Below, one piece after another: positions 1 to 64,000 of a stretch of 64,000 bases of DNA. The notes below the pieces were generated by a model. That model was not told the origin of the DNA. It searched no databases and worked only from the letters and a program-made list of their open reading frames with translations. Source of the stretch: Gemmatimonadota bacterium. GTDB taxonomy: Bacteria > Gemmatimonadota > Gemmatimonadetes > Gemmatimonadales > GWC2-71-9. Each line of letters starts with the position of its first letter. Position 1 is the stretch's first letter. The stretch covers positions 1 through 64,000 of the forward strand of contig JBDHKN010000010.1 in the NCBI GenBank assembly GCA_039586365.1, read 5' to 3'. Both the position numbers and the translations under genes were made by a program.

Positions 1-1
1 G

Positions 2-193
2 TCAATAGTAGCCGCCGACGCTCGACGGCAATACAAGGTTCGCAAGCTCGGTGAGCCACCTGGGATCGTGGAACGCTGGTACGCGATTTCGGTGGAACGG
101 AGGGTCCAACATCCGGCGGGACTTCGGCAAATGCAGCTACCCGCGCGGCGGCCGGTGAGACTCCGGCTTCGTCGTAGCAGCGAGCATGGTTAG
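2..193 (+). CDS. C-terminal end of a LysR-family regulator, NhaR-like (partial, begins before the window)
   Basis: Manual translation of frame 2 gives ...RQYKVRKLGEPPGIVERWYAISVERRVQHPA..., resembling the NhaR C-terminal YAISVERR.KHPA motif. TAG stop at 191-193. Confidence 0.6.
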   Translation, partial: SIVAADARRQYKVRKLGEPPGIVERWYAISVERRVQHPAGLRQMQLPARRPVRLRLRRSSEHG

Positions 194-204
194 GTAATTG
201 CCGC
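191..204 (+). promoter_or_regulatory. TASGTA-N4-CCRY motif copy (TAGGTAATTGCCGC), with a weaker copy TGGGTAATTACTGA at 214-227
   Basis: Matches the motif repeated in other promoter regions of the window; lies upstream of the kinase at 559. Confidence 0.45.
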
Positions 205-558
205 AATGTGACGTGGGTAATTACTGACTTCCCTGACGAACTCTTTGCGTCTTACGATAGGTGACGCATCGCCCTATCAGACCGTTCGGATGTGGCGTGT
301 CGGTGGGGAGTTGTCTGCAAGTATACGAGAAACGGCATGTACACGTCCGCACGACAAAGGATGTGCTTGCGATGCCTCACCAGTTGAGCGCCGAGCGCAC
401 GGGCTACGATTTACGTCGATTATACGACATTGTCGCCAGCGGCCGGGCTCTTCGTCTTGGTGATACCCATGCCCGTCAGCATGCGAGACGTGGCGGTAGA
501 GTACGCTGCTGGCGAGAATGCCTCCGTCTAGTGTTCAAATTGTGAGAGGGGATTGGGT

Positions 559-2265
559 ATGCACTTCCCCTGGCAAGCCAGCACGGCAGAGGAACAGGGT
601 TCGAACCGCTGGCTCCGCTGGCGCTTCATAACCGCGCTTCTGCTGGTGTCTGCGGTACCCTTCGTCGTAGTTGGGAGCGGAGCTTGGATAGTGTTTCGAC
701 GGCTGGCGATCGAGCAGACTCTGACGGCAAACCGTACCATGGCACGGGCGCACGCGGCTGCGATCGACATGTATCTGACCGAGAAGCTCCGCACTCTCGA
801 GATGGTCGCCAGCACCAACTCCTTGGTACAGCTCACCGCCGCGGACAAGCTGGGAGAGGTATTCGCCGCGGCGGCAGCAGTACATCAGAGTTCTTTTGTG
901 GACATTGGTGTCATCGACGAGCAAGGACGGCATTTGGCTTATGTCGGGCCTTTCGATTTGAAGAGCAGAATCTACAGGGACGCCGAATGGTTTCACACGG
1001 TGATGGCCGAAGGGTTTCTCGTGAGCGACGTGTTCTTAGGCTACCGCCAGATTCCCCACAGCGTGATCGCTGTGCGGCGACAAGCTCCCACCGGCTGGTG
1101 GATACTCCGAGCCACCATCGATAATCGGAGTCTCTATGAGTTAGTGAGATCGCTCGAAGTGGGAACCGCGGGTGACGTATTCATCGTCAATCAACAAGGA
1201 TTGTATCAGACGCCGCCCAAGGTTGGAGACGTCCTCGATCAATCACCCATTGTGAATCCAACTATACACCATGGGGTCAACGATCAGAGGCTCGTGAGTC
1301 CGACCGGCAACATACGCCAAGTCACTACCTGGCTCAACCACAGCGGTTGGTTGCTGGTGGTGCAGCAGCCGGAAAGTGAGATCCTGGCACCTGTGAATCG
1401 GGCCGCAGCCATTGGCGCGCTCTTAGCTGCAATCGCGCTGGCGTTGGTGGTTGTGGCCACCATTCTCGTTACGTCTCATTTGACTCGGCAGGTAGAGTTT
1501 GCCAACCAACAACGCGATGTCATGTATGCTGACCTGATCCGCTCGGCCAAGCTGGCATCGCTGGGTGAGTTGGCAACAGGCCTGGCCCACGAGATCAACA
1601 ACCCGCTCGCCACCATCAGTGCAGAGCAGACCAACCTCGGAGATGTAATTGGCAAAACTGAATTAGCGCCCAATACCCGCGCGTCGTTGGAGAATTCCAT
1701 CGAGCGTTGCAAGCGCCAGGTCGAGCGCTGCGGCAATATCACTGCAAAGATGCTCCAATTCGGACGTAAGACTGATACCGCACTAGCCGCTACACCCTTG
1801 GAACCGGTGCTTACGGAGATCGCAATGCTTTTGGAGCGTCGTGTGAGGACCCATAACGCGGCTCTGAACCTCGAGATCGAACCCGGACTACCAGCCGCGT
1901 GGCTCGACGCCAACGAACTCGAGCAAGTGCTTGTCAATTTGGTCAACAATGCAATCGATGCACTGAACGGAGGAGGACTTATCACCATGTCGGCAACGCG
2001 AGATGGGAACCAGATTCTCCTCCGAGTAAGCGATGATGGTAACGGCGTTGCTCCGACCGATCTCGATCGAATCTTCCAACCATTCTTTACTACCAAACCA
2101 GTCGGTCGAGGTACTGGCCTCGGTCTTTCCGTGGTATACGGAATCGTGCGCGGCTGGGGCGGGACAATCCACGCTGACAGCGCTGTTGGCCAAGGCACTA
2201 CCATTTCCATTCGTATACCTCTGACAGGCGAAGCGAGGCAGACGCCGCCTGCGGTCAGAACATGA
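559..2265 (+). CDS. Membrane sensor histidine kinase (two TM, Cache-like periplasmic domain, HisKA, HATPase)
   Basis: H-box LAHEINNPL, N-box LVNLVNNAIDA, FQPFFTTK, GTGLGL. Two hydrophobic helices flank the sensor domain. ATG at 559 follows GAGAGGGG. Confidence 0.93.
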   Translation: MHFPWQASTAEEQGSNRWLRWRFITALLLVSAVPFVVVGSGAWIVFRRLAIEQTLTANRTMARAHAAAIDMYLTEKLRTLEMVASTNSLVQLTAADKLGEVFAAAAAVHQSSFVDIGVIDEQGRHLAYVGPFDLKSRIYRDAEWFHTVMAEGFLVSDVFLGYRQIPHSVIAVRRQAPTGWWILRATIDNRSLYELVRSLEVGTAGDVFIVNQQGLYQTPPKVGDVLDQSPIVNPTIHHGVNDQRLVSPTGNIRQVTTWLNHSGWLLVVQQPESEILAPVNRAAAIGALLAAIALALVVVATILVTSHLTRQVEFANQQRDVMYADLIRSAKLASLGELATGLAHEINNPLATISAEQTNLGDVIGKTELAPNTRASLENSIERCKRQVERCGNITAKMLQFGRKTDTALAATPLEPVLTEIAMLLERRVRTHNAALNLEIEPGLPAAWLDANELEQVLVNLVNNAIDALNGGGLITMSATRDGNQILLRVSDDGNGVAPTDLDRIFQPFFTTKPVGRGTGLGLSVVYGIVRGWGGTIHADSAVGQGTTISIRIPLTGEARQTPPAVRT

Positions 2266-2308
2266 GTGAAATCGAGAAACGTTGTCCGTTGACGGAGGGC
2301 GACATGCA

Positions 2309-3148
2309 ATGACCGGATCTGACCAATTGACCAGAGTCTTGCTCGTGGACGATGAGGTCGAATTCCTCCGAGCCATCGAGCCCGGTCTTGCCCGCCGCGG
2401 TTTTCACGTGACCTCGGCCGAGAGCGGGCAGGCAGCCTTACAACTTCTTTCGTCGGAAACGTTCGATGTCATCGTTCTCGACGTGAAGATGCCCGGTCTC
2501 GACGGTGTCGATACGTTCAGGGAGATCAAACGGACCGCACCCACGCTACCTGTAATCCTCCTGACCGGTCATGGAAACATCGAACAGGCTTTCGAGACCT
2601 CCAGGGAGGGTGTCTACGAGTATCTCACCAAGCCGTGTGATGTGGCAAGGCTCGCGAATGTAGCGCGACTGGCGGTGCGGAAGACCAGGGATTCGAAGGC
2701 TACATCGGCAACGCTCCCTGATGAGATCCGCCTCCTCTTGGTGGACAATGACAGCGACTTCGTGGACTCCATTGCACCTGCACTGGAAAGACGGGGAGTC
2801 ATCGTTTCCAGGGCACGCAACGGGAATGAAGCCGTCGAGCAGGCCCGCCAGATGGCGTTTGCTGTGGCACTTGTCGACGTACGCATGCCTGACATAGATG
2901 GTCTTACGTTGCTTCGGCGACTGCGAAAGATAGATCCACTATTAGAAGCCATCATTCTCACGGGCCATCCCAGCGTGCCCGATGTGCGCCGTGGCGTCAG
3001 GGAGGGCGCGTTTGACTATCTCACCAAACCTCAGCGAGTGGAGGACCTTCTCGACCGAATCCGCGCGGCAGCGCAGCGGCACGAACAACGCAAAGAAGAA
3101 AGGCGACAGAAAGAGGTGGAAGGGATCTTGTCAAATCACCCCGACTGA
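2309..3148 (+). CDS. Tandem receiver-domain response regulator (REC-REC, no output domain)
   Basis: Two REC repeats: VLLVDDE..DVKMP..LTGHG..TKP and LLLVDND..DVRMP..LTGHP..TKP. GGAGG lies upstream of ATG 2309. Confidence 0.9.
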   Translation: MTGSDQLTRVLLVDDEVEFLRAIEPGLARRGFHVTSAESGQAALQLLSSETFDVIVLDVKMPGLDGVDTFREIKRTAPTLPVILLTGHGNIEQAFETSREGVYEYLTKPCDVARLANVARLAVRKTRDSKATSATLPDEIRLLLVDNDSDFVDSIAPALERRGVIVSRARNGNEAVEQARQMAFAVALVDVRMPDIDGLTLLRRLRKIDPLLEAIILTGHPSVPDVRRGVREGAFDYLTKPQRVEDLLDRIRAAAQRHEQRKEERRQKEVEGILSNHPD

Positions 3149-3189
3149 GCACTAAGTCGTACGTGAGAACAGCGTGTCTGGCGCGACCG

Positions 3190-3225
3190 GGCCGCGAGTC
3201 AGGACTCCTAAGTCCTTAACCGGCC
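3190..3225. terminator. Possible stem-loop between convergent genes
   Basis: AGGACT-ccta-AGTCCT (3201-3216) flanked by GGCCG/CGGCC; no strong U-tract. Confidence 0.3.
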
Positions 3226-3273
3226 TGCTTATGCCGGCTTCTCCTCCCAGCGTGGGTTTGGGTGACCAACCAC

Positions 3274-3762
3274 TTACCGCTGACCGTCGTCCAGCTCGCG
3301 CAGCTTGCGCAGGATTCCGAGCGGGCTCTCTCCCATCCCGGCGGACACGATTCTGTCTATCTTCTCCTCGTCGGCTGCGAACTTCTTCTTGAGGCGGGCC
3401 TCGTAGGCTTCTTTGAGCGTCTCAATGAGCTTTTCCAGCTCGTACGGTTTGGGTAGGTAGCTGAACGCTCCGAGCTTGGTGAGTTGCACTGCGCTCTCAA
3501 GAGAACCATGACCAGTAAGGATAATGGCTTCGAGAAATCTGTGCTTGTCCTTTAATACCCTCAAAACCTCGCTGCCATCCATGCCGGGCATCTTGAGGTC
3601 GAGCAGTGCAATGTCGAATTGCTCACGTTCAGCAAGTTCAATGGCGTCAGCGCCACTTGTCGCAGTCTTCACACCAAAGCCGCGCTTTCTGAGACGGGTG
3701 GCGATGGCATTTAGAAAGCGGCTCTCGTCATCAACGATGAGCAGCTTTATTTGCTGTTCCAT
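3274..3762 (-). CDS. Single-domain response regulator (REC plus short C-terminal helix)
   Basis: LLIVDDE, LLDLKMP, ILTGHG and PKP motifs. Confidence 0.9.
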   Translation of the reverse strand: MEQQIKLLIVDDESRFLNAIATRLRKRGFGVKTATSGADAIELAEREQFDIALLDLKMPGMDGSEVLRVLKDKHRFLEAIILTGHGSLESAVQLTKLGAFSYLPKPYELEKLIETLKEAYEARLKKKFAADEEKIDRIVSAGMGESPLGILRKLRELDDGQR

Positions 3763-3782
3763 TGTGCTCTCCTTGCCTCAAC

Positions 3783-5840
3783 TCATGTTCCCGGGAATCC
3801 CAGCCAGCTCCAATAGCCGAGAACGACCCATACCCACAAGACTGCAAAGCTGAGGCATAACACAGCGGCTCCGTGTTTGAAAAAGTCTCCCAGCGTAACG
3901 AGCTGCTCTCCGGTGTTGGGGTCCTTGGCCATGGCGAATGCCAGAGCATTGGAAGGCGTGCCGATGATTAGCATGTGAGCGAAGGATGAGGCAAACGCGG
4001 TGGCCAGGCCGATCATCCATGGATGGGCTCCGGCAATGCTAGCCATGGGCACTGTGATTGGGCCGACTGCAGCTACGGTGGCACCGTCACTCAAGAAGTT
4101 GGTGGCCAATCCCGTGGCAAGGCTCGCTGCGACTGCGAGGCCAGAGCCGCTCGTCATGAAGTCAGGTAGCACGTTGACGAAGCCGTTGGCCAAGTAGAGG
4201 GCGCCCCCAGTTTCAGCCAGTGCCTTGCCAATTGCGCTAGCTGCCGCATAGAGCAATACGACCTCCCAGTGTATACTCGCCATGTCCTTCCATGCCAACA
4301 CGCGAAATACATTGAGGAGTACCAGACCCAAGATGACTGGCCCTCCGAGTCCAAGCCACTCACTGGCCGTGATCCAGAGTAGAATAACCAGGGCTAGAAC
4401 CGTGGCGGTGATATGCTCGTTGCGAGTCATGGGCCCGATCTTGTCCGCTGCACGCCGGACTAACGCAGACACATCGAGCGTCTTGATCACGGTCTGACGG
4501 CGCACAACCAGAAGGAAGTACAACCCGACCATGAACGACATCACCGGAACCATCGGTAGCCCATACTTCACCCACTGTCCGAAAGTGGGGGCCATTCCGT
4601 AGTCGGCCAATATTCCTATCATGATGGCGTTGCGCCCACCCGCCGCCGGCGAACCTGGTCCCCCGGAATTCGCCGCGAAACAGAGTGATAGTGCAAAGAT
4701 TACCATCAACGCCCTGTCTTTCTTCAAGCCCGCGGTGCTCATAGCACTCGCGTACACCATAACGAATAAGGGCATGGTAAACGCCACCATAGCGTGTTCT
4801 GAGACGAAGGAGCATGCCACCGAGAACAGCGGCAAGAACACCAGTAGCAGCAGGGTGAGGCTCTTGGCCGGAGCCAGAAGCAGTAGCCCGAGGCGTCTGT
4901 CGAAACCGGTTTTGGTGATCGCCTTGCCGAGAGCGAGAACACCGAAGATGAAGATCACGGCGTCTTTGGCAAAGGCCTGCGCAATGTCGTCCGGCTTGAA
5001 AATGCCGAAGAGATAGAGCACTGCGCCGACAAACATGGCGGTCACCGCCACTGGAATACCGCCGGTGGCCCAAAACAGTGCCGCCACGAAGATCAAGGCA
5101 AGCATCGCCTTGGCGCGAAACGCCACTTGGTCCACGGTCAGGGGAACCTTCGCCTCAGCGCCGTCGGCTGCCGTTGCGTTCCTCTCCAATTTGTACTTTC
5201 TGCTGTAGTAGCTGGCGATCGACTGTCCTGGTTCCATCTGTCGATATGCGGAGTACCCGACGATCTCGTCGGGCCTTGACCTGGCAGATTCTGGTTCGCT
5301 CTTCACAAGACTGACCAGGTGCACGAGTGACGCTGGGTTGGGGGACAAAACGATGCAGGCAAAGATGGTTAGTCCCAAGATGATGAACAGCGGGCGCGAG
5401 TTGTGGCTGCCAATGAGCCACCTGCCGAGCGACCGTTCTGCTACATGAGGGATCTCGTGCCGAGCCTTGGCGTGTACGACTTCATCCTTGGCCTCCTCTA
5501 ATACGGTAGCCAGTTCTTCTACTTCGCAGGGCTTCTGCACGTACTTAAACGCGTCGAGCCGACCAGCATCCTTGGCCGACTCCAGACTTCCATGACCTGT
5601 GAGCATGATTGCCTGGATGGCGGGACGAAACGTCTTCAGTTCCCGCAGCGTCTGGATGCCGTCCATATTCGGCATCTTCAGATCAATGACGGCAATCTCT
5701 ATCGCATCGTCTTGCCTCACTGCCTTCACAGCATCTTCGCCATTATCGACGTCAACTACATCGAAGCCACGCTTGCGCAGTCGCCTAGCTAACGGCGTGC
5801 GGAATTTGTGCTCGTCGTCGACAAGTATCACCTTTGACAT
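3783..5840 (-). CDS. Receiver domain fused to an SLC13/DASS-family anion permease
   Basis: N-terminal REC (ILVDDE, IDLKMP, LTGHG, QKP) followed by many TM helices with DASS-like motifs (FWATGGIP.AVTA, GG.GSP..GGRNAI, IIGTPSNAL). Confidence 0.88.
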   Translation of the reverse strand: MSKVILVDDEHKFRTPLARRLRKRGFDVVDVDNGEDAVKAVRQDDAIEIAVIDLKMPNMDGIQTLRELKTFRPAIQAIMLTGHGSLESAKDAGRLDAFKYVQKPCEVEELATVLEEAKDEVVHAKARHEIPHVAERSLGRWLIGSHNSRPLFIILGLTIFACIVLSPNPASLVHLVSLVKSEPESARSRPDEIVGYSAYRQMEPGQSIASYYSRKYKLERNATAADGAEAKVPLTVDQVAFRAKAMLALIFVAALFWATGGIPVAVTAMFVGAVLYLFGIFKPDDIAQAFAKDAVIFIFGVLALGKAITKTGFDRRLGLLLLAPAKSLTLLLLVFLPLFSVACSFVSEHAMVAFTMPLFVMVYASAMSTAGLKKDRALMVIFALSLCFAANSGGPGSPAAGGRNAIMIGILADYGMAPTFGQWVKYGLPMVPVMSFMVGLYFLLVVRRQTVIKTLDVSALVRRAADKIGPMTRNEHITATVLALVILLWITASEWLGLGGPVILGLVLLNVFRVLAWKDMASIHWEVVLLYAAASAIGKALAETGGALYLANGFVNVLPDFMTSGSGLAVAASLATGLATNFLSDGATVAAVGPITVPMASIAGAHPWMIGLATAFASSFAHMLIIGTPSNALAFAMAKDPNTGEQLVTLGDFFKHGAAVLCLSFAVLWVWVVLGYWSWLGFPGT

Positions 5841-5849
5841 GTTCGTTCC

Positions 5850-6410
5850 CTATTGCGCATTACCGGAACAGTCGTTTTGCACTATTTGTTTGGCGAGTTC
5901 GTCAAAGAGATCGCTAAGGCGCAGTATCCCCACGGTCTGTCTATCCCGCTGCACCAACAGTGAAAGCGTCTGGTGAGCCAGGAACGCACCGATTGCGTCG
6001 GCGAGAGTCGCCTCCTCGGCGATTCCCACTGTTGTTGGCGTGTAGACGTCGCGCACAGCAACGTTGCGGGCACGCACGCAAACATCCACAAAGTCGGCGG
6101 TGAAAAGATCCAGCGTATGCATAGATGACTCTAAGAGGTTGTCATCGACACCCGCGCGACTCAGGAATTCCCTTTCGATCATCGACTTGCGTTCGGGAAT
6201 CAACGCACGCAAGAAGGCAAAGTGGTGGAGCTTACCCACGATGACTCCCTGGAGATTCTGCACAAGAACTGCTCGATGCGGTTGGCGATCAGCGAGAACA
6301 AACACTTGCGATTCCTTGAGGGCCTTGAGTGCGTCGAGGATGGTTGCGTCCTCATCGACGACAGCGTACTCCGATAACGACAGCATGAGGTCTTTGACTT
6401 GCTTAGCCAT
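5850..6410 (-). CDS. CBS-domain protein
   Basis: Tandem CBS pattern VKDLM..YAVVDEDATILDAL and VRDVY..IAEEATLADAI..VGILRLSDLF. Confidence 0.85.
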   Translation of the reverse strand: MAKQVKDLMLSLSEYAVVDEDATILDALKALKESQVFVLADRQPHRAVLVQNLQGVIVGKLHHFAFLRALIPERKSMIEREFLSRAGVDDNLLESSMHTLDLFTADFVDVCVRARNVAVRDVYTPTTVGIAEEATLADAIGAFLAHQTLSLLVQRDRQTVGILRLSDLFDELAKQIVQNDCSGNAQ

Positions 6411-6437
6411 AGCCAGATCCTCTCGAATTCAGCCGCA

Positions 6438-8144
6438 TCACTCTATCTCGTAGGGTAACTCGACGGTGAACGTGCTTCCTCTGCCAGGTTTGCTGTCCAC
6501 GTAGCAAATGCCTCCAACACTCTTGATGATCGAGTAGCTGACGCTGAGCCCGAGACCCGTACCCTCGCCTGGCTCCTTTGTGGTGAAGAAAGGCATGAAT
6601 ACCCTTTCGAGCTGCTCGGCAGTCATCCCGCAACCTGTGTCCGTCACCGAGATACTCGCGCGGGAATCGCGATGCTCCGTCGCCACCTTGAGAATCCCAC
6701 CTTCGGGCATGGCATCCAACGCGTTCTTGATGAGATTGACGAACACCTGGACCAGTTGATTCCGGTCCGTGAGGATCTCCGGAATTCTGTCGTCGTACTC
6801 CCGTACGACTTCGACGTTTGAGATCGACAACTCGTTACCCAGGATCCCAACCAGCACTGCGTCCAGTATCTCGTGTATATGATGCGACTCAACCCTTACC
6901 TCGGTCTGCCGCACGAATGTCAGGAGCTTCCGGGTTATGTCGCGGCATCTAAAGACCGCGTCGTGCACGATATTCAAGTGTTCCTCTAGATCGAGCGACT
7001 CGTCATCCTCGTCGGCTAGCGCCGGGTCCAGCGAATCCTTCAAGACGCCAACCTCTTCCGCGATGATAGCCAGAGGATTGTTGATTTCATGGGCGATCCC
7101 AGCAGCGAGTTCGCCTACCGAAGCCAGCTTGGCGGCATGAACAAGGTGTCCGGACAACTCGGCCTGGTGTTGTTCCACCGCGATCTGCTTGCTGACGACC
7201 TGCCGGGCGCGAACGAGAATGACAACGCCCGTGAGAACGAAGAACGCCACTATTGCCGAAGACACACTGCCGGGAAGGCCGACGAGGTCATTGTCGCTTG
7301 GATCCCGAGCATCAGTGACTATGAGCGCCCACGGCGTTTCTTTCAGCCAGGCGTAGGCATAGTCCATTGCGGCACCGCTGCCATCGCCCGCGACAAAGCC
7401 GCGCGTTGGCTCGCCGGGAGGCTTAAACAGAGTCTCTTGGAGAGACTCGCCTGCCTGGGGCGTCGTGACCTGCAGGGCCCCGGCCCCGCTCACCACAGCC
7501 GCATGTACTTCGCTAGCCCCTCCAGCGTGGTCAGGTAGTTGGAGAGGCGCTCCGGGGACAGTGTGGATCGCAGGATTTGGATGGTGTCGTTCCGTCGCCG
7601 TCGAACCGCGATTGTGAAGTGCGGCCTGCCCCGGAACCCGAGATAGATCTCGGTAATGACCGATGGTCTCTCTGAGGACAGGAGTTCCCGAAACCAAACC
7701 TCGTCTTGATAGCTTATCCGACTGGGGAAGTTGACCGGTCCGACGTGACTCTCCAATTCACCCGCTTCGCTCACGACCCCAAGATCGACGAAGGCATCGC
7801 TGGTCTGTTGCAGCTCTCCCAGGAATCCGCGCAGCAGCGGCCCATCAACTCGGTCGGCAGCGAACAACGGGTCGTCTATGATGTTGGCCAGATTCACCAA
7901 GCGCTCCCGCAGGAACAGATCGAACGTGTTCGCCTGGTGCTCTGCGATTACGGCAAGGTGGGCGCGGAGACTCTCATGCATTAGGCGCTGGAACTGGACG
8001 TGGAAAAAAAACCGCCAGCAGCAGGAGGGGCATGAAATACAGCAGGATCATCCGGCCAAAAGTGTGCCAGAGGATTTCCCGGAAGTGGTGACCTCTTTCC
8101 AGGTTGGTTCGTCGGACAGAATCGGCCTGCTCGGCTCTTGCCAT
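6438..8144 (-). pseudogene. Cache-type sensor histidine kinase split by two homopolymer frameshifts (sequencing error or true pseudogene)
   Basis: Three pieces: N-terminal TM part from ATG 8144, middle Cache part (ORF 7490-7981) and C-terminal kinase (AHEINNPL, NLIKNALDA, GTGLGL). Removing one base from A8 at 8004-8011 and adding one to C4 at 7517-7520 gives a continuous protein of about 568 aa. Confidence 0.85.
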
Positions 8145-8168
8145 GGTGTTTCTTGGCTATACTACTCC

Positions 8169-8597
8169 TCAGTTGTATGCCACACGTACTGCTTCCGTAG
8201 CCATCAAACACTCAGCGTTTTCTAGCGTGGTCAGCGAGGACAACTGCGCATGGCAGAGCCGATACTTCTCCGGTATGGGGTGGGTGCCCACGACCACAGG
8301 TATCTGGTAACGGGATTCGATGAAGTCTTTGAAGTACTCCAACCACGGACACGCAGGGTACCCGACTACGAATCCTGTCGCGAGATGAATCGCTTCAGCT
8401 CCGTTGATCACCATCTCCTCCGGGACGTACTCGATATAGCTTCCGGGGCACCCTCCGCAGCTCGTGAAGCCAACGATCTCCAGCAGATCGTCCGAGGGGT
8501 AACGAGCGAAACCACCTGCTCGCTCTCGCAGCGCGCGGAAGCATTTTCCGCCAGCACAACTCCTATACCTATCGCAGATGATGATGCCGATCTTCAT
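8169..8597 (-). CDS. CGGC-domain putative metal-binding protein
   Basis: IGIIIC..C.GGKC, SCGGCPG, AIHLATG..CP and VVVGTH, typical of the CGGC family. Confidence 0.88.
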   Translation of the reverse strand: MKIGIIICDRYRSCAGGKCFRALRERAGGFARYPSDDLLEIVGFTSCGGCPGSYIEYVPEEMVINGAEAIHLATGFVVGYPACPWLEYFKDFIESRYQIPVVVGTHPIPEKYRLCHAQLSSLTTLENAECLMATEAVRVAYN

Positions 8598-8648
8598 CGC
8601 TCCCGGACAGCGTCAACTAAGAGCATCCTGCTCGCGTATAAAGGTGAT

Positions 8649-9572
8649 TCACGACTCCGTGGGCCTTATCACCAGTACCGGTACGTGTGCAGCCCGTACA
8701 ACCTTGTCGGCCACACTACCAAGGATGAACCGCGGCAACCGACCTCGCCCATGAGTGGTGATGACAATGAGATCCGCCTTCCGCTCCTCAGCCTTTCGGA
8801 GGATCCCCGTAGCCGCCGGTACATCCCTTTCCACCTCTGACGTCACACTCAGCCCCCTCTCCCTCAATCTGAACTCGATCCGGTGCAGATACTCCAGCGA
8901 TTCCGAATGGGCAATTGCGGCATAGTCATCCTCCTCTGTAGCAGAGCGCTCCAGATCGGACGACCAGATGGGGAACGACCGTGACGTCACTTGGATGAGA
9001 GTGCACATTGCACCTGAGGCACGCCCGATCCGCTGCGCCCACTCGAGACCCGCCTCGGCCTGCTCGGAACCGTCCAAGGCAATCATGAGGTTGCGAAACC
9101 GATGGGTGTCCTCGATCGCTACTTCGGTGTCTTCCTCAGGACGGACTAGCATCACAGGCACGGAAGTGTGACGGATCACCCAGTCCGCCACGCTTCCTAC
9201 CCACGCACGGCTCAAGGATCCCCGGCCATGAGTTGACATCACAATCAGCTCAGGATGCGATTTTCCTAGAAAGTCTACCAAGCCCTTAGCCGCGGTGCCG
9301 GGTACTACGGTGGTAAAGACGGGAACATCCGACCGATCAGCGATCTTCCTACCTAGGTTGTTAAGGTAGGCTACGGCAGCTCGATTGACGGGTTCAACCG
9401 CGTCGGGGGAGACCGTGGCTACGCGTCGATGCCGTGGCGCATGGTCCTCTGACGCAACAGAGATGAGCTTGATCTTGCCATCGAGACTCCGAGCTAGGCC
9501 GAGGGCGATTGGCAGCGCGAACTCACCGAAACTTGATCCATCCAACGGTGCCAAAATCGTAGGCTGTTTCAC
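8649..9572 (-). CDS. Tandem universal stress protein
   Basis: Two USP domains: ILAPLDGS..LIVMSTHGRG..GSVADWV and IALDGS..LIVITTHGRG..LGSVADKV. GTG 9572 follows GGAG. Confidence 0.92.
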   Translation of the reverse strand: MKQPTILAPLDGSSFGEFALPIALGLARSLDGKIKLISVASEDHAPRHRRVATVSPDAVEPVNRAAVAYLNNLGRKIADRSDVPVFTTVVPGTAAKGLVDFLGKSHPELIVMSTHGRGSLSRAWVGSVADWVIRHTSVPVMLVRPEEDTEVAIEDTHRFRNLMIALDGSEQAEAGLEWAQRIGRASGAMCTLIQVTSRSFPIWSSDLERSATEEDDYAAIAHSESLEYLHRIEFRLRERGLSVTSEVERDVPAATGILRKAEERKADLIVITTHGRGRLPRFILGSVADKVVRAAHVPVLVIRPTES

Positions 9573-9707
9573 TGCTGTCTTCTCCAGATACTCGGCTCGG
9601 CGCTTGCCACAGCAGGTGTCTCTGCAACAGTACGCGTTCTTTCCCTTGAGCCTCACGCCCCAATCACCCAGCCGTACAATCCTGTGCGGTGACCGGACGG
9701 CGCTGAG

Positions 9708-10157
9708 CTACTTGGCCTTGACGGCGATCAGGTTCGTGACACCACGCACTCCTCCTAACTGACGCAAATCCTTCTCGACAGACATCCTGTGAGACGGCAA
9801 CTCGACCTCACCCTCAAGGGTCGCCCATCCTGCTTCCACCAGCACCACTACCGTCCCTTCCAGCACGGGAGTTTGGCTTCGGAGATAGCGAGCGATGGCT
9901 CGCGCGATGTCAGTGTCGTGACCCGGAGTTGGGCCAGCGCATCGCACTCCCAGCTCCTCAGCGATCGCGAGCACTCCGCTAACGCGCTTCACAGCCGCCT
10001 CCGCCACCCGCTTCTTTTCACCGCTGTCTACCCAACCGCACAGAGTGACAACACCATCGCTTACCAGCAGACCGATTTTCTGCCCAATGAGGCCTGGTTC
10101 CCAGTCCAGTTCAGCTTGAGCCAGGCGATGTAGCTGCGCGTCACTGACTTTTACCAC
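9708..10157 (-). CDS. BON-domain (OsmY-like) protein
   Basis: Two BON repeats: GVVTLCGWV..AE.AVKRVSGV and GWATLEGEV..GVRGVTNLI. Confidence 0.85.
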   Translation of the reverse strand: MVKVSDAQLHRLAQAELDWEPGLIGQKIGLLVSDGVVTLCGWVDSGEKKRVAEAAVKRVSGVLAIAEELGVRCAGPTPGHDTDIARAIARYLRSQTPVLEGTVVVLVEAGWATLEGEVELPSHRMSVEKDLRQLGGVRGVTNLIAVKAK

Positions 10158-10289
10158 CGTTCACTTCTCTCGCTGCGATTCCCCTGCTCTGTCGACACGC
10201 CCTTCGGCACGAATATCTTTGCTCTTGATCAATCACATCGTACGAGAGGTACGGTGTATGAGAAATCCGGACTTTGCCCTAGGCGTATT

Positions 10290-10303
10290 GCGGTTTGTAC
10301 GTA
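10290..10303 (-). promoter_or_regulatory. TASGTA-N4-CCRY motif copy (TACGTACAAACCGC)
   Basis: Lies in the divergent BON/kinase intergenic region; 13/14 identical to the copies at 13861 and 14007. Confidence 0.55.
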
Positions 10304-10427
10304 TTGATCCCTGATGAAACACTGAATAGTGGTTCCCGAGCTGTGGTGCGAGCTGGGTTTCTGATAGATTGATCAATAGCCGTGACCAGTGGAGTGAGAA
10401 GATCACGTCGCGTTCATTTACGGCCCA

Positions 10428-11681
10428 GTGGACACTGACTTCATGGGAGGTACCGCGAGATTGCAGCATCGGATTCGACGGCCGCAGCAAGAGCCGATTG
10501 CTTCCCAACAGCAGGTGACAGACGACGGACTGCGACATCTGGCACACCAGTTGGGTGAGCGTGTAAAGGAACTGAACTGCTTGTTCGGGATTTCCGAGAT
10601 AGTTGAGAGATCCGGCGGCTCACTCGATACAATCTTGCAGGAAACGGTTGAATTGCTCCCTCCGTCTTGGGAATTTCCGGAGATCGCATGCGCTCGAATC
10701 GAGCTAGGTGGCAGGGAGTATCAAACCGACAACTATGCATCCAGCACCTGGAAACTGGCAGGGGACATTTTCGTTCGGGGCAAACGAGCAGGGGTCATCG
10801 AGGTCTGTTACCTCGAGGAAAAGCCTGGACGCGAAGAAGGACCGTTCTCTGCAGAGGAGCGTAAGCTGCTCAACGCAATCGCGGAGCGTCTGGGCCATGT
10901 GGCCGAACGTCTGCAAACTGAGAGACTCCTGCACGGTCAACAGCAAGAGCTCAGAGAACGACTGACGCACCTTTCCCGAGTTAGTACCATGGGAGAGATG
11001 GCCAGCAACATAGCTCACGAAGTCAACCAGCCGCTCACAGCCATATCGACCTACGCACAGGCAGCCAAGCGTCTAATGGCTGCCGACCAGGTGTCAGGAT
11101 CATATGTCATGGATGTTCTCACCCGAATCAGCGAAGAGGCGCTGCGGGCAGGAGAGATTATCCACAGGCTGAAAGACCTAGTCCGGAAACGGGGAAGTAG
11201 TCGGGAGAGATTCGACGTCAACAGACTCATTCACGACATCGAGCAGCTCGCTGCAGTCGACTGCCGCCTACATGACGTCCAACTCCGCATGGTGCTGTCC
11301 AAATCTCTGCCACCTGTCCTTGTCGACGGAGTCCAGATCCAACAAGTGGTACTCAACCTGATCCGTAACGGAGTTGATGCGATGGAGGATGTGGATCACG
11401 AGCCTAGGGAGGTGGTCATCCGCACCATCCAACGTAAGGAGGGTGAGATCGAGGTGAGCGTAAGCGACCGCGGCTGCGGGCCACCTGACGATATCGGCGA
11501 CCAACTGTTCCAGCCGTTCTTCACGACCAAAGACGACGGCTTGGGCATGGGTCTCTCCATCAGCCGATCAATCGTTCAGAGCCATGGAGGCAACATGTGG
11601 TACGCCCGCAACCCTCACGGTGGCACGACTTTCTTCTTCTCGCTTCCAGCTACATCCGAGGACGACAATGACTCACAGTGA
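10428..11681 (+). CDS. Cytoplasmic FixL-type histidine kinase with a GAF-like N-terminal domain (start uncertain)
   Basis: MGEMASNIAHEVNQPL, QIQQVVLNLIRNG, FFTTK..GLGMGLSISRSI. No TM segments; ERVKELNCL N-terminal domain. Confidence 0.9.
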   Translation: MDTDFMGGTARLQHRIRRPQQEPIASQQQVTDDGLRHLAHQLGERVKELNCLFGISEIVERSGGSLDTILQETVELLPPSWEFPEIACARIELGGREYQTDNYASSTWKLAGDIFVRGKRAGVIEVCYLEEKPGREEGPFSAEERKLLNAIAERLGHVAERLQTERLLHGQQQELRERLTHLSRVSTMGEMASNIAHEVNQPLTAISTYAQAAKRLMAADQVSGSYVMDVLTRISEEALRAGEIIHRLKDLVRKRGSSRERFDVNRLIHDIEQLAAVDCRLHDVQLRMVLSKSLPPVLVDGVQIQQVVLNLIRNGVDAMEDVDHEPREVVIRTIQRKEGEIEVSVSDRGCGPPDDIGDQLFQPFFTTKDDGLGMGLSISRSIVQSHGGNMWYARNPHGGTTFFFSLPATSEDDNDSQ

Positions 11682-12279
11682 ACCGACCGTCTTTGTTGTC
11701 GACGACGACGCTGGTGTGCGCGATTCCATAGCACTGCTAATCCGTTCCGTTGGCTTGAAATCGCAGACCTACCCGTCCGCAAACGACTTCCTTGCGACCT
11801 ATGCGGCGGGCACTCCCGGTTGCCTTGTGTTGGATGTGCGCATGCCGGGAATGAGTGGCTTGGAACTACAAGAGCGACTGGAAGCAATCGGCTCAACCTT
11901 ACCAATCATTTTCCTCACGGCGCACGGAGATATTCCAATGGCGGTGCAAGCCGTTAAGGCCGGTGCCGTCGATTTCATCCAGAAGCCATTTCGAGACCAG
12001 GCACTGATTGACAGAATCCAGCAGGCGATCGAACAAGATGCAAGGGCCAGGGAAGAGTTCACCGACCGCGATAGGATCGCTGATCGTGTAGCCACGTTGA
12101 CTCCCCGCGAACGCGAAGTGATGGATATGGTCGTAGAGGGAAAAGCAAACAAGGCAATCGCGATCGATCTGGGTCTGAGCCAACGCACTGTCGAGATTCA
12201 CCGTGCTCGCGTGATGAAGAAGATGCAGGCTGAGTCGCTATCCCAACTCGTCCAGATGATCATGCGGTCAAAGAGGTAG
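11668..12279 (+). CDS. fixJ: FixJ-family response regulator (REC plus LuxR HTH)
   Basis: VFVVDDD, PGCLVLDVRMP, AVKAGAVDFIQKPF and LTPREREV..NKAIAIDLGLSQRTVEIHRARVMKKM. Overlaps the end of the kinase gene. Confidence 0.92.
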   Translation: MTHSEPTVFVVDDDAGVRDSIALLIRSVGLKSQTYPSANDFLATYAAGTPGCLVLDVRMPGMSGLELQERLEAIGSTLPIIFLTAHGDIPMAVQAVKAGAVDFIQKPFRDQALIDRIQQAIEQDARAREEFTDRDRIADRVATLTPREREVMDMVVEGKANKAIAIDLGLSQRTVEIHRARVMKKMQAESLSQLVQMIMRSKR

Positions 12280-12390
12280 TCCGGAGGTAGCAGGACTTCA
12301 GCGGGAGCTACTGGCTGGGCATTCCAGCTGCGTAGTCTGGCCCTGTCGCAAGGGTGTTATCGCGAGGCGCGTCCAGATTCTATCCGGCAG

Positions 12391-12404
12391 TAGGTACTTA
12401 CCAC
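12391..12404 (+). promoter_or_regulatory. TASGTA-N4-CCRY motif copy (TAGGTACTTACCAC)
   Basis: Intergenic, upstream of the PepSY gene. Confidence 0.45.
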
Positions 12405-12612
12405 TATCCCATCACGTATATCTCCCGATGTTGTCTACGTCGCAATTCCTTCATTGTCCATATGGTGCATATGGCTCGTTACGTGATTCCATGTCGAGTG
12501 CAGTGAGCAGTACCGAACAAGGCCAGTCGAGCGCGCGAGTCCACGCGCCACAGTGGTGGACACCCACAGCGGTTGGCGGAGATCCATGCAAGGAGAGAGG
12601 AGGGCGGGGGTG

Positions 12613-13209
12613 ATGAATGTAGGGAGAAGGCACGTTGTAGCAGCGTTTGTTGTCCTCGGCCTGACACCGGTAGTCTGTGCAGCCCAAGTGCAAACACCCA
12701 TTCCGATTCGCGAACAAACACCAGGTCTACTGGCACAAGCCAAGATCGCACCAGCTGCGGCACGCCTTGCTGCCTATGCTGAGTTTCCGGGAGCCCGGAT
12801 AGTTGCAGCAAGTATTGAACGCCAAGGCCGTTACCTCGGCTACTCCTTTGATCTACAGGTTTCGGGTCACGACGGGCTCGAACATGTGCAGATCGATGCG
12901 GGCAACGGCCAAGTCATCCGCGTAGAGTACACCGTGGAACTGGATAAGGACGGTCGCGTTGTGATGTTGGCACCCTTTGAGCTCATGTCCTTGGCCAGGA
13001 GCACCTTCGTGACAGCCCGTGACAAAGCCTCGGCCACGGTCGAGAATGGGGAGATTGTAGACTGTAAGCTTCGAGTGGAACGAGCGGCTTCGGTATACGT
13101 GTTCGACGTCCGGGTGGGTAACACGGAGGTTTTAGACCGCGTGTTGATCAATGCGTACAACGGAGTGGTTATCTCGGTTCAAGAACTGAGTGATAGGACT
13201 CCACTGTGA
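12613..13209 (+). CDS. Exported PepSY-domain protein (two repeats)
   Basis: Signal peptide, then AKIAPAAARLAA..YSFDL..VQIDAGNGQV and a second repeat ending VYVFDV..VLINAYNGVVI. Confidence 0.75.
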   Translation: MNVGRRHVVAAFVVLGLTPVVCAAQVQTPIPIREQTPGLLAQAKIAPAAARLAAYAEFPGARIVAASIERQGRYLGYSFDLQVSGHDGLEHVQIDAGNGQVIRVEYTVELDKDGRVVMLAPFELMSLARSTFVTARDKASATVENGEIVDCKLRVERAASVYVFDVRVGNTEVLDRVLINAYNGVVISVQELSDRTPL

Positions 13210-13300
13210 CCGAGTCGATGTGAACGCACACAATCCTCCTGGGGATTGGGGCGCTAGGAGTGTTAGCTGACGGTTGGGTTGACAGGCTTGCTGCGCACCC

Positions 13301-13723
13301 TCAACCAGGAATGCGGCCTGTGTCGGCGGTTATCCCCTCTTGCCGGCGTCGCCGCAGACTAGTTTTCACGGCCAACCTCAGTTCATCTGGAGAGAACGGC
13401 TTGGGCAGGAACTCGTCGGCCCCGGCCTTCATCGCCTCGACTGCAATCCCGAGGGTCGGATAGCCGGTCACGACAACAATGGCGACCTGCTGATCATGCT
13501 TGCGGACTTCCGAGATCACTTCTCTACCGCTGAGACTAGGCATTTTCAGATCGACGATGGCGACGTCCGGCGCTGAGGTTGTCATGGCTCGGAGTCCCGC
13601 AACACCATCTGCGAACGTTTCCACGTCGTAGCCCAGTTTCGACAAGATCTGATCACACGAGCTGCGACACACGTCGTTGTTGTCGATCACGACTACCCGC
13701 ACACGTTCGGTCGCTGCGCACAT
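13301..13723 (-). CDS. Single-domain response regulator
   Basis: VVVIDNN, AIVDLKMP, VTGYP and PKPF. ATG 13723 follows GGGGAG. Confidence 0.85.
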   Translation of the reverse strand: MCAATERVRVVVIDNNDVCRSSCDQILSKLGYDVETFADGVAGLRAMTTSAPDVAIVDLKMPSLSGREVISEVRKHDQQVAIVVVTGYPTLGIAVEAMKAGADEFLPKPFSPDELRLAVKTSLRRRRQEGITADTGRIPG

Positions 13724-13860
13724 TTCCGGCTCCCCCGCTGTCAGACGATTGCAGGGCATCTCGAGGTCAGTGACATACCTAACCCGCCATTCGTTTTCCA
13801 TACACAGATGGTAAGGCGCAACCGGAGGACGGGGAATTCGCAGTTGGCCGTACTGGAATC

Positions 13861-13874
13861 GCGGTTTCTACGTA
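13861..13874 (-). promoter_or_regulatory. TASGTA-N4-CCRY motif copy (TACGTAGAAACCGC)
   Basis: Divergent region upstream of the hydrogenase operon. Confidence 0.55.
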
Positions 13875-14006
13875 CAGGCTCCAACTACCCGCAACCCGCC
13901 CACCGATCATATCTCTCACCAGACCAACACAGATCAACCACTCTGTAGCAACCAGGACCGTAGCGGACCGGCCGGCCCGCAGTGCTTGATCCCTCCAAGC
14001 AACGAC

Positions 14007-14020
14007 TACGTACAAACCAC
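14007..14020 (+). promoter_or_regulatory. TASGTA-N4-CCRY motif copy (TACGTACAAACCAC)
   Basis: About 200 bp upstream of the first gene of the hydrogenase operon. Confidence 0.55.
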
Positions 14021-14221
14021 GATGGTTGTAAGGCCAACTGCGCATTTCGCTCGGGTTCTCTTGCTCGTAGCATCTACCCGATAGCTCTGGCCACAAGCGA
14101 AGATGCGTTCAGCAGCAGTGGCCTATGACATCAACAATCCACGAGGTGGCAGATTGCTGTACGTATGTTCGGCTGTGGCGACCTCGGTTGGCTTGACCAG
14201 ACGAACTGGCCCAAACGGGAC

Positions 14222-16204
14222 ATGAGTAGTCGAGACGGTGTGTCCGCAAGCGTCCCCACCGTCTGCCCTTTCTGCGCATGTGGTTGCGGCCTCTATTTGC
14301 AGAAACTGGACGACGAATTGACAGGGGTGATGCCGAGTGAACATCATCCCGTCTCGGAAGGGAGGTTGTGTGCCCGGGGGTGGGCCGCCCACGAGGCGTC
14401 TCTTTGGGGCCCGCGACTCAGCCGCCCTCTTGTCCGGAATCGCGGCACACTAGAACCAACCACGTGGTCGGCTGCCCTGAGTGCTGCCGCAGAGCGTATC
14501 AGCAAGATCGTTGTAGCCGGCAGGTGGATCGGCGTTCTGGGATCGGCACGTGCTACGAACGAAGAGAATTTCCTTGCCGCAAGGCTTGCCAGAGGCGCTC
14601 TCCAGACGAGCCACGTCGACTCCTGCCTACGTGCTCCCTATCAAAGTCTGCTCGGAGGTTATGCGGAACTCGGCTTAGGCTGCAATTTATCGTCGGCGCT
14701 CGCGGACATAGAACAATGTGATGTGATCCTCCTGCACGAGGGTGATCTGGCGCTCACTCACCCTCAGGCTGCCTACGCCATCATGAAGGCTGTACGAAAC
14801 GGATCCCGGTTGGTCACGATGGGAGCCGCGAAGACACGAATGAGTCGCCTAGCCTGGCTGCACATACCGCTGTTTCCAGGCGACGAGCCGATCTTGGCAG
14901 CCACACTTGCGGCAACAGCAGTGAGTGCCAGCTCGGATAACATGGGTGATGTCGACGGTACCGCACACCGCCGACAAGAGCTCGTTCCAAGCGCCCTGCA
15001 CCAGATACCACTGGCAGAATTAGACAGAGCGATTGATTCGTATGCGGCCGCATGCCGTGCCGCAATCTTGCTCGCCCCGACAGGCGCAGCCGCTGCCCGA
15101 CTCCGTGAGATATCCAGTGGTTTCGCCAAGCTTGCAGCTAGCACAGGACACTCGCAGCGTCCTGGATCTGTGTTCTTGCCGCTACCGCTTCGCGCTAACA
15201 GCCGGGGAGCCCTCGAAATGGGAGCGGTGCCTAACCGCTTACCCGGTCTTTGCGCCCTCGATGACGAAGCAGCGCTCGGGCGCTTAGCCCAGGTCTGGGG
15301 CTGTGAGCCGGCGAGCGAACGCGGACTCGACGTCGAGGCGATGCTCGGTGAGGTCAGGGGACTCATCATAGTTGCTGATGACCCACTGGTGGCTCTGCCT
15401 GCTGCTGACAGTGCCCGCGCGGCATTAGCCGAACTGGACTGCCTGGTTGTGCTCGACGCGTTCGTCACACCGACCGTCGAAGCATCCCACGTTGCTCTGC
15501 CCATAACAAGTCCTGCAGAAACAGATGGCACCCTCACCAGCATGGAAGGTAGAGTGCAGTGGCTGCGAGCTTGTACGCCCCCTCCTGTGGAAGCTCGTCC
15601 AGGATGGTTGGTGCTGAGCGAACTTGGTGCAGCGCTTGGGATGCCCAATACCCACCAATCCGTGGACGACATCCTACGTGACATTCGTCGTGCGGTACCA
15701 AGCTATGAAGAGGCACTCTTGCCGCACGAAGGTCATAGGGTGGGTACTGCAGGAATACTACAGGGAATAACCGGATGTCCACGGGGCCGTGCGTTGGTAT
15801 CTGGAGGACTGCGGAGTTCGAATCCGGAGTTAAGGGGTGTATCGACAGCCGGCTCAGCGGACGGGACTGAGTTCCCCTTCCAACTCGTGCGCGCGGGTTC
15901 ATTCGATTGGGGTGACGACCCTCTAGTCAACTACTCACCAACGCTGCGCCGCGATCACTCGTCGCTGAAAAAGCTGTTTCCGGATGGTCTTGTCGAGATG
16001 AGCAGCCAGGACGCGGAACGGCTGGGGATTCGCCATGGCTGGAGCGTGCGAATCAAATCGATCCACGGCGAGACAGTCGTCCCTGTCAGCCTACGGGAGG
16101 ACCTCGACTCGAAGATCCTACTGGTTCCCTTCGCGTTTCGCGGTCACCTGGAGCCAGTGTTGAATAGGGGAGTGATGCAGCGAGTGAAGGTGGAGCGGAT
16201 TTGA
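14222..16204 (+). CDS. Molybdopterin-oxidoreductase-fold protein, FdhF/NuoG-like, probably non-catalytic
   Basis: N-terminal 4Fe-4S motif CPFCACGC..LCARG, SARATNEE, ETDGTLTSMEGRVQ and a C-terminal molydop-binding-like domain. The Sec/Cys-His site reads DSCLRAPY. Confidence 0.88.
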   Translation: MSSRDGVSASVPTVCPFCACGCGLYLQKLDDELTGVMPSEHHPVSEGRLCARGWAAHEASLWGPRLSRPLVRNRGTLEPTTWSAALSAAAERISKIVVAGRWIGVLGSARATNEENFLAARLARGALQTSHVDSCLRAPYQSLLGGYAELGLGCNLSSALADIEQCDVILLHEGDLALTHPQAAYAIMKAVRNGSRLVTMGAAKTRMSRLAWLHIPLFPGDEPILAATLAATAVSASSDNMGDVDGTAHRRQELVPSALHQIPLAELDRAIDSYAAACRAAILLAPTGAAAARLREISSGFAKLAASTGHSQRPGSVFLPLPLRANSRGALEMGAVPNRLPGLCALDDEAALGRLAQVWGCEPASERGLDVEAMLGEVRGLIIVADDPLVALPAADSARAALAELDCLVVLDAFVTPTVEASHVALPITSPAETDGTLTSMEGRVQWLRACTPPPVEARPGWLVLSELGAALGMPNTHQSVDDILRDIRRAVPSYEEALLPHEGHRVGTAGILQGITGCPRGRALVSGGLRSSNPELRGVSTAGSADGTEFPFQLVRAGSFDWGDDPLVNYSPTLRRDHSSLKKLFPDGLVEMSSQDAERLGIRHGWSVRIKSIHGETVVPVSLREDLDSKILLVPFAFRGHLEPVLNRGVMQRVKVERI

Positions 16205-16214
16205 ACGGGAGCCG

Positions 16215-17282
16215 TTGCGGGAACCCGAGATGACACCTGAGGATGCGGTAACCATAGCCAAAGAAGACCTTCCAGAGTGGCTGACCTGGCTTGGCGAGCG
16301 AGCGCAGTTGATCGCGCCCACTTCAGGTCTCGGCGGAGATGTCCTTTTCACCACCATCTCGTCCCCTCAGGAAGTACTGTGGGAATTCGAGAACTCCCTC
16401 CAGCCGCCCAAACAGTTGCTCCTACCGCAAACAGATCCTCTGGTGAAGATCAGCTACGATGCGGGACGATTCCATCCGGAGCCCGTTTACGACGACCGCC
16501 GACGAATAATCTTCAACGTCCGCAACTGTGACGTGAGCGGGTTCCTCTATCTCCATCGAATGCACTCCCGCGACCTCCCCGACCCTTCCTATCTGCGGCG
16601 GGCCGAGAACACGGCGTTCGTCAGCCTTGCTTGCACCCAGCCGTGCCGGTTGGGCTTCTGCGTCTGCTGTGACGCTGGACCGTTCCTGCGAACCGGATTC
16701 GATCTCCAGCTGACCGCAACGAGTGAGCGAATTTTCGTCGATGTCGGGAGCCGCAAGGGACGTTCGCTCACTGATGGCGTAGCAGATCTGTTCCGTTTGG
16801 CCACACCCGACGAAGTGGCGGAACGGCAGCGACTGGAGGCGAGGGCACGTAGTCTCTTCGGAGAGGAGACCTGCCATTTCGGCTCTGCCATGCGCCGCAT
16901 TTCCACGGGGAGGGTGGCGAAGGAATTGTGGGAGACCATGGGTAATTGGTGCCTCGCATGCGGCGGATGCAATTTCGCCTGCCCTACCTGCTATTGCTTC
17001 AGCGTGAAGGACCGCGCGGTCGACGACTCATGGATGAGGTGCCGCATCTGGGACTCCTGCCAATACGCGGCATTCACCCTGGAGGCCTCCGGTCACAACC
17101 CCCGGACGCAGCAGCGCGATCGCATGTGGCGGCGTTTCTTCCACAAGGTGAGCGCCCAGTACTACCAGCGTGACGGGGACGTAGGTTGTGTGGGATGTGG
17201 TCGGTGCATCCAAGTCTGCATGGGTACCACAGACATGCCGGCGGTAGTGGAGGCGATCCGAAAGGGGGAGTGGCATGGATGA
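16215..17282 (+). CDS. 4Fe-4S protein, sulfhydrogenase beta / AsrA family
   Basis: CLACGGCNFACPTCYCF, RIWDSC, ASGHNPR, RRFFHK and CVGCGRCIQVC. Confidence 0.9.
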   Translation: MREPEMTPEDAVTIAKEDLPEWLTWLGERAQLIAPTSGLGGDVLFTTISSPQEVLWEFENSLQPPKQLLLPQTDPLVKISYDAGRFHPEPVYDDRRRIIFNVRNCDVSGFLYLHRMHSRDLPDPSYLRRAENTAFVSLACTQPCRLGFCVCCDAGPFLRTGFDLQLTATSERIFVDVGSRKGRSLTDGVADLFRLATPDEVAERQRLEARARSLFGEETCHFGSAMRRISTGRVAKELWETMGNWCLACGGCNFACPTCYCFSVKDRAVDDSWMRCRIWDSCQYAAFTLEASGHNPRTQQRDRMWRRFFHKVSAQYYQRDGDVGCVGCGRCIQVCMGTTDMPAVVEAIRKGEWHG

Positions 17283-18096
17283 GTTGTTCCTCCCCAGGGT
17301 AGCAATGATCCTCAGCCAGAAAGACGAGACTCCGGACACTCGCACCTATCAGCTGCAGTTCCGCGACCCCCAGGAACAGGAGCGATTCGCCTTCCAGCCC
17401 GGTCAGTTCTTGGAGCTTTCCGTGTTTGGCATCGGAGAGGCCCCCTTCTGTCTGGCTTCTAGCCCAACGAGAAGGGGATTCGTCGAGGTCACGGTGAGGC
17501 GCACTGGACAGCTTACCGACGCTCTCCATGCTCTGAGCCCCAGGGATGAGATCGGCCTACGTGGTCCATGTGGGAATGGCTTCGACGTGGAAGCTGCCAC
17601 CGGACACGATCTGCTATTCATCGCCGGGGGAATCGGCCTGCCCCCGCTCCGTGGACTCATCTGGAACATCTTGGACGAACGCGACCGATTCGGCCGCGTC
17701 ACGATCCTTTACGGCGCCCGGACCCCGACCGACTTGGTATACAAGGACGAGCTGAAGCTGTGGGAGGAGCGCGACGACGTGGAGTTCTTCGTCACGGTGG
17801 ATCGGGCGGAGTCCGGTTGGGAGGGGAACGTCGGCATGGTGCCGGTTCTCCTGAACATGGTAGAACTGCGTCCTGCCAGTACGCTCACCTACGTCTGCGG
17901 ACCGCCGATCATGATCAAGTTCGTGATCCAAGACCTCCTCATGCGCGGCTTTGCTGAGGAGCGAGTCATATCCACTCTCGAACGAACTATGCAGTGTGGC
18001 GTAGGTAAGTGTAACCACTGCTGCATCGGGCACTTCTACGTCTGCCGGGATGGTCCTGTTTTCACCTATAGACAGATCCGGGAGATGGTGGAATGA
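17275..18096 (+). CDS. FAD/NAD(P)-binding 2Fe-2S protein, sulfhydrogenase gamma / AsrB family
   Basis: PGQF..GIGEAPF, IAGGIGLPPLR, YVCGPPIM and LER.MQCGVGKCNHC..VCRDGPVF. Confidence 0.92.
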   Translation: MDELFLPRVAMILSQKDETPDTRTYQLQFRDPQEQERFAFQPGQFLELSVFGIGEAPFCLASSPTRRGFVEVTVRRTGQLTDALHALSPRDEIGLRGPCGNGFDVEAATGHDLLFIAGGIGLPPLRGLIWNILDERDRFGRVTILYGARTPTDLVYKDELKLWEERDDVEFFVTVDRAESGWEGNVGMVPVLLNMVELRPASTLTYVCGPPIMIKFVIQDLLMRGFAEERVISTLERTMQCGVGKCNHCCIGHFYVCRDGPVFTYRQIREMVE

Positions 18097-18635
18097 CCGC
18101 AATGGAGAGTGGTATGACGCTCCCGGATGCTCTGGCGGTTCGACTCTCAGGAAAGGTGGTCGTTGTGGGCATCGGCAATCCGATGTTCGGCGACGATGCC
18201 GCGGGCTGCCTCGTAGCCCGAAGGCTCACGGGTACTCTAGGTCTTCTCGTCATCGAAGCGGAAGACGTTCCAGAATGCTATCTGGGGGAAATAGTCGCCG
18301 CCAGACCTGACGTGGTCGTGTTCGTGGACGCGGTAGACTTGGGGGAGGCACCCGGATCGACCGCGGTATTACAGCAAGACATGCTGGCAAGCTATGAGGC
18401 GAGTACGCACCGGGTCCCGCTATCCCTCTTGGCGAAACTGATTTCGCGTGAGTGCGGGGCCGACGTTTGGGTGATCGCCATCCAACCACGGCAGGTGAAC
18501 TTGGGGGCGACTCTCAGTACCGAAGTTGCTCAGGCCATCGTCGCTCTATCCGGATTGATCCGACAGTCGGTTCCTGGTTCTGGCACAGCGTTTGGCGTCG
18601 GCACTCCGCTGAAACGGGACACTGGGCCATGTTGA
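18093..18635 (+). CDS. hycI: Hydrogenase maturation endopeptidase, HycI-like
   Basis: VVGIGNPMFGDDAAG, VPE, FVDAVDLG..PG, STHRVPL and IQP. Confidence 0.9.
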   Translation: MTAMESGMTLPDALAVRLSGKVVVVGIGNPMFGDDAAGCLVARRLTGTLGLLVIEAEDVPECYLGEIVAARPDVVVFVDAVDLGEAPGSTAVLQQDMLASYEASTHRVPLSLLAKLISRECGADVWVIAIQPRQVNLGATLSTEVAQAIVALSGLIRQSVPGSGTAFGVGTPLKRDTGPC

Positions 18636-20092
18636 CTACGGCCCTAGTACTCGCTGTGGCCGTGCCCGTCCTAGGCGCGCTGATCGCGGCTGCAGTACCT
18701 GCCCGCCCAGCGCGCTGGAGTGCCATGGCAGCGGCAGCTGTAGCTGCGGCGCTGGCCATACGGGCTGTCGTCACAGCCTTCCCGGGTGTCTATCGGAGCG
18801 GCTTGGGCGGCTTGCCCTGGCTCGGTGCGCAGGTTGGGCACGGTCTCATTGGAGTCCTGATCGACCCGTTGAGCTCCGTCTTGCTCTTGGTTGTCGTGGT
18901 GATCGGACTCCTCACCGTCATCTACTCGTTCCAGTACGTAAGCGAAGCCAATCGCGACCACTCCGTAATGCCGCAGGATCAGCGGCGCTACTACCTCTGG
19001 CTCTTGCTGTTCGTGGCCAGCATGGTCGGTGTGGCCATCTCCCCAAACTTCCTGCAGCTGTTCCTGTTTTGGGAAATGACCACGCTCTGCTCATGGGCGC
19101 TCATCTCGTTCTACCGCAACGAACAGAGCCTGCGTGCCGGATTCAAAGCACTGGTGATGACTCATGTTGGGGGGCTCTTCTTCCTGCTCGCCCTGCTGGT
19201 GCTCTTCACTCAGACTGGTTCCTTCGACTTCGCGGCCCTGGCACGGTTGTCGGAAGGCCCCCGAGCTTCGGTGTTTCTCTGTCTGATGATCGCAACGTGG
19301 GCCAAAGCAGCGCAGGTACCGCTACACACATGGCTGCCCGACGCCATGGAGGCTCCTACGCCAATCAGTGCCTACTTGCACGCGGCTGCAATGGTGAAGG
19401 CCGGTGTGTACCTGATGGCGCGGAGCGTGAGTTCCGGGTGGGCAATGCCCCTGGGAACCGGGTATGCGTTGGGTGCGATGGCGCTGCTCACCATACTGGT
19501 GGCGCTTTCTTGCTACTTCGTACAGGATGACGTGAAGCGTTTGCTGGCCTATTCGACGATCTCACACCTCGGTTATGTGCTGTTGGGCGTCGCCATGGGG
19601 GCGCTCGGTTCCGTAGAAGGGTTCCGTGGGGGAGTCCTGCACATCGTCTGCCATGGATTCTCCAAGGCTTTGCTCTTCTTCTGCGCAGGAGCCGTTGCAT
19701 ACACAACCGGCGTGCGGAGCATCTCAGCGCTCAGGGGTCTAGGGCGCTCGATGCCGCTCACTGCGGTTGCCTTCTTCATTGGGGTACTCGCCGTCACCGG
19801 GATTCCACCGTTCGCTTGCTTCTGGAGCAAGTTCATGCTATTCGCCGGCGCCTTGCAGCTTCCCGGTCCAAGCGGGCCCATCCTGCTGGTAGTGCTACTG
19901 GGCGAGACACTCATTGCCTTCGCGTGGATGCTTTATGTCGCGCAGAGGGTCTTCCTCGGCGCGCCATCACCGGCCGCCGAGAACAGTCAGGATCCACCGC
20001 TCGCCATGAGCATGACATTGGTCCTGTTGATGATCGGATCCGGCATCGCCCCCGTGATCGGGATTCCGCTAGTCGAATTGATCGGAAGGTGA
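18629..20092 (+). CDS. hyfD: Hydrogenase-4 antiporter-like membrane subunit D
   Basis: NRDH..RYY, CSWALISFY, WLPDAMEAPTPISAYLHAA.MVK and KRLLAYST; resembles HyfD throughout. ATG at 18629. Confidence 0.85.
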   Translation: MLTTALVLAVAVPVLGALIAAAVPARPARWSAMAAAAVAAALAIRAVVTAFPGVYRSGLGGLPWLGAQVGHGLIGVLIDPLSSVLLLVVVVIGLLTVIYSFQYVSEANRDHSVMPQDQRRYYLWLLLFVASMVGVAISPNFLQLFLFWEMTTLCSWALISFYRNEQSLRAGFKALVMTHVGGLFFLLALLVLFTQTGSFDFAALARLSEGPRASVFLCLMIATWAKAAQVPLHTWLPDAMEAPTPISAYLHAAAMVKAGVYLMARSVSSGWAMPLGTGYALGAMALLTILVALSCYFVQDDVKRLLAYSTISHLGYVLLGVAMGALGSVEGFRGGVLHIVCHGFSKALLFFCAGAVAYTTGVRSISALRGLGRSMPLTAVAFFIGVLAVTGIPPFACFWSKFMLFAGALQLPGPSGPILLVVLLGETLIAFAWMLYVAQRVFLGAPSPAAENSQDPPLAMSMTLVLLMIGSGIAPVIGIPLVELIGR

Positions 20093-20096
20093 AGCA

Positions 20097-22103
20097 ATGA
20101 GCCACGTCTTCCTGGTCGAGACCGCCTTCACCCTACTGCTGGTCGGGGCAGTTGTCAGCCTCGTGCTGGCACGTCGCAGGAAGCTCTGTGGCTGGACATC
20201 CTTCGCGTTCATCACCGTGTCGGCAATAACCATAGGTGGTGTGGTGGTTGACACATTCCGGACCGGTGGGGAACCCGAAGTCGTACTCCTCCAGCTTCCT
20301 TTGCTTGGTGCAAGCTGGACCATCGTGATTGATCAATTGAGCGCCTTCTTCTTGGCGATTGCCGCGACCATCGGTGTCTTGAGCACCTTGTTTTCCGTGG
20401 ACTACATGACCCACTTCGGAGAGGACACGGTCGCCAAATTCTACCCCGTGCTGCTGGTGTTTTTCGCCAGCATTATTGGCGTGCTGGTCACTTCGGACTT
20501 CCTGTTCTTCCTCGTGTTCTGGGAACTGATGACGCTCACCTCCTTCTTCCTCGTCACGTTTGAACGAGAGAGCGCGACGAGCCAGCGAGCGGGACGGAAG
20601 TACTTCATCATCACGCATGCTGCCACGCTCTGCATGGTGGCAGGTGCGCTTCTCCTGTGGAAAGACTCGGGGTCGTTCCACTTTCCGGCCATGCGGTACG
20701 CACTCGGTACGCTACTGAGTACACGACCTATCATAGGTCATCTTGTGATCTTGCTGCTCTTACTTGGTTTTGCGACCAAGGCGGGAGTTCTCCCGATGGG
20801 TGATTGGCTGCCGGATGCCCATCCGGTCGCACCATCCGGGATGAGTGCCATGCTGTCCGGCGTTCTGGTGAAGCTCGGTATTTACGGACTACTGCGTGTC
20901 TTTTGCGGTTTCGTACCGATATCCCATTCCCTGCAGGCTTGGGGTATCGTGATCGCCCTGGCCGGCACGGCGTCGCTTTTTATCGGGACGCTGACGGCCC
21001 TGATGCAGGCTGACAGTAAACGGCTCATGGCTTTTCACACAATCGGGCAGATCGGCTACATCTGCCTCGGATTAGGTGCAGGGCTGTATTGCCTTCCCAC
21101 TGCTCCCACGCTGGCCGCTCTCGGGTTGATGGGTGCCCTATTCCACGCCGCCAACCATGCCTGTTTCAAAGCCTGTCTCTTTCTGGGTGCTGGCGCGGTA
21201 CTATACCGCACCGGGGAACGGGACATGGACAAGCTCGGCGGACTGGGAGAATCGATGCCGGTAACAGCCGCTTCGTCTACCGTAGCGTCACTGAGCATCG
21301 CGGGAGTACCGCCATTCAATGGCTTTGCTAGCAAATGGTTGATCTTGGTCACATGCATGCTCGTCGGCATGACGTCTCCCTTGTTCCTATTGCTGGGAAT
21401 CGTCGGGCTTTTCATATCCCTCGCGACCCTAGCTTCCTTCCTCAAGGTTCTGGGCGCGGTGTTCCTAGGTCAGCCCGAGGAAGGCTCGGAGGTAAGTGAA
21501 GTACCCTTGACGATGGCAGTTCCGCAGGCCGTCCTGGCGGCACTCTGCGTTCTCCTAGGGATCTTTCCGCAGGCGCCCCTTCGGTTCGCTCACACAGCCC
21601 TCGCCAATCTGTCTTCAGTCGATTTGCCGCCGGTTCATGAGCTCCTTGGAGGTCCCTGGGGACTCACTCTGACCGTGTCCGGCCATACGGTCGGGTTATG
21701 GACACCGTTGGCTGCCGTGGCTGCTCTGGCCCTGTTGGGCGCACTGGCTTACGGAATCCAACGTGCTGGGGCAGCCCGGGTGAGGCAGGTCGATGTGTGG
21801 ACCTGCGGGGAGGAAGAAAGAGCTGCGATCGTGCGCTATCCCGCTAGCAGCTTCTATCTCCCGTTTAAGGGGGCTTTCCACGGCATCTATCCGACGCTAC
21901 GGGTTGGAATCCCGAGTTTCCCACCCTCCCTGCGGAAGGTCCTCGATCTCGATCGCTGGCTGTACCTGCCTGCGGCAAAAGCGGTAGAACGAACCGCGCG
22001 CTATGTGGGTCGCACACACACGGGGATTCCCCAGGTGTACTTGCTTTGGATCGTGGTGGGGGCGCTGGCTGTGATGTTTGCCGGGCTTCTGTTGGTGCGC
22101 TAG
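20097..22103 (+). CDS. hyfB: Hydrogenase-4 antiporter-like membrane subunit B (HyfB/HycC)
   Basis: FWELMTL, WLPDAHPVAPS..SAMLSG, NHACFKACLFLGAG, PPFNGFASKW, and a C-terminal WTCG and HTG..QVYL tail. Confidence 0.85.
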   Translation: MSHVFLVETAFTLLLVGAVVSLVLARRRKLCGWTSFAFITVSAITIGGVVVDTFRTGGEPEVVLLQLPLLGASWTIVIDQLSAFFLAIAATIGVLSTLFSVDYMTHFGEDTVAKFYPVLLVFFASIIGVLVTSDFLFFLVFWELMTLTSFFLVTFERESATSQRAGRKYFIITHAATLCMVAGALLLWKDSGSFHFPAMRYALGTLLSTRPIIGHLVILLLLLGFATKAGVLPMGDWLPDAHPVAPSGMSAMLSGVLVKLGIYGLLRVFCGFVPISHSLQAWGIVIALAGTASLFIGTLTALMQADSKRLMAFHTIGQIGYICLGLGAGLYCLPTAPTLAALGLMGALFHAANHACFKACLFLGAGAVLYRTGERDMDKLGGLGESMPVTAASSTVASLSIAGVPPFNGFASKWLILVTCMLVGMTSPLFLLLGIVGLFISLATLASFLKVLGAVFLGQPEEGSEVSEVPLTMAVPQAVLAALCVLLGIFPQAPLRFAHTALANLSSVDLPPVHELLGGPWGLTLTVSGHTVGLWTPLAAVAALALLGALAYGIQRAGAARVRQVDVWTCGEEERAAIVRYPASSFYLPFKGAFHGIYPTLRVGIPSFPPSLRKVLDLDRWLYLPAAKAVERTARYVGRTHTGIPQVYLLWIVVGALAVMFAGLLLVR

Positions 22104-22112
22104 GGAGGGAGG

Positions 22113-23819
22113 ATGAACACCATGACGGGTACTGCCGCACAGGTAACAGAACTGTTGAGGGAACGAGTTGGTGCCTCTCTTCTGCTCGTGGAGCAGCCAC
22201 AATCGGACACAGTCCGCTGGAAAATCGAGCCGCGGAATGTGCGTGCCGCCGCTGAGGTGCTGACTCAGAACACGGCAGCACGGTACTTGATCACTGTGGG
22301 GATCGATGAGCGTAGCCTGGGCCGAGGCTACGCGATAGTCCATCTCTTTTCGTTGGATGCGGCGCACCTATTCCTAGTTCTGGAGTGTGCGGTCGCAAAG
22401 GAGAATACCCGGATCGATGCCATCACCCCAGTGATCCCGGCGGCGAACTGGGCCGAGCGGGAATTCCGGGACGCGATCGGCATCGATCCCGAAGGACATC
22501 CGGATCTCCGCCGTTTGATGCTGCCAGATGATTGGCCAGATGGGACATTTCCGCTCAGACGGGATTTCCCGTACAACTGTCGCCCTGCGGCGGTAGAAGA
22601 CGCCAAGCCCGTTCTCCTCGATCCGCCTGCAGGATCATCTGTGATCCCCATGGGGCCCTTCTTCCCTTCACTGGAGGAGCCGGCACGCTGGCGGCTGTTC
22701 GTAGAGGGGGAGAAGATCGTGGGCTGCGACTATCGGGGCTTCTACAATCACCGTGCGATCGAGAAGCTCGGAGAGACGGTGCTGACCTACGACAAACTAC
22801 CCTTTGTCGCCGAGCGCATCTGCGGAATCTGCGGGTTCATACATTCCACGTGCTGCTGCCAGGCGCTGGAGAAGGCGGCTGGTATCGAGGTACCACCCCG
22901 CGCACGTTACGTACGCACGATCATGCTGGAACTGGAGCGGATCCACTCTCACCTTCTCTGGCTTGGTATCGCCGCTCACATCATTGGCTTCGAAACGGTA
23001 CTCATGCAGACCTGGCGGATCCGGGAACCGCTCATGTGGCTTACCGAGGAGATCAGCGGGAATCGCAAGACCTACGGAATGAATTGCGTCGGTGGCCTCC
23101 GGCGGGACATCAGCCCGGAATTGGCTCAGAAGACTCGGAACGTACTCGATCATGTCGAACGGGAGGTCACCGCGGTGCGAAAGGCGATTGTCGGTGACAC
23201 CACACTACTGGCCCGGACCAAAGGTGTTGGCGTTCTCACCAAGGAGTGGGCCGAGAAGATCGCGGTAGTTGGTCCACCTGCTCGCGCCTCTGGAGTCGCG
23301 ATCGATGCGCGAGTGGACCACCCCTATGCAGCATATGACGAGATCCCGCCTCGGGTCAGTGTCAGGGAAGACGGTGATGTCTGGTCCAGGGTACTGGTCA
23401 GGATCGACGAACTGGAGGACTCAGTGCGGCTGGTCAGGGCGGCGGCGGCGGCGCTGCCCGACGGAGCGATCAGCACTGAGATCACCGAGGAGATCCCGCC
23501 CGGACGGATTGGGATATCGGTAGTCGAGGCACCCCGGGGAGAAGCCGTCCACTTTGTGATGACGGGTGGTGAAGAGAACCAAGCGTACCGCTGGCGGGTG
23601 CGCGCACCCACCTACCCGAACTTGCAGGCAGTGCCCGTGATGGTGGAGGGGCAGACTATCGCTGACGTCCCTATTACCGTGGGCAGCCTCGATCCCTGCT
23701 TCTCCTGCACTGAGCGGGTAGAAGCTGTGGACGTCCGTAGCACAATCCAACGGGTTTACTCCCACGCAGAGCTCGTCCGAATGTGGCAGGAGAGGAATCT
23801 CTGCGGAGATGACAGATGA
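22113..23819 (+). CDS. hycE: Group 4 [NiFe]-hydrogenase large subunit (NuoC+NuoD-like fusion, HycE/HyfG)
   Basis: Both Ni-binding motifs are intact (ERICGICG and DPCFSCTER), followed by a cleavable C-terminal extension. N-terminal WAERE..GHPDLRRL domain. Confidence 0.95.
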   Translation: MNTMTGTAAQVTELLRERVGASLLLVEQPQSDTVRWKIEPRNVRAAAEVLTQNTAARYLITVGIDERSLGRGYAIVHLFSLDAAHLFLVLECAVAKENTRIDAITPVIPAANWAEREFRDAIGIDPEGHPDLRRLMLPDDWPDGTFPLRRDFPYNCRPAAVEDAKPVLLDPPAGSSVIPMGPFFPSLEEPARWRLFVEGEKIVGCDYRGFYNHRAIEKLGETVLTYDKLPFVAERICGICGFIHSTCCCQALEKAAGIEVPPRARYVRTIMLELERIHSHLLWLGIAAHIIGFETVLMQTWRIREPLMWLTEEISGNRKTYGMNCVGGLRRDISPELAQKTRNVLDHVEREVTAVRKAIVGDTTLLARTKGVGVLTKEWAEKIAVVGPPARASGVAIDARVDHPYAAYDEIPPRVSVREDGDVWSRVLVRIDELEDSVRLVRAAAAALPDGAISTEITEEIPPGRIGISVVEAPRGEAVHFVMTGGEENQAYRWRVRAPTYPNLQAVPVMVEGQTIADVPITVGSLDPCFSCTERVEAVDVRSTIQRVYSHAELVRMWQERNLCGDDR

Positions 23820-24733
23820 GGACGACAGTGCTGGGAATACTCGGGCTCTGCGCAGTTAACGTCCTCGTGGCGTTGTTCCTGTCTCCGCTCTACGAGGGCA
23901 TCCTCAGGAAGTTGCGGGCAGTGATTCACTCCCGCGTGGGACCTCCACTCACCCAGTCCTATCTGGACTTGTTCAAGCTCTTGGGAAAGGAAGACCTTAG
24001 GACCAGTCGGGGACTCCTCTACGCCATCGCGCCGGCACTCACGCTGGGCTCGGTACTGGTCCTCGCAACGCTGGTTCCCATGGGAACGACACCGCCTCTC
24101 GGCTGGGCTGGGGACGTCATAGTGATCATCTATGTGGCGGGGATGAGTGCGGTACTCTTGATCCTCACGGCCTTTGCCTCCCGGAGCCCATATGCGTACG
24201 TGGGCGGATCGCGTGAGATGATGCTCCTCCTTTCGGTCGAACCGGTAATGGCCGTCGCTCTCATCGTCGCAGCGATCAAGGCCGGGACGTTCGCGACGGG
24301 GGACATCTTGGCCTGGCATGAACAGAGCGGACCAACCATCAGCATGATCATCGCCGGTGTGGCCCTCTTCCTCGCTCTGCAGGCTCAAGCGGGAAAACTT
24401 CCCTTCGACATCCCTGAAGCGGATCAGGAACTCATGGGTGGTCCACTTGTGGAGTTGAGCGGGCCGCGGTTGGCACTGCTACGTTGGGCTCTCTGGGCCA
24501 AACAACTGGTCTTCGCGTTCATCCTCGTGGAGATCTTTCTGCCGTGGCCTCGTACGGGACTATTCCCGATAGATCTGGCGCTGGCCCTCGCCAAAGCGCT
24601 TGCGGTCTTGGTTCTTGTGGCTGTAATCGACGTCGTGAATCCTCGGCTGCGGGTAGAGCAGGCCATGGGCTATTACTTGCGAGTGGCGTTCTCCTCCCTA
24701 GCCGCCGTGGCTTTCGCTGTGATCGGGATGTAA
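23816..24733 (+). CDS. hyfC: NuoH-like membrane subunit (HyfC/HycD)
   Basis: RKLRA.IHSRVGPP..Q.YLDLFKLLGKE and KLPFDIPEADQEL..GPL.E.SG. Confidence 0.9.
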   Translation: MRTTVLGILGLCAVNVLVALFLSPLYEGILRKLRAVIHSRVGPPLTQSYLDLFKLLGKEDLRTSRGLLYAIAPALTLGSVLVLATLVPMGTTPPLGWAGDVIVIIYVAGMSAVLLILTAFASRSPYAYVGGSREMMLLLSVEPVMAVALIVAAIKAGTFATGDILAWHEQSGPTISMIIAGVALFLALQAQAGKLPFDIPEADQELMGGPLVELSGPRLALLRWALWAKQLVFAFILVEIFLPWPRTGLFPIDLALALAKALAVLVLVAVIDVVNPRLRVEQAMGYYLRVAFSSLAAVAFAVIGM

Positions 24734-24744
24734 GGAGGTCTCAC

Positions 24745-25197
24745 GTGCTATTGAGCAAGCTCCGCGAAGCGCTCGTTTGCCTGAAGGCGGGCCGTGTGAC
24801 GCTCCCGTACCCATTTGCACCTCACGATCCGGCACCAGGCTTCCGTGGCAAGATCACCGTCGATCCGGATCTCTGCTTTGGCTGCGGTGGGTGTGCGCAT
24901 GTCTGCCCCGCAGGGGTAATCGTCATCAACGACACCGGGCAGCACACCCGCGTGCTCGACTTCCATTGGAGCCGCTGCACCTACTGTAGTCGGTGCGAAG
25001 AGGTTTGTCCTGAAAAGGCAATCCGGTTGACCCAGGAGTTCGAGACTGCAACCGATCGGCCTCAGGACATGCTGATACACTTGGAGGTCTTCATGGGGCC
25101 CTGCCAAAGGTGCGGTAGGTGTTTCCCTCCCCCCACTCCCCTCGAGCGGATGACAGGCACGGGATTTCGCCGCAGCGGGAACGGAGGGCGCAAATGA
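24745..25197 (+). CDS. hycF: NuoI-like 2x[4Fe-4S] subunit (HycF/HyfH)
   Basis: TLPYPF..GFRGK, CFGCGGCAHVCP, CTYCSRCEEVCP and CQRCGR. GTG 24745 follows AAGGAGG. Confidence 0.9.
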   Translation: MLLSKLREALVCLKAGRVTLPYPFAPHDPAPGFRGKITVDPDLCFGCGGCAHVCPAGVIVINDTGQHTRVLDFHWSRCTYCSRCEEVCPEKAIRLTQEFETATDRPQDMLIHLEVFMGPCQRCGRCFPPPTPLERMTGTGFRRSGNGGRK

Positions 25198-25868
25198 ACC
25201 TGACAGATATCCACGCTGATCTCATTCGCACCTTGAGTATGATGCTGGTCATCACGTCCGTGGCCACGGTGGAGACACGACGCCTCCGCCTTGCGGCCGC
25301 GGTGTATTGCGTTCAAGCCCTGTTGATCGTGGCGTTGCTCTTGAGCTTCGCAGCCATCAATCCGGCACTGTATTGGTGGGCGGGGACTGCGTTCATTACC
25401 AAGGTCGTCCTCACTCCCTGGTTCCTATTCCAGTACATCGGAAAGACACAGGAAACCGAATTGCCACCCTGGATCGGCTTCGGACCTTCCATCGTGGTAG
25501 CAGCAATACTCATGATAGGGTTCTTTCGACTGACCCACAGCCAGGTGGATCTGCTGGCTCCCACGGCTCTAGCCCAGGAGGATGTATTCCGCACCAACCT
25601 CGCTGTGGCGTTGACGGTGTTTGTACTGGGACTCTACGCGGTACTCACGCGACGGGATGCTGTGAAGACGGTGATCGGCCTATGCCTGCTGGAGAACGGA
25701 GTGCACCTGAGTCTGGTGAGTCTGGCCCCCGAGCTTCCGGAGACCGCGCTGTTTGGCGTCGCGACTGAAGTCGTGGTCACCGTGTTCCTACTGCTGTACG
25801 TAATCGCCGGAATGTATCAGCAGTTCGGAACCACCGATACCTGGCGGCTGAGCGAACTCCGCGGGTAG
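25194..25868 (+). CDS. hyfE: Hydrogenase-4 membrane subunit E
   Basis: Hydrophobic, with K.VIGLCLLENGVHL and a C-terminal L..LRG. ATGA overlap with the preceding gene. Confidence 0.88.
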   Translation: MNLTDIHADLIRTLSMMLVITSVATVETRRLRLAAAVYCVQALLIVALLLSFAAINPALYWWAGTAFITKVVLTPWFLFQYIGKTQETELPPWIGFGPSIVVAAILMIGFFRLTHSQVDLLAPTALAQEDVFRTNLAVALTVFVLGLYAVLTRRDAVKTVIGLCLLENGVHLSLVSLAPELPETALFGVATEVVVTVFLLLYVIAGMYQQFGTTDTWRLSELRG

Positions 25869-25902
25869 GAGGAAATCTGTCGTGTCTACGGGAGTCTGAG
25901 CG

Positions 25903-27429
25903 ATGAACGAGCAAGCCCTTTTGGTCTCTTCAGGTCTCCCTGCTGCGGCCTTCATAGTGCCCCTATCCGCCGGCGTCATTGTCTTCCTGGGCGGCAGATT
26001 GGGCCGTGGTTTTGGGCAGGGCGTCGCACTCCTGGCTTCGCTGGTAACCGCCGCCATCGGCGTCGCCATGGTGCGAACCGTGGTCCACGGTTCCGTTCTA
26101 ACCACATGGCATAACGAACTCCGGGTCGACGGTCTCTCCGCGCTGCTGGTTCTCGTTATAGGGACGCTTGGCTTCCTCACTACCCTTTACTCAGTACGCT
26201 ACGTGGAGCAGGCTGATTTCCAGCAGCGAGTCGGAGTTGGCAGCGTGGAGCGACGACTGTCGGTCTTCTACGGACTGCTGCTCTGGTTCCTAGCGACCAT
26301 GACCTGGGGGTGCGTGACCAACAACATCATCATGCTCTGGGTTGCCGTGGAGGCCACCACTCTCACTTCAGGACTGTTGGTGGCTTTCTTCTGGGATAGG
26401 CGGGCTCTGGAAGCGGGCTACAAATACCTAATGCTCCTCACCATCGGCATCACCTTCGCTCTCCTGGGTTGCGTGTTGGTATACGCGTCGGCTGCAGCCA
26501 CCGGGCGGTTGGACGGCGGACAGGCGTTGCTGATCAGCGAGGTTAGGAATGTGGCGGGATTGTTCCCCCCCAGAACCGCCGTCATTGCGGTTGTGTTCCT
26601 TATCATCGGCTTCGGCACCAAGGCAGGCATTGCCCCCTTCCACCCCTGGTTGCCGGACGCGCACGCGGAAGCACCTACACCGGTCAGTGTGTTGCTCTCG
26701 GGCGTCATGATCAAGATGGCGCTATACGCCCTGGCGCGTACCGTCGGCTTGTTCTTCCCCGCTTGGCCCCAACTCACCGTCTTTACCGTAGCCCTGGGTG
26801 CATTCACGATGGTTCTCGGAATCTTTCTCGCCCTGGCCCAGGACGACTTGAAGCGGCTGCTCGCCTATTCGTCGGTGAGTCAGATCGGTTACGTGCTGGC
26901 TGGAGTTGGGTTGGGAACATACCTCGGGTGCTTCGGTGGGTTGTTTCACCTATTGAATCACGCTCTCTTCAAGGCTCTCCTGTTCATGTGCGTCGGGGCG
27001 GTGATCTACGCTACCGGCATACGGCGGATCAGCGAATTGGGAGGGCTAGCTAAGAGAATGCCCATCACCGCAGTCAGTTTCCTTGTTGGAGCGCTGGCCA
27101 TATCCGGATTTCCACCGTTCAACGGCTTTTGGAGCAAGCTCACCGTGTACCTGGCTCTCGCCCAATCCGGCCTCTGGTGGGCCGCGGTTATCGCAGTTGT
27201 CACCAGCCTGCTCACCATGGTCGTGTTGGTGCGCCCGGTATGCCGCGTGTTCTGGTCGAATCCAGCTGGAAAATCACCCGGCCTCAGCGAGGTCCGGGAG
27301 GTGCCTGCATATATGTGGATTCCCATGCTGGTATTGGCCTCTGTTTGTCTCTTGCTGGGGCTGCTGCCGAATCTCGCCTATCCGCTCCTGGACCAGGCCG
27401 CCAGCGTGCTGGCAGCGTTAGGGAGGTGA
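25903..27429 (+). CDS. hyfF: Hydrogenase-4 antiporter-like membrane subunit F
   Basis: LWVAVEATTL, ALEAGYKY, GFGTKAG.APFHPWLPDAHAEAPTPVS and DLKRLLAYSS. Confidence 0.87.
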   Translation: MNEQALLVSSGLPAAAFIVPLSAGVIVFLGGRLGRGFGQGVALLASLVTAAIGVAMVRTVVHGSVLTTWHNELRVDGLSALLVLVIGTLGFLTTLYSVRYVEQADFQQRVGVGSVERRLSVFYGLLLWFLATMTWGCVTNNIIMLWVAVEATTLTSGLLVAFFWDRRALEAGYKYLMLLTIGITFALLGCVLVYASAAATGRLDGGQALLISEVRNVAGLFPPRTAVIAVVFLIIGFGTKAGIAPFHPWLPDAHAEAPTPVSVLLSGVMIKMALYALARTVGLFFPAWPQLTVFTVALGAFTMVLGIFLALAQDDLKRLLAYSSVSQIGYVLAGVGLGTYLGCFGGLFHLLNHALFKALLFMCVGAVIYATGIRRISELGGLAKRMPITAVSFLVGALAISGFPPFNGFWSKLTVYLALAQSGLWWAAVIAVVTSLLTMVVLVRPVCRVFWSNPAGKSPGLSEVREVPAYMWIPMLVLASVCLLLGLLPNLAYPLLDQAASVLAALGR

Positions 27430-27437
27430 TTACGGAT

Positions 27438-27953
27438 ATGCTGAAGGAACTCTGCGCTAAGGCTTTCCCCAAGTCGCTCTGGATCTATCATGCGAACACC
27501 GGAGCCTGCAACGGCTGTGACATTGAAGTGATCAACGTACTGACACCCTATTATGATGCGGAGCGTTTCGGTATCCGACTTGTGGGATCACCTCGCCATG
27601 CCGATGTGATCTTGGTAAGTGGTCCTGTCACGCGGCAGGTTGCCCCGGCACTGTACCGCCTCGTTGATGCGGTTCCGGATCCAAAGCTCATCATCGCCGT
27701 GGGCTCCTGCGGTTGCGGTGGTGGACCTTGGTTCGATAGCTACAGCGTCCTGGGAGGGGCTGACCAGTCCATTGCTGTCGACTACTACATACCGGGATGC
27801 CCGCCTCGGCCGGAAGCGATACTCTACGGCATCGCGCTGGCTTTGGGTTTGGTACCAAAGAAGGTCGAGGAGGAGTTTCTGAAGCAAGAGTCCCTAGAGG
27901 AGCTGGCACAGGGCATTCCCCAATACGGGGGGAGCGATGGCGGACAGGACTAA
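27438..27953 (+). CDS. hycG: Group 4 hydrogenase small subunit (NuoB-like, HycG/HyfI)
   Basis: GACNGCDIE, YDAERFGI..SPRHAD, AVGSC and YIPGCPPRP. Confidence 0.92.
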   Translation: MLKELCAKAFPKSLWIYHANTGACNGCDIEVINVLTPYYDAERFGIRLVGSPRHADVILVSGPVTRQVAPALYRLVDAVPDPKLIIAVGSCGCGGGPWFDSYSVLGGADQSIAVDYYIPGCPPRPEAILYGIALALGLVPKKVEEEFLKQESLEELAQGIPQYGGSDGGQD

Positions 27954-28365
27954 GATCCTCGTAGTGGACGATGACCGTGACCTGGTGGACATCCTCACCA
28001 TGGTCTTAACAAGCCACGGCTATGAGACCGTTCAGGCCTACGACGCACCTCAGGGCCTGACGAAGGCGGAGGAGGAACATCCGGACCTCATAGTGTTGGA
28101 CGTCATGATGCCCGAGGGGACCGAGGGATTCCACGTCGTATGGAGTCTGCGAAACCGTCCTGAAGCCTATTTCCAGAACGTCCCTATAATCATGCTCACG
28201 GCAATTCACCAGAAGACACCACTTCGCTTCTATCCGGATTCCGGGGATGGGACCTACGAGGCAGGTGAGTACCTCCCGGTCCAGGGCTTCGTGGACAAAC
28301 CGGTTGAGCCACGGGACCTCGTGAGTGAAGTGGAGCGGGTTCTGGCTATCGACCGGGAACCCTGA
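27937..28365 (+). CDS. Single-domain response regulator
   Basis: ILVVDDD, VLDVMMP, IIMLT and DKPV, with an insertion before KP. Confidence 0.9.
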   Translation: MADRTKILVVDDDRDLVDILTMVLTSHGYETVQAYDAPQGLTKAEEEHPDLIVLDVMMPEGTEGFHVVWSLRNRPEAYFQNVPIIMLTAIHQKTPLRFYPDSGDGTYEAGEYLPVQGFVDKPVEPRDLVSEVERVLAIDREP

Positions 28366-28398
28366 GTTCGAGCCAGGGAGATCGGCGGGAGTCTGCCG

Positions 28399-29910
28399 AT
28401 GGATGTTGGGAACAAGCAGCATCAGATACCTGAGACACCGACAGCCCTTCCCGCAACCGAGGTGTTGATCGGGCGTATTGGCTGGCTGATCCGACTACGC
28501 TGGGTCGCAGTCGGGGGCGTGCTCATTTTCGTTGAGGCCGTCCGGCGGCTGCTCCCTATCCAGCTCTTCCCCTCCCGCCTGTACACAGTGCTCGGGATCC
28601 TGACTCTATACAACCTGACCGTTTGGCTCGTCTTCGTTCGCTTGCGCCGCGTCCGAACGGACGCAGTGGGATCTTCTCGAAGGGACACCGGCGCAGTGGT
28701 CGGCGGTCTGGCGCGATTCCTTCTTCCGCGGGTCCCTCCCGGCGTGAATTACTATGATCGGCCTGCGGCGCGAGCCGCTGTCTTCGCTAGCTGCCAGATC
28801 GGACTCGACCTGGTATTCCTGGCGGCACTGCTGCACTTCGCCGGCGGAATCGAGAACCCCCTTCGTGTGTTCTTCGTGTTCCACGTCATTGTCGCCAGCA
28901 TACTCCTCTCACGGCGGGCCACGTACGCCCACGCCACCCTGGGTCTCCTTCTGTTGTCGGCAGTAGCCCTGGGGGAATTCTCGGGGGTTCTCCCCCACTA
29001 TTCGTTGCAGAGCCACTGGCGCCCGGACGCCTATTTGGATCCGCATCTGGTGGGGACCCAGCTCTTCCTGCTTGGCGTGACGCTCTATGTATCGGCGTAT
29101 TTGGCTAGTTCCATCGCTGCCCGTCTTCGGCGGCGGGAGGTGGACGTGGTGGTCCTCTCCCGGCACCTGGCGGAGAAAGCAGTGCACCTCGAAGCAGCGT
29201 ACGCAGAGGTGAGCGCCGGCGAGAAGGCCAAGTCCCAATACATGCGCAAGGTAGCCCACGAGCTCCGAGAGCCCCTTGGGACGATCAAGACAGCCCTGGG
29301 AGTCGTGCTCGAGTTCGCACCGGGGGCCATGGCCAACCGGACGCGGGACCTCATCCGACGTGCCCATCACCGAGCTGGAGAGCTGGCGGAGGTGACCCAG
29401 GAACTTCTGTCACTATCCCGGGCCCGAGGGAGCAGGGCCACAGTAGAACACACCACGCTTGATCCTGGCGAGGTCTCCCGGCTGGTCCTGGACGAGATGC
29501 GGCCCCGTGCCGCGGACGCAGGTGTGGTACTCACAGTACAGATCGGGGAGAAGCAAAAGGAAATCATGGGAGATCCCGAAGGTCTGGCCGACCTTATGGA
29601 CAACCTACTCAGCAACGCCATCCGCTACACCCCAAGGAATGGCACAGTGACCTTCAGTGTACAGGTGGCTCACGGTAAGCTGGCCATCGAAGTGAAGGAC
29701 ACCGGTATCGGTATCCCCCAGGAAGATCTACCCAGGATCTACGAAGAATTCTTCCGATCCAAGACCGCCCGAGAGTACAGCCCAGACGGTTCCGGGCTCG
29801 GGATGGCGATCGTTAAAGCTGTAGTGGACCAGCACCAGGGAACCATCTCTGTCGAGAGTTCCCCGGGGCACGGAACTCGCGTGCGGGTGGAGCTTCCGGC
29901 TGCGGGGTAA
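28399..29910 (+). CDS. Multi-TM sensor histidine kinase
   Basis: WLIRLRW N-terminus with about six TMs (HFAGGIENP), VAHELREPL, NLLSNAIRYT and GSGLGM. Confidence 0.92.
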   Translation: MDVGNKQHQIPETPTALPATEVLIGRIGWLIRLRWVAVGGVLIFVEAVRRLLPIQLFPSRLYTVLGILTLYNLTVWLVFVRLRRVRTDAVGSSRRDTGAVVGGLARFLLPRVPPGVNYYDRPAARAAVFASCQIGLDLVFLAALLHFAGGIENPLRVFFVFHVIVASILLSRRATYAHATLGLLLLSAVALGEFSGVLPHYSLQSHWRPDAYLDPHLVGTQLFLLGVTLYVSAYLASSIAARLRRREVDVVVLSRHLAEKAVHLEAAYAEVSAGEKAKSQYMRKVAHELREPLGTIKTALGVVLEFAPGAMANRTRDLIRRAHHRAGELAEVTQELLSLSRARGSRATVEHTTLDPGEVSRLVLDEMRPRAADAGVVLTVQIGEKQKEIMGDPEGLADLMDNLLSNAIRYTPRNGTVTFSVQVAHGKLAIEVKDTGIGIPQEDLPRIYEEFFRSKTAREYSPDGSGLGMAIVKAVVDQHQGTISVESSPGHGTRVRVELPAAG

Positions 29911-30039
29911 GCCTGACTCTCAGAGGTTGGCCACTGGTATGGATCATCCCAGGAATGCACTGGCGGGTAATTCGCTTCATACGGAACGCATTCGAGACTA
30001 CGGGCGAGTTTCCTTTGGTCTAGCCTTGCGAATCATGTA

Positions 30040-30483
30040 CTACGCCCGCTTCATCCGCTCTTCTGCTTGGTTTTGTCTGTGGCATGACAACGACAAGATC
30101 TTGCGCACGTTCAACAGCAGACTGCTGTCGGTGATCGGTTTGTCTAGGTACCCATCTGGTTTGGGCACAGTGCGTTGATAGATCAGTCCGCGTAGCTCCG
30201 GCCTTCCAGAGATTATGCACACTGGGATGCTTGCAAGCTCCGGGTCTTTGCGCATCTCTTCAAAAACCTGACCTCCGTCCTTTCCCGGCATCGAGATGTC
30301 CAGCGTCACCAGGTCAGGGATCTCTCTTCTGGCCACTTCCAACGCCTCATCACCGTCACGGGCTTCGAACACCTTTGCACCGTTGTCCTCGAGCACGGTG
30401 GAGATAAAGGCAAGCGTATCGGGTTCGTCATCAACCACAAGAATCTTGAAATTGGCAAGATCGATCACCTCGCACCCCTCCAT
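30040..30483 (-). CDS. Single-domain response regulator
   Basis: ILVVDDE, VTLDISMP, IISG and DKP. The start may be a few codons downstream. Confidence 0.88.
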   Translation of the reverse strand: MEGCEVIDLANFKILVVDDEPDTLAFISTVLEDNGAKVFEARDGDEALEVARREIPDLVTLDISMPGKDGGQVFEEMRKDPELASIPVCIISGRPELRGLIYQRTVPKPDGYLDKPITDSSLLLNVRKILSLSCHRQNQAEERMKRA

Positions 30484-30648
30484 TTCCTAAAACGTCCCGC
30501 GGCAACGTCTCGTCTGAGCCATCTCATCTCGGCTGCACGATATGTCTTCCGCGGTGTCGCACCAGCCTATGCTCGGAACCCACGTTCCCTAATACATGCT
30601 AGATGACAAGGGAGTCTAGTACAATGCGAGATTAGCCCTACATGAATC

Positions 30649-30662
30649 ACGGTTTTTACCTA
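30649..30662 (-). promoter_or_regulatory. TASGTA-N4-CCRY motif copy (TAGGTAAAAACCGT)
   Basis: Divergent region between the REC gene and the hyp operon. Confidence 0.5.
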
Positions 30663-30735
30663 CTGGTACAACTGATTGACGGGTGCTACGGCAGCACTCA
30701 GCAGTGAAGTCGCCATTCGAGTATTATCCGCTGCC

Positions 30736-30749
30736 TAGGTATTGCCCGC
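30736..30749 (+). promoter_or_regulatory. TASGTA-N4-CCRY motif copy (TAGGTATTGCCCGC)
   Basis: Upstream of hypA. Confidence 0.4.
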
Positions 30750-31134
30750 AGTCCCCGCACGTACAAGTCCTGATTCCGCCTCCTGGCGGCCTGCTACATT
30801 GTGTTTGTTGTGCTCGGCGCTGTTCACGGGGCTGTCGTGGATGCATACAGGCGGTGAGACTTGCTTGGGAGCGCTCCGTCCAGCCACCGGCCTCCGGCAC
30901 CTTGATTGAGGCAGGATTCAGAGGTGCTTGCAGGCACAGCAGACGTCCGCTGGCTGGCAGTCCGCACAGGGTGGTGCTGCCCGAAATCACAGCACGTGCG
31001 AGACAAGTGGTGACCTCGGATCAGCTGCCGCAGGATTCACGAACCAGCGGCGGCACATACTACGAATCTGTTGTGTCGCGACCGGCTCCTCTGTCACAGC
31101 TCATGACGAGTCTGGTCGGAGAGCAGCGTAGACG

Positions 31135-31395
31135 ATGCACGAGCTGAGCATTGCACTAGAAGTTTCTAGAATCGCACAAGACTACGTCGGCCGTGATCAG
31201 CTACGCAAAGTGGTGCAACTGGGGATGGACGTGGGGGAAGAAGCCGGGGTCGAGGTAAGTAGCCTTGAGTTCTGTCTTGAAGCGGTTCTCACCCAGCCAC
31301 CCTTCCATAATGTCAGGGTTGTCATCAGGAGTGTATCGGGCGATGTCTTGCGCCTATCATACTTGGAGACCGAAGATGGCCGTTCGAAGAATTGA
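31135..31395 (+). CDS. hypA: Hydrogenase nickel chaperone HypA, short form without zinc finger
   Basis: MHELSIA start, VGE..GVE..SLEFC and G..LRL..LE; no CxxC pairs. First gene of the hyp operon. Confidence 0.85.
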   Translation: MHELSIALEVSRIAQDYVGRDQLRKVVQLGMDVGEEAGVEVSSLEFCLEAVLTQPPFHNVRVVIRSVSGDVLRLSYLETEDGRSKN

Positions 31396-32044
31396 CGTGC
31401 GCGAGCGCGTTATGGCGAAGAATGACGAACTGGCCGCGGAGGTACGGAGGCGGCTGCGGCATCATGGCCTTTGCGGATTCAACCTCGTCTCCTCTCCTGG
31501 TTCTGGCAAGACTCTGCTACTCGAACGGACGCTGGAGAAGCTGGGTGAACGGCTCAGCATCGCCGTAGTCACGGGTGATGTACAGACGCAGAATGACGCT
31601 GACCGGCTGGCAAAGCGTACGAGCAGACTCGTGCAGGCTGTAGTAACTGGAGGTGCATGCCATCTGGACGCTCGACAGATCATGAAAGCCCTGGACGAGA
31701 TAGATCTATCCAAGACCGACCTGCTGCTTATCGAGAACGTGGGTAACCTGGTCTGTCCCGCCAGCTGGGACCTGGGTGAGACGGCAAAAGTGGTTCTGTT
31801 TTCGGTCACTGAGGGAGAAGACAAGCCGGTCAAGTATCCCAAGATGTTCCGCGAGTCCCGCTACGCCATTCTGAACAAGGTCGACCTACTGCAACATCTC
31901 GATTTCGACATCGACAAAGCGGTATCCTACGCAAAAGAGACAAACCCCGACCTCCAGTTCTTCTTCACCTCCGCACTCACAGGTGAGGGAATGGACGAGT
32001 GGTACGGGTTTCTTGAGGCTTTTGGCGCGGAGGCACACATATAG
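31376..32044 (+). CDS. hypB: Hydrogenase nickel incorporation GTPase
   Basis: SSPGSGKT, GGACHLDA, ENVGNLVCPA, EGEDKPVKYP and NKVDL. Confidence 0.96.
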   Translation: MAVRRIDVRERVMAKNDELAAEVRRRLRHHGLCGFNLVSSPGSGKTLLLERTLEKLGERLSIAVVTGDVQTQNDADRLAKRTSRLVQAVVTGGACHLDARQIMKALDEIDLSKTDLLLIENVGNLVCPASWDLGETAKVVLFSVTEGEDKPVKYPKMFRESRYAILNKVDLLQHLDFDIDKAVSYAKETNPDLQFFFTSALTGEGMDEWYGFLEAFGAEAHI

Positions 32045-34368
32045 TGACGACGACGGTGCAAACAGCCAACCGTGTGGCCCTGAGTGTCAGCGTCAGGGGA
32101 GTCGTGCAGGGCGTAGGTTTTCGTCCCTTCGTCCACCGGCTTGCATTGGAGTATGGAATTTGCGGTTGGGTACGGAACGAGTCTGGCCAGGTACGGATGG
32201 CCGTCGAAGGACCCCAGTCAGCCGTAGATAGGTTCGTTCACGACCTCACAGCCAAGGCCCCACCTCTGGCCAGGATCGACTCGCTGCACGTGGTAGGGAC
32301 TGCCTCGCAGGACATTCAGGAGTTCAGGATCTGCGCGAGTCACGACCAACCGGATCGGCGCCAGCCAGTATCTCCGGACATGGCGCTGTGCCGACGCTGT
32401 GAAGCCGAGCTGTTCGATCCACACAACCGCCGGTTCCGCTACCCGTTCATCACCTGTACCGACTGCGGACCGCGCTACACAATTGTCCACTCGATGCCGT
32501 TCGACCGGGAGCGCACCAGCATGAGGGCCTTCACCCAGTGTACCGCATGTTCCCGGGAATACCACACGCCTGAGGATCGTCGCTACCACTGCGAGAGCAA
32601 CAGTTGCCACGACTGCGGCCCCCGCTTGTGGCTCGAATCGGCAGATCAAGGCACCGCTATCTATGGCCGCGAGGAGGCACTACAAAAGGCCGCTGACCTG
32701 TTGCTGCGAGGTCAAATCCTCGCACTGCGAGGACTGGGCGGCTTCCACCTGGCAGTGGATGCAACTGATGAGGCCGCCGTGGAACGGCTCAGAGCCCGTA
32801 AGAACCGTGAAGCAAAACCACTAGCGGTAATGGTCCGAACCGTAGCACAGGCACGTGATTTGGGACTGGTCAGCTCAGAGGAGCGGCAACTACTCACGTC
32901 GGCGGAGCGACCCGTGGTACTGCTCGATGCGAAACGTGATTCGACCCTGGCTCCGTCGGTAGCACCTGACCTCGACACCGTCGGCGTCATGACAGCGTAC
33001 ACGCCCTTGCATCACCTGCTGTTGGATCTGGTTCGTCGACCCCTCGTGATGACCAGTGGAAACTCGAGTGCAGAGCCAATCGCGATCGGGAACGACGATG
33101 CGCGGGAGAAGCTCGGCAATGTAGCCGATGCTTTCTTGATGCACGATCGCGAGATCATTGGCCGGTACGATGACTCGGTAGTCCGCCTGGTCGACGCTGC
33201 TCCGGTGTTGCTCAGGCGGGCCCGTGGATACGCGCCGCTCCCCGTGACGATGCCGGTCGCGACACCTGCGCCCCTGGTCGCAGTTGGTCCCCACTTCAAG
33301 CACACCTTCACCCTAGCGCAGGGCAGCACCGCGTACATGAGTCAGCACATAGGCGATCTCGAGAACTTGGAGACATTGGAACACTTTAGCGCCACGTTGG
33401 AAGCATACAGTCGTATGTTCCGCATCGTGCCAGAAGTTGCGGTGAGAGACTTACACCCTGCCTACCTCTCGAGCCGCGTGGCGGAGGAGTTGGGATTGGC
33501 TGCGACGTTGACGGTCCAACACCATCACGCTCACATCGCTGCTGTGGCTGCCGAACATGGGATAACCGATTGTGTTATCGGAGTTGCATATGATGGTACC
33601 GGATACGGAGACGATGGAGCTGTGTGGGGTGGCGAGATCCTCGTCGCCGATCTGACAGCATACGACAGGTTATGCCAACTGCGCTACGCTCCCCTGCCGG
33701 GTGGCGACCTTGCTGCTCGCCGGCCGTGGCGAGCTGCTCTGGGCTACCTGTCACTGGACCGCACGACGCTACGGGCATTCGGCGCAGCTCTTGAAGGACT
33801 GAACGAGACTGAGGTATCCGTTGCGCAGCAACAGATCGAACGAGCAATCAATGCACCAGTCGCCTCTTCCATGGGTCGTCTGTTCGATGCAGCAGCAGCC
33901 GTGCTTGGCGTGCGGCGGGTCTCACGGTATGAAGGTCACGCTGCCATGGAACTCGAGGCCCTGGCTGGTAGAGGCGCTGCGGATCCGCTGCCATTCCCGG
34001 TGGTGGAAGGCGCAGGAGTCAGTTGGGTGATGGACCCTCTTCCCTTGCTTGTTGCACTCGGTGAGCGGCGCCTGGCCGGCGAAGATGTTGCATCTCTGGC
34101 CGCACGATTCCATGAGAGCCTGGCCTGTGCAACTGTTACGGCGGTCAGACGGGTCAGGACCGCAAGTGGGATCAGTACCGTCGCCCTGGGAGGTGGCGTG
34201 TTTCAAAATCGGCGTCTGCTCTCATCAGTAACTGGGGGGCTCAAGGACGCGGGATTCAGAGTCTTGGTACCGCGACGTTTGAGCCCTAACGACGGGGCCA
34301 TCAGCTTCGGGCAGGCCGCTGTTGCCGCGGCATTGCTGAGAGATGGCAAAGTAGCTTCACCTCACTGA
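32044..34368 (+). CDS. hypF: Carbamoyltransferase HypF
   Basis: GVVQGVGFRPFV acylphosphatase domain, zinc-finger CxxC motifs, QHHHAH, DGTGYG and NDGAISFGQ. Confidence 0.97.
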   Translation: MTTTVQTANRVALSVSVRGVVQGVGFRPFVHRLALEYGICGWVRNESGQVRMAVEGPQSAVDRFVHDLTAKAPPLARIDSLHVVGTASQDIQEFRICASHDQPDRRQPVSPDMALCRRCEAELFDPHNRRFRYPFITCTDCGPRYTIVHSMPFDRERTSMRAFTQCTACSREYHTPEDRRYHCESNSCHDCGPRLWLESADQGTAIYGREEALQKAADLLLRGQILALRGLGGFHLAVDATDEAAVERLRARKNREAKPLAVMVRTVAQARDLGLVSSEERQLLTSAERPVVLLDAKRDSTLAPSVAPDLDTVGVMTAYTPLHHLLLDLVRRPLVMTSGNSSAEPIAIGNDDAREKLGNVADAFLMHDREIIGRYDDSVVRLVDAAPVLLRRARGYAPLPVTMPVATPAPLVAVGPHFKHTFTLAQGSTAYMSQHIGDLENLETLEHFSATLEAYSRMFRIVPEVAVRDLHPAYLSSRVAEELGLAATLTVQHHHAHIAAVAAEHGITDCVIGVAYDGTGYGDDGAVWGGEILVADLTAYDRLCQLRYAPLPGGDLAARRPWRAALGYLSLDRTTLRAFGAALEGLNETEVSVAQQQIERAINAPVASSMGRLFDAAAAVLGVRRVSRYEGHAAMELEALAGRGAADPLPFPVVEGAGVSWVMDPLPLLVALGERRLAGEDVASLAARFHESLACATVTAVRRVRTASGISTVALGGGVFQNRRLLSSVTGGLKDAGFRVLVPRRLSPNDGAISFGQAAVAAALLRDGKVASPH

Positions 34369-34387
34369 GCCCGGAGTCACAGTAAAC

Positions 34388-34681
34388 ATGTGTCTTGGCA
34401 TTCCCGGCCGCATCGTCGAGATCAGCAACGAGGGACGGTTCCCTATGGGCGTGGTGGATTTTGGGGGCGTGCAGCGCGACGTATGTCTAGCATTTGTGGG
34501 CGATGACGTCGGAGTAGGGCACTACGTGATCGTGCATGTCGGGTTCGCCATCTCAGTCGTGGATGAGCAGGAAGCCAACCGCACCCGCGAACTCCTGACT
34601 GAATTGGTGCGGCCCGGCGTCGTCGGGTCGGCTGCCGAACCTGGAATCAATCGGCTGGCTCGCAAGCCCGGTCTTCTGTGA
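34388..34681 (+). CDS. hypC: Hydrogenase chaperone HypC
   Basis: [23 protein letters not shown]. Confidence 0.96.
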
Positions 34682-35787
34682 AGTACCTGTCTGAGTATCG
34701 TGATGGGGATATCGCCCGCGGCTTGGTGCAAACGATCCGTAGTGTGACCACGCGCTGCTGGGTGCTAATGGAGGTCTGCGGTGGGCAGACCCACACCATC
34801 GTGAGATATGGTATCGACGAACTCCTAGTGGACTCGGTGGAGTTGATCCACGGTCCAGGGTGCCCCGTGTGCGTGACTCCTCTCGCACAGATCGATCGAG
34901 CCCTGGCACTGGCTTCGCGCCGGAATGTGATATTCACATCGTTCGGCGATATGCTACGTGTCCCCGGAAGTAAGTCCGATCTACAACAAGTTCGCGCGGG
35001 GGGCGGTGACGTGAGGGTCGTGTATTCACCACTGGACGCTCTCGAGATCGCCCGCAGCAATCCAGCTCGGGAGGTCGTTTTCTTTGCAGTGGGTTTTGAG
35101 ACCACCGCTCCTGCCAACGCGATGGCAGTGTGGCGCGCCAAGGAACTCGACGTCCGCAACTTCTCGGTACTCGCGTCGCACGTGACGGTACTACCAGCCA
35201 TGGCAGCGATCGTGGAATCACCGCAGAACCGTGTGCAAGCATTCTTGGCGGCTGGCCACGTGTGCACGGTCATGGGCTGGACGGAGTACGAGCCACTGGC
35301 CGAGAAATACAGAGTTCCAATCATCGTTACGGGATTCGAGCCGGTGGACCTACTGGAGGGAATCCTGCTGGCCGTGCGACAGCTGGAGAGTGGCCGCCAC
35401 CAGGTCGAGAATCAATACCGTCGATCCGTGAAGAGAGAAGGCAATCTTGCTGCTAGAGAGATGGTCTCGACCGTATTCAAACCGGTGGACCGTTCCTGGC
35501 GAGGGATGGGACCCATACCGGCGAGCGGCCTCGCTCTCCGGGAAGAGTTCGTAGCGTTTGATGCTGAGCTAAAATTCGAGCTGCAAAACATAGCTGTGGC
35601 CGAGTCGGACAGGTGCCGAGCGGGAGACGTACTGCGTGGCCACCTGAAACCCTTCGAGTGTCCGGCGTTCGCCGGCGAATGCACACCGGAATCTCCCCTG
35701 GGAGCGCCCATGGTTTCGTCTGAGGGTGCTTGCGCAGCGTTCTACAACTACCGTCGCCATCGTACTGCCGACGGCCTGAAGCGGTAA
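34678..35787 (+). CDS. hypD: Hydrogenase maturation protein HypD
   Basis: [25 protein letters not shown] and PMVSSEGAC. Confidence 0.97.
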
Positions 35788-35788
35788 C

Positions 35789-36853
35789 ATGGCAGGCTCT
35801 TCGTCTTTCACTGGGAGAATGCATTGTCCTATGCCACATTCCCGGTACGATCGGGTACAGCTGGGACACGGATCCGGTGGGAAGATGAGTGCAGCTCTTA
35901 TCCGGGACTGGTTTCTGCCGCATTTCGCCAATGACGCGTTAGAGCAACTCGGTGACGCCGCAGTGGTTGATCTGCAGTCGGGGAGAGTAGCCATATCTAC
36001 CGACACATTTGTAGTGAAACCGCTAGAGTTCCCCGGTGGCAACATTGGTTCCTTGGCGGTTCACGGAACCCTCAACGACCTCGGGATGATGGGGGCGAAA
36101 CCCCGCTACATTTCGGCGGGCTTCGTGTTGGAGGAAGGCCTCTCACTGGAGGTGCTGGATCGAATACTCCATGCAATGGCCGCTGCTTCACGAGAAGCCG
36201 GAGTACCCATCGTGACCGGCGACACGAAAGTCGTCGAGCGAGGAAAGGCCGACGGGGTCTTCATAAACACTACAGGTCTCGGCGAAGTAGACGCGGGATT
36301 CGCACCCGCTCCCAACCTTGGCCGCCCGGACGATGCCGTCATCATCAGTGGGGCTATCGGGCGTCACGGCATTGCGGTCATCGCCGCCCGCAACGAGCTA
36401 GGTTTCGACGTAGACATCGAAAGTGATTCAGTCAATCTCTGTCCGCTAGTCGAGATGCTCAGGATGGAGGTGGGTGATAGCGTGCACGTCTTGCGGGATC
36501 CAACCCGGGGGGGACTCGCCAGCTCTCTGAATGAAATCGCTGCTGCATCACGCGTAGGGATCGAGTTGGACGAAGCCCGAATCCCGATTCCAGAGCCGGT
36601 GACAGCGACGTGTGAAATGCTGGGCTTCGATCCCCTGTACGTAGCCAACGAAGGTATTATGGTGGCTCTGGTGGACGGCACTGCCGCGACGACGGCTGTA
36701 GCAGCAATGCGGGCAGTTTCGCTTGGCGGACAGGCAACCGTGATTGGAAGAGCCACTGCCGAGCACTCGGGACTCGTCACGCTCAAGACTCGAATAGGCG
36801 GCAGCCGTATTGTCGCTATGCTTCCGGGTGACCAGCTACCGCGAATCTGTTGA
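35789..36853 (+). CDS. hypE: Hydrogenase maturation protein HypE
   Basis: GHGSGG, VTGDTKVV, RDPTRGG and C-terminal LPRIC. Confidence 0.97.
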   Translation: MAGSSSFTGRMHCPMPHSRYDRVQLGHGSGGKMSAALIRDWFLPHFANDALEQLGDAAVVDLQSGRVAISTDTFVVKPLEFPGGNIGSLAVHGTLNDLGMMGAKPRYISAGFVLEEGLSLEVLDRILHAMAAASREAGVPIVTGDTKVVERGKADGVFINTTGLGEVDAGFAPAPNLGRPDDAVIISGAIGRHGIAVIAARNELGFDVDIESDSVNLCPLVEMLRMEVGDSVHVLRDPTRGGLASSLNEIAAASRVGIELDEARIPIPEPVTATCEMLGFDPLYVANEGIMVALVDGTAATTAVAAMRAVSLGGQATVIGRATAEHSGLVTLKTRIGGSRIVAMLPGDQLPRIC

Positions 36854-37014
36854 GGTGGTCTGGCCGTCCACAGGCTGCTTTGTCCTAGGAACTGGAAAAA
36901 CTACTGGACCCGGGTGATACCTCCCGACCCTCATACGCGGCCACACGAACCACCGTGCGGTCCAACACTAGTGTCGTTCAACAGAACGGGATCCGTTCAC
37001 AACTGAGGTTAATC

Positions 37015-37908
37015 ATGGCGTTCACCAGTAGATCGTGGCAAACCGTGAGCCTGGCTGTGCTGCTCGCGTCGGCAAGTTGTGCGGACGAAGCGACGGAGAT
37101 GCCTGAGCAGGAGTGGCCACGGCGTGTGCTCATCACCAACGACGATGGAATCGACTCTCGAGCCACTCTTGAACTGGCAAGGGCCTTTGCGCAATCAGCG
37201 GAGACATATCTAGTCGCACCGGCGCAGAATCAAAGCTCAGGCACCAACTTCGCGGCTGCGGCACGCACCTCGCGTTTCGAAGTCGAAGTGCGGGATGTAG
37301 GCGCGGGGATCACGGCCTGGGCGGTGGATGGCTACCCCGCCGATTGCGTGTTCTTCGCACTCGCGGGGCCGATGCGGGATGCGCCGCCCGACCTCGTAAT
37401 CTCAGGAGTCAACACCGGCGCAAATCTCGCGGACGCCTGGGTCCTTTCAGGGACGATCGGCGCTGCGCGGCTGGCAGCGTACTACGGCGTACGCGCGATC
37501 GCTGTATCCGGGATCGACAACGGCGATGCTTATGCTGTGGAGACGGTAGTGGCGTGGGTGGTCAAATTCGCTCAAAGCGAGGCGGTGCGCCGGACGCAGC
37601 CTCCGCAGTTTCTCACCGTTAGCCTACCGGTGGGTCCGGCATCGGGGATACGAGGAATCGACGTCATAGAGCGGGCACGGGGGCTAAGGGACATGCAGGC
37701 GCTGTTGTTGTCGCAGGACCCGGGTGGCCAGGGCCGACAGACCTGGTCTTTCGATGTCGTTCGCGATGCATTCCCGGCTCCTCAGAACACCGATGCGGCC
37801 GCGGTTGCGGATGGGAAGGTCGCCATTGTGGCGATGCGGGCGGACGAGAGCGACCCGGAGCTGCACAGCTGGCTGATGCGAAACGAGGATTTGATTCCGG
37901 CTTGGTGA
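37015..37908 (+). CDS. surE: SurE-family 5'/3'-nucleotidase with an N-terminal signal or lipoprotein peptide
   Basis: VLITNDDG, VAP..NQS, DGYPADCV, DLVISGVN.G.N and SGTIGAA. ATG 37015 follows GAGG. Confidence 0.88.
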   Translation: MAFTSRSWQTVSLAVLLASASCADEATEMPEQEWPRRVLITNDDGIDSRATLELARAFAQSAETYLVAPAQNQSSGTNFAAAARTSRFEVEVRDVGAGITAWAVDGYPADCVFFALAGPMRDAPPDLVISGVNTGANLADAWVLSGTIGAARLAAYYGVRAIAVSGIDNGDAYAVETVVAWVVKFAQSEAVRRTQPPQFLTVSLPVGPASGIRGIDVIERARGLRDMQALLLSQDPGGQGRQTWSFDVVRDAFPAPQNTDAAAVADGKVAIVAMRADESDPELHSWLMRNEDLIPAW

Positions 37909-38663
37909 ACCCAGAAGTCGATTCGCTGAGTTGGCTACGACTTCATCTGCGACGCCGTTGACGTTCGGCGGTGTGACCCTCATCGAAATCGGCCTGTATG
38001 CCACAGTGATGGTGCCAGGCCAAGCATAAGGCGAGTTCCCTTGCCTCGAGAGAGACCTCACTGACTTCAGGAGCGAACTCGCGATGGTCGTGAAGGCCGT
38101 CACTGCCGTCGTGGGGAACGCTGCTATCGCGAAGAGCCACGGCATTCTTGCACACAGGAGGCAGCGGCCCGCTGTCGTGATCCCATATACTACAAGCACT
38201 TACCCACATGCCGCGCTGGCACTCAACTCCTCCAGAACCACCGCTCCCTGGCTCTGGAGGATCTCGCGTTGCGGCACCGACTCGTGGTCGTTCGTAGTTC
38301 CGTGAAACGCCCAGCGCCAGCGGCGCAGCAATCGGTCATGGTGTACTGGGTCTCCCGGAATGCAGCTTGCTTGTCACCGGATACGGTCGTGCCGGTCCCG
38401 CCGCGGTCCACGACGTGCTCTTCGTGCGAACTGGCGCCGACGGTGGAGCGGTGCTTGATACCACCATGGTCGAGCAGGCGGATACGATGGAGAGCTCTCC
38501 TGGCGAAAACACTGGAGTATGCGTATTTCTTGTCCGTGCCGGACAGCAGCCTGGGCTCGGTCGAGTGGTGTTCCACACGGAAGCTCACCCGATTTGAAGG
38601 CTGGCCGCAGCAGTCTGCGTAGCATCCGTTCACCGATAGCGAGCCCGCCGAGGGGACTGAAGC

Positions 38664-39596
38664 ATGGAGCAGTTCACATCCTGGATGCAAAACGTGCTGG
38701 GCCTCGGGCCAACGGCTCAATGGAAGCTCCTGGCTACGCTGCTCGTCTTTCTCACGCTCGTCGTGGTGCGACGTTTGACCCTGTCCATGGTGCACCGGCG
38801 TACCGAGGACGTGCGGCAGCGCTACCGCTGGCACAAGTCGACGAGCTACGTAGCGTTCCTCTTCGGGCTCGTCATGGTAGTGGGTATCTGGGCGGGTGCA
38901 ATACGGTCGTTGGGGACCTTCCTGGGCCTCGTGTCGGCTGGGTTGGCCATCGCGCTGAAAGACCTCGTAGTGAACTTGGCAGGTTGGGTTTTCATTCTCT
39001 GGCGGCGCCCGTTCCAACTGGGCGACCGGATCCAGATCGGTGAGCACATGGGCGACGTCATCGACGTCCGTATCTTCCAGTTCACCCTCATGGAGATCGG
39101 CAATTGGGTCGCCGCCGATCAGAGCACGGGGCGTGTCATTCACGTGCCAAATGGAAAGGTGCTCACCGATGTGCTCGCGAACTACAGTAGGGGCTTCCAG
39201 TACATTTGGAATGAGCTTCCGGTTGTGGTCACGTTCGAGAGCGATTGGCGCAAGGCGAAGACCGTCCTCGAGGAGATCATAAACCGACATGGCAGTCGCC
39301 GCTCGGCAGCCGCTCAACGGGTTATCAAGGAAGTGTCCCGCAAGTTCATGATCTTCTACGCCAATCTGACACCGATCGTGTACACCCGGGTCGTAGATTT
39401 CGGGGTCGAGCTCACCATTCGCTACCTGTGCGACCCGCAGGAGAGGCGTGGTACGGCTCAGGCGATATGGGAAGATGTCTTGGATGCGTTTGCGAGGTTT
39501 GACAACATCGACTTCGCCTATCCGACGCAGCGGTTCTACAACAACCGGTTGGAGGGAAAGCTCGGAGCGAGGGCGCCGGTGGAACCCGAAACGTAG
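38664..39596 (+). CDS. MscS-family mechanosensitive channel
   Basis: GLVSAGLAIALKD, RPFQLGDRIQIG..GDVIDV, QSTGRVIHVPN and FAYPT. Confidence 0.92.
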   Translation: MEQFTSWMQNVLGLGPTAQWKLLATLLVFLTLVVVRRLTLSMVHRRTEDVRQRYRWHKSTSYVAFLFGLVMVVGIWAGAIRSLGTFLGLVSAGLAIALKDLVVNLAGWVFILWRRPFQLGDRIQIGEHMGDVIDVRIFQFTLMEIGNWVAADQSTGRVIHVPNGKVLTDVLANYSRGFQYIWNELPVVVTFESDWRKAKTVLEEIINRHGSRRSAAAQRVIKEVSRKFMIFYANLTPIVYTRVVDFGVELTIRYLCDPQERRGTAQAIWEDVLDAFARFDNIDFAYPTQRFYNNRLEGKLGARAPVEPET

Positions 39597-39751
39597 GCAG
39601 AAGGGCCGTTCTTCGAAGCGGCGCGCCAGGAGGTTGTTTGGCTGATGGCGAGATCGCAAACAACCATGAAGCGCATAGAGGCGAAGGCCAGATCAGACGT
39701 CCAGCCGAGTAAAGGCACTGCTCAAGAGGAAACGCTGACTGTAAGCTGGAG

Positions 39752-42013
39752 GTGACCTTGGAGGTACGCCTCAGTAGGGAGATGCGGCTCATCGACGTCA
39801 CCATGATCGGCGTCGGAGCCATGATTGGTGCAGGCATCTTCGTGTTGACCGGCATCGCCGCAGGTGTGGCGGGTCCCGCCCTGCTGCTGGTCTTCTTCCT
39901 AAACGGTGTGGTCGCGTTGCTGACGGCGCTGGCTTATGCGGAATTGGGGAGCGCGATCCACGGAGCGGGGGGAGGCTATCTCTGGATAAAGCGGGCACTT
40001 CCCGACCCCAGCGGCTTCGTTGCTGGCTGGATGGATTGGTTTGCACATGCGGTTGCTTGCTCGCTCTACGCGCTCGGATTTGGAGCCTATTTCCGCGAGG
40101 TGCTTGCCGTCGCCGGTGTACCCGAGGATTACCTGTTGGGCGTCGAGAAATGGATCGGAGTCATCGCGTGTCTGGTGTTTTCATACATCAACTACCGCGG
40201 TGCCTCGGAAACCGGACGGGCCGGCAACGTGGTGACCGTCGGTAAGGTCGCCATCATCGGAGTCTTCATCGTGGCCGGACTGTGGACCATGGCGCAGCGG
40301 TCGGGGTGGCAGGGTTCCTTTACGCCTTTCATGACGACCGGATGGACCGGTGTATTCGCGGCGATGGGCCTGACGTTCATCGCTTTCGAGGGATACGAGA
40401 TCATCGCGCAAACCAGCGAGGAGGTCGACAACCCGAAGCACAACGTGCCACGCGCGGTATTCCTCTCTCTGCTGATCGTGGTTCCGATCTACCTCCTGGT
40501 CGCATTCGTTGCCATCGGTGCGGTACAGCCGCCCGACGGAATGAGCGTCACCCAATACCTGGGGCAGGAGAAGGAGGTGGCGCTGGTAGCGGCGGCCGAG
40601 CAGTTCGTGGCGGGAGGGGCAGTCGTGATCCTGGTCGGTGGTCTGCTATCCACGTTGTCGGCGCTGAACGCGACGATCTACTCGTCATCTCGCGTCGCAT
40701 TTGCTATGGCCCGAGATGCCAGCCTGCCCCGCACCCTGGCGAACGTGCACAAGACGCAGGCGACGCCACACGTGGCCATTGCCCTGTCGACACTGATCGT
40801 CATCGGGATGGCGGTGTTGCTCCCGATCGAAGATGTTGCGGCGTCGACCGGAGTCCTGTTCCTGCTGATGTTCGCCGGTGTCAATGTGGCGCTCATCCGC
40901 CTGCGCAAGAGCCATCCGGACCTGCCGCGCGGATTCAAGGTCCCCCTGGTACCGCTAACGCCGCTCGCCGCAATAGCGATGATGTTGTTCTTGGCGGTGA
41001 TCGTGTTCATCAACTACCCCACGGCAACGGTCACCACGGTTGGTTGGATCGCGATCGGCTCCGTCGTCTACTACCGGTTCAGTCGCCAGAGGGAGGCGGC
41101 GCTCACGGCGCGGGAAGCGTGGATGGAGCGCATTGAGCGGAAGGAGTACCGCGTCCTGGTCTCCATCTCCAGCCCCCGAACCGTCGAGTCCCTGATGGAG
41201 GCGGGCCTAGCCGTGGCCAAGCAGCACAACGGCAACCTCGTCGCAGTAACCGTGGCCGAAGTGCCCGAGGGGGAAACACTGGTAGCTCCGGCGGCGCTGC
41301 TGGCGGAAGTCAAGCCCATTCTCGCTCAAGCCGTGAAATACGCCGGGGCGAAGGGCTTGTCTGCCGAGTCGGTGATCAAGATCGGACGTCGCATCAGCCA
41401 CGGTATAGTGGAAACGGCCCGAGAAGAACAGTGCAATTTCCTGGTGATCGGACAGCCGCACACGCAGTCTTTTTTTGAGCGAATAGTGGCGTCGATAGTG
41501 GAGCGGGTGCTGCATGACATTCCCTGTCAGGTCGGCGTCGTGTACGGGACCATTAAACCCGGCGTCGTCGAGCGAATCGTTGTGCCGGTGACCGCCGGGC
41601 CCAACTCCGAGCTGGCGGCCGAACTGGCGACGACTCTGTCGAACTGGTTCGGGGCACCGGTAAGGCCGATCACCGTCATCGAACGTGGGTTGGCAAAGGA
41701 CATGGCCGACAAGATCGTTAGCCAGGCCAGACAGACCTTGGAGACGGCCGGGTGCGGTGGGGAACTCGAGGTCCTGAGGCGTAGGCACATCGGGCGGGGA
41801 CTCGCTGGTGCAACACGGTCCGGCGACCTTGTGTTGATCGGCGCCCCTAGCGTCGGGCCGGTGGTACCGCTGGTGGGTGACACCATCCCAGCACTGTTGG
41901 CCCGAGGAGGTCACACACCAGTGATGGTGGTGCGGGACGTCGAACAAAAACGGGCACTGCGCTTTGAGCGAGTGTTCTTCCTGGGAGGCGAGCGCAACAA
42001 TGCAAACACCTGA
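39752..42013 (+). CDS. APC-family amino acid permease fused to C-terminal USP-like domains
   Basis: GAMIGAGIF, YAELGS and FIAFEGYE with about 12 TMs, then YRVLV..HGIVETAREE..IVVPV.AGPN.ELA. Confidence 0.9.
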   Translation: MTLEVRLSREMRLIDVTMIGVGAMIGAGIFVLTGIAAGVAGPALLLVFFLNGVVALLTALAYAELGSAIHGAGGGYLWIKRALPDPSGFVAGWMDWFAHAVACSLYALGFGAYFREVLAVAGVPEDYLLGVEKWIGVIACLVFSYINYRGASETGRAGNVVTVGKVAIIGVFIVAGLWTMAQRSGWQGSFTPFMTTGWTGVFAAMGLTFIAFEGYEIIAQTSEEVDNPKHNVPRAVFLSLLIVVPIYLLVAFVAIGAVQPPDGMSVTQYLGQEKEVALVAAAEQFVAGGAVVILVGGLLSTLSALNATIYSSSRVAFAMARDASLPRTLANVHKTQATPHVAIALSTLIVIGMAVLLPIEDVAASTGVLFLLMFAGVNVALIRLRKSHPDLPRGFKVPLVPLTPLAAIAMMLFLAVIVFINYPTATVTTVGWIAIGSVVYYRFSRQREAALTAREAWMERIERKEYRVLVSISSPRTVESLMEAGLAVAKQHNGNLVAVTVAEVPEGETLVAPAALLAEVKPILAQAVKYAGAKGLSAESVIKIGRRISHGIVETAREEQCNFLVIGQPHTQSFFERIVASIVERVLHDIPCQVGVVYGTIKPGVVERIVVPVTAGPNSELAAELATTLSNWFGAPVRPITVIERGLAKDMADKIVSQARQTLETAGCGGELEVLRRRHIGRGLAGATRSGDLVLIGAPSVGPVVPLVGDTIPALLARGGHTPVMVVRDVEQKRALRFERVFFLGGERNNANT

Positions 42014-42671
42014 CCCTAGCCAACAGATCGACCTGAGTCAGCGCTTCACTGAATACCTGCCAACCCTCTTCGGTGGCGCAGTCGTGTTCGCGCTGGGTGT
42101 TGCCGCCGGCTGGGTCGCCAAACGGGCGGTGGTTCGCGTCCTGATCTGGCTCCGCCTCGATCGACTTGGCGGTCGCTACGGTTGGCGAGCCGCGTTCGGT
42201 AAGGGGGATGTGCGGGCGGCCCTCTATGAGGTCTCGGGCACCATTGTGATGGCACTGGTCGTGTTGGTGTTCCTGGAGGAGGCGTTGAAGCTATGGCAGC
42301 TCGTCGGAATGGCGGAGTTGACTGAGAGGATCATCCTGTATGTCCCGAACCTGGCAGTCGTCGGATTGATCGTTGGGATCGGGTGGTGGCTGGCCGGCAC
42401 ATTCGCCAGGCGCGTGGAGGAGGCGCTCGAGGATGAGGGTGTCGCCAAGGCACCGCTACTCGCCAAGGGCCTAAAGGCGGCGCTGTTGGCGGTCGTGGTC
42501 GCGGTGGCGTTGTGGCAGCTCAATCTCGCCAGGGAGATAGTGCTGGCCGCGTTCCTTATCGCGTTCGGCGCCATGGGAATTGCGTTCGCCGTGGCGGTCG
42601 GATTGGGCTCGGCGAAGGCGGTGCAACGAGGGCTCGAGACATTGTTCGGACCAGGGAAGGAAAACCGCTGA
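42000..42671 (+). CDS. Membrane protein with conserved TM-helix repeats (CmpX/MscS N-terminal-like)
   Basis: YLPTL..A and YVPNLA..LI..IG repeats, ALWQL, and A.AVAVGLG. Confidence 0.75.
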   Translation: MQTPDPSQQIDLSQRFTEYLPTLFGGAVVFALGVAAGWVAKRAVVRVLIWLRLDRLGGRYGWRAAFGKGDVRAALYEVSGTIVMALVVLVFLEEALKLWQLVGMAELTERIILYVPNLAVVGLIVGIGWWLAGTFARRVEEALEDEGVAKAPLLAKGLKAALLAVVVAVALWQLNLAREIVLAAFLIAFGAMGIAFAVAVGLGSAKAVQRGLETLFGPGKENR

Positions 42672-42891
42672 TGAACATCGCGGTTGTCAGGACTCCACAA
42701 GACGAAGCCGCTGGCTGCGGCTCCGGTAGACGCCCACCCGGGGCACCCCGACCATCGATCCCGAGGCGTCCAAACCTGAGGTCAGGATCGTCACCCATCG
42801 CCACTCATTCCGTTGTCGTCGGCCGCTTCGGCGCTGTCTGCCAAATACTGTTCCAGCCGCTGGCGAAATGTCCCAGAGAAAGAGGTCTGAC

Positions 42892-44337
42892 ATGAGGTTT
42901 CAGCGAGCACGACGTCAGCCGTTCCCTAGGTCTACCGTGCTATCGTTGTCCGTTTTGCTTGCCCTGGTTGGGGGGTGCTCTCCCAGTGCGTCGCCCCACC
43001 AGGAAGTGCCCTTCGTTCTCCCTGGGAGCCTGATCGGCAACGCCGAGTATGCAGCGCGCAGGGCAAGGTTGATGGATGAGATTCCGGACGGCGTCGCGAT
43101 CGTTCCTGGGGCCACCTCACCGATCGCAGGCTATCAGTTCTTCCAGAGCAACGACTTTCTCTACTTCACCGGGGTCGAGGCGCCGAACGCCTGGCTGGTG
43201 GTCGACGGTGTCAACCGGGTGAGCACCCTCTTCCTGACTCTCGAAGAGCACGATGCCCGGGGTGAGGGGATCCCGCCCGAGCTGGCTCTGAACCCAGTGG
43301 AGTATACAGGGATCGAACAGGCTCTCCCGGTGGAGCAAATGGACTCCTTCCTGATGGACCTCGGTCGGCGGGTGGGTGTCTTCTATCTCTCCCAACGTCC
43401 GGAGGAGCTCCACCGCATGAACACGGGCGAAGTATACGGGTCCCTGCAGCGGACGGTGATGGAGAATCCCATGGACGGCCGCCTGACCCGGGAGCTCCAG
43501 CTGGTAGAACGTCTGAAGCAGCGTTATCCCGGAGTGGCAGTGCGGGACTGCTTCCGCACGATCCAGGTGTTGCGGAAGGTCAAGTCGCCGGTAGAGGTGG
43601 CGCTGGTCCGGGAAGCTGCCCGAATCGGCGTCGCGGCCCATCTCGAGTTCATGCGCTCTACTGTAGTCGGGATGCCGGAGCGAGCCCTGGCCGCGCTGTT
43701 CGAGTTCATCAGCAAACGAGAGGGCGCCCAGGAACTGGCGTACGAGACCATCATCATGGCGGGCGAGCACCACCCCTGGGGACACTACCATCGGCACGAT
43801 CACACCCTCGAAGATGGCGACTTCATTATCCTCGACGCCGGCCCCGACTACGCCTACTACAACGCCGACATCTCCACCACGTTCCCAGCTAACGGCAGGT
43901 TCACACCCGAGCAAAGAGAACTCTATGAGCTGGGCCTCGGCATCCGGCAGGTCTGCCTCGACAACTACCGTCCTGGGACGACATTTGGGGAGGTGGGTGA
44001 GAAGGTGCGAGAGTGGCTCGTCGAGAATGGGTACGACGACACCGAGGGTCGCTTCCGCGGCCTCGTCAGGTGGGGTTGCTACAACCACCCGATCGGGATG
44101 GCGACGCACGACGTGATGGCGTCGATCACCGGCCCGGACGAACTGCTCGAACCTGGCTTCGTCTTCGCCTGCGACATCAACATGCCCGACACCGAGATAA
44201 TGGGGATCCGCATCGAGGACACTGTCGTGATTACCGAGGAGCGGTACGAGAACTTATCGGTCGGACTTCCCCGCACCGTGGCAGAGATCGAAAGCTTCAT
44301 GCGCGAACCCGGCCTGCTGCAGAAAGTTGGGAGGTGA
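42892..44337 (+). CDS. M24B Xaa-Pro aminopeptidase-family lipoprotein
   Basis: Lipobox LVGGC, FFQSNDFLYFTG, R.VKS..E, LDAG..Y.ADIS.TFP, H.IG..HDV and GIRIED. Confidence 0.88.
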   Translation: MRFQRARRQPFPRSTVLSLSVLLALVGGCSPSASPHQEVPFVLPGSLIGNAEYAARRARLMDEIPDGVAIVPGATSPIAGYQFFQSNDFLYFTGVEAPNAWLVVDGVNRVSTLFLTLEEHDARGEGIPPELALNPVEYTGIEQALPVEQMDSFLMDLGRRVGVFYLSQRPEELHRMNTGEVYGSLQRTVMENPMDGRLTRELQLVERLKQRYPGVAVRDCFRTIQVLRKVKSPVEVALVREAARIGVAAHLEFMRSTVVGMPERALAALFEFISKREGAQELAYETIIMAGEHHPWGHYHRHDHTLEDGDFIILDAGPDYAYYNADISTTFPANGRFTPEQRELYELGLGIRQVCLDNYRPGTTFGEVGEKVREWLVENGYDDTEGRFRGLVRWGCYNHPIGMATHDVMASITGPDELLEPGFVFACDINMPDTEIMGIRIEDTVVITEERYENLSVGLPRTVAEIESFMREPGLLQKVGR

Positions 44338-44340
44338 CAC

Positions 44341-46500
44341 GTGGTTGCTTTGTTCGCCCGACAGACCCTTGGCGCCGGACTGGTTGCCGCCATTGCCACA
44401 CCGACAGCGTCACCCCTAGCGGCCCAGCAGGAGGACGTGTGGAGTCGGCCGGTCCAGGTCGAGCGGAGCCGCAGCTTCGATTTCATTCACTACCGGGTCA
44501 GTCTGACCTTCGATCTCGCTGACAAGGTGTTCTGGGGTGAGAACAGGATCACCCTGACCCCGCTCGCCGACGAAGTCGACCAGTTAGTGCTGGATGCGGA
44601 GGAGATCATTGTTGTGGACGCCCTGGACGAAAGGGGGCAGGGACTCCTGTACGAGCAGGGTGACACGAGTGTCGTCGTTGCGTTCCCCGAGGCGCTCTCG
44701 TACGGCGATACGGTCGACTTCACGGTCGTCTACCGGGGTGAGAATCCGCAGGAGGGGTTCTTCTTCGATGACGCAGGTGACGATCACCCGCAGATGGTCT
44801 CCACGGATTCCTGGCCCGATGAGGCTCACCATTGGATTCCATTGTACGACTACCCGAACGACAAGGTGACGCACGAGTTCATCATCACCGTGCCCGAGGG
44901 CAATAAGGTCCTCTCCAATGGCCGGTTGGTAGGGGTCACGGAAGACGATGACGCCGCAACCACGACGTGGCACTGGGCGCAGGAGCAGCCCCACGCGACC
45001 TACCTGTTCATGCTCGCGATCGGCCCGTTCACCGTCATCGAGGACTCGCTCGGGAGTCTGCCGGTCAACTACTGGGTCTACCCGGAGGCTGCCGAGGATG
45101 CGCGCTGGATCTTTGCCAAGACGCCGCGCATGATCGCTTACTACGCCGACCTGTTCGACTACCCCTACCCCTGGGCCAAGTACGACCAGGTCACGACGCC
45201 ACATGTTGGTGGCGGCGCCGAGGCGACGTCGGCCACGATTCTCGGCGATGGCGTGATCCACGACCGGCGCGCCGAGCAGGACTTTTCGTGGGAACGCGTG
45301 ATCGCGCACGAGATTGCGCACCAGTGGTGGGGCGATCTGATAACTCTGCGCGAGTGGTCACACGCCTGGCTGAACGAGAGCTTCGGCACGTACTCCGATT
45401 ACCTCTGGACCCGTCACGAGAGCGGCGAGGACGAGGGCGCTTGGGCGCTGTTGGGCAAGAAGAACGCGTACCTGCGGGAAGCCCATACCCGCTACGTGCG
45501 TCCCATCGTGTTCAACCGGTACGAGCGACCGGACGACAACTTCGATTCTCACACGTATCCAAAGGGTGCGTGCATCCTACACCAACTCCGTTTCATCCTC
45601 GGTGATGAACTCTTCTTCCGGGCCCTCAGTGCTTTCCTGCACGAGCACGCGTTCGAGCCGGTGGACACCCACGATTTCATGAAGATCGTGAAGGACGTGA
45701 CCGGCCAGAACATGGACTGGTTCTTCGAGCAATACGTCTTCAGCCCAGGGCACCCGGTCTTTGAGATCAACTCGCGCTGGGACGCTGGTGGCGGGCAGAT
45801 TCGGCTACACGTAGAGCAAGTTCAGAACCGGGATCACGGGGTCCCCATCTACCGGACGCCGGTGCAGATCGGGATCGTCACCCCGTCAGGGAAAAGGGTA
45901 GAAACAGTGTGGCTGGAGAGCGAACGGGACACCTTCGTCTTCGAGAGCCGAGAAGAGCCTTTACTCGTGCGCTTCGACGAGGGCAACTGGCTGCTCAAGG
46001 AACGGACCTACGCCAAGGACGTCGAGGAACTGCTCTACCAGGCGCGCCACGACGACGTCGTCGGCAGGGAGTGGGCGGTGCGGGAGTTGGGCCTTACAGG
46101 GAATGGCGCGCGGTTCCGAGACGTAATCGCTGCGATCGCACAGCAGGATTCCTTCTGGGCGGTGCGGCTCGCGGCTCTCGAAGTACTGGGGGACACGGAT
46201 GGGCCGGCGTCAGTCGGACTGTTCCAGCACGCGGCTGCCGACAGCAACTCACAGGTCAGGCACGCGGCAATCCGCATTCTAGGCGGAATGGAGGATCCGT
46301 CGCTAGCGCAGTTCTTCCGCGACCGCTTCGAAACTGACGACTCCTATCCCGTACAGGCCGAGACCCTTAGGGCGATCGGCCGCACGGGAGACCTAAGCCA
46401 GCTCGGCTTCCTCCGCCAGGCCTCCGAGATGCCGTCGTACCGTGACGTCATACACACTGCAGCCGAGTGGGCGATCGAGCAGATCTCGCAGCGTAGGTGA
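44341..46500 (+). CDS. M1-family aminopeptidase with C-terminal HEAT repeats, exported
   Basis: HEIAHQWWG..WLNESF zinc motif, TYPKGA, an N-terminal signal peptide and a HEAT-like C-terminus. Confidence 0.92.
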   Translation: MVALFARQTLGAGLVAAIATPTASPLAAQQEDVWSRPVQVERSRSFDFIHYRVSLTFDLADKVFWGENRITLTPLADEVDQLVLDAEEIIVVDALDERGQGLLYEQGDTSVVVAFPEALSYGDTVDFTVVYRGENPQEGFFFDDAGDDHPQMVSTDSWPDEAHHWIPLYDYPNDKVTHEFIITVPEGNKVLSNGRLVGVTEDDDAATTTWHWAQEQPHATYLFMLAIGPFTVIEDSLGSLPVNYWVYPEAAEDARWIFAKTPRMIAYYADLFDYPYPWAKYDQVTTPHVGGGAEATSATILGDGVIHDRRAEQDFSWERVIAHEIAHQWWGDLITLREWSHAWLNESFGTYSDYLWTRHESGEDEGAWALLGKKNAYLREAHTRYVRPIVFNRYERPDDNFDSHTYPKGACILHQLRFILGDELFFRALSAFLHEHAFEPVDTHDFMKIVKDVTGQNMDWFFEQYVFSPGHPVFEINSRWDAGGGQIRLHVEQVQNRDHGVPIYRTPVQIGIVTPSGKRVETVWLESERDTFVFESREEPLLVRFDEGNWLLKERTYAKDVEELLYQARHDDVVGREWAVRELGLTGNGARFRDVIAAIAQQDSFWAVRLAALEVLGDTDGPASVGLFQHAAADSNSQVRHAAIRILGGMEDPSLAQFFRDRFETDDSYPVQAETLRAIGRTGDLSQLGFLRQASEMPSYRDVIHTAAEWAIEQISQRR

Positions 46501-46628
46501 TGGGCGACAGGGCCCTCCACGCTCAATTGATGCTTATCCGCTAGCGTGGCGTCCCCCCCATGCCAACTCGAGCGTGGCGTCCGCCGCTTCCGCGCTGTTG
46601 CACCCTTTGGGCAGACTCGCCCGTCAGG

Positions 46629-47024
46629 CTAGCCGGACGCAGGCTGACTAGTGTTCCAGATGTCGCGGTGCAATTTCCAGCCACCATCCTCCTGCTTCCA
46701 GACAACCACGTACTTTCCGGCGTCGACGACTTGCCCGCCCTCGGCAAAGAGAGTGTATCTGCCCACTTCTATGGCTGTCGTTCCATGATCTTCCAACTCA
46801 ACAGTCTCCAGCTTGGCCTCTTTGAGACCCATGTCCATGGCACCCTGCCAGAACGCCTGAATGGCGTCGCGACCCGCAACGAAGTCACTTTGGGCCGGAA
46901 GTAGTTGGCCATTCCTCGTGTAAAGGTCGGCGATACCTGCTGCATCACCGCTCTTGAACCTCGCCATGAAGACCTGATTGGCGGCCTCAGTTGCCGGCCG
47001 CGCGTTACCCGGACTCGCCATCAT
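46629..47024 (-). CDS. NTF2/SnoaL-like DUF4440 (YybH) protein
   Basis: GDAAGIADLYT..GRDAIQAFW..GKYVVVWKQEDGGWKLHRDIWN. Confidence 0.88.
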   Translation of the reverse strand: MMASPGNARPATEAANQVFMARFKSGDAAGIADLYTRNGQLLPAQSDFVAGRDAIQAFWQGAMDMGLKEAKLETVELEDHGTTAIEVGRYTLFAEGGQVVDAGKYVVVWKQEDGGWKLHRDIWNTSQPASG

Positions 47025-47065
47025 TCAGCTCCTTACTTGGAGAGGTTGTGTAGTGACACTCTGCC

Positions 47066-48547
47066 TCAGCGCGCGCGTATACTGTATTGGTCGTTTCTCC
47101 ACATGCGCATGCGGCCATCGGCGTCTTCCTCGAACACGAATGCCTCACCGAGGTCACCGTTGTCCCGGATGCGACGGAACACGTTGCCCTCGATATGTTG
47201 CAGCTCGGTCAGCGATGCCAACGGGTCGTCTGTGGGCAGGCCGACCACGGCAAGCTTGCCCTGCCATACGAGCACTACGCTCTCACCGCCCAAAGGACGC
47301 TGATAGACGCCGGTGAATTGATCGATACTCGCCAACTCCGCGACCGATTTCGCGGCGGCCACGGAGCTATCGAGAACCACATGGATCGCCGGTGCGACGA
47401 TGTCGTAGGCTCTTTGCGTGTAATGCCTCGCATTCACGCCCTGGGCATTGGTCATGTAAACCGTTGCGATTTTCTCCTGGGGCCGGAGTAGCAGCTGGCT
47501 GCGGTAACCGGGGCAAGAGCCGCCATGCCCGACGAAGGACTTGTCGTTTTCCTTCCAAACCGAGAAGCCAAGTCCGTACGTAGTCTGCCCATCCGGTTCC
47601 ATCCAATGCACCCGGTGCATCTCCCGCAACGTATGGCGGTCGAGCAGACTGTCGTCGTGCCCATCCAGTGCCCTAAACTGCCATGAGGCGAAGCGTGCCA
47701 GGTCCTCGACCGTGGAGATCAAGCCCGCAGCGGGCGCGATGCCGCGGACCTTGTATGGAGGGACGACCTTACGCGTACCGTCGCGTCCCCGAATCGTGTA
47801 ACCGGTAGCGAGCTGGTTGCCTCGAAACCGATCGATGTGATCCGTGTATGTGCTCGTCATCCCCAGCGGATCGAGTATGTGGCCCCTGACGTACTGGTCG
47901 AACGAATAGCCGGACAGTGTAGCGACGATCTCCCCCGCCAGGGTCAATCCCAGATTGGAGTACTGGTAGTACGTTCGCGTCGGATAGAGCATTGATTGCT
48001 GCGAGATACGCTCGACGATCTGCTCGTGGGTGGGGAACGGGTAGCCAGGCCCAGTCCAGTACGGGAAGGCAGACTCACGAGGGAGACCGGAGGAATGGGT
48101 CAGGATTCCCTCTATCGTGACCGGGCCCGCGTCGGCAAAGCGATCTGCTATGTCGAACCAGTCGAGGTGTTTGTCGACAGGATCATCCAGCCGCAAATGT
48201 CCCTGGTCGCGGAGCTTCATCACACTGACTGCGGTGAACAGCTTCGAGATGGAGCAGATGGAGTACATAGTGCTGGCGGTCGCGGGAATCTCCGATTCGA
48301 CATGCGCGTACCCGAACCCCTTGGCCCAGACCAATTCCTGGTCGTGCACGACGGCTGCCGACATGCCCGGGATGCCCTCGTACGCCTGCTGGGCATCCAT
48401 CCATACGTCTAGCAGGTGCAGCGCTTCGGTGACGCGGGGGTGATCGGCCAGTGCCCGCTGGCCCACTACGGTGTGCGCCATTGCCGCACTCAGAATCAGG
48501 GCGGCTGTGGGCCCTACGATTGGGTGCCAGACTGCTAGTCGCTTCAT
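47066..48547 (-). CDS. Serine hydrolase, beta-lactamase/AmpC-like family, exported
   Basis: SISK (SxxK), LTHSSGL, YSN, GHGG and a signal peptide. Confidence 0.92.
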   Translation of the reverse strand: MKRLAVWHPIVGPTAALILSAAMAHTVVGQRALADHPRVTEALHLLDVWMDAQQAYEGIPGMSAAVVHDQELVWAKGFGYAHVESEIPATASTMYSICSISKLFTAVSVMKLRDQGHLRLDDPVDKHLDWFDIADRFADAGPVTIEGILTHSSGLPRESAFPYWTGPGYPFPTHEQIVERISQQSMLYPTRTYYQYSNLGLTLAGEIVATLSGYSFDQYVRGHILDPLGMTSTYTDHIDRFRGNQLATGYTIRGRDGTRKVVPPYKVRGIAPAAGLISTVEDLARFASWQFRALDGHDDSLLDRHTLREMHRVHWMEPDGQTTYGLGFSVWKENDKSFVGHGGSCPGYRSQLLLRPQEKIATVYMTNAQGVNARHYTQRAYDIVAPAIHVVLDSSVAAAKSVAELASIDQFTGVYQRPLGGESVVLVWQGKLAVVGLPTDDPLASLTELQHIEGNVFRRIRDNGDLGEAFVFEEDADGRMRMWRNDQYSIRAR

Positions 48548-48841
48548 GGGGCCTCCTCTTCAGGTGGGGCTCTACGCCTCTGGATGGCCGACCATACATG
48601 AGAGCGTGGACCCCGGTCATCATAGACTCCTTCAATTCTATCGCTGCGTGTGTGATATGCTGTTAACCGCTTGGAAGCTCGCGTCAATACCCCCATAGTG
48701 TCGGGGGCGTCGGATTCGGTCGAGTCAGGTCCAGCTCCACCAATGAAGCGCCGTCGTGTTCCCTTTCGCCGAAGCGTATAGGCAGTGCTCTCACGCGGCG
48801 CGCTCTCCGACGTCCAAACATCGCTGCACAGCCTCATGTGC

Positions 48842-49138
48842 CTAATAGAGCGCTTCATGAACATCGATGTCTGCTGCTGCAACAAACATCGGATCTCGTA
48901 GCGCCGCTATCCAGCGGAACCCGACGTGAGGATGTGGGGAGCTGGGACACAGATTCCCACCAACCTGCAAGCGAAATTCAGCAGCTGAGATTCCCATCAG
49001 ATCGACATAGCTCGTCTCGGCACCGGAAGCCTGGAACGCTATCGCCATCGACTTGAAGACCGTGTTGGGATGCTGCTTCGGCGGCGGGTAGAACTCATCC
49101 ACATCCAGCCAGACTCTGTTGCCCTCTCGTTTTATCAT
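48842..49138 (-). pseudogene. Short or truncated hypothetical protein, possibly a gene remnant
   Basis: Protein-like N-terminus (SYVDLMGISAAEFRLQV..CPSSPH..GF) that ends early; protein-like sequence seems to continue briefly past the stop. Confidence 0.35.
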
Positions 49139-49294
49139 GGTTCCATCCGTTCGACTGATCCACAACTGCGCGTTTGCCCGACTGCTCCGCGTGCTCGCCA
49201 CCCCAGCGACCAGTGCAGGATCGGTCGCGCAAACCGCTCGCTTGCTGCAGTGGAGTCTAGCAGCACAACTCCAGTCATTACTGCCATCTCGTTG

Positions 49295-50389
49295 TCACAC
49301 CCACCCTCTACGCCTGAAGAACACCAGCAACCCTGTGGAAATCACGATCATCACGGACCAGAACACAGGGTACCCCCAATACCAGTTGAGTTCGGGCATG
49401 TTGAACGGTGAAGCGTCCGGGTTGAAGTTCATCCCGTAGATGCCTGCAACGAAGGTGAGAGGTATGAAGATGGTAGCGATGACCGTCAGCACCTTCATCA
49501 CGTCGTTCATCCGGTTGCTGACGCTGGACATGTATAGGTCCGTGAGCCCGGAGCTGATGTCGCGATAGGTGTCCACCAGGTCCATGATGCGAACCGCGTG
49601 GTCGTGCGAGTCGCGGAGGTGCAACTGAGTTCGCTCTGAGATCAGGGGGGACGTGTCCCGGACTAGTGAGTTCAGAAACTCGCGCTGCGGCCAAATGGAG
49701 CGCCTGAGTGCCAGCATGTCTCGTTTTGCGGCCTGCACCCTGAGGATCGTATCCTGCCGAGGGTGTTCGAGGATCTCTTCCTCCAGAGCCTCGAGACGCT
49801 CGCCGTACTCTTCGAGTACGGGGAAGTACCCGTCGACGACCGCGTCGAGGATCGCGTACGCGAGGTAGTCCGCCCCATAGTCCTTGAACTGACCCCGTTT
49901 CTGACGTAATCGCTCGCGCACAGGATCCAGGCAGTCACCGGACCGCTCTTGGAAGGTCAGCACGTAGTTGGGACCGAGAAACAAGCTGATCTGCTCGTGT
50001 CCAAATGACTCCCGCAGCACCGCCATGCGAGTCATGACGAAGATTTGGTCAGGGTACTCCTCGAGCTTGGGTCGGTGCCTGATGTTGAATATGTCTTCCT
50101 GAGCCAATGGGTGCAGGCCGAAGATCTCACCCAACACCTGAATAGTCCTGGCGTCGCCGAGACCGTCCACGTTCACCCAAGTCACCGGATACCTATCGAG
50201 GAAACCCCGTGCGTCGGCAGGGTCCAGTAGATCCACGTCGACCAGCTCGTCCGGTCCATAGGCCATCACCCTGACCTCCGGTTGGGGGGCTTCTGGATCG
50301 ACAACAAGTGTGCCCGGTTCGGCACCGACCGGAAGGAGGGTGAGCGTCTTTCTCTTGTGGAGTCCGGGTCTATGTAGCACCAGATTCAT
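49295..50389 (-). CDS. corA: Magnesium/cobalt transporter CorA
   Basis: WVNVDGL, LHPLAQEDI..HRPKLEEY and MKVLT..IFIPLTFVAGIYGMNF. ATG 50389 follows GGGAGG. Confidence 0.95.
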   Translation of the reverse strand: MNLVLHRPGLHKRKTLTLLPVGAEPGTLVVDPEAPQPEVRVMAYGPDELVDVDLLDPADARGFLDRYPVTWVNVDGLGDARTIQVLGEIFGLHPLAQEDIFNIRHRPKLEEYPDQIFVMTRMAVLRESFGHEQISLFLGPNYVLTFQERSGDCLDPVRERLRQKRGQFKDYGADYLAYAILDAVVDGYFPVLEEYGERLEALEEEILEHPRQDTILRVQAAKRDMLALRRSIWPQREFLNSLVRDTSPLISERTQLHLRDSHDHAVRIMDLVDTYRDISSGLTDLYMSSVSNRMNDVMKVLTVIATIFIPLTFVAGIYGMNFNPDASPFNMPELNWYWGYPVFWSVMIVISTGLLVFFRRRGWV

Positions 50390-50714
50390 CGTGACCTCCC
50401 GACAGTCAGTTTGGGGGATGCCGGTGATGCGGTTCGGCGTGAGGGCGTGCAGGCCCATAGTATTGGTCCGTCGCCGTCGGATCAACTCCATCCCTTGACT
50501 GGGTACTTCTTACTGCTGTTAGACTGAGCTCATCGTCTGTCATTAGGGCGTCCTGCCGTTGTCGGCTAAGACCCATGAACACCGACCGCGACGGTAGTCC
50601 CGGTCAGCGGTGCCGCATGGGTCAGCACTCGTGACAAGAGTGAGGCACGGGCGCAGATTACGAAATGATGCTGGTCTGCGTCGATCGCAGCCTGGGCACG
50701 GAGCGTGTGGCGTA

Positions 50715-52802
50715 GTGCTCTCGACTCGGGTTGCCGCTCTGGCAGGTTGGATCGTGGTGCTCTGCGTGGCCGCAGCCGTCACGGCCACACGACTCAAGGT
50801 GCAGAATCCACGCGGCCTGTGGTCCGTCTCACCGGACCCACCGGCACACCAATACTGGACCTTCGCGCAGCAACAGTTCGGCGACCGCGACGTTCTCCTG
50901 GTGGGAGTTGCCCTACCGGCTGCTGCCGCATCGGCTCTCGAAACGACTGCCGTCGCGCTGCAACATTGGATTCGGGACCAGCCGGAGGTAGCTCAGGTGC
51001 TCGGCATAGAGCAGGTGCAGGCTGTGCAGCGCCGGTTGGGGCCGTTCGGGGGACGGTTGCTGTCGGGGCTGCGGGAGGCGGTGATAGGTCGGGACGGGAC
51101 CACGGCAATGACGTACGTGATTCTGCGCCCACCCACAACCGTGGGAAGTCTGGACGTCCAGGCGTCCTTTGTTGACCGGCTCCGCGGCGAGGCGCCTGGG
51201 CTGCTCCCGACAGGGTACGAGCTGCACGTGGCGGGTCAGCCGGCGATCGACGTTTCGCTGGATCGGCTGTTGCGTGATGACTTCGCTAGGACCGTGCCGC
51301 TTGCCCTAGCTGCGCTGGGACTGGTTCTCGTGCTGCTGATCGGGCGAGAAGGTGTGGCTGCCGTTGTCGCCATGGCCGCGGGGATCGTTGTGCTCCTCGC
51401 GGGGCTGGCCCTGACGCATGTTCCGGTGTCCAGTGCGACGGCGGTAGCTCTTCCTCTTACGGTGGTGGTCGGTATCTCCTATGCTGCCCACGTTGGCCTC
51501 GCTGTCGCGCGGGCGGACGGTGACAGGGCTGCAGTGAAGGAGATCCGGATACCGCTCACGTGGTCGTATGTGACAACGGTGGTGGCAGTGGGAAGTTTCG
51601 TGCTCTCGCCGATTCGGGCACTGCGTTTCTTCGCCGCAGCCTCCGCAGCCGGTCTGTCCATTGCGTTCCTGTCAGCTCTGAGCCTCACCCCTCTCGTTCG
51701 CTTGCGCGGGTCCCGGAGCGGCGCACGACGTGCCCGCCGTCGCCTGACTCGGTTGGGGGTTGCGATCTACCGTGCCGCCGCGAGACGTCAGCGGGTCACG
51801 GTTGGGATCTGGCTCGGTGTGATGATCGTTATCTCGGTGGGCGTCCTGCGCCTTCGATTGGAGTCCAACAGCTACCTTGGCTTCTTTCCCGAAGATCACC
51901 CCATAGCCCGCGCATACCGCGCCGTTGATGCAGCCTTTGGTGGCAGTGTGCCGCTTCATGTCTTGGCGCGCGTGGATTCCGGGTCCGCGTTCCAACAGGA
52001 ACGCGCACGCAGCCGGATTGCGGAGTTCCTCCGTAGTGCAGCTGAGCAACTCGACCTCGGACCCGTGCTGCAGCCGCCTCCGCCGAGGACACTCGGGAGC
52101 GACGAGCATACGCAAGACCTGATGGCTCGCTGGTTTCAGGGTGAGGACGTGCGCTACACCCGCGCCATCTTTACGATACCGATCATGTCGACGCCCGAAG
52201 CCGTTCGGACCATCAACAGTCTGGACAGTCTGGCCCGAGAGCATTCCGACGAAGCAGTGAGCTTGAGTGTGACCGGCTTGCTGCCCGCGTCGATCCCCAT
52301 GCAGCAGATGCTGGTCGGCCTGATGATCAGGTCCCTGGCTCTCCTTGGGGCATTCGTATTCGTCGCGTTTGTCCTTGCCGCCCGGTCGCTCCGCGGGGGA
52401 CTAACCCTCTTGGCGCCCAATCTGATCGCGGTGTTGGCAGTAGTAGGAGTCATGGGATACGTCGGCATCCCTATCGACTTCACGACGGTCAGTGTCACAT
52501 CGCTGGTCCTGGGAGTGGCAGTCGATGACACCCTGCAGCTCACTTGGGCCGGGCGCGAAGCCGCAGGCGGTCGCCAGTACCTTGCAAGCCGTGCGGTGCG
52601 GCGGACTGCGGCCCCGGTGCTGCTTGGATCGATTGCCATGATTGTGGGTGCCGCGACACTCACGGCGTCGCAGTTCCCACCGACCAGTCAGCTCGGTGGC
52701 TTGCTCGCGCTGGGCCTCGCCGTGGCCCTGGCTGCAGATCTTACGCTAACGCCGCTCTTGATCGCCAGGTGGGCGGGGCGCCATCGAGTGGCCCCACGAT
52801 AG
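50715..52802 (+). CDS. MMPL/RND-superfamily exporter (start uncertain)
   Basis: Two repeats of (TM, periplasmic loop, TM bundle), with VAGQP, VGISYAAH, PNL, LGVAVDDT and S.FPP...G. Confidence 0.85.
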   Translation: MLSTRVAALAGWIVVLCVAAAVTATRLKVQNPRGLWSVSPDPPAHQYWTFAQQQFGDRDVLLVGVALPAAAASALETTAVALQHWIRDQPEVAQVLGIEQVQAVQRRLGPFGGRLLSGLREAVIGRDGTTAMTYVILRPPTTVGSLDVQASFVDRLRGEAPGLLPTGYELHVAGQPAIDVSLDRLLRDDFARTVPLALAALGLVLVLLIGREGVAAVVAMAAGIVVLLAGLALTHVPVSSATAVALPLTVVVGISYAAHVGLAVARADGDRAAVKEIRIPLTWSYVTTVVAVGSFVLSPIRALRFFAAASAAGLSIAFLSALSLTPLVRLRGSRSGARRARRRLTRLGVAIYRAAARRQRVTVGIWLGVMIVISVGVLRLRLESNSYLGFFPEDHPIARAYRAVDAAFGGSVPLHVLARVDSGSAFQQERARSRIAEFLRSAAEQLDLGPVLQPPPPRTLGSDEHTQDLMARWFQGEDVRYTRAIFTIPIMSTPEAVRTINSLDSLAREHSDEAVSLSVTGLLPASIPMQQMLVGLMIRSLALLGAFVFVAFVLAARSLRGGLTLLAPNLIAVLAVVGVMGYVGIPIDFTTVSVTSLVLGVAVDDTLQLTWAGREAAGGRQYLASRAVRRTAAPVLLGSIAMIVGAATLTASQFPPTSQLGGLLALGLAVALAADLTLTPLLIARWAGRHRVAPR

Positions 52803-52953
52803 GTCACCTCGGAAACGCTGCACACCTCCCATCCCAGGGGTCGGCCTCGGTTCCACAGCCGCCAAGCCGCGCCTACGACGCACCCCTCCTTGCGCGTTGA
52901 CGCTGTCTTGACGCCCCTGGGATAACGAGGTATTTGAACAGGAGCGGGAACGG

Positions 52954-53697
52954 ATGCACGTGGAGCAATCTGCTTCAGTATCCATCTGCTACGGCGGTGC
53001 AGCGAGGCCGCCGAGACCTGAGCCACTCTGGGAGTTCCTCTCCCCGTACGAGCTGAGCGGGCTGAGTGCCGTGCCGGCAAGGAAGAGGCGTGACTGGCTG
53101 TCGGGGCGTATTGCCTTGAAGCACGCTTACCTATCGCTCACGGGACAGCTGGCCGCAATGCCCCCGAGCCAGGTCGAAGTCCGAAACGGTCCTTCCGGGT
53201 CTCCCCATATCCCGAGTGCACCCGATTTACTCTGTTCGATAACCCACAGCCACGGCTGGGGTGCCGGTGCTGCGTCCACCGAGCCGGTCGGCGTGGACAT
53301 CGAGCCGCTCGGGCGACACGGCACTCGAACCTGCGAGCTGGTGGCGACCGGAGAGGAAGTCGAGCGTCTCAGGGAGGCCGGTGTGCGTCCGACTGCGATC
53401 GGTGGCACACTGTGGGCCATCAAGGAAGCGGTGCTCAAAGCCGTTGGGCTGGGACTGCGTGTCCCCGCCGCGCGAGCAAAGCTGGTCAGGCCGCAACGAG
53501 ACTCCTGGGAAGTGGTGCTCGCGCATCCCGGGTGCGTCACGAGCCGGTGGTCAGTCTGGACCGCCACTGTTGCCGGGTTCGCCCTGGCACTGGCCCGTCC
53601 CGCGCACTCCAATCGCGAGATCCACTGGAGAATGGCAATCTCATCGGACTGGGGCGAGGCCGGCTGGAGAGCGGGCGCATGGCGCGTGTCCTGGTAA
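52954..53697 (+). CDS. Sfp-type 4'-phosphopantetheinyl transferase
   Basis: WLSGRIALK, SITHS, VGVDIE and WAIKEAVLKAVGLGL. Confidence 0.9.
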   Translation: MHVEQSASVSICYGGAARPPRPEPLWEFLSPYELSGLSAVPARKRRDWLSGRIALKHAYLSLTGQLAAMPPSQVEVRNGPSGSPHIPSAPDLLCSITHSHGWGAGAASTEPVGVDIEPLGRHGTRTCELVATGEEVERLREAGVRPTAIGGTLWAIKEAVLKAVGLGLRVPAARAKLVRPQRDSWEVVLAHPGCVTSRWSVWTATVAGFALALARPAHSNREIHWRMAISSDWGEAGWRAGAWRVSW

Positions 53698-54668
53698 CCG
53701 GTGGCTCGGGTTTCGTCGGCCGTTCCCTCATCGAAGCACTGCTCGGTCAGGGACACCGTGTCTGGTGTGTGAGCCGGTCAAGGCCGATTGTGGATTCGCC
53801 GTCTGAGAACCTCGAATGGGTCCGGTCGGATCTGGGCAACGGGCGCACCTATGCGGAAACGATCGCCAGGGCCGATTGCATCTTCCACCTTGCGAGCTTG
53901 CTCATAGCCCGACGCAGATCAGAGTACATCAGCGTCAACGTTGCAGGAACGCAGGCTCTCCTCGACACGTGCCACCGCGCTGGCCAACACATCCGTCGCT
54001 TCGTGTACATGAGTAGCATCGCTGCCATGGGTCCGACCGACGACGGATCCCTACTCACAGAGTCTACTCCCTGTCGGCCCCGCACCCAATACGGGGCCAG
54101 CAAGCTCGCAGCTGAGCACATCGTGTGTGAGAACGCCGCGGAGTTCCCGGCGGTTATCCTGCGCCCAGCGTTCATCTACGGGCCACGAGACGTGCGGGGT
54201 GCAGTCTTCCTGCGTGAGCTGTTGGGTACCAGGCGGAGCCCGAGTCGGCTCACGATCAGAACGCTCAGCTTCTGTCATGTCTCCGACGTAGTCCGTGCCT
54301 GTCTCTGTGCGCTCGAATCCGAGAGCCCGGACGGGCGGGTGTATCTGATTGCGGAGCCGCAGTCGTACAAGTGGATTGAAGTGGACGAAATATTGGAGCG
54401 CTCACTGAGCAAGCTAGTGGTGAGTTGCGAGTCGTCTGAGGCGGAAATGGCGCGGCTTCTCTTGGATCGCGTACGAGCCGTGGCTAATGAGCATAGCAGC
54501 GCAATCGACGGTGAACACTGGGGATGCGACACGCACCGGGCAGCGAGCGAATTGGGATTCGAGGCGCATCGCTCCCTCGATGAGGCCGCGGGTGAGGTAA
54601 TTGAGTCCTATCTGAAAGATGGGCTTCTGCTGACGCCTGAGAAGGCCGGAGCAGGACCGGAGGTCTGA
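53679..54668 (+). CDS. NAD-dependent epimerase/dehydratase (extended SDR)
   Basis: VLVTGGSGFVG, IFHLA, NVAGT, SSIAA, YGASK and LRP..IYGPRD. Confidence 0.9.
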   Translation: MARVLVTGGSGFVGRSLIEALLGQGHRVWCVSRSRPIVDSPSENLEWVRSDLGNGRTYAETIARADCIFHLASLLIARRRSEYISVNVAGTQALLDTCHRAGQHIRRFVYMSSIAAMGPTDDGSLLTESTPCRPRTQYGASKLAAEHIVCENAAEFPAVILRPAFIYGPRDVRGAVFLRELLGTRRSPSRLTIRTLSFCHVSDVVRACLCALESESPDGRVYLIAEPQSYKWIEVDEILERSLSKLVVSCESSEAEMARLLLDRVRAVANEHSSAIDGEHWGCDTHRAASELGFEAHRSLDEAAGEVIESYLKDGLLLTPEKAGAGPEV

Positions 54669-54941
54669 ATGGTGATGCGGGTTGACGGACGACAGGCGAT
54701 CGCGAGTGATGTACGGTCGATCATCGTGACGAACTTCCTCCCGGGCGAATCCGAGGAGAATCTGCGGGACGACGATCTCCTGCTCGAGGGTGGGGTGATC
54801 GATTCGGGCAGTGTCATCACACTGGTGGGGTACCTGGAGCATCGATTCGATATCCAGGTTCGAGACGAGGACCTCGTTCCGGAGAATTTGGCTACGATTG
54901 ACAACATCGTCGACTTCATTGCTCGCAAGACGCTGGGCTGA
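54669..54941 (+). CDS. Acyl carrier protein
   Basis: Acidic 90-aa protein, LLEGGVIDSG (Ppant serine)..LE.RFDI..EDLVPENL.TI. Confidence 0.9.
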   Translation: MVMRVDGRQAIASDVRSIIVTNFLPGESEENLRDDDLLLEGGVIDSGSVITLVGYLEHRFDIQVRDEDLVPENLATIDNIVDFIARKTLG

Positions 54942-54956
54942 TGTAATGGATCTGCC

Positions 54957-56276
54957 ATGCGTATCCTGCTGATCGATCCGGTGACCACGGCCAAGATGGT
55001 GCCGGTTGGCGAGCGGCGCAAGCTGCGACAAGGTATCGGGTACCCTGGGCTCGGACTGCTGACGGTTGCCGCACTGACACCGCGTGAACACGAAGTTCGC
55101 GTAATCGACGAGTCGGTGGAGCCCATCCCGGACGACTTCGACCCCGACCTCGTGGGCATCTCTGTGCAGGCCCCGACGGCCCCGTACGCCTACGAGCTGG
55201 CTGCCGGTTTCCGAAACCGTGGCGTCCCGGTCGTGCTCGGTGGGATTCACGTGTCACTCAATCCAGCAGAGGCACACGGTCACGCGGACGCCATCGTGAT
55301 CGGAGAGGCGGAACTCACCTGGCAGCAGCTGCTCGAGGACCTCCGTGGTGGTGCTCTCAGAGCCGAGTACCCTGCCACTGGCCTGGCCGACGTAGATGCC
55401 TCGCCGATTCCACGGCGCGACTTGTTGCGCCACGGAGATTATCAGATCCCACATGTCGTCCAGGCGAGCAAGGGGTGCCCCTTCGGCTGTGAGTTCTGCT
55501 CGCTCTATTCGTACTTGGGGCATACACCTCGGTTCCGGCGGATTAGTCGAGTGATCGAGGAGATTCGGGGGATACCGGGCGACGCCATTCTGTTCGCCGA
55601 TGACAACATCTACGCGCGCAAGCAATACGCTTGGGATCTCTTCCGGGCCCTTGAGACTGTCGAGAAACGGTGGATAGCGGAGTCGACCTGGCACATCGCG
55701 TTCGACGCTGAGGCTCTGACGCGCGCTAAGGAGAGCGGGTGTGCCGGTCTGTTCGTCGGGTTCGACTCGATCAACCTCCAGCCGAACATCCGCAAGGTGC
55801 CGCGTTCCGGAAGTGTCGAGGAGACATATGTGGAGGCTATGCAGAGGATTCTCGACCAACGTATAGCGGTTGTGGCGGCCTTCGTGTTCGGACTCGACAG
55901 CGATGACCCGAGCGTGTTCGAGCGGTCGTTCGAAGTCGTGCGGCAGGGCGGAGCGAATCTGGTCAACTTCAGCGTCCTGGTCCCGTACCCGGGCACTCCG
56001 GTCTTCCACCGCCTGAAACGGGAAGATCGGATCACTGAGTGGGACTGGGCGAAATACGTAAGCCCGAGTGTGTGCTTCGAGCCGAAGCAGATGACGGCCG
56101 AGCAGCTCTCTGATGGTACTCGCTGGGCTCAACAGCAGTTCTACTCGCTCGCTCACGTTGTCAGAAACGCCGTTCGGGCGAGCCTGCAACTCGGCTGGGG
56201 TATGGGGCTGCTGTCCCTGAGACTCAACTGGGCTCAGCGCTGTAACTGGGGGCAAGGCAGTGCACGGCACGACTGA
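54957..56276 (+). CDS. B12-binding radical SAM protein
   Basis: N-terminal cobalamin-binding domain (GLLTVAALTP, DLVGIS, VVLGGIH, GEAE), KGCPFGCEFC, FADDN and PYPGT. Confidence 0.92.
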   Translation: MRILLIDPVTTAKMVPVGERRKLRQGIGYPGLGLLTVAALTPREHEVRVIDESVEPIPDDFDPDLVGISVQAPTAPYAYELAAGFRNRGVPVVLGGIHVSLNPAEAHGHADAIVIGEAELTWQQLLEDLRGGALRAEYPATGLADVDASPIPRRDLLRHGDYQIPHVVQASKGCPFGCEFCSLYSYLGHTPRFRRISRVIEEIRGIPGDAILFADDNIYARKQYAWDLFRALETVEKRWIAESTWHIAFDAEALTRAKESGCAGLFVGFDSINLQPNIRKVPRSGSVEETYVEAMQRILDQRIAVVAAFVFGLDSDDPSVFERSFEVVRQGGANLVNFSVLVPYPGTPVFHRLKREDRITEWDWAKYVSPSVCFEPKQMTAEQLSDGTRWAQQQFYSLAHVVRNAVRASLQLGWGMGLLSLRLNWAQRCNWGQGSARHD

Positions 56277-57318
56277 CTCGAACGACGGGATCCGGTGTCT
56301 AGTCTGGGACCTGGACAACACGCTGTGGAGCGGGACTATCCTGGAGGCGGACCGCTGCAGGCTGCGCCCTGGTGTGCGGCGGGTGCTCGCCGAACTGGAC
56401 CGGCGCGGGATCCTGCTCTCAATCGCGAGTGCGAATGATCCGGACACGGCACTCACGACACTGCGGCGTAAGGGCCTCGCCGGTTACTTCCTCCACCCGC
56501 AGGTGGGATGGCACAGCAAGGTCTGGAGCATACAGCAGATCGCCGACAAGCTGGGCGTCGGGCTCGACACGATCGGGTTCATTGATGATGAGCCATTCGA
56601 GCGAGAGCAGGTGTGCCACCTTCTTCCGGGGGTCCGCACCTACGCCGCCGGAGCGTCCCGCTCGCTGCTGGAACTGCCGGAATTCAAACCACCGATCCTG
56701 ACGCACGAATCGAGAGAGCGACGGCACAAGTACCTGCAGGCGGTAGAGCGGGAGGCCGCTGCCGAGTCGAGTCACATGAGCCGTCAGGAGTTTCTCGACT
56801 ACTGCCGCACCACGCTCACGCTGCGGGCGGCAGTGCCGGACGACTTGCCTCGTATCGTCGAGTTGATGCGGCGGACGCACAAGCTGAACTCGACCGGCGT
56901 CGTGTACGGTGAGGACGAGGTTGCTGTGTGGCTGAGCGCTGGGACGCGGCGCGTCCATGTTGCTCAACTGGCAGACCGGTTCGTGGATTACGGGCGAGTA
57001 GGCGTCGCGGTCAGCCGGACTACATCCGACTCCTGGGAGCTGACGGATTTCCTGATGTCATGCCGCGTGCTGGCACGGGGCATCACGGGGTACTTCATCG
57101 CCTGGCTGGGTGGGGAGGCTTGCCGTGCAGGTGCGTCGCGAATCAGTTCCCGTTACCGACCGAGCGGTCGCAACCACAGGCTGGAAACGCTCTACAAGCT
57201 TGCCGGATTCAAGCCCAAGAAACGGTACCGGGACGGGGCTGTCCTTTATGAGAAGCGAACCAGCGAGGCGCCACCCCCTCCGAGTTGGCTGACCGTGAAG
57301 CAAGGGAGCGAACCGTGA
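56260..57318 (+). CDS. fkbH: FkbH-like HAD-IIIC glyceryl transferase/phosphatase
   Basis: VWDLDNTLW.G, SIAS.N, FIDD.PFER, RT..LN.TG, DRF.DYG and LMSCRV. Confidence 0.92.
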   Translation: MHGTTDSNDGIRCLVWDLDNTLWSGTILEADRCRLRPGVRRVLAELDRRGILLSIASANDPDTALTTLRRKGLAGYFLHPQVGWHSKVWSIQQIADKLGVGLDTIGFIDDEPFEREQVCHLLPGVRTYAAGASRSLLELPEFKPPILTHESRERRHKYLQAVEREAAAESSHMSRQEFLDYCRTTLTLRAAVPDDLPRIVELMRRTHKLNSTGVVYGEDEVAVWLSAGTRRVHVAQLADRFVDYGRVGVAVSRTTSDSWELTDFLMSCRVLARGITGYFIAWLGGEACRAGASRISSRYRPSGRNHRLETLYKLAGFKPKKRYRDGAVLYEKRTSEAPPPPSWLTVKQGSEP

Positions 57319-58829
57319 AGCCGCTCAGCATCCTGTTGTTGGACGTCAACAACGTGACACTCGATACAACCGTCGACATGGTTGAGTACCCGATCGGACT
57401 GCTCTACGTCGGAACCGTACTAAAGCAGGCATACGGTGACCGCCTGGACGTGCGAATCGAATCGTACGATCACAAGCCGCACGGTCTGGAGAAGGTCGCA
57501 GACCTCTTGACCGCCCACACGCCGGACGTTCTGGGTCTCAGAAGTCTCACAATGGGGCGCCAACCGCTGCATCAGATCGCCGAGCTGGCGAAGTCGCAGT
57601 TTGGGGTGCGAATGGTGTTCGCGGGCGGACCGCACGCCTCGGATGACCCTGGGGACGTTGTGGCGAATGCCGCGTTCGATGGAGCGGTGGTTGGCGAGGG
57701 CGAGGCGACGGCAGTGGAACTGATCGGTCGCATCCTCGAGCGGCGGCCCATCGACGGTATCGACGGTGTCGCTGTGAACCGCAATGGACGGATGTCCTTC
57801 ACGCCGCGTGCGGTGATGGAAAACCTCGACGAGCTTCCGGTACCGGACTACGAGATGGTGGATTTCCTGGGGATCAATAGGGGCCACGTAGATTTCTCAT
57901 TCCGCCTGAACACGCCGCACGCCAACCTGTTCACATCACGTGGGTGTCCGTACCGCTGTCTGTACTGCCATCAGGTCTTCGGCAAACGCATGCGGGCGCA
58001 CTCCGCGGAACGTACCTTGGCGGAAGTGAAGATGCTGCACGACCGCTATGGCATCACGCACTTCCAGATCATCGACGACATCTTCAATCTCGACCGTGCT
58101 CGCGCTATGAAGTTCTTCGACCTCGTGGTGCGCGAAGGCCTGAAGCTCGTATTCTCATTCCCCAACGGTCTTCGTGGTGACCGGGTAGACCGAGAGATGG
58201 TGGACGCTATGTGGGAAGCCGGTGTGCGGTACATATCGTACGCCGTGGAAACCGGCTCGCCGAGGCTTCAGAAACTCATTCGCAAGAACATGAAGCTGGA
58301 CCGTATTCGCGACGCCATAGATATGAGCGCCGCGAAGGGGATCGTGGCGAAGGGCTTCTTCATGATCGGGTTCCCGACGGAAACTGAGGAAGAGGCTCTG
58401 ATGACCGTGGAATTTGCGAAGCAGAGTGATCTCGTCCAGGCGATGTTCTTCACCGTGGTCTACTTCCCGGGTGCGCCGCTCTACAGGCTTGCCGAAACGG
58501 TATGCGACATGTCGCAGTACCAGTTGGGCCTTGAGAACGACTACGTGACGATCCGCGACGGGCCGTATTCGTTTTCGCACGAGACACTTGAGGAGATCAA
58601 ACTCAAAGCCGTGCGGGAGTTCTTCTTCTCACCCAAGAGGGTGAAGCTGGCAATGGACATACTGCCCAACTTCTTCCTTCAGCGAGACATAGACGCGGCC
58701 TTTCTGGTCAATATCATCAGCGGAAAGATGACTGAGGACGCCATAGAAGATGCGGAGACCCGCTCGAAACTGCACCGCTACTTCCTGGTTGCCGAGCGGT
58801 TTTCCCAGAAGGAAGGGTTCTTTGTGTGA
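57315..58829 (+). CDS. B12-binding radical SAM protein
   Basis: PIGLLYV, GGPHAS, GEGE, TSRGCPYRCLYC, IDDIFN, NGLRGD and FFMIGFPTET. Confidence 0.92.
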   Translation: MKPLSILLLDVNNVTLDTTVDMVEYPIGLLYVGTVLKQAYGDRLDVRIESYDHKPHGLEKVADLLTAHTPDVLGLRSLTMGRQPLHQIAELAKSQFGVRMVFAGGPHASDDPGDVVANAAFDGAVVGEGEATAVELIGRILERRPIDGIDGVAVNRNGRMSFTPRAVMENLDELPVPDYEMVDFLGINRGHVDFSFRLNTPHANLFTSRGCPYRCLYCHQVFGKRMRAHSAERTLAEVKMLHDRYGITHFQIIDDIFNLDRARAMKFFDLVVREGLKLVFSFPNGLRGDRVDREMVDAMWEAGVRYISYAVETGSPRLQKLIRKNMKLDRIRDAIDMSAAKGIVAKGFFMIGFPTETEEEALMTVEFAKQSDLVQAMFFTVVYFPGAPLYRLAETVCDMSQYQLGLENDYVTIRDGPYSFSHETLEEIKLKAVREFFFSPKRVKLAMDILPNFFLQRDIDAAFLVNIISGKMTEDAIEDAETRSKLHRYFLVAERFSQKEGFFV

Positions 58830-59755
58830 CGGCGCGAGATGAGTCGGGCCACGCTGTGAATTACGGAGCTGTGGCGGAACACTACCGGCGGTGGCCGTTT
58901 CCGGCGGTGGAGCATCGGAGTCGCGAGGGCCTGATCTTACTGAGGACTGTCGGGCGCTGGCTGAAGGCCGTGCGGGACGCGCCACGTGTCGTGGATGTGG
59001 GTTGCGGCACCGGTCACACGCTGATCGCGCTCGCCCGGCAGTTTCCCGATGTGGAGTTCACTGGCATTGACGTGGTTGAGGAGGCTGTACGGGCGGCTGG
59101 CAGTCGGGTGGCGGATGAGGGGCTCCGCAACGTGCGCCTGGTCCGGGCGGACCTGACGCGGCCGGTGGAGGATGTCGGGAGGTTCGATGTGGTACTCTGC
59201 CTGGGGGTGCTCCACCATCTCCCCGACCTGCGACAGGGATTCCAGCACGCCAGCTCACTGCTCCGTCAGGGCGGACACATTGTGCTGTGGTTGTACGGTC
59301 GCTATGGCCGAGAGCGGCACCGGCTAAACCAGGAACTGCTGCGCTTGCTGGGAGCTGATCTGCCGGATGGCGAGCGCTTGGGCCTGGCGCGGGCGTTCCT
59401 GGAGGATCTCGGTGCGTCCCACATGCTGGACACGGGCTTCTACACGCCGTACGGTTCCGGATCGGAAGGGTTGGCCTGGATGCAGGAGCATCCGGAGTGG
59501 CTGGCCGACCAGATGATCCCCCCCGTAGAAGAAAGTGTCACGTTGTCGGAGATCCTTGCGTTGCTCGAGGACGGTGACCTGGAGCTGGAGCGGTGGCTGG
59601 GAGTCGATCTCGACCCGCAGGCGCATACATCTCAGCCGCTGCTGCTTGAGCGGATGCGACGACTGCCGGACGTGAGGCGGCTGCTGGCGATCGATCTTCT
59701 GCTCAAGCCCGCGTACTACTTCGTGACCGGGGCGCGGCGTGACCGGACCGGGTAG
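58826..59755 (+). CDS. Class I SAM-dependent methyltransferase
   Basis: VVDVGCGTG, FTGID, FDVVLCLGVLHHL and LWLYGRYGR. Confidence 0.9.
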   Translation: MTARDESGHAVNYGAVAEHYRRWPFPAVEHRSREGLILLRTVGRWLKAVRDAPRVVDVGCGTGHTLIALARQFPDVEFTGIDVVEEAVRAAGSRVADEGLRNVRLVRADLTRPVEDVGRFDVVLCLGVLHHLPDLRQGFQHASSLLRQGGHIVLWLYGRYGRERHRLNQELLRLLGADLPDGERLGLARAFLEDLGASHMLDTGFYTPYGSGSEGLAWMQEHPEWLADQMIPPVEESVTLSEILALLEDGDLELERWLGVDLDPQAHTSQPLLLERMRRLPDVRRLLAIDLLLKPAYYFVTGARRDRTG

Positions 59756-59761
59756 GGTGCA

Positions 59762-61612
59762 ATGGTCATTCTGGGCGTGAGCGGATTCGAGGAACGCGAC
59801 GGACGCGGCTTTGCACATCCATACGCTCATGCGCAGCCAGAATCTCCCTGTCCGTCGAGTTCCGCGGGCTCTCCAGTGCCACTGCGGTTTTTCCCTCTGC
59901 AACTGTTCGGGCACGATCATGCGGCCGCGTTGCTCGTCGACGGTGAGTTGGTGGCGTGTGCTGCCGAGGAGCGGTTCACCCGGATCAAGCACGGTTTCAA
60001 TCTGGCGGGCAGGACCGTGTTACCGCGGCGAGCGATGCGGTACTGCCTCGATGAGGCGGGCCTGGACTGGAGGGACGTCGACTACTGGGCGCACTACTGC
60101 CACTTCAACAGCGAAGGTGTGGCGTTTCGGCTGGAGAATGTCACACGACATCTCGGGTCTTCCGACCGCGAGATGATAGCGGATGAGTACGAGCGCGCAT
60201 ACCGGAATCGGGTCGCTCCCGAACTGGTGCGGACTCAGCTGGAGATGATCGCTGGCGTCTCGATACCCGAGGACCGTTTCATCCCGGTACCGCACCACCT
60301 GGCGCATGCTGCCGGGGCGTTTCACTCTGCGGGATTCGCAGAGTCTGCATGGCTTGTACTCGATGGCTATGGGGAGACCGACAGTTCGACTTGGGGACTG
60401 GGTACAGCCGATGGTCTCCGCGCGACGGGATCTACGCCGCTGCCGACGTCGCTGGGCGTGCTATATCAGATCATATCGTTTTATCTCGGATTCCGGGCGT
60501 TCGGCGACGAGTACAAGGTCATGGGGATGTCGGCGTACGGTGATCCGCGCTGCTACCGAGCGGTCTTCGACGAACTGGTGCAGGTCCGACCGGAGGGAGC
60601 CTTCGATACGACGGGCCTGACCCAGCCCGGGTTCGCTGAGCTGCTGACAGAGCGCATCGGTGAGATCCCTCGACCGGGCGCATACACCTGCAAGGCTGCC
60701 GACGTAGCGGCGGCGCTACAGACCAGGGTCGAAGAAGTGGTGCTGCACGTCGTCACACATCTGCGTGACAGGTTCGGACTCGGGCAGCTCTGCATATCCG
60801 GAGGTGTGGGGCTCAACGCGTGCGCGAACGGCGCTGTGGTGAGATCGGGCCTGATCGACCGGGTCTTCGTGCAACCGGCGGCGTCTGATGACGGGGCCAG
60901 CCTCGGGGCTGCGACATACGTCCACCACCATCTGACCGGAGCGCGACCGGTTCCGATCTATCACACGTACTGGGGGCCGTCGTATGACGACGAGAGAATC
61001 CGCGAGGCACTGGAGAGTGCCAGCGGGCTGCGGTGGGAGAAGAGGTGTGATGCGGAACGGGAAGCTGCCCGGCTTCTCGCTGACGACAAGATCGTGGGCT
61101 GGTTCCAGGGACGCATGGAAGTCGGTCCCCGCGCGCTCGGATCAAGGAGTATCCTCGCCAGCCCTCGCTCGATCGAGACGCGGGACGAAATCAATGCGCG
61201 TGTGAAGGGAAGAGAACCCTTCCGGCCGTTCGCGCCGAGCGTGCTCGATGACAACGCCTCAACCTACTTCGATCTGCCTGACCGTACGGCTGCTCCGTTC
61301 ATGGTCGTGACGTTCGAGACCCGCGAGTCCGTTCGCAAAGAGATTCCCGGCGTCGTGCATGTCGACGGATCTGCGCGCGTACAGACCGTCAGCAAGAAAG
61401 ACAACCCACGGTACTATAGATTGCTGCATCAGTTTGCTGTTCTCACCGGATTACCGGTTCTCTTGAATACCTCGTTCAACCGCGCCGGCGAACCCATCGT
61501 CTGCTCACCGGATGACGCGGTTAGGTGCTTTCTCGCAAGTGGCCTCGACGCACTCGTGATCGGTGACTACGTGGCTGTTCCCGAAAACGGGGTGAGAGGA
61601 GAGCGACGGTGA
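59762..61612 (+). CDS. NodU/CmcH-family O-carbamoyltransferase
   Basis: HDHAAAL, EERFTRIKH, HHLAHA, EYKVMG, GPRALG.RS, K.RE.FRPFAP, HVDGSARVQ and LNTSFN. Confidence 0.94.
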   Translation: MVILGVSGFEERDGRGFAHPYAHAQPESPCPSSSAGSPVPLRFFPLQLFGHDHAAALLVDGELVACAAEERFTRIKHGFNLAGRTVLPRRAMRYCLDEAGLDWRDVDYWAHYCHFNSEGVAFRLENVTRHLGSSDREMIADEYERAYRNRVAPELVRTQLEMIAGVSIPEDRFIPVPHHLAHAAGAFHSAGFAESAWLVLDGYGETDSSTWGLGTADGLRATGSTPLPTSLGVLYQIISFYLGFRAFGDEYKVMGMSAYGDPRCYRAVFDELVQVRPEGAFDTTGLTQPGFAELLTERIGEIPRPGAYTCKAADVAAALQTRVEEVVLHVVTHLRDRFGLGQLCISGGVGLNACANGAVVRSGLIDRVFVQPAASDDGASLGAATYVHHHLTGARPVPIYHTYWGPSYDDERIREALESASGLRWEKRCDAEREAARLLADDKIVGWFQGRMEVGPRALGSRSILASPRSIETRDEINARVKGREPFRPFAPSVLDDNASTYFDLPDRTAAPFMVVTFETRESVRKEIPGVVHVDGSARVQTVSKKDNPRYYRLLHQFAVLTGLPVLLNTSFNRAGEPIVCSPDDAVRCFLASGLDALVIGDYVAVPENGVRGERR

Positions 61613-64000
61613 GTGGCCGCACCGTTGACGTGGCGCTCGACATCGGGTCGTCGAGCGTGAAAGCCCTCGCTGAGACTGGTGGCGGGAAAGTCGTGGCGCA
61701 ACTCTACCGGCCTATTCGGGGTCAGTTGGACGCCACTCTGATCTCGCTCCTCGACCACCTTGCCTCCATCGTGCCGCCGCACCGTTGCATAGTCACGGCC
61801 TTCACGGGCTCGAGCGCGCGGCCATACGCCGAAGCTCTCGGCATCCCCGAAGTAAACGACATTGTCGCGGTGTACCGCGGAGTGCAGCGCCTCGGCTTGA
61901 GCGCCGGAGCGATTCTCGAGATCGGCGGTGAGCACTCCAAGTTTGTGCGGCTGAGTCCCGCACCGACCAACGGCAGACGGACCCTGCGGGATTTCCAGGT
62001 GAACTCCGTGTGTTCGGCAGGTACGGGGGCTTTTCTTGAGCAGGAGGCTCACCGTCTCGACTTGTCGATTGATGAGTTCAGCGAGCACGCGTGCTCAGCG
62101 AGACATGCCATCAAGGTCGCGGGGCGGTGTGCCGTCTTCGCGAAGACCGACATCGTCCACCGACATCAGACCGGCGTACCGGTGGAGGACATAGCCTACT
62201 CGCTGTGCCAAGCCATCGCCCGCCACGTCGCGGCCGAGCTTATCCGGGGACGGCAGTTCGATGTGCCCGTAGTGTTTGTCGGCGGTGTCGCGTCCAACAC
62301 CGGAATGCAGCGCGCGTTGCGCGAAGTGCTGCAACTGGATGACGGCGGGTTGGAGGTACCGGCGCTACACGTCTTCGCCGATGCACTTGGCGCGCTGGAG
62401 GTGGTTCGTTGCGAAGCTGCGAGTCCCGGGCGGGATCTCCAGTGTCTGACAGAGCTGGTGGGGCGCAGGTTGAGCGAGCGTACGAATGCGCCGCGGAAGC
62501 GACCGTCGCTGGCGGCGTTAACGGCAGGTTTACCGGCGGCTCCACGGGTGAAAGGCAGGGCGGGCGGGAGAGTCCGGCCGGGGGGCATGCTGGGCATCGA
62601 CATCGGGTCGACCAGCACGAATGCCGCATACCTCTCAGCATACGGGGAGGTCCAGGACTACATCACCGTCCCGACTCGCGGCCGTGTGCTCGCGGCGGCC
62701 CACACGTGTCTTGGGGAACTCGAGGGACGCTGCCGTGACTTTGAACCTGCGGCCGTCGGAGTCACAGGATCGGGTCGTAGGCTGGTGGCGGAGATGCTGA
62801 GCGCTGACTTGGCCGTTGACGAAATCACGGCTCATGCGGCTGGCGGCCTGCAATACGTGCCGCACGCACGGACGATCTTCGACATCGGCGGACAGGACTC
62901 GAAGTTCATTCAGCTAAGCGACGGTGGAGTGGTGGGTTTTGAGATGAATAAGGTCTGCGCTGCCGGGACGGGGTCGTTCATCGAGGAGATGGCCGAGCTG
63001 CTCGGTCTTGCCATTATCGGTGAGTTTGCGGATGAGGCGCTGCGCTCAGAGGCACCGGTGGAGCTGGGAGAACGCTGCACGGTGTTCATGGGGTCGGAGC
63101 TGGCGCGTCGGCTGCAGGAAGGGTGTTCTCGCCAGGATCTGGCGGCAGGCCTGTGCTACGCGGTCGTGCACAACTACCTGTCGCGAGTCGTGGGTAGGCA
63201 TCGAGTAGGCCGTCCAGTGGTGTTCCAGGGTGGTGTGGCCAACAACGAAGCAGTCGTGGCGGCGCTGGAAAACGTGCTGCAGCACGAAGTCCAGGTTCAT
63301 CCGTTCAACGAGATCGCCGGCGCAATTGGGGCGGCACTGCTCGCGGCGCGAAACAAGGGGGGGATACCGTCGAGCTTTCGCGGCGCTATGACCATCGATC
63401 CCGAGTCGATCCGCTCGAGCTATTTCGACTGTCAGCGCTGCGCCAATCAGTGCACGATCCATCTGACGAGGAGCGGTGTCGGGAAGAAGTTCTTCTCGGG
63501 AGGGCTGTGCGATCGCTTCGATGGGCGCACGGCGGAACGAGGGCAGCGGATCAGTGTCGTGACCGACTTCTTCGCCGATCGGGAGCAGCTGCTGCGCCAG
63601 TGGTTGCAGCCGGCACCGAACGGTGCAGCAGCCGAGTTGGGGATTCCCATGGCACTGCTGCAGCACGATATGCTGCCCTACTGGAGCGTCTTCCTCAACC
63701 GACTCGGCATATCGTACCAACTGTCGTGGCCTACGACTCGACAGACGATGGAAGCAGGTGCCGGCTCGAGTTACGCCAACACCTGCCTGCCACTCAAGGT
63801 GGCATACGGCCACTGCGCGGAACTGATCGATCGAGGATCAAACCGCCTTCTGCTCCCATCGGTCGCGAATCTCGGCAGCCGCACCGTCAACGAGCGACTC
63901 GATCACCTGTGTCCGGCTGTGCAGGCGTGGCCGTTCACTGCCAAGGCGATCTTCGGTTCTGACGTCGAGTTCCTGACGCCACGGATCAGGTTCTCAATTC
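61609..64000 (+). CDS. Multidomain acyl-CoA dehydratase activase (two BadF/BadG ASKHA ATPase domains plus a downstream dehydratase/reductase-like domain), PlsA/Ger-like; runs off the window
   Basis: Missing from the ORF track because it has no stop in the window. Manual translation from GTG 61609: ALDIGSSSVK, EIGGEHSK, CSAGTGAFLE, AGRCAVFAK, LGIDIGSTS, DEITAH, DIGGQDSK, MNKVCAAGTGSF, GERCTVF, CQRCANQC, LGIPMAL, CLPLK. Confidence 0.9.
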   Translation, partial: MSGRTVDVALDIGSSSVKALAETGGGKVVAQLYRPIRGQLDATLISLLDHLASIVPPHRCIVTAFTGSSARPYAEALGIPEVNDIVAVYRGVQRLGLSAGAILEIGGEHSKFVRLSPAPTNGRRTLRDFQVNSVCSAGTGAFLEQEAHRLDLSIDEFSEHACSARHAIKVAGRCAVFAKTDIVHRHQTGVPVEDIAYSLCQAIARHVAAELIRGRQFDVPVVFVGGVASNTGMQRALREVLQLDDGGLEVPALHVFADALGALEVVRCEAASPGRDLQCLTELVGRRLSERTNAPRKRPSLAALTAGLPAAPRVKGRAGGRVRPGGMLGIDIGSTSTNAAYLSAYGEVQDYITVPTRGRVLAAAHTCLGELEGRCRDFEPAAVGVTGSGRRLVAEMLSADLAVDEITAHAAGGLQYVPHARTIFDIGGQDSKFIQLSDGGVVGFEMNKVCAAGTGSFIEEMAELLGLAIIGEFADEALRSEAPVELGERCTVFMGSELARRLQEGCSRQDLAAGLCYAVVHNYLSRVVGRHRVGRPVVFQGGVANNEAVVAALENVLQHEVQVHPFNEIAGAIGAALLAARNKGGIPSSFRGAMTIDPESIRSSYFDCQRCANQCTIHLTRSGVGKKFFSGGLCDRFDGRTAERGQRISVVTDFFADREQLLRQWLQPAPNGAAAELGIPMALLQHDMLPYWSVFLNRLGISYQLSWPTTRQTMEAGAGSSYANTCLPLKVAYGHCAELIDRGSNRLLLPSVANLGSRTVNERLDHLCPAVQAWPFTAKAIFGSDVEFLTPRIRFSI

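What the first reader, a model, noticed from the sequence alone, without database searches (positions are those of the whole stretch)
14222..27953. Group 4 membrane hydrogenase apparently wired to NAD(P)H instead of formate
Seen: one tightly coupled operon of an FdhF-like gene, AsrA/HydB-like, AsrB/HydG-like, hycI, hyfD, hyfB, hycE, hyfC, hycF, hyfE, hyfF and hycG. Ni ligands are intact and hypABFCDE lies downstream. Known: Hyc/Hyf (formate hydrogenlyase) normally takes electrons from FdhF through HycB/HyfA, and the beta/gamma pair is the NAD(P)H module of soluble group 3b hydrogenases and Asr. Here there is no HycB/HyfA gene and the Fdh homologue looks inactive. Inference: a complex-I-like ion-translocating H2:NAD(P)+ oxidoreductase (or ion-gradient-driven NAD(P)H-to-H2 enzyme) with a NuoG-like scaffold and a non-NuoEF diaphorase. 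I cannot confirm from the sequence that it is undescribed.
Basis: partly seen in the sequence, partly recalled or inferred. Interest (0 to 1): 0.85.

Follow-up and report, generated by a model that had tools for sequence, protein, structure and literature searches.

The report
Membrane hydrogenase wired to NADH
A conserved bacterial gene cluster encodes a membrane-bound hydrogen enzyme whose usual formate-oxidising partner has lost its catalytic residues and which instead carries a module that likely exchanges electrons with NADH, so it would probably spend the cell's ion gradient to turn NADH into hydrogen; this gene layout has already been reported from genomes, and I found no laboratory test of it.

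Summary
Window 14222-27953 is a 12-gene operon: an FdhF-like gene lacking the Mo-ligand Cys, His and Arg; sulfhydrogenase beta/gamma (AsrAB-like) genes; a protease; and a complete Ni-ligand-bearing group 4 hydrogenase with three antiporter-like subunits. There is no HycB gene. The order is conserved in 26 of 29 close GTDB loci (the other three end at a contig edge) and recurs in Acidobacteriota and Desulfobacterota.

It is not undescribed. Takano et al. 2026 (PMC13582414) report group 4b clusters with Cys-less Fdh plus SHI-beta/gamma, model them, and propose bifurcation. Matheus Carnevali et al. 2019 (PMC6349859) saw a CooF-containing version. I found no biochemistry.

Added here: (1) HycF's rubredoxin-like HycB-contact motif becomes CxxCxxC in 44 of 44 HycB-less loci and stays in 8 of 8 HycB loci; (2) the gamma subunit keeps an Asp pointing to NADH rather than NADPH (53 of 53); (3) the only predicted flavin is FNR-type, which argues against bifurcation; (4) energetics favour ion-gradient-driven NADH-to-H2.

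Best reading (0.55): an ion-coupled NADH:H+ oxidoreductase with a dead Fdh scaffold. No interface could be modelled. New member of a kind known only from genomes; interest 0.5.

The parts
14222..16204 (+). FdhF-like subunit (660 aa), catalytically degenerate; keeps one [4Fe-4S] motif; family-specific invariant Arg52, Trp54, Trp563; likely scaffold
   Evidence: Pfam PF04879/PF00384/PF01568; TIGR01591 285 bits, below cut-off 666; active-site comparison
14636..14641 (+). Pro139-Tyr140, at the positions of the FdhF Mo ligand Sec140 and catalytic His141
16230..17282 (+). SHI-beta/AsrA-like Fe-S subunit (350 aa) with 14 near-invariant Cys besides one more (three to four clusters inferred)
   Evidence: PF17179; only PDB match is P. 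furiosus SHI beta 9nez_B, E 5.8e-37; alignments
17275..18096 (+). SHI-gamma/AsrB-like FAD + [2Fe-2S] pyridine-nucleotide subunit (273 aa)
   Evidence: PF00970/PF00175/PF10418; SHI gamma 9nez_C, E 5.1e-61
17800..17802 (+). Asp176 of the T-V-D motif at the inferred adenosine 2'-position; points to NAD(H)
   Evidence: Asp in 53 of 53 AsrB-like sequences; NADPH-linked SHI gamma has Thr-Arg there, PyrK has Asp
18093..18635 (+). HycI-type hydrogenase maturation protease
   Evidence: PF01750; TIGR00072 over cut-off
18629..20092 (+). HyfD-like antiporter subunit (487 aa); TM5 Glu and axis Lys motifs present
   Evidence: PRK06525 519 bits over cut-off 430; 41% to E. coli HyfD
20097..22103 (+). HyfB/HycC-like antiporter subunit (668 aa)
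   Evidence: best family PRK06521; 33% to E. coli HyfB, charged-axis motifs present
22113..23819 (+). Group 4 [NiFe] large subunit, NuoC-NuoD fused, with intact L1/L2 Ni motifs and cleavable C-terminal tail
   Evidence: trees
23816..24733 (+). HyfC/HycD (NuoH-like) membrane anchor
   Evidence: PF00146; 38% to E. coli HyfC
24745..25197 (+). HycF/HyfH (NuoI-like) 2x[4Fe-4S] subunit, short form (150 aa)
25102..25122 (+). HycF tail C120-Q-R-C123-G-R-C126 (CxxCxxC), replacing the CxxC...CxxC metal site of HycB-bound HycF; candidate new docking site or shared cluster
   Evidence: invariant in 32 of 32 aligned; 44 of 44 HycB-less versus 0 of 8 HycB loci; E. coli site described in PMC9474812
25194..25868 (+). 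HyfE (NuoK-like) membrane subunit
   Evidence: PRK11492 over cut-off
25903..27429 (+). HyfF-like antiporter subunit (508 aa)
   Evidence: best family PRK06458; 42% to E. coli HyfF
27438..27953 (+). HycG/HyfI (NuoB-like) small subunit with four cluster Cys (24, 27, 91, 121)
27937..29910 (+). Single-domain response regulator and membrane histidine kinase directly behind hycG; possible regulators
31135..36853 (+). hypA (86 aa, lacks the zinc-finger half), hypB (likely start 31376), hypF, hypC, hypD, hypE maturation genes

Best explanation
The operon likely encodes one complex-I-like membrane enzyme that exchanges electrons between NADH and H2 and would couple that exchange to ion movement, most plausibly spending the ion gradient to make H2 from NADH. 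Shown from sequence: the gene set, the intact Ni site, the loss of the Fdh active site, the absence of HycB, the altered HycF tail and the conserved linkage. Inferred electron path: NADH, then FAD and [2Fe-2S] in gamma, then the beta clusters, then HycF (entering at the new CxxCxxC tail), then HycG, then NiFe in the large subunit. The Fdh-like protein is inferred to be a cofactor-free scaffold with an off-path cluster, like the C-terminal domain of NuoG. The membrane arm (HyfBCDEF) is inferred to let ions in to drive the uphill step. In this facultatively anaerobic genome it would act as a fermentative NADH valve. At high H2 it could run backwards to supply NADH.
For: Module identity: the best solved matches of beta and gamma are the pyridine-nucleotide arm of P. 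furiosus SHI. Linkage from both sides: Fdh-first, 26 of 29 loci. Large-subunit-first, AsrAB clusters were 8 of 10 hits in 401 Acidobacteriota genomes, 6 of 10 loci (9 genomes) in 401 Desulfobacterota, and 3 of 8 in 401 genomes of the own phylum. Exchange of modules: 46 of 47 AsrAB-without-HycB loci have a degenerate Fdh; the exception, L043, lies beside a large subunit without Ni motifs. All 5 other non-E. coli loci with an intact Fdh carry HycB. HycF tail: CxxCxxC in 44 of 44 HycB-less loci, CxxC...CxxC in 8 of 8 HycB loci plus E. coli HycF and HyfH. In E. coli this tail contacts HycB and FdhF (PMC9474812). HycB-type loci fall at about three places among AsrAB-type ones on the tree. Dead Fdh: the residues at the Sec, His and Arg positions are variable, while the cluster Cys are 46 of 46. 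NADH: Asp176 in 53 of 53. Direction: H2 to NAD+ pays only 1.3-1.8 ions at 1 bar and 0.5-1.0 at 0.01 bar, whereas 2 inflowing ions allow NADH to H2 up to 3-78 bar (textbook potentials, 150 mV assumed).
Against: No interface or cofactor distance was modelled here; the wiring rests on gene linkage and motif covariation among related sequences. Deep nodes of the tree are only SH-aLRT 82-92 from a quick search. Ion translocation is unproven even for E. coli FHL (PMC9474812). The membrane arm varies from one to three antiporter subunits among homologues, so tight coupling is not guaranteed. The genome also has Rnf, PFOR and Hdr-Mvh, which offer other routes from NADH to H2. The published model shows a third Fe-S branch ending at the Fdh-like protein (PMC13582414). 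The invariant Arg52/Trp54/Trp563 near its cluster could mark a functional site rather than a scaffold. Two HycB loci also have a degenerate Fdh (L136, L137) and one has both modules (L139), so the split is not absolute.
Confidence: 0.55

Rival explanations
1. Electron-bifurcating or confurcating three-way enzyme, as proposed by Takano et al. 2026: H+/H2, NAD(P)(H) and a third partner (an unknown substrate, or ferredoxin docking at the cluster of the Fdh-like subunit) are coupled.
For: Their AlphaFold 3 model branches to the large subunit, gamma and the Fdh-like protein (PMC13582414; figure not visible to me). The Fdh-like gene is kept in all 47 AsrAB-without-HycB loci where it could be read, with invariant cluster Cys and Trp54 in the 46 degenerate ones. 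The genome makes reduced ferredoxin through PFOR.
Against: The only flavin site in the operon is the FNR/PyrK-type FAD of gamma. From my own knowledge this type converts two-electron to one-electron transfer and is not a known bifurcating site. No HdrA-, EtfB-, NfnL- or NuoF-like gene is in the operon. A simple unguarded branch would short-circuit ferredoxin to NAD+ (inference).
Confidence: 0.22
2. The Fdh-like subunit is still a Mo/W enzyme with a new ligand set and an unknown substrate, which feeds electrons to both NAD+ and protons.
For: The fold domains are complete. Some pterin-region motifs survive (Asp412, Asn326). 64 of 120 homologues have a Cys one position after the usual ligand.
Against: That Cys is Tyr in the window protein and in 49 of 120 homologues. 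Asp202, Arg581, His585 and Lys679 of FdhF are lost across the family. The active-site positions are variable, not conserved.
Confidence: 0.08
3. A conventional formate hydrogenlyase-2 that borrows FdhF and HycB from elsewhere, with beta/gamma working for another enzyme such as Hdr-Mvh, as Flx does.
For: The membrane and hydrogenase genes are HyfB-I homologues. The genome has a PFL-like gene and ten Fer4_11 matches. A second copy of the first four genes follows an hdrA-mvhDGA cluster on contig C14. The genome is 86% complete.
Against: No protein with an intact FdhF Cys-His/Arg motif was found among the nine tblastn matches in the genome. HycF lacks the tail that contacts HycB. The C14 copy ends in a second, HycI-type protease at the contig end and differs in GC (0.64-0.69 versus 0.57-0.59), as expected for the start of another copy of this operon. 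The linkage to hyf genes is conserved across phyla.
Confidence: 0.07
4. The wiring is as proposed but the membrane arm is only an anchor or proton channel, so the enzyme equilibrates NADH and H2 without energy coupling, like a membrane-tethered group 3b hydrogenase.
For: Eight homologous loci carry a single antiporter subunit. FHL-2 lacking hyfD-F keeps some activity (under 30%; PMC13645896).
Against: The window and its close relatives keep three antiporter subunits with charged-axis residues plus HyfE. A soluble enzyme would do this job with fewer genes (inference).
Confidence: 0.08

Closest known systems
Group 4b clusters with Cys-less Fdh and SHI-beta/gamma homologues (Takano et al. 2026, PMC13582414)
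   Same: Same gene content: large and small subunit, HyfE, HyfC, antiporters, Fdh without the Mo-ligand Cys/Sec, SHI-beta and SHI-gamma. The large subunit printed in their Table 1 shares long identical runs with the window protein, compared by eye. UxxU-type Desulfobacterota loci with this layout are 52-53% identical and fall in the same tree clade, against 41% for E. coli HycE.
   Different: They propose NADP(H) and bifurcation with an unknown substrate; I find an NADH-type Asp and no known bifurcating flavin. In the text I read they do not mention the HycF tail change or the loss of HycB. Their table has no Gemmatimonadota row and none of six of my Acidobacteriota records that I looked up. 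The window enzyme is all-Cys.
Enigmatic group 4 hydrogenase of Saganbacteria RX5A (Matheus Carnevali et al. 2019, PMC6349859)
   Same: Group 4 hydrogenase with antiporters, an unclassifiable molybdopterin oxidoreductase, asrA and asrB, proposed as one oxidoreductase module.
   Different: It includes a cooF-like gene and two Mrp antiporters; the window has no CooF/HycB and three antiporter-like subunits. L139 looks like that CooF-containing form.
Formate hydrogenlyase-2 (E. coli Hyf, Pectobacterium FHL-2) and FHL-1 (Hyc)
   Same: Five-subunit membrane arm HyfBCDEF, fused NuoCD large subunit, HyfH/HyfI homologues, HycI protease.
   Different: No active FdhF, no HyfA/HycB, no HycH/HyfJ, different HycF tail, separate large-subunit clade.
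Soluble hydrogenase I of Pyrococcus furiosus (group 3b) and Salmonella AsrAB
   Same: Beta and gamma are homologous, with cluster and FAD motifs kept.
   Different: Attached to a membrane group 4 core instead of alpha/delta or AsrC; below all family cut-offs; Asp instead of Thr-Arg at the inferred 2'-phosphate site.
Respiratory complex I
   Same: Three antiporters, NuoH/K/B/CD/I homologues, a cofactor-free Fdh-like subunit and a pyridine-nucleotide flavoprotein at the tip.
   Different: NiFe site instead of a quinone site; diaphorase is beta/gamma, not NuoEF; the Fdh-like subunit lacks the N-terminal Fe-S domains of NuoG. The genome has a separate nuo cluster on C48.

Membership tests
Group 4 [NiFe] hydrogenase | Large subunit with L1 RxCxxC and L2 DPCxxCxxR Ni motifs | tested here: met
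   RICGIC at 235-240 and DPCFSCTER at 527-535
Group 4 [NiFe] hydrogenase | NuoB/NuoI/NuoH homologues plus antiporter-like membrane subunits, protease and hyp genes | tested here: met
Group 4 [NiFe] hydrogenase | H2 turnover coupled to ion translocation | not testable with these tools
   needs biochemistry
HydDB subgroup 4b | Large-subunit placement with classified 4b sequences | tested here: inconclusive
   HydDB itself was not available. The protein groups with UxxU Desulfobacterota loci (a motif the paper reports only in 4b) and apart from E. coli 4a; SH-aLRT 92 for that clade, quick tree. By-eye match to a 4b sequence in the paper's table.
Takano-type 4b cluster (Cys-less Fdh + SHI beta/gamma) | Fdh homologue lacking the Mo-ligand Cys/Sec | tested here: met
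   Pro139
Takano-type 4b cluster (Cys-less Fdh + SHI beta/gamma) | SHI-beta and SHI-gamma homologues in the cluster | tested here: met
   9nez_B and 9nez_C are the best solved matches
Takano-type 4b cluster (Cys-less Fdh + SHI beta/gamma) | Predicted assembly with a three-branched Fe-S network | not testable with these tools
Formate hydrogenlyase (FHL-1/FHL-2) | Active Mo-bis-MGD FdhF with Sec/Cys, His and Arg | tested here: not met
   none found among nine matches in the 86% complete genome
Formate hydrogenlyase (FHL-1/FHL-2) | HycB/HyfA ferredoxin-like linker | tested here: not met
   absent from the window and from all 29 close loci
Formate hydrogenlyase (FHL-1/FHL-2) | HycF/HyfH cysteine quartet CxxC...CPxC | tested here: not met
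   CxxCxxC and an early end instead
Group 3b sulfhydrogenase | Soluble alpha/delta core with beta/gamma | tested here: not met
   no group 3 large subunit in the window; the only other one found in the genome is Mvh-type on C14
Anaerobic sulfite reductase (AsrABC) | Siroheme subunit AsrC in the operon | tested here: not met
   no such ORF between asrB and hycI or elsewhere in the operon
Known flavin-based bifurcating families (Etf, Nfn, Bfu, HdrA) | A bifurcating flavin subunit within the complex | tested here: not met
   only an FNR/PyrK-type flavoprotein is encoded; family list from PMC13689815 passages
Ehr (hydrogenase-related complexes without Ni site) | Loss of the Ni-binding cysteines | tested here: not met
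   all four are present

The most novel reading that the evidence does not exclude
A single membrane complex that performs reverse electron transport from NADH directly to protons: a complex I analogue with a NiFe site, an AsrAB-type diaphorase in place of NuoEF, and a new intersubunit Fe-S centre built on the HycF CxxCxxC tail that replaces the whole HycB wire. It would be a one-enzyme answer to how fermenters and syntrophs release H2 from NADH above the equilibrium pressure, and some 'FHL' annotations in peat and sediment genomes would be wrong.
Probability: 0.35. Interest if true: 0.8.

Novelty: new member of a known kind. Interest (0 to 1): 0.5.

Why it matters
The characterised group 4 hydrogenases named in the papers I read take electrons from formate, CO or ferredoxin. 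An NADH-linked, ion-coupled member would add a new electron donor to the complex I superfamily. It would also show a second, independent way of attaching an NADH module to a complex-I-like core. The clusters occur in peat, soil and sediment Acidobacteriota, Gemmatimonadota and Desulfobacterota, and are liable to be annotated as formate hydrogenlyase. The peat genome SbA1 was described as having fdhF plus a hyf operon. Yet the only large subunit of this type found in that genome sits beside the dead Fdh and AsrAB. That would change inferred H2 and formate fluxes in wetlands. The layout itself is already published, which caps the surprise; the mechanism is open and testable.

Tried and rejected
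Complex prediction (beta with HycF) was not available, and structure prediction of the Fdh-like protein was not accepted on three tries. No interface or pocket was modelled, and this is no evidence either way.

No RNA holder was listed for the operon. Three look-ups in earlier findings returned nothing. The SHI structure paper (Xiao et al. 2025) is not held, so SHI cluster counts were not checked.

Rejected lead: I recalled the NADH-dependent fumarate reductase FrdCDE of Aquificota, suggested by the Atlas hit, as the same three-gene module. The Aquifex table labels FrdD nox and FrdE dmsB2, so it is at most an analogue.

Rejected: Cys20 of the Fdh-like protein as the fourth ligand for the HycF tail, because it is Thr, Val or Ser in distant members. 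No beta-subunit Cys unique to these clusters was found either, so the fourth ligand is unidentified.

The profile search with the HycF alignment gave 46 representatives at E<=1e-30 but no context and was not used further. PMC13689815 concerns a different enzyme.

Six of my GTDB records were not in the Takano table, so the subgroup could not be read off directly. The careful tree did not finish; both trees are quick searches.


Full report
OBSERVATION. Window 14222-27953 holds twelve co-oriented, translationally coupled genes. In order they encode an FdhF-like protein (660 aa), an SHI-beta/AsrA-like Fe-S protein, an SHI-gamma/AsrB-like FAD/[2Fe-2S] protein, a HycI-type protease, HyfD, HyfB, a fused NuoCD-type large subunit, HyfC, a short HycF (start GTG 24745), HyfE, HyfF and HycG. 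A response regulator and kinase follow, then hypA, B, F, C, D, E. The large subunit has both Ni motifs and a cleavable tail; its best solved match is E. coli HycE. Only beta and HycF carry ferredoxin motifs in the whole window, so there is no HycB. GC of the operon (0.60) equals that of the genome. The organism is probably a Gemmatimonadota member, judged from the nearest named homologues.

THE FDH HOMOLOGUE. Against FdhF it has Pro for Sec140, Tyr for His141 and Pro for Arg333. Among 120 listed homologues (of 248 found at E<=1e-30) the ligand position is never Cys among the six commonest residues, and the next position is Cys in 64 and Tyr in 49. Residues invariant in 6 intact Fdh sequences but lost in most or all of 35 degenerate ones include Asp202, Met297, Arg333, Arg581, His585 and Lys679 (their role in pterin binding is recalled, not from a call). 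The four cluster cysteines are kept in 46 of 46, together with family-specific Arg52 (45), Trp54 (46) and Trp563 (45). This reads as a folded, cofactor-free protein under selection around its cluster.

CONSERVED LINKAGE. The Fdh-first scan returned 80 GTDB loci. Of these, 29 are at least 35% identical: 26 continue asrA-asrB-(hycI)-hyfD onward, 3 end at a contig edge, and none has HycB. L038, just under that cut-off, has the same order. The remaining more distant hits are mostly ordinary Fdh or nitrate-reductase-like genes without these neighbours; three are classical Fdh-HycB-hyf clusters.

To avoid selecting on the Fdh, I searched with the large subunit in four samples of 401 genomes. Own phylum: 8 hits, 3 with this cluster. 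Acidobacteriota: 10 hits, 8 AsrAB-type, 1 HycB-type, 1 without a module. Desulfobacterota: 10 loci in 9 genomes, 6 AsrAB-type, 3 HycB-type, 1 truncated. Chloroflexota: 2 hits, 1 HycB-type and 1 with both modules. Seventeen metagenome loci gave the same picture. The soluble module is constant while the membrane arm has one, two or three antiporters.

MODULE SWAP AND HYCF TAIL. After dropping duplicates, short sub-loci and the frameshifted L035, 46 of 47 loci with AsrAB and no HycB have a degenerate Fdh. The exception, L043, lies next to a large subunit without Ni motifs. Of 8 HycB loci, 5 have an intact Fdh and 3 a degenerate one, one of them also carrying AsrAB. HycF ends in CxxCxxC in 44 of 44 HycB-less loci where it is readable, and in CxxC...CxxC in 8 of 8 HycB loci and in E. 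coli HycF and HyfH.

In the E. coli structure this tail binds a single metal through four cysteines, contacts HycB and faces FdhF through Arg122 (PMC9474812, passages). The window keeps the first CxxC and that Arg (Arg125) and has a third Cys right after it. HycB-type loci appear at about three positions among AsrAB-type ones on the large-subunit tree, so the pattern is probably not one inheritance, but the deep nodes are weak (SH-aLRT 82-92, quick tree of 32 selected rows) and relatives are not independent. I infer that the tail is the new docking site and may hold a shared cluster; the fourth ligand was not identified.

COENZYME. Gamma has T-V-D176, with Asp in 53 of 53 AsrB-like sequences from my loci, including a few that lie beside other enzymes. 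SHI gamma, which is NADPH-linked, has Thr-Arg there, and the PyrK subunit of dihydroorotate dehydrogenase B has Asp. A review table lists D239T in cytochrome b5 reductase and S223D in FNR as coenzyme-shifting changes (PMC5817062, passages). That these are the equivalent position is recalled and was not aligned here. NADH is therefore more likely than NADPH.

GENOME CONTEXT. The 86% complete genome has a nuo cluster, Rnf, several PFOR-family genes, two heme-copper oxidases, a PFL-like gene and an hdrA-mvhDGA cluster, which fits a facultative anaerobe. None of nine FdhF-like matches has the intact Cys-His/Arg motif. A second copy of the first four genes (48-74% identical) ends contig C14, with higher GC than its flank and closest similarity to Thermoanaerobaculia-like loci. 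Its continuation was not found, so it is either a truncated second operon or misbinned DNA.

MECHANISM. Inferred path: NADH, gamma FAD and [2Fe-2S], beta clusters, HycF, HycG, NiFe. With textbook potentials and 150 mV, H2 to NAD+ yields 18-26 kJ/mol at 1 bar, enough for 1.3-1.8 ions, and 0.5-1.0 ion at 0.01 bar. One inflowing ion lets NADH make H2 up to 0.01-0.2 bar and two up to 3-78 bar. With three antiporter subunits, the gradient-driven, H2-evolving direction is the more plausible if coupling is tight. Against this, coupling is unproven even for FHL, and no structure could be predicted here. I give 0.55 to this reading, 0.22 to three-way bifurcation, and 0.07-0.08 each to a new Mo enzyme, a borrowed-Fdh FHL and an uncoupled enzyme.

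PRIOR WORK. Takano et al. 2026 (PMC13582414; I read passages, parts 2-3 of 6 of the text, the Discussion, the supplementary legends and some table rows; figures not visible) state that about half of the Fdh sequences in their group 4b clusters lack the Mo-ligand Cys/Sec and co-occur with SHI-gamma and SHI-beta homologues. They model the complex and propose bifurcation among H2, NADP(H) and an unknown substrate. Whether their modelled cluster has HycB I could not see; comparable Sec-bearing Desulfobacterota loci in my sample do not (L129, L131, L132).

Matheus Carnevali et al. 2019 (PMC6349859; passages and Supplementary Note 5 passages) describe a version with cooF. Hausmann et al. (bioRxiv 10.1101/197269; passages) call the SbA1 cluster a formate hydrogenlyase. 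That genome's only matching Ni-type large subunit lies in the dead-Fdh/AsrAB operon, so this is probably the same locus. PMC13645896, PMC8165549, PMC10052474 and PMC13689815 were seen as passages only. Five library searches aimed at this system showed no biochemical study; the library lacks most subscription journals, so this is not proof of absence.

VERDICT. Real, conserved and widespread; a member of a kind described from genomes in 2019 and 2026 but apparently untested. It is not an FHL, because three defining features failed. The HycF tail switch, the NADH-type Asp and the energetic argument are additions that make the open mechanism directly testable. Novelty: new member of a known kind. 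Interest 0.5; novel case 0.35 probability, 0.8 if true.

Noticed in passing
L001:11094-15375 (own genome, C14:15093-19374): Second copy of fdh-like, beta, gamma and hycI at the contig end, right after a fused hdrA, mvhD, response regulator, mvhG, mvhA and protease; GC jumps from about 0.58 to 0.68 and it is closer to Acidobacteriota loci than to the window copy. Either a transferred second operon or misbinned DNA.
   Followed up: partly
window 31135-31395: HypA is only 86 aa and has no zinc-finger CxxC pairs; it matches only positions 1-69 of the 112-position Pfam model.
   Followed up: no
L123-L127, L133-L135: Eight loci keep the dead Fdh + beta + gamma module but have a single antiporter subunit and no hyfE, an FHL-1-sized membrane arm; a natural series for testing ion stoichiometry.
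   Followed up: partly
L129:9144-10781: Large subunit with an in-frame TGA giving a UxxC motif in a dead-Fdh/AsrAB cluster, sister to UxxU loci; the text of PMC13582414 that I read reports UXXC only in group 4e.
   Followed up: no
L107, L110, L111 (hycG gene): The small subunit reading frame has an internal stop within the matched region, possibly a selenocysteine; the codon was not checked.
   Followed up: no
L043:1802-13011: An intact Fdh flanked by asrB and asrA, divergent from an Ehr-type cluster without Ni motifs: a candidate formate:NAD+ enzyme using the same beta/gamma module, perhaps like the ancestral state.
   Followed up: partly
L136, L137: Degenerate Fdh with HycB and a divergent group 4 large subunit (RICACC motif), with no membrane-subunit or AsrAB match in the fetched stretch; electron donor unclear.
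   Followed up: no
window 50610-63813: Cluster with an MMPL-like transporter, NAD-dependent epimerase, two B12/radical-SAM-like proteins, an FkbH-like protein, a methyltransferase and a carbamoyltransferase; looks like a secondary-metabolite or envelope-modification locus (labels from reading the ORFs, not from a family search).
   Followed up: no
window 553-13801: Dense two-component region (several kinases and response regulators), a DASS-like transporter fused to a receiver domain, and universal-stress and BON-domain genes upstream of the operon (labels mostly from reading the ORFs).
   Followed up: no

Follow-up and report, generated by a model that had tools for sequence, protein, structure and literature searches.

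A separate branch of the PlsA/Ger reductase family in a conserved glycerate-carrier gene cassette likely helps make a membrane lipid not yet described

We found that the gene running off the end of the analyzed DNA codes for a reductase from a branch of its own within the fused PlsA/PlsR-Ger family, and that members of this branch are embedded, wherever the neighboring genes are readable, in a conserved set of genes predicted to load a carrier protein with glycerate and modify it. Judged from gene content and conservation, the enzyme probably takes part in the synthesis of a still undescribed membrane lipid. The window, i.e., the whole stretch of DNA analyzed, comprises 64,000 nucleotides from a Gemmatimonadota bacterium (C118:1-64000), and the parent contig of 71,834 bases supplies the rest of the cassette (Table 1), a gene set undescribed in the literature searched.

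Table 1. Genes of the cassette in the window and on the remainder of contig C118.
Feature	Coordinates	Strand	Remark
MMPL/RND-type membrane transporter	50610..52802	+	close orthologs downstream of cassette in loci L034, L037, L039
4'-phosphopantetheinyl transferase	52954..53697	+	in 4/13 branch loci
Extended SDR, epimerase/3-beta-HSD/HpnA-like	53676..54668	+	candidate release reductase (inferred)
Acyl carrier protein (ACP), 90 aa	54669..54941	+	Ser46 invariant in 10 cassette copies
B12-binding radical SAM enzyme 1, 439 aa	54957..56276	+	
Stand-alone FkbH, predicted glyceryl-ACP loader	56260..57318	+	TIGR01686 229 bits, cut-off 146.65
B12-binding radical SAM enzyme 2, about 504 aa	57315..58829	+	start deduced from lengths of homologs
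Class I SAM-dependent methyltransferase, 309 aa	58826..59755	+	
O-carbamoyltransferase (NovN/GdmN/TobZ family), 616 aa	59762..61612	+	coupled to reductase
Fused PlsA/PlsR-Ger family reductase, first 797 codons	61609..64000	+	gene end C118:65820
YegS-family lipid kinase	C118 65798-66700	+	beyond window
CDP-alcohol phosphotransferase, closest to phosphatidylinositol-phosphate synthases	C118 66697-67527	+	beyond window
PTO1314/HpnH-like radical SAM	C118 67531-68604	+	beyond window
PAP2_3 membrane protein	C118 68601-69314	+	beyond window

The first-pass annotation had reported a long open frame at the window edge, translationally coupled to the carbamoyltransferase and carrying two ASKHA activase domains, a CxxCxNxC motif and a further domain; all of these features are real. 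The GTG-started forward-strand frame has no stop before the window edge and is completed on the contig (C118:61609-65820) with a product of 1403 aa; its start, preceded by GGAGAG, overlaps the stop of the carbamoyltransferase gene by 4 nt (GTGA). The first activase domain displays CSAGTG and RCAVF motifs (cysteines C135 and C174) and the second CAAGTG and RCTVF (C450 and C490), followed in order by a CxxCxxxC linker (CQRCANQC, residues 608-615), DUF2229 (residues 677-890), which is the further domain of the earlier description, and a second reductase/dehydratase half. In profile searches, two PF01869 domains followed by PF09989 make up the "BBD" core that, according to the consulted part of PMC13159169, is retained in all alkyl-ether producers; PF06050, listed for several branch members, gave no score on this reductase in the Pfam search. 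The predicted model of the C-terminal half (741 residues, pLDDT 90.9) has BzdNO, HadBC and DCCP as its best structural matches (10-15% identity), and on this model the half is a benzoyl-CoA reductase/2-hydroxyacyl-CoA dehydratase-like fold. Across the alignment, 15 cysteines are kept in more than 90% of the proteins of either set (42 from the branch, 103 background) and are candidate iron-sulfur ligands. No full-length structure of the family occurs among the PDB sequence matches.

By Pfam layout, predicted fold and trees, the protein is a fused member of the PlsA/PlsR-Ger family, as the first-pass annotation had proposed, and not an HgdC/YjiL-type catabolic activase, a candidate ruled out by the two-activase/DUF2229 layout together with the domain tree. 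In that tree, four single-domain rows (YjiL and BCR subunits) split from 42 PlsA/Ger-type domains (SH-aLRT 99), with both activase domains of the reductase falling among the latter; the grouping with catabolic activases that would have spoken against the annotation was not seen. Its statement that the architecture is common to dehydratase activators and to PlsA/Ger stands for PlsA/Ger, which share the two activases and DUF2229, but not for the solved dehydratase/reductase activators matched by the protein, which are single-domain proteins of 243-276 aa. The true single-domain activases of this genome are located on another contig (C57). In the consulted part of PMC13274423, Ger and PlsA are described as not distinguishable from sequence, and the only activities reported for the family among the descriptions consulted are ester-to-ether conversions on glycerolipids.

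Within the family, the 45 branch rows of the tree fall together in a single clade (FastTree support 1.0, stem 0.56), and identity to the reductase is 42-90% within the branch versus 35-38% for the next matches; the trees were computed without the characterized Ger proteins (T. maritima, D. alkenivorans) and without C. perfringens PlsA. Comparison of the 42 branch with the 103 background proteins yielded 68 positions that are branch-specific and conserved. The branch further displays two cysteines in addition to the 15 of the family, the motifs TxxERLxHxCP and YTNWTARLHC, and changes at residues that are near-invariant in the ordinary copies (F727L, Y770A, A963/D964 to E/F, F1086L and P1342V); as read from the alignment, these substitutions show a presumably altered function, without indicating its direction. 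Among the Zixibacteria, 123 of 201 genomes have a family match, of which two carry a cassette copy, and both also retain an ordinary copy. This coexistence, along with the 68 branch positions and the retention of the 15 cysteines, suggests a dedicated role for the cassette copy.

The core of the cassette has the order SDR-ACP-B12 radical SAM-FkbH-B12 radical SAM-methyltransferase-carbamoyltransferase-reductase, after which the lipid kinase, the CDP-alcohol phosphotransferase and the HpnH-like radical SAM enzyme usually come, and this order is the same across records labeled Gemmatimonadota, Zixibacteria and Fibrobacteraceae. A carbamoyltransferase lies directly upstream of the reductase in 12/12 branch loci with upstream DNA versus 0/95 other family loci, and FkbH is found nearby in 9/9 branch loci with enough flank versus 0/62, though these counts are not independent, as the branch loci are kin from few lineages. 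In a sample of 301 genomes of the class, cassette-type FkbH is found in three genomes (four copies), which are also the ones with the cassette-type reductase, and none of the 43 genomes with FkbH is among the other nine that have a family member. Thus, the link to fkbH and the ACP on which the earlier reading had hinged is borne out, both around the loci and across genomes. The same counts largely refute the idea that an ordinary Ger/PlsA or catabolic activase has by chance come to lie beside an unrelated carrier-protein cluster. We consider this very improbable, given a separate clade with the same gene order in all three lineages and a coexisting ordinary copy, the lack of any carbamoyltransferase, FkbH or ACP neighbor in 111 other family loci, and the lack of grouping with YjiL/BCR activases. 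What speaks for it is that no second DUF2229 gene was found beside the reductase in its own genome (86% complete), nor in genomes G498 and G499 (T. maritima being positive as the control of this search), so that it could double as a general ether-forming enzyme.

Other signals of linkage are less direct. For 19/46 branch proteins versus 0/73 background proteins, the longest contig is equal in size to that of close relatives of the B12 radical SAM enzyme, an indirect indication. The distances between cassette genes correlate over 8-9 loci (Spearman 0.73-0.95), which fits joint inheritance and is no evidence of coevolution because kin share distances. The close relatives of B12 radical SAM enzyme 2 (at least 55% identity) stand apart from a second tier, for which most values are 44-48%. 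In a search for cassettes lacking the reductase, relatives of the second-tier protein P0202 were absent from viral contigs; its 35-43% matches occur in 16/401 genomes from the phylum of genome G496, where the 20 short loci contain other radical SAM genes and no other core cassette gene, and its plasmid match sits in a heptose/LPS-type cluster.

In FkbH, the sole copy found in the genome, D17, D19 and C268 are invariant across nine cassette copies, and both domains of the O-carbamoyltransferase have their conserved His/Asp and adenylation-site motifs. The best solved-structure matches of the SDR are sugar epimerases, and it scores far below the cut-off of the thioester-reductase model (63 versus 213 bits); the SDR, the methyltransferase and the third radical SAM enzyme have only generic relatives in the PDB, Atlas and plasmid searches. 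A hopanoid side-chain cluster, to which weak matches to Hpn models had pointed, was rejected, the 86%-complete genome having no match to TIGR01507 (squalene-hopene cyclase) and HpnH, HpnJ, HpnN and all other Hpn models falling far below cut-off, as was a membrane-spanning (Tes-type) lipid pathway, for which the best Tes match reaches 78 against a cut-off of 450 bits.

The lipid kinase and CDP-alcohol phosphotransferase downstream favor a phospholipid as the end product and allow the simpler reading that the enzyme acts on a finished lipid. We tentatively propose, at a little short of an even chance, that the reductase forms ethers from the acyl esters of a special phospholipid with a head group of predicted glyceryl-ACP origin. 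Following the chemistry known for each family, FkbH would load glycerate from 1,3-bisphosphoglycerate on the ACP; the two B12 radical SAM enzymes, methyltransferase and carbamoyltransferase would convert it to a methylated, O-carbamoylated unit; the SDR would release this unit as an alcohol; the kinase would phosphorylate the alcohol or a lipid intermediate, which the PIP-synthase-like enzyme would join to CDP-diacylglycerol; the reductase, supplied with ATP-driven single electrons by its two activase domains, would reduce a lipid ester to an alkyl or vinyl ether; and the MMPL protein would move the product. No lipid with such a head group was found in the literature searched. An N-glyceroyl alkylamine lipid was rejected as the product, the cassette being without an aminotransferase; judged by title and the start of the abstract, none of the papers listed for that lipid deals with its genes.

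The linkage of the reductase is tighter to the FkbH-ACP core, never missing where the flank allowed, than to the lipid genes: in the 11 branch loci with downstream DNA, the phosphotransferase is present in 10, the kinase in six and PAP2 in none. At locus L042, kinase and phosphotransferase are both missing from the vicinity; the best phosphotransferase match in its genome (G498, completeness not given) is 60 bits versus 130-250 in the other four genomes. With the tighter core linkage, the kinase absent from 5/11 loci and L042 lacking both lipid genes, a role on the carrier fits at least as well. A reading with somewhat less than an even chance is that a PlsA/Ger-lineage enzyme was recruited into a carrier assembly line to act on glyceryl-S-ACP or its ester, by ether formation or radical dehydration, and that with the three radical SAM enzymes and carbamoyltransferase it constitutes a new bacterial ether-lipid route in Gemmatimonadota and Zixibacteria, leading to an ether phospholipid that is carbamoylated and carries methyl groups on its backbone or head.

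In its ether-forming version, the first of two mechanisms inferred in the first-pass annotation and one that we judge unlikely, glyceryl-S-ACP would be acylated, the tethered ester converted to an ether, the alkylglycerol freed by the SDR, and an ether phospholipid finished by the kinase and phosphotransferase; if true, the pathway would parallel, under anaerobic conditions, the Elb route of myxobacteria. The invariant linkage to FkbH and ACP and the two branch-specific motifs are consistent with it, as is the preference of YegS-type kinases for lipids over small polyols. The acyltransferase it needs is of PlsC-like type directly beside only 2/13 loci, heading both cassettes of a single genome (G287), with a weak PlsC-like match in G389 some 7 kb upstream and none in the window's own operon; moreover, the two hydroxyls concerned are the ones that the carbamoyltransferase and methyltransferase would also need.

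Likewise improbable is a reading that takes up the second mechanism of the annotation, in which glyceryl-S-ACP, perhaps after 3-O-carbamoylation or methylation, would be dehydrated or deoxygenated by radical chemistry in the manner of 2-hydroxyacyl-CoA dehydratases. Here, the enoyl or 2-deoxy product would be elaborated by the radical SAM enzymes, one of which is HpnH-like (found in 5/5 cassette genomes tested) and would be able to add to alkenes: the consulted part of PMC13459092 describes HpnH as adding an adenosyl radical to a terminal alkene. Glyceryl-S-ACP is itself a 2-hydroxyacyl thioester, the catalytic half has the HadBC/BzdNO fold, and the linkage to carrier genes is invariant; against this, the protein lies inside the PlsA/Ger lineage by sequence and tree, with only 10-15% identity to the dehydratases, and no thioester substrate is reported for that lineage in the portions of the literature consulted. 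Less probable still is ether formation in the reverse sense, with the ACP-borne glycerate passed as an ester to a lipid or polyol hydroxyl and then reduced, so that the head group would be joined as a glyceryl ether. This would account for a dedicated ester reductase accompanying FkbH even in genomes that have an ordinary copy, and it draws on the ester-to-ether chemistry known for the family, but the core genes include no glycerate-moving transferase (KAS III, MBOAT or similar).

PlsA/Ger homologs are taken, in the sources consulted, as a sign of ordinary ether-lipid capacity; the branch indicates that the family has at least one specialized form wired to a natural-product-style carrier pathway. 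The cassette offers a compact 14-gene expressible unit, predicts an undescribed anaerobic lipid that bears a carbamoyl group and modifications introduced by radical chemistry, and might provide a soluble, ACP-linked substrate for mechanistic work on the reductase family. As the branched tetraether lipids of anoxic waters and sediments are without a firm producer in the consulted part of PMC13274423, it is also a candidate source of orphan ether lipids, tied to no particular one.

Among known systems, Ger (T. maritima Tmari_0479 and Desulfatibacillum alkenivorans; consulted part of PMC13159169) has the same two activases, DUF2229 and further reductase/dehydratase parts in one polypeptide, and Pfam, fold, tree and shared cysteines place the branch in the Ger-type family. 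The branch differs in its specific positions and extra cysteines, which set it apart from the ordinary family members, the characterized Ger lying outside the tree; in its FkbH-ACP-carbamoyltransferase neighborhood wherever the flank is readable; and in being additional to the ordinary copy in Zixibacteria. PlsA/PlsR (Clostridium perfringens, with single-gene forms in facultative anaerobes) has the same fused domain set and activase cysteine motifs. The Listeria, Fusobacterium, Acetoanaerobium and Collinsella homologs, which we label PlsA-type from their layout and the consulted part of PMC9702350, form a separate clade with which the reductase does not group (25-28% identity to the branch), and three of the four have DExxNLGA where the branch has DEHSEFxG. 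HgdC, HadI and YjiL, with HadBC, BzdNO and DCCP, share the ASKHA activase domains and the catalytic-half fold, but as separate single-domain activators and catalytic subunits on the other side of the domain tree, at 10-15% identity in the catalytic part.

The FkbH glyceryl-ACP systems (methoxymalonyl-ACP routes and, in the consulted part of PMC8609519, aeruginosin-type glycerate loading modules) have in common with the cassette an FkbH above cut-off, a dedicated ACP, a phosphopantetheinyl transferase and a methyltransferase. The next-closest FkbH genes of the class adjoin NRPS/PKS or acyl-CoA dehydrogenase genes, whereas the cassette has no acyl-CoA dehydrogenase, 3-hydroxyacyl dehydrogenase, PKS or NRPS, and a methoxy/hydroxymalonyl-ACP or NRPS/PKS role of its FkbH was rejected. 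The elb cluster of myxobacteria uses carrier-protein logic. Its genes elbB-E are described, in the sources consulted, as a biosynthetic cluster linked to bacterial ether lipids; in contrast to them, the cassette is without an adenylation domain or a conserved acyltransferase, and has instead a PlsA/Ger enzyme, which is oxygen-sensitive, along with three or four enzymes of the radical SAM type.

The reductase is a real and complete gene: it starts with a GTG codon in a 4-base overlap with the carbamoyltransferase stop, stays open at the window end and completes on the contig (71,834 bases in length, with the window as its opening 64,000), giving a product of 1403 aa that holds every motif the first-pass annotation had named in this open frame. 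Pfam recovers two BcrAD_BadFG domains and a DUF2229 domain (residues 677–890), and this is the sole DUF2229 gene found in the window's genome (86% complete), which is placed in the same family as G389, the Gemmatimonadota-titled genome carrying locus L039. Ger is defined by a pair of activase domains together with DUF2229, while its C-terminal regions vary (PMC13159169). A structure model of residues 655–1395, built from 98 sequences, reached a mean pLDDT of 90.9; among PDB structures it best matches those of BzdNO, 2-hydroxyisocaproyl-CoA dehydratase and the double-cubane protein, with 10–15% identity and low TM-scores (0.26–0.30 over the query). When activase domains were placed individually in a tree, 42/42 domains of the fused or PlsA-like type (21 proteins) separated (SH-aLRT 99) from the single-domain activases, namely YjiL of E. 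coli, one from Azoarcus and two encoded in the window's genome. The named references in our trees are plasmid-collection records, four of them apparently PlsA-type, and the proteins characterised from T. maritima, D. alkenivorans and C. perfringens are absent. Domain layout, model fold and tree split therefore identify the reductase as a fused PlsA/PlsR–Ger family member rather than a catabolic activase, in line with the PlsA/Ger likeness noted at first pass. The single-domain activases of the window's genome are encoded by two genes and are probably of the benzoyl-CoA reductase type, which fits anaerobic growth.

Within the PlsA/Ger family, the reductase and its close relatives form a new variant. 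Among the best 120 homologs, 46 besides the query score at least 1145 bits (42–90% identity), and the remainder at most 991 bits (35–38%). We built a family tree of 104 proteins over their N-terminal 985 residues, taking in each of the 42 branch proteins available at full length, three loci of the branch, one background match in five and a selection of loci. Its 45 branch rows form a single clade (FastTree support 1.0, stem 0.56), sister to the ordinary type with moderate support (0.89), and the Firmicutes-type homologs lie apart. The 15 cysteines shared with 103 ordinary proteins are all retained in the 42 branch proteins, which carry two more, C1214 and C1253. A further 68 positions are conserved specifically in the branch, including TxxERLxHxCP, YTNWTARLHC and DEHSEF where ordinary copies read DEHSAD. 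A pattern scan for GDGPCRLGQ also found a very distant, long-branched group (L057–L068) of frames mostly 1570–1600 aa long, from records titled Smithella, Syntrophaceae or Leptospirales.

The reductase is embedded in a conserved cassette. In the window's genome, 14 co-directional genes, the majority touching or overlapping, encode in order an MMPL transporter, PPTase, SDR, ACP, B12 radical SAM 1, FkbH, B12 radical SAM 2, methyltransferase, carbamoyltransferase, reductase, lipid kinase, CDP-alcohol phosphotransferase, radical SAM 3 and a PAP2 protein. Scanning contigs from genomes and metagenomes yielded, among the matches listed, at least 13 branch loci (L034–L045, L073), titled Gemmatimonadota, Zixibacteria, Fibrobacteraceae or Akkermansiaceae, plus one metagenome contig; the listed metagenome matches were mostly ordinary members. 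The carbamoyltransferase lies immediately upstream of the reductase in all 12 branch loci with upstream DNA, and FkbH occurs in 9/9 with at least 5 kb upstream (three are too short), these loci being kin, two from one genome, and their counts not independent trials. In contrast, among 111 other family loci, none of the 95 whose upstream flank reaches 1 kb has the carbamoyltransferase and none of the 62 with 6 kb or more has FkbH or ACP, bearing out the previously suggested link to fkbH and ACP. Downstream, the phosphotransferase is present in 10/11 branch loci, the kinase in 6/11 and PAP2 in 0/11.

Several neighbours vary (table below). In G287, which has two full cassettes, a hydrolase of the metallo-beta-lactamase fold and a PlsC-like acyltransferase stand at the head of each. 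In six branch loci (L034, L035, L036, L039, L040, L045) a fourth radical SAM gene follows, with distant similarity to the third; no close copy was found in the window's genome. Radical SAM 3 is linked as a pair with the SDR, the pair also heading the cassette in L042, and the two may act one after the other.

Locations of the reductase gene and of further features
Feature	Location	Positions	Strand	Remark
Reductase gene	C118, the window's contig	61609–65820	+	ends past window
Hydrolase and acyltransferase	L035 (G287)	375–1762		cassette head
Hydrolase and acyltransferase	L036 (G287)	424–1823		cassette head
Similar hydrolase	L043, Zixibacteria locus	15792–16628		3' of phosphotransferase
Fourth radical SAM gene	L039	18990–19976		
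Radical SAM 3/SDR pair	L250 (G497)	8731–10987		apart from cassette
Radical SAM 3/SDR pair	L251 (G1006)	9694–15675		cassette head
Small membrane protein	L001, beyond window	9292–9750	-	weak PAP2 match; faces operon end
Two more carbamoyltransferase genes	G000:C110, window's genome	628–7646		by SDR-like DNA; probably surface-sugar cluster
Two single-domain activase genes	G000:C57, window's genome	628–2183		

Co-occurrence across genomes agrees with this locus linkage. A single sample of 301 genomes from the class contained 12 with a family match and 43 with FkbH (the latter counting G018, which is marked unpublished); FkbH of the close type (at least 53%) was limited to three genomes (four copies), the same ones holding the branch reductase, and 0/9 of the remaining family-positive genomes had FkbH. 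The cassette is rare: it was found in 2/401 phylum genomes when traced by its B12 radical SAM, the window's genome counted; in 2/201 genomes sampled from Zixibacteria, the seed among them; and, in the phylum of G498, a stricter first look returned the seed alone among 201 genomes. Both cassette-bearing Zixibacteria hold an additional ordinary copy without cassette genes nearby. Family matches, nearly all ordinary, occur in 123/201 genomes of this uncultured phylum (that of G497), which suggests that ether lipids are common there. One locus (L040, G182:C322) is titled Akkermansiaceae yet placed in the class of the window's genome with Gemmatimonadota-titled records, so it may be mistitled.

FkbH scores above its cut-off with D17, D19 and C268 kept, the cassette ACP serine is invariant, and carbamoyltransferase residues 47–605 align with NovN and GdmN, motifs intact. 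The natural reading of this set would be a glycerate unit carried on the ACP, then methylated and carbamoylated. The phosphotransferase's closest relatives are phosphatidylinositol-phosphate synthases, enzymes that couple polyol phosphates with CDP-diacylglycerol. We tentatively favour, at somewhat less than even confidence, a route in which the ACP line would build a head group from a modified polyol and the SDR would set it free, kinase and phosphotransferase would assemble a phospholipid, and the dedicated reductase would convert its ester to an ether, because each enzyme keeps its known chemistry. However, the reductase always accompanies the FkbH–ACP core while the lipid genes vary, no close phosphotransferase was found in G498, and no clear thioester-reductase signature was seen in the SDR; three rivals therefore stand. 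Ether formation on the carrier, as first proposed, appears unlikely, since no acyltransferase is conserved. Radical dehydration of glyceryl-ACP by the reductase, likewise proposed at first pass, agrees with the modelled fold of its catalytic half and with an HpnH-like partner in 5/5 genomes tested, and is about as unlikely; a glyceryl ether made by reducing a glycerate ester is less likely still. The cassette predicts an undescribed lipid, probably carbamoylated and ether-linked.

Searches covering few subscription journals found no description of such a cassette (FkbH with carbamoyltransferase, radical SAM and lipid, or with acyl carrier protein and membrane lipid). The FkbH–carbamoyltransferase work found concerns suomilide, an unrelated NRPS cluster. 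The DUF2229 literature found comprises the Ger work besides unrelated material, and the tree data of the Ger paper may list members of the present branch as plain Ger homologs.
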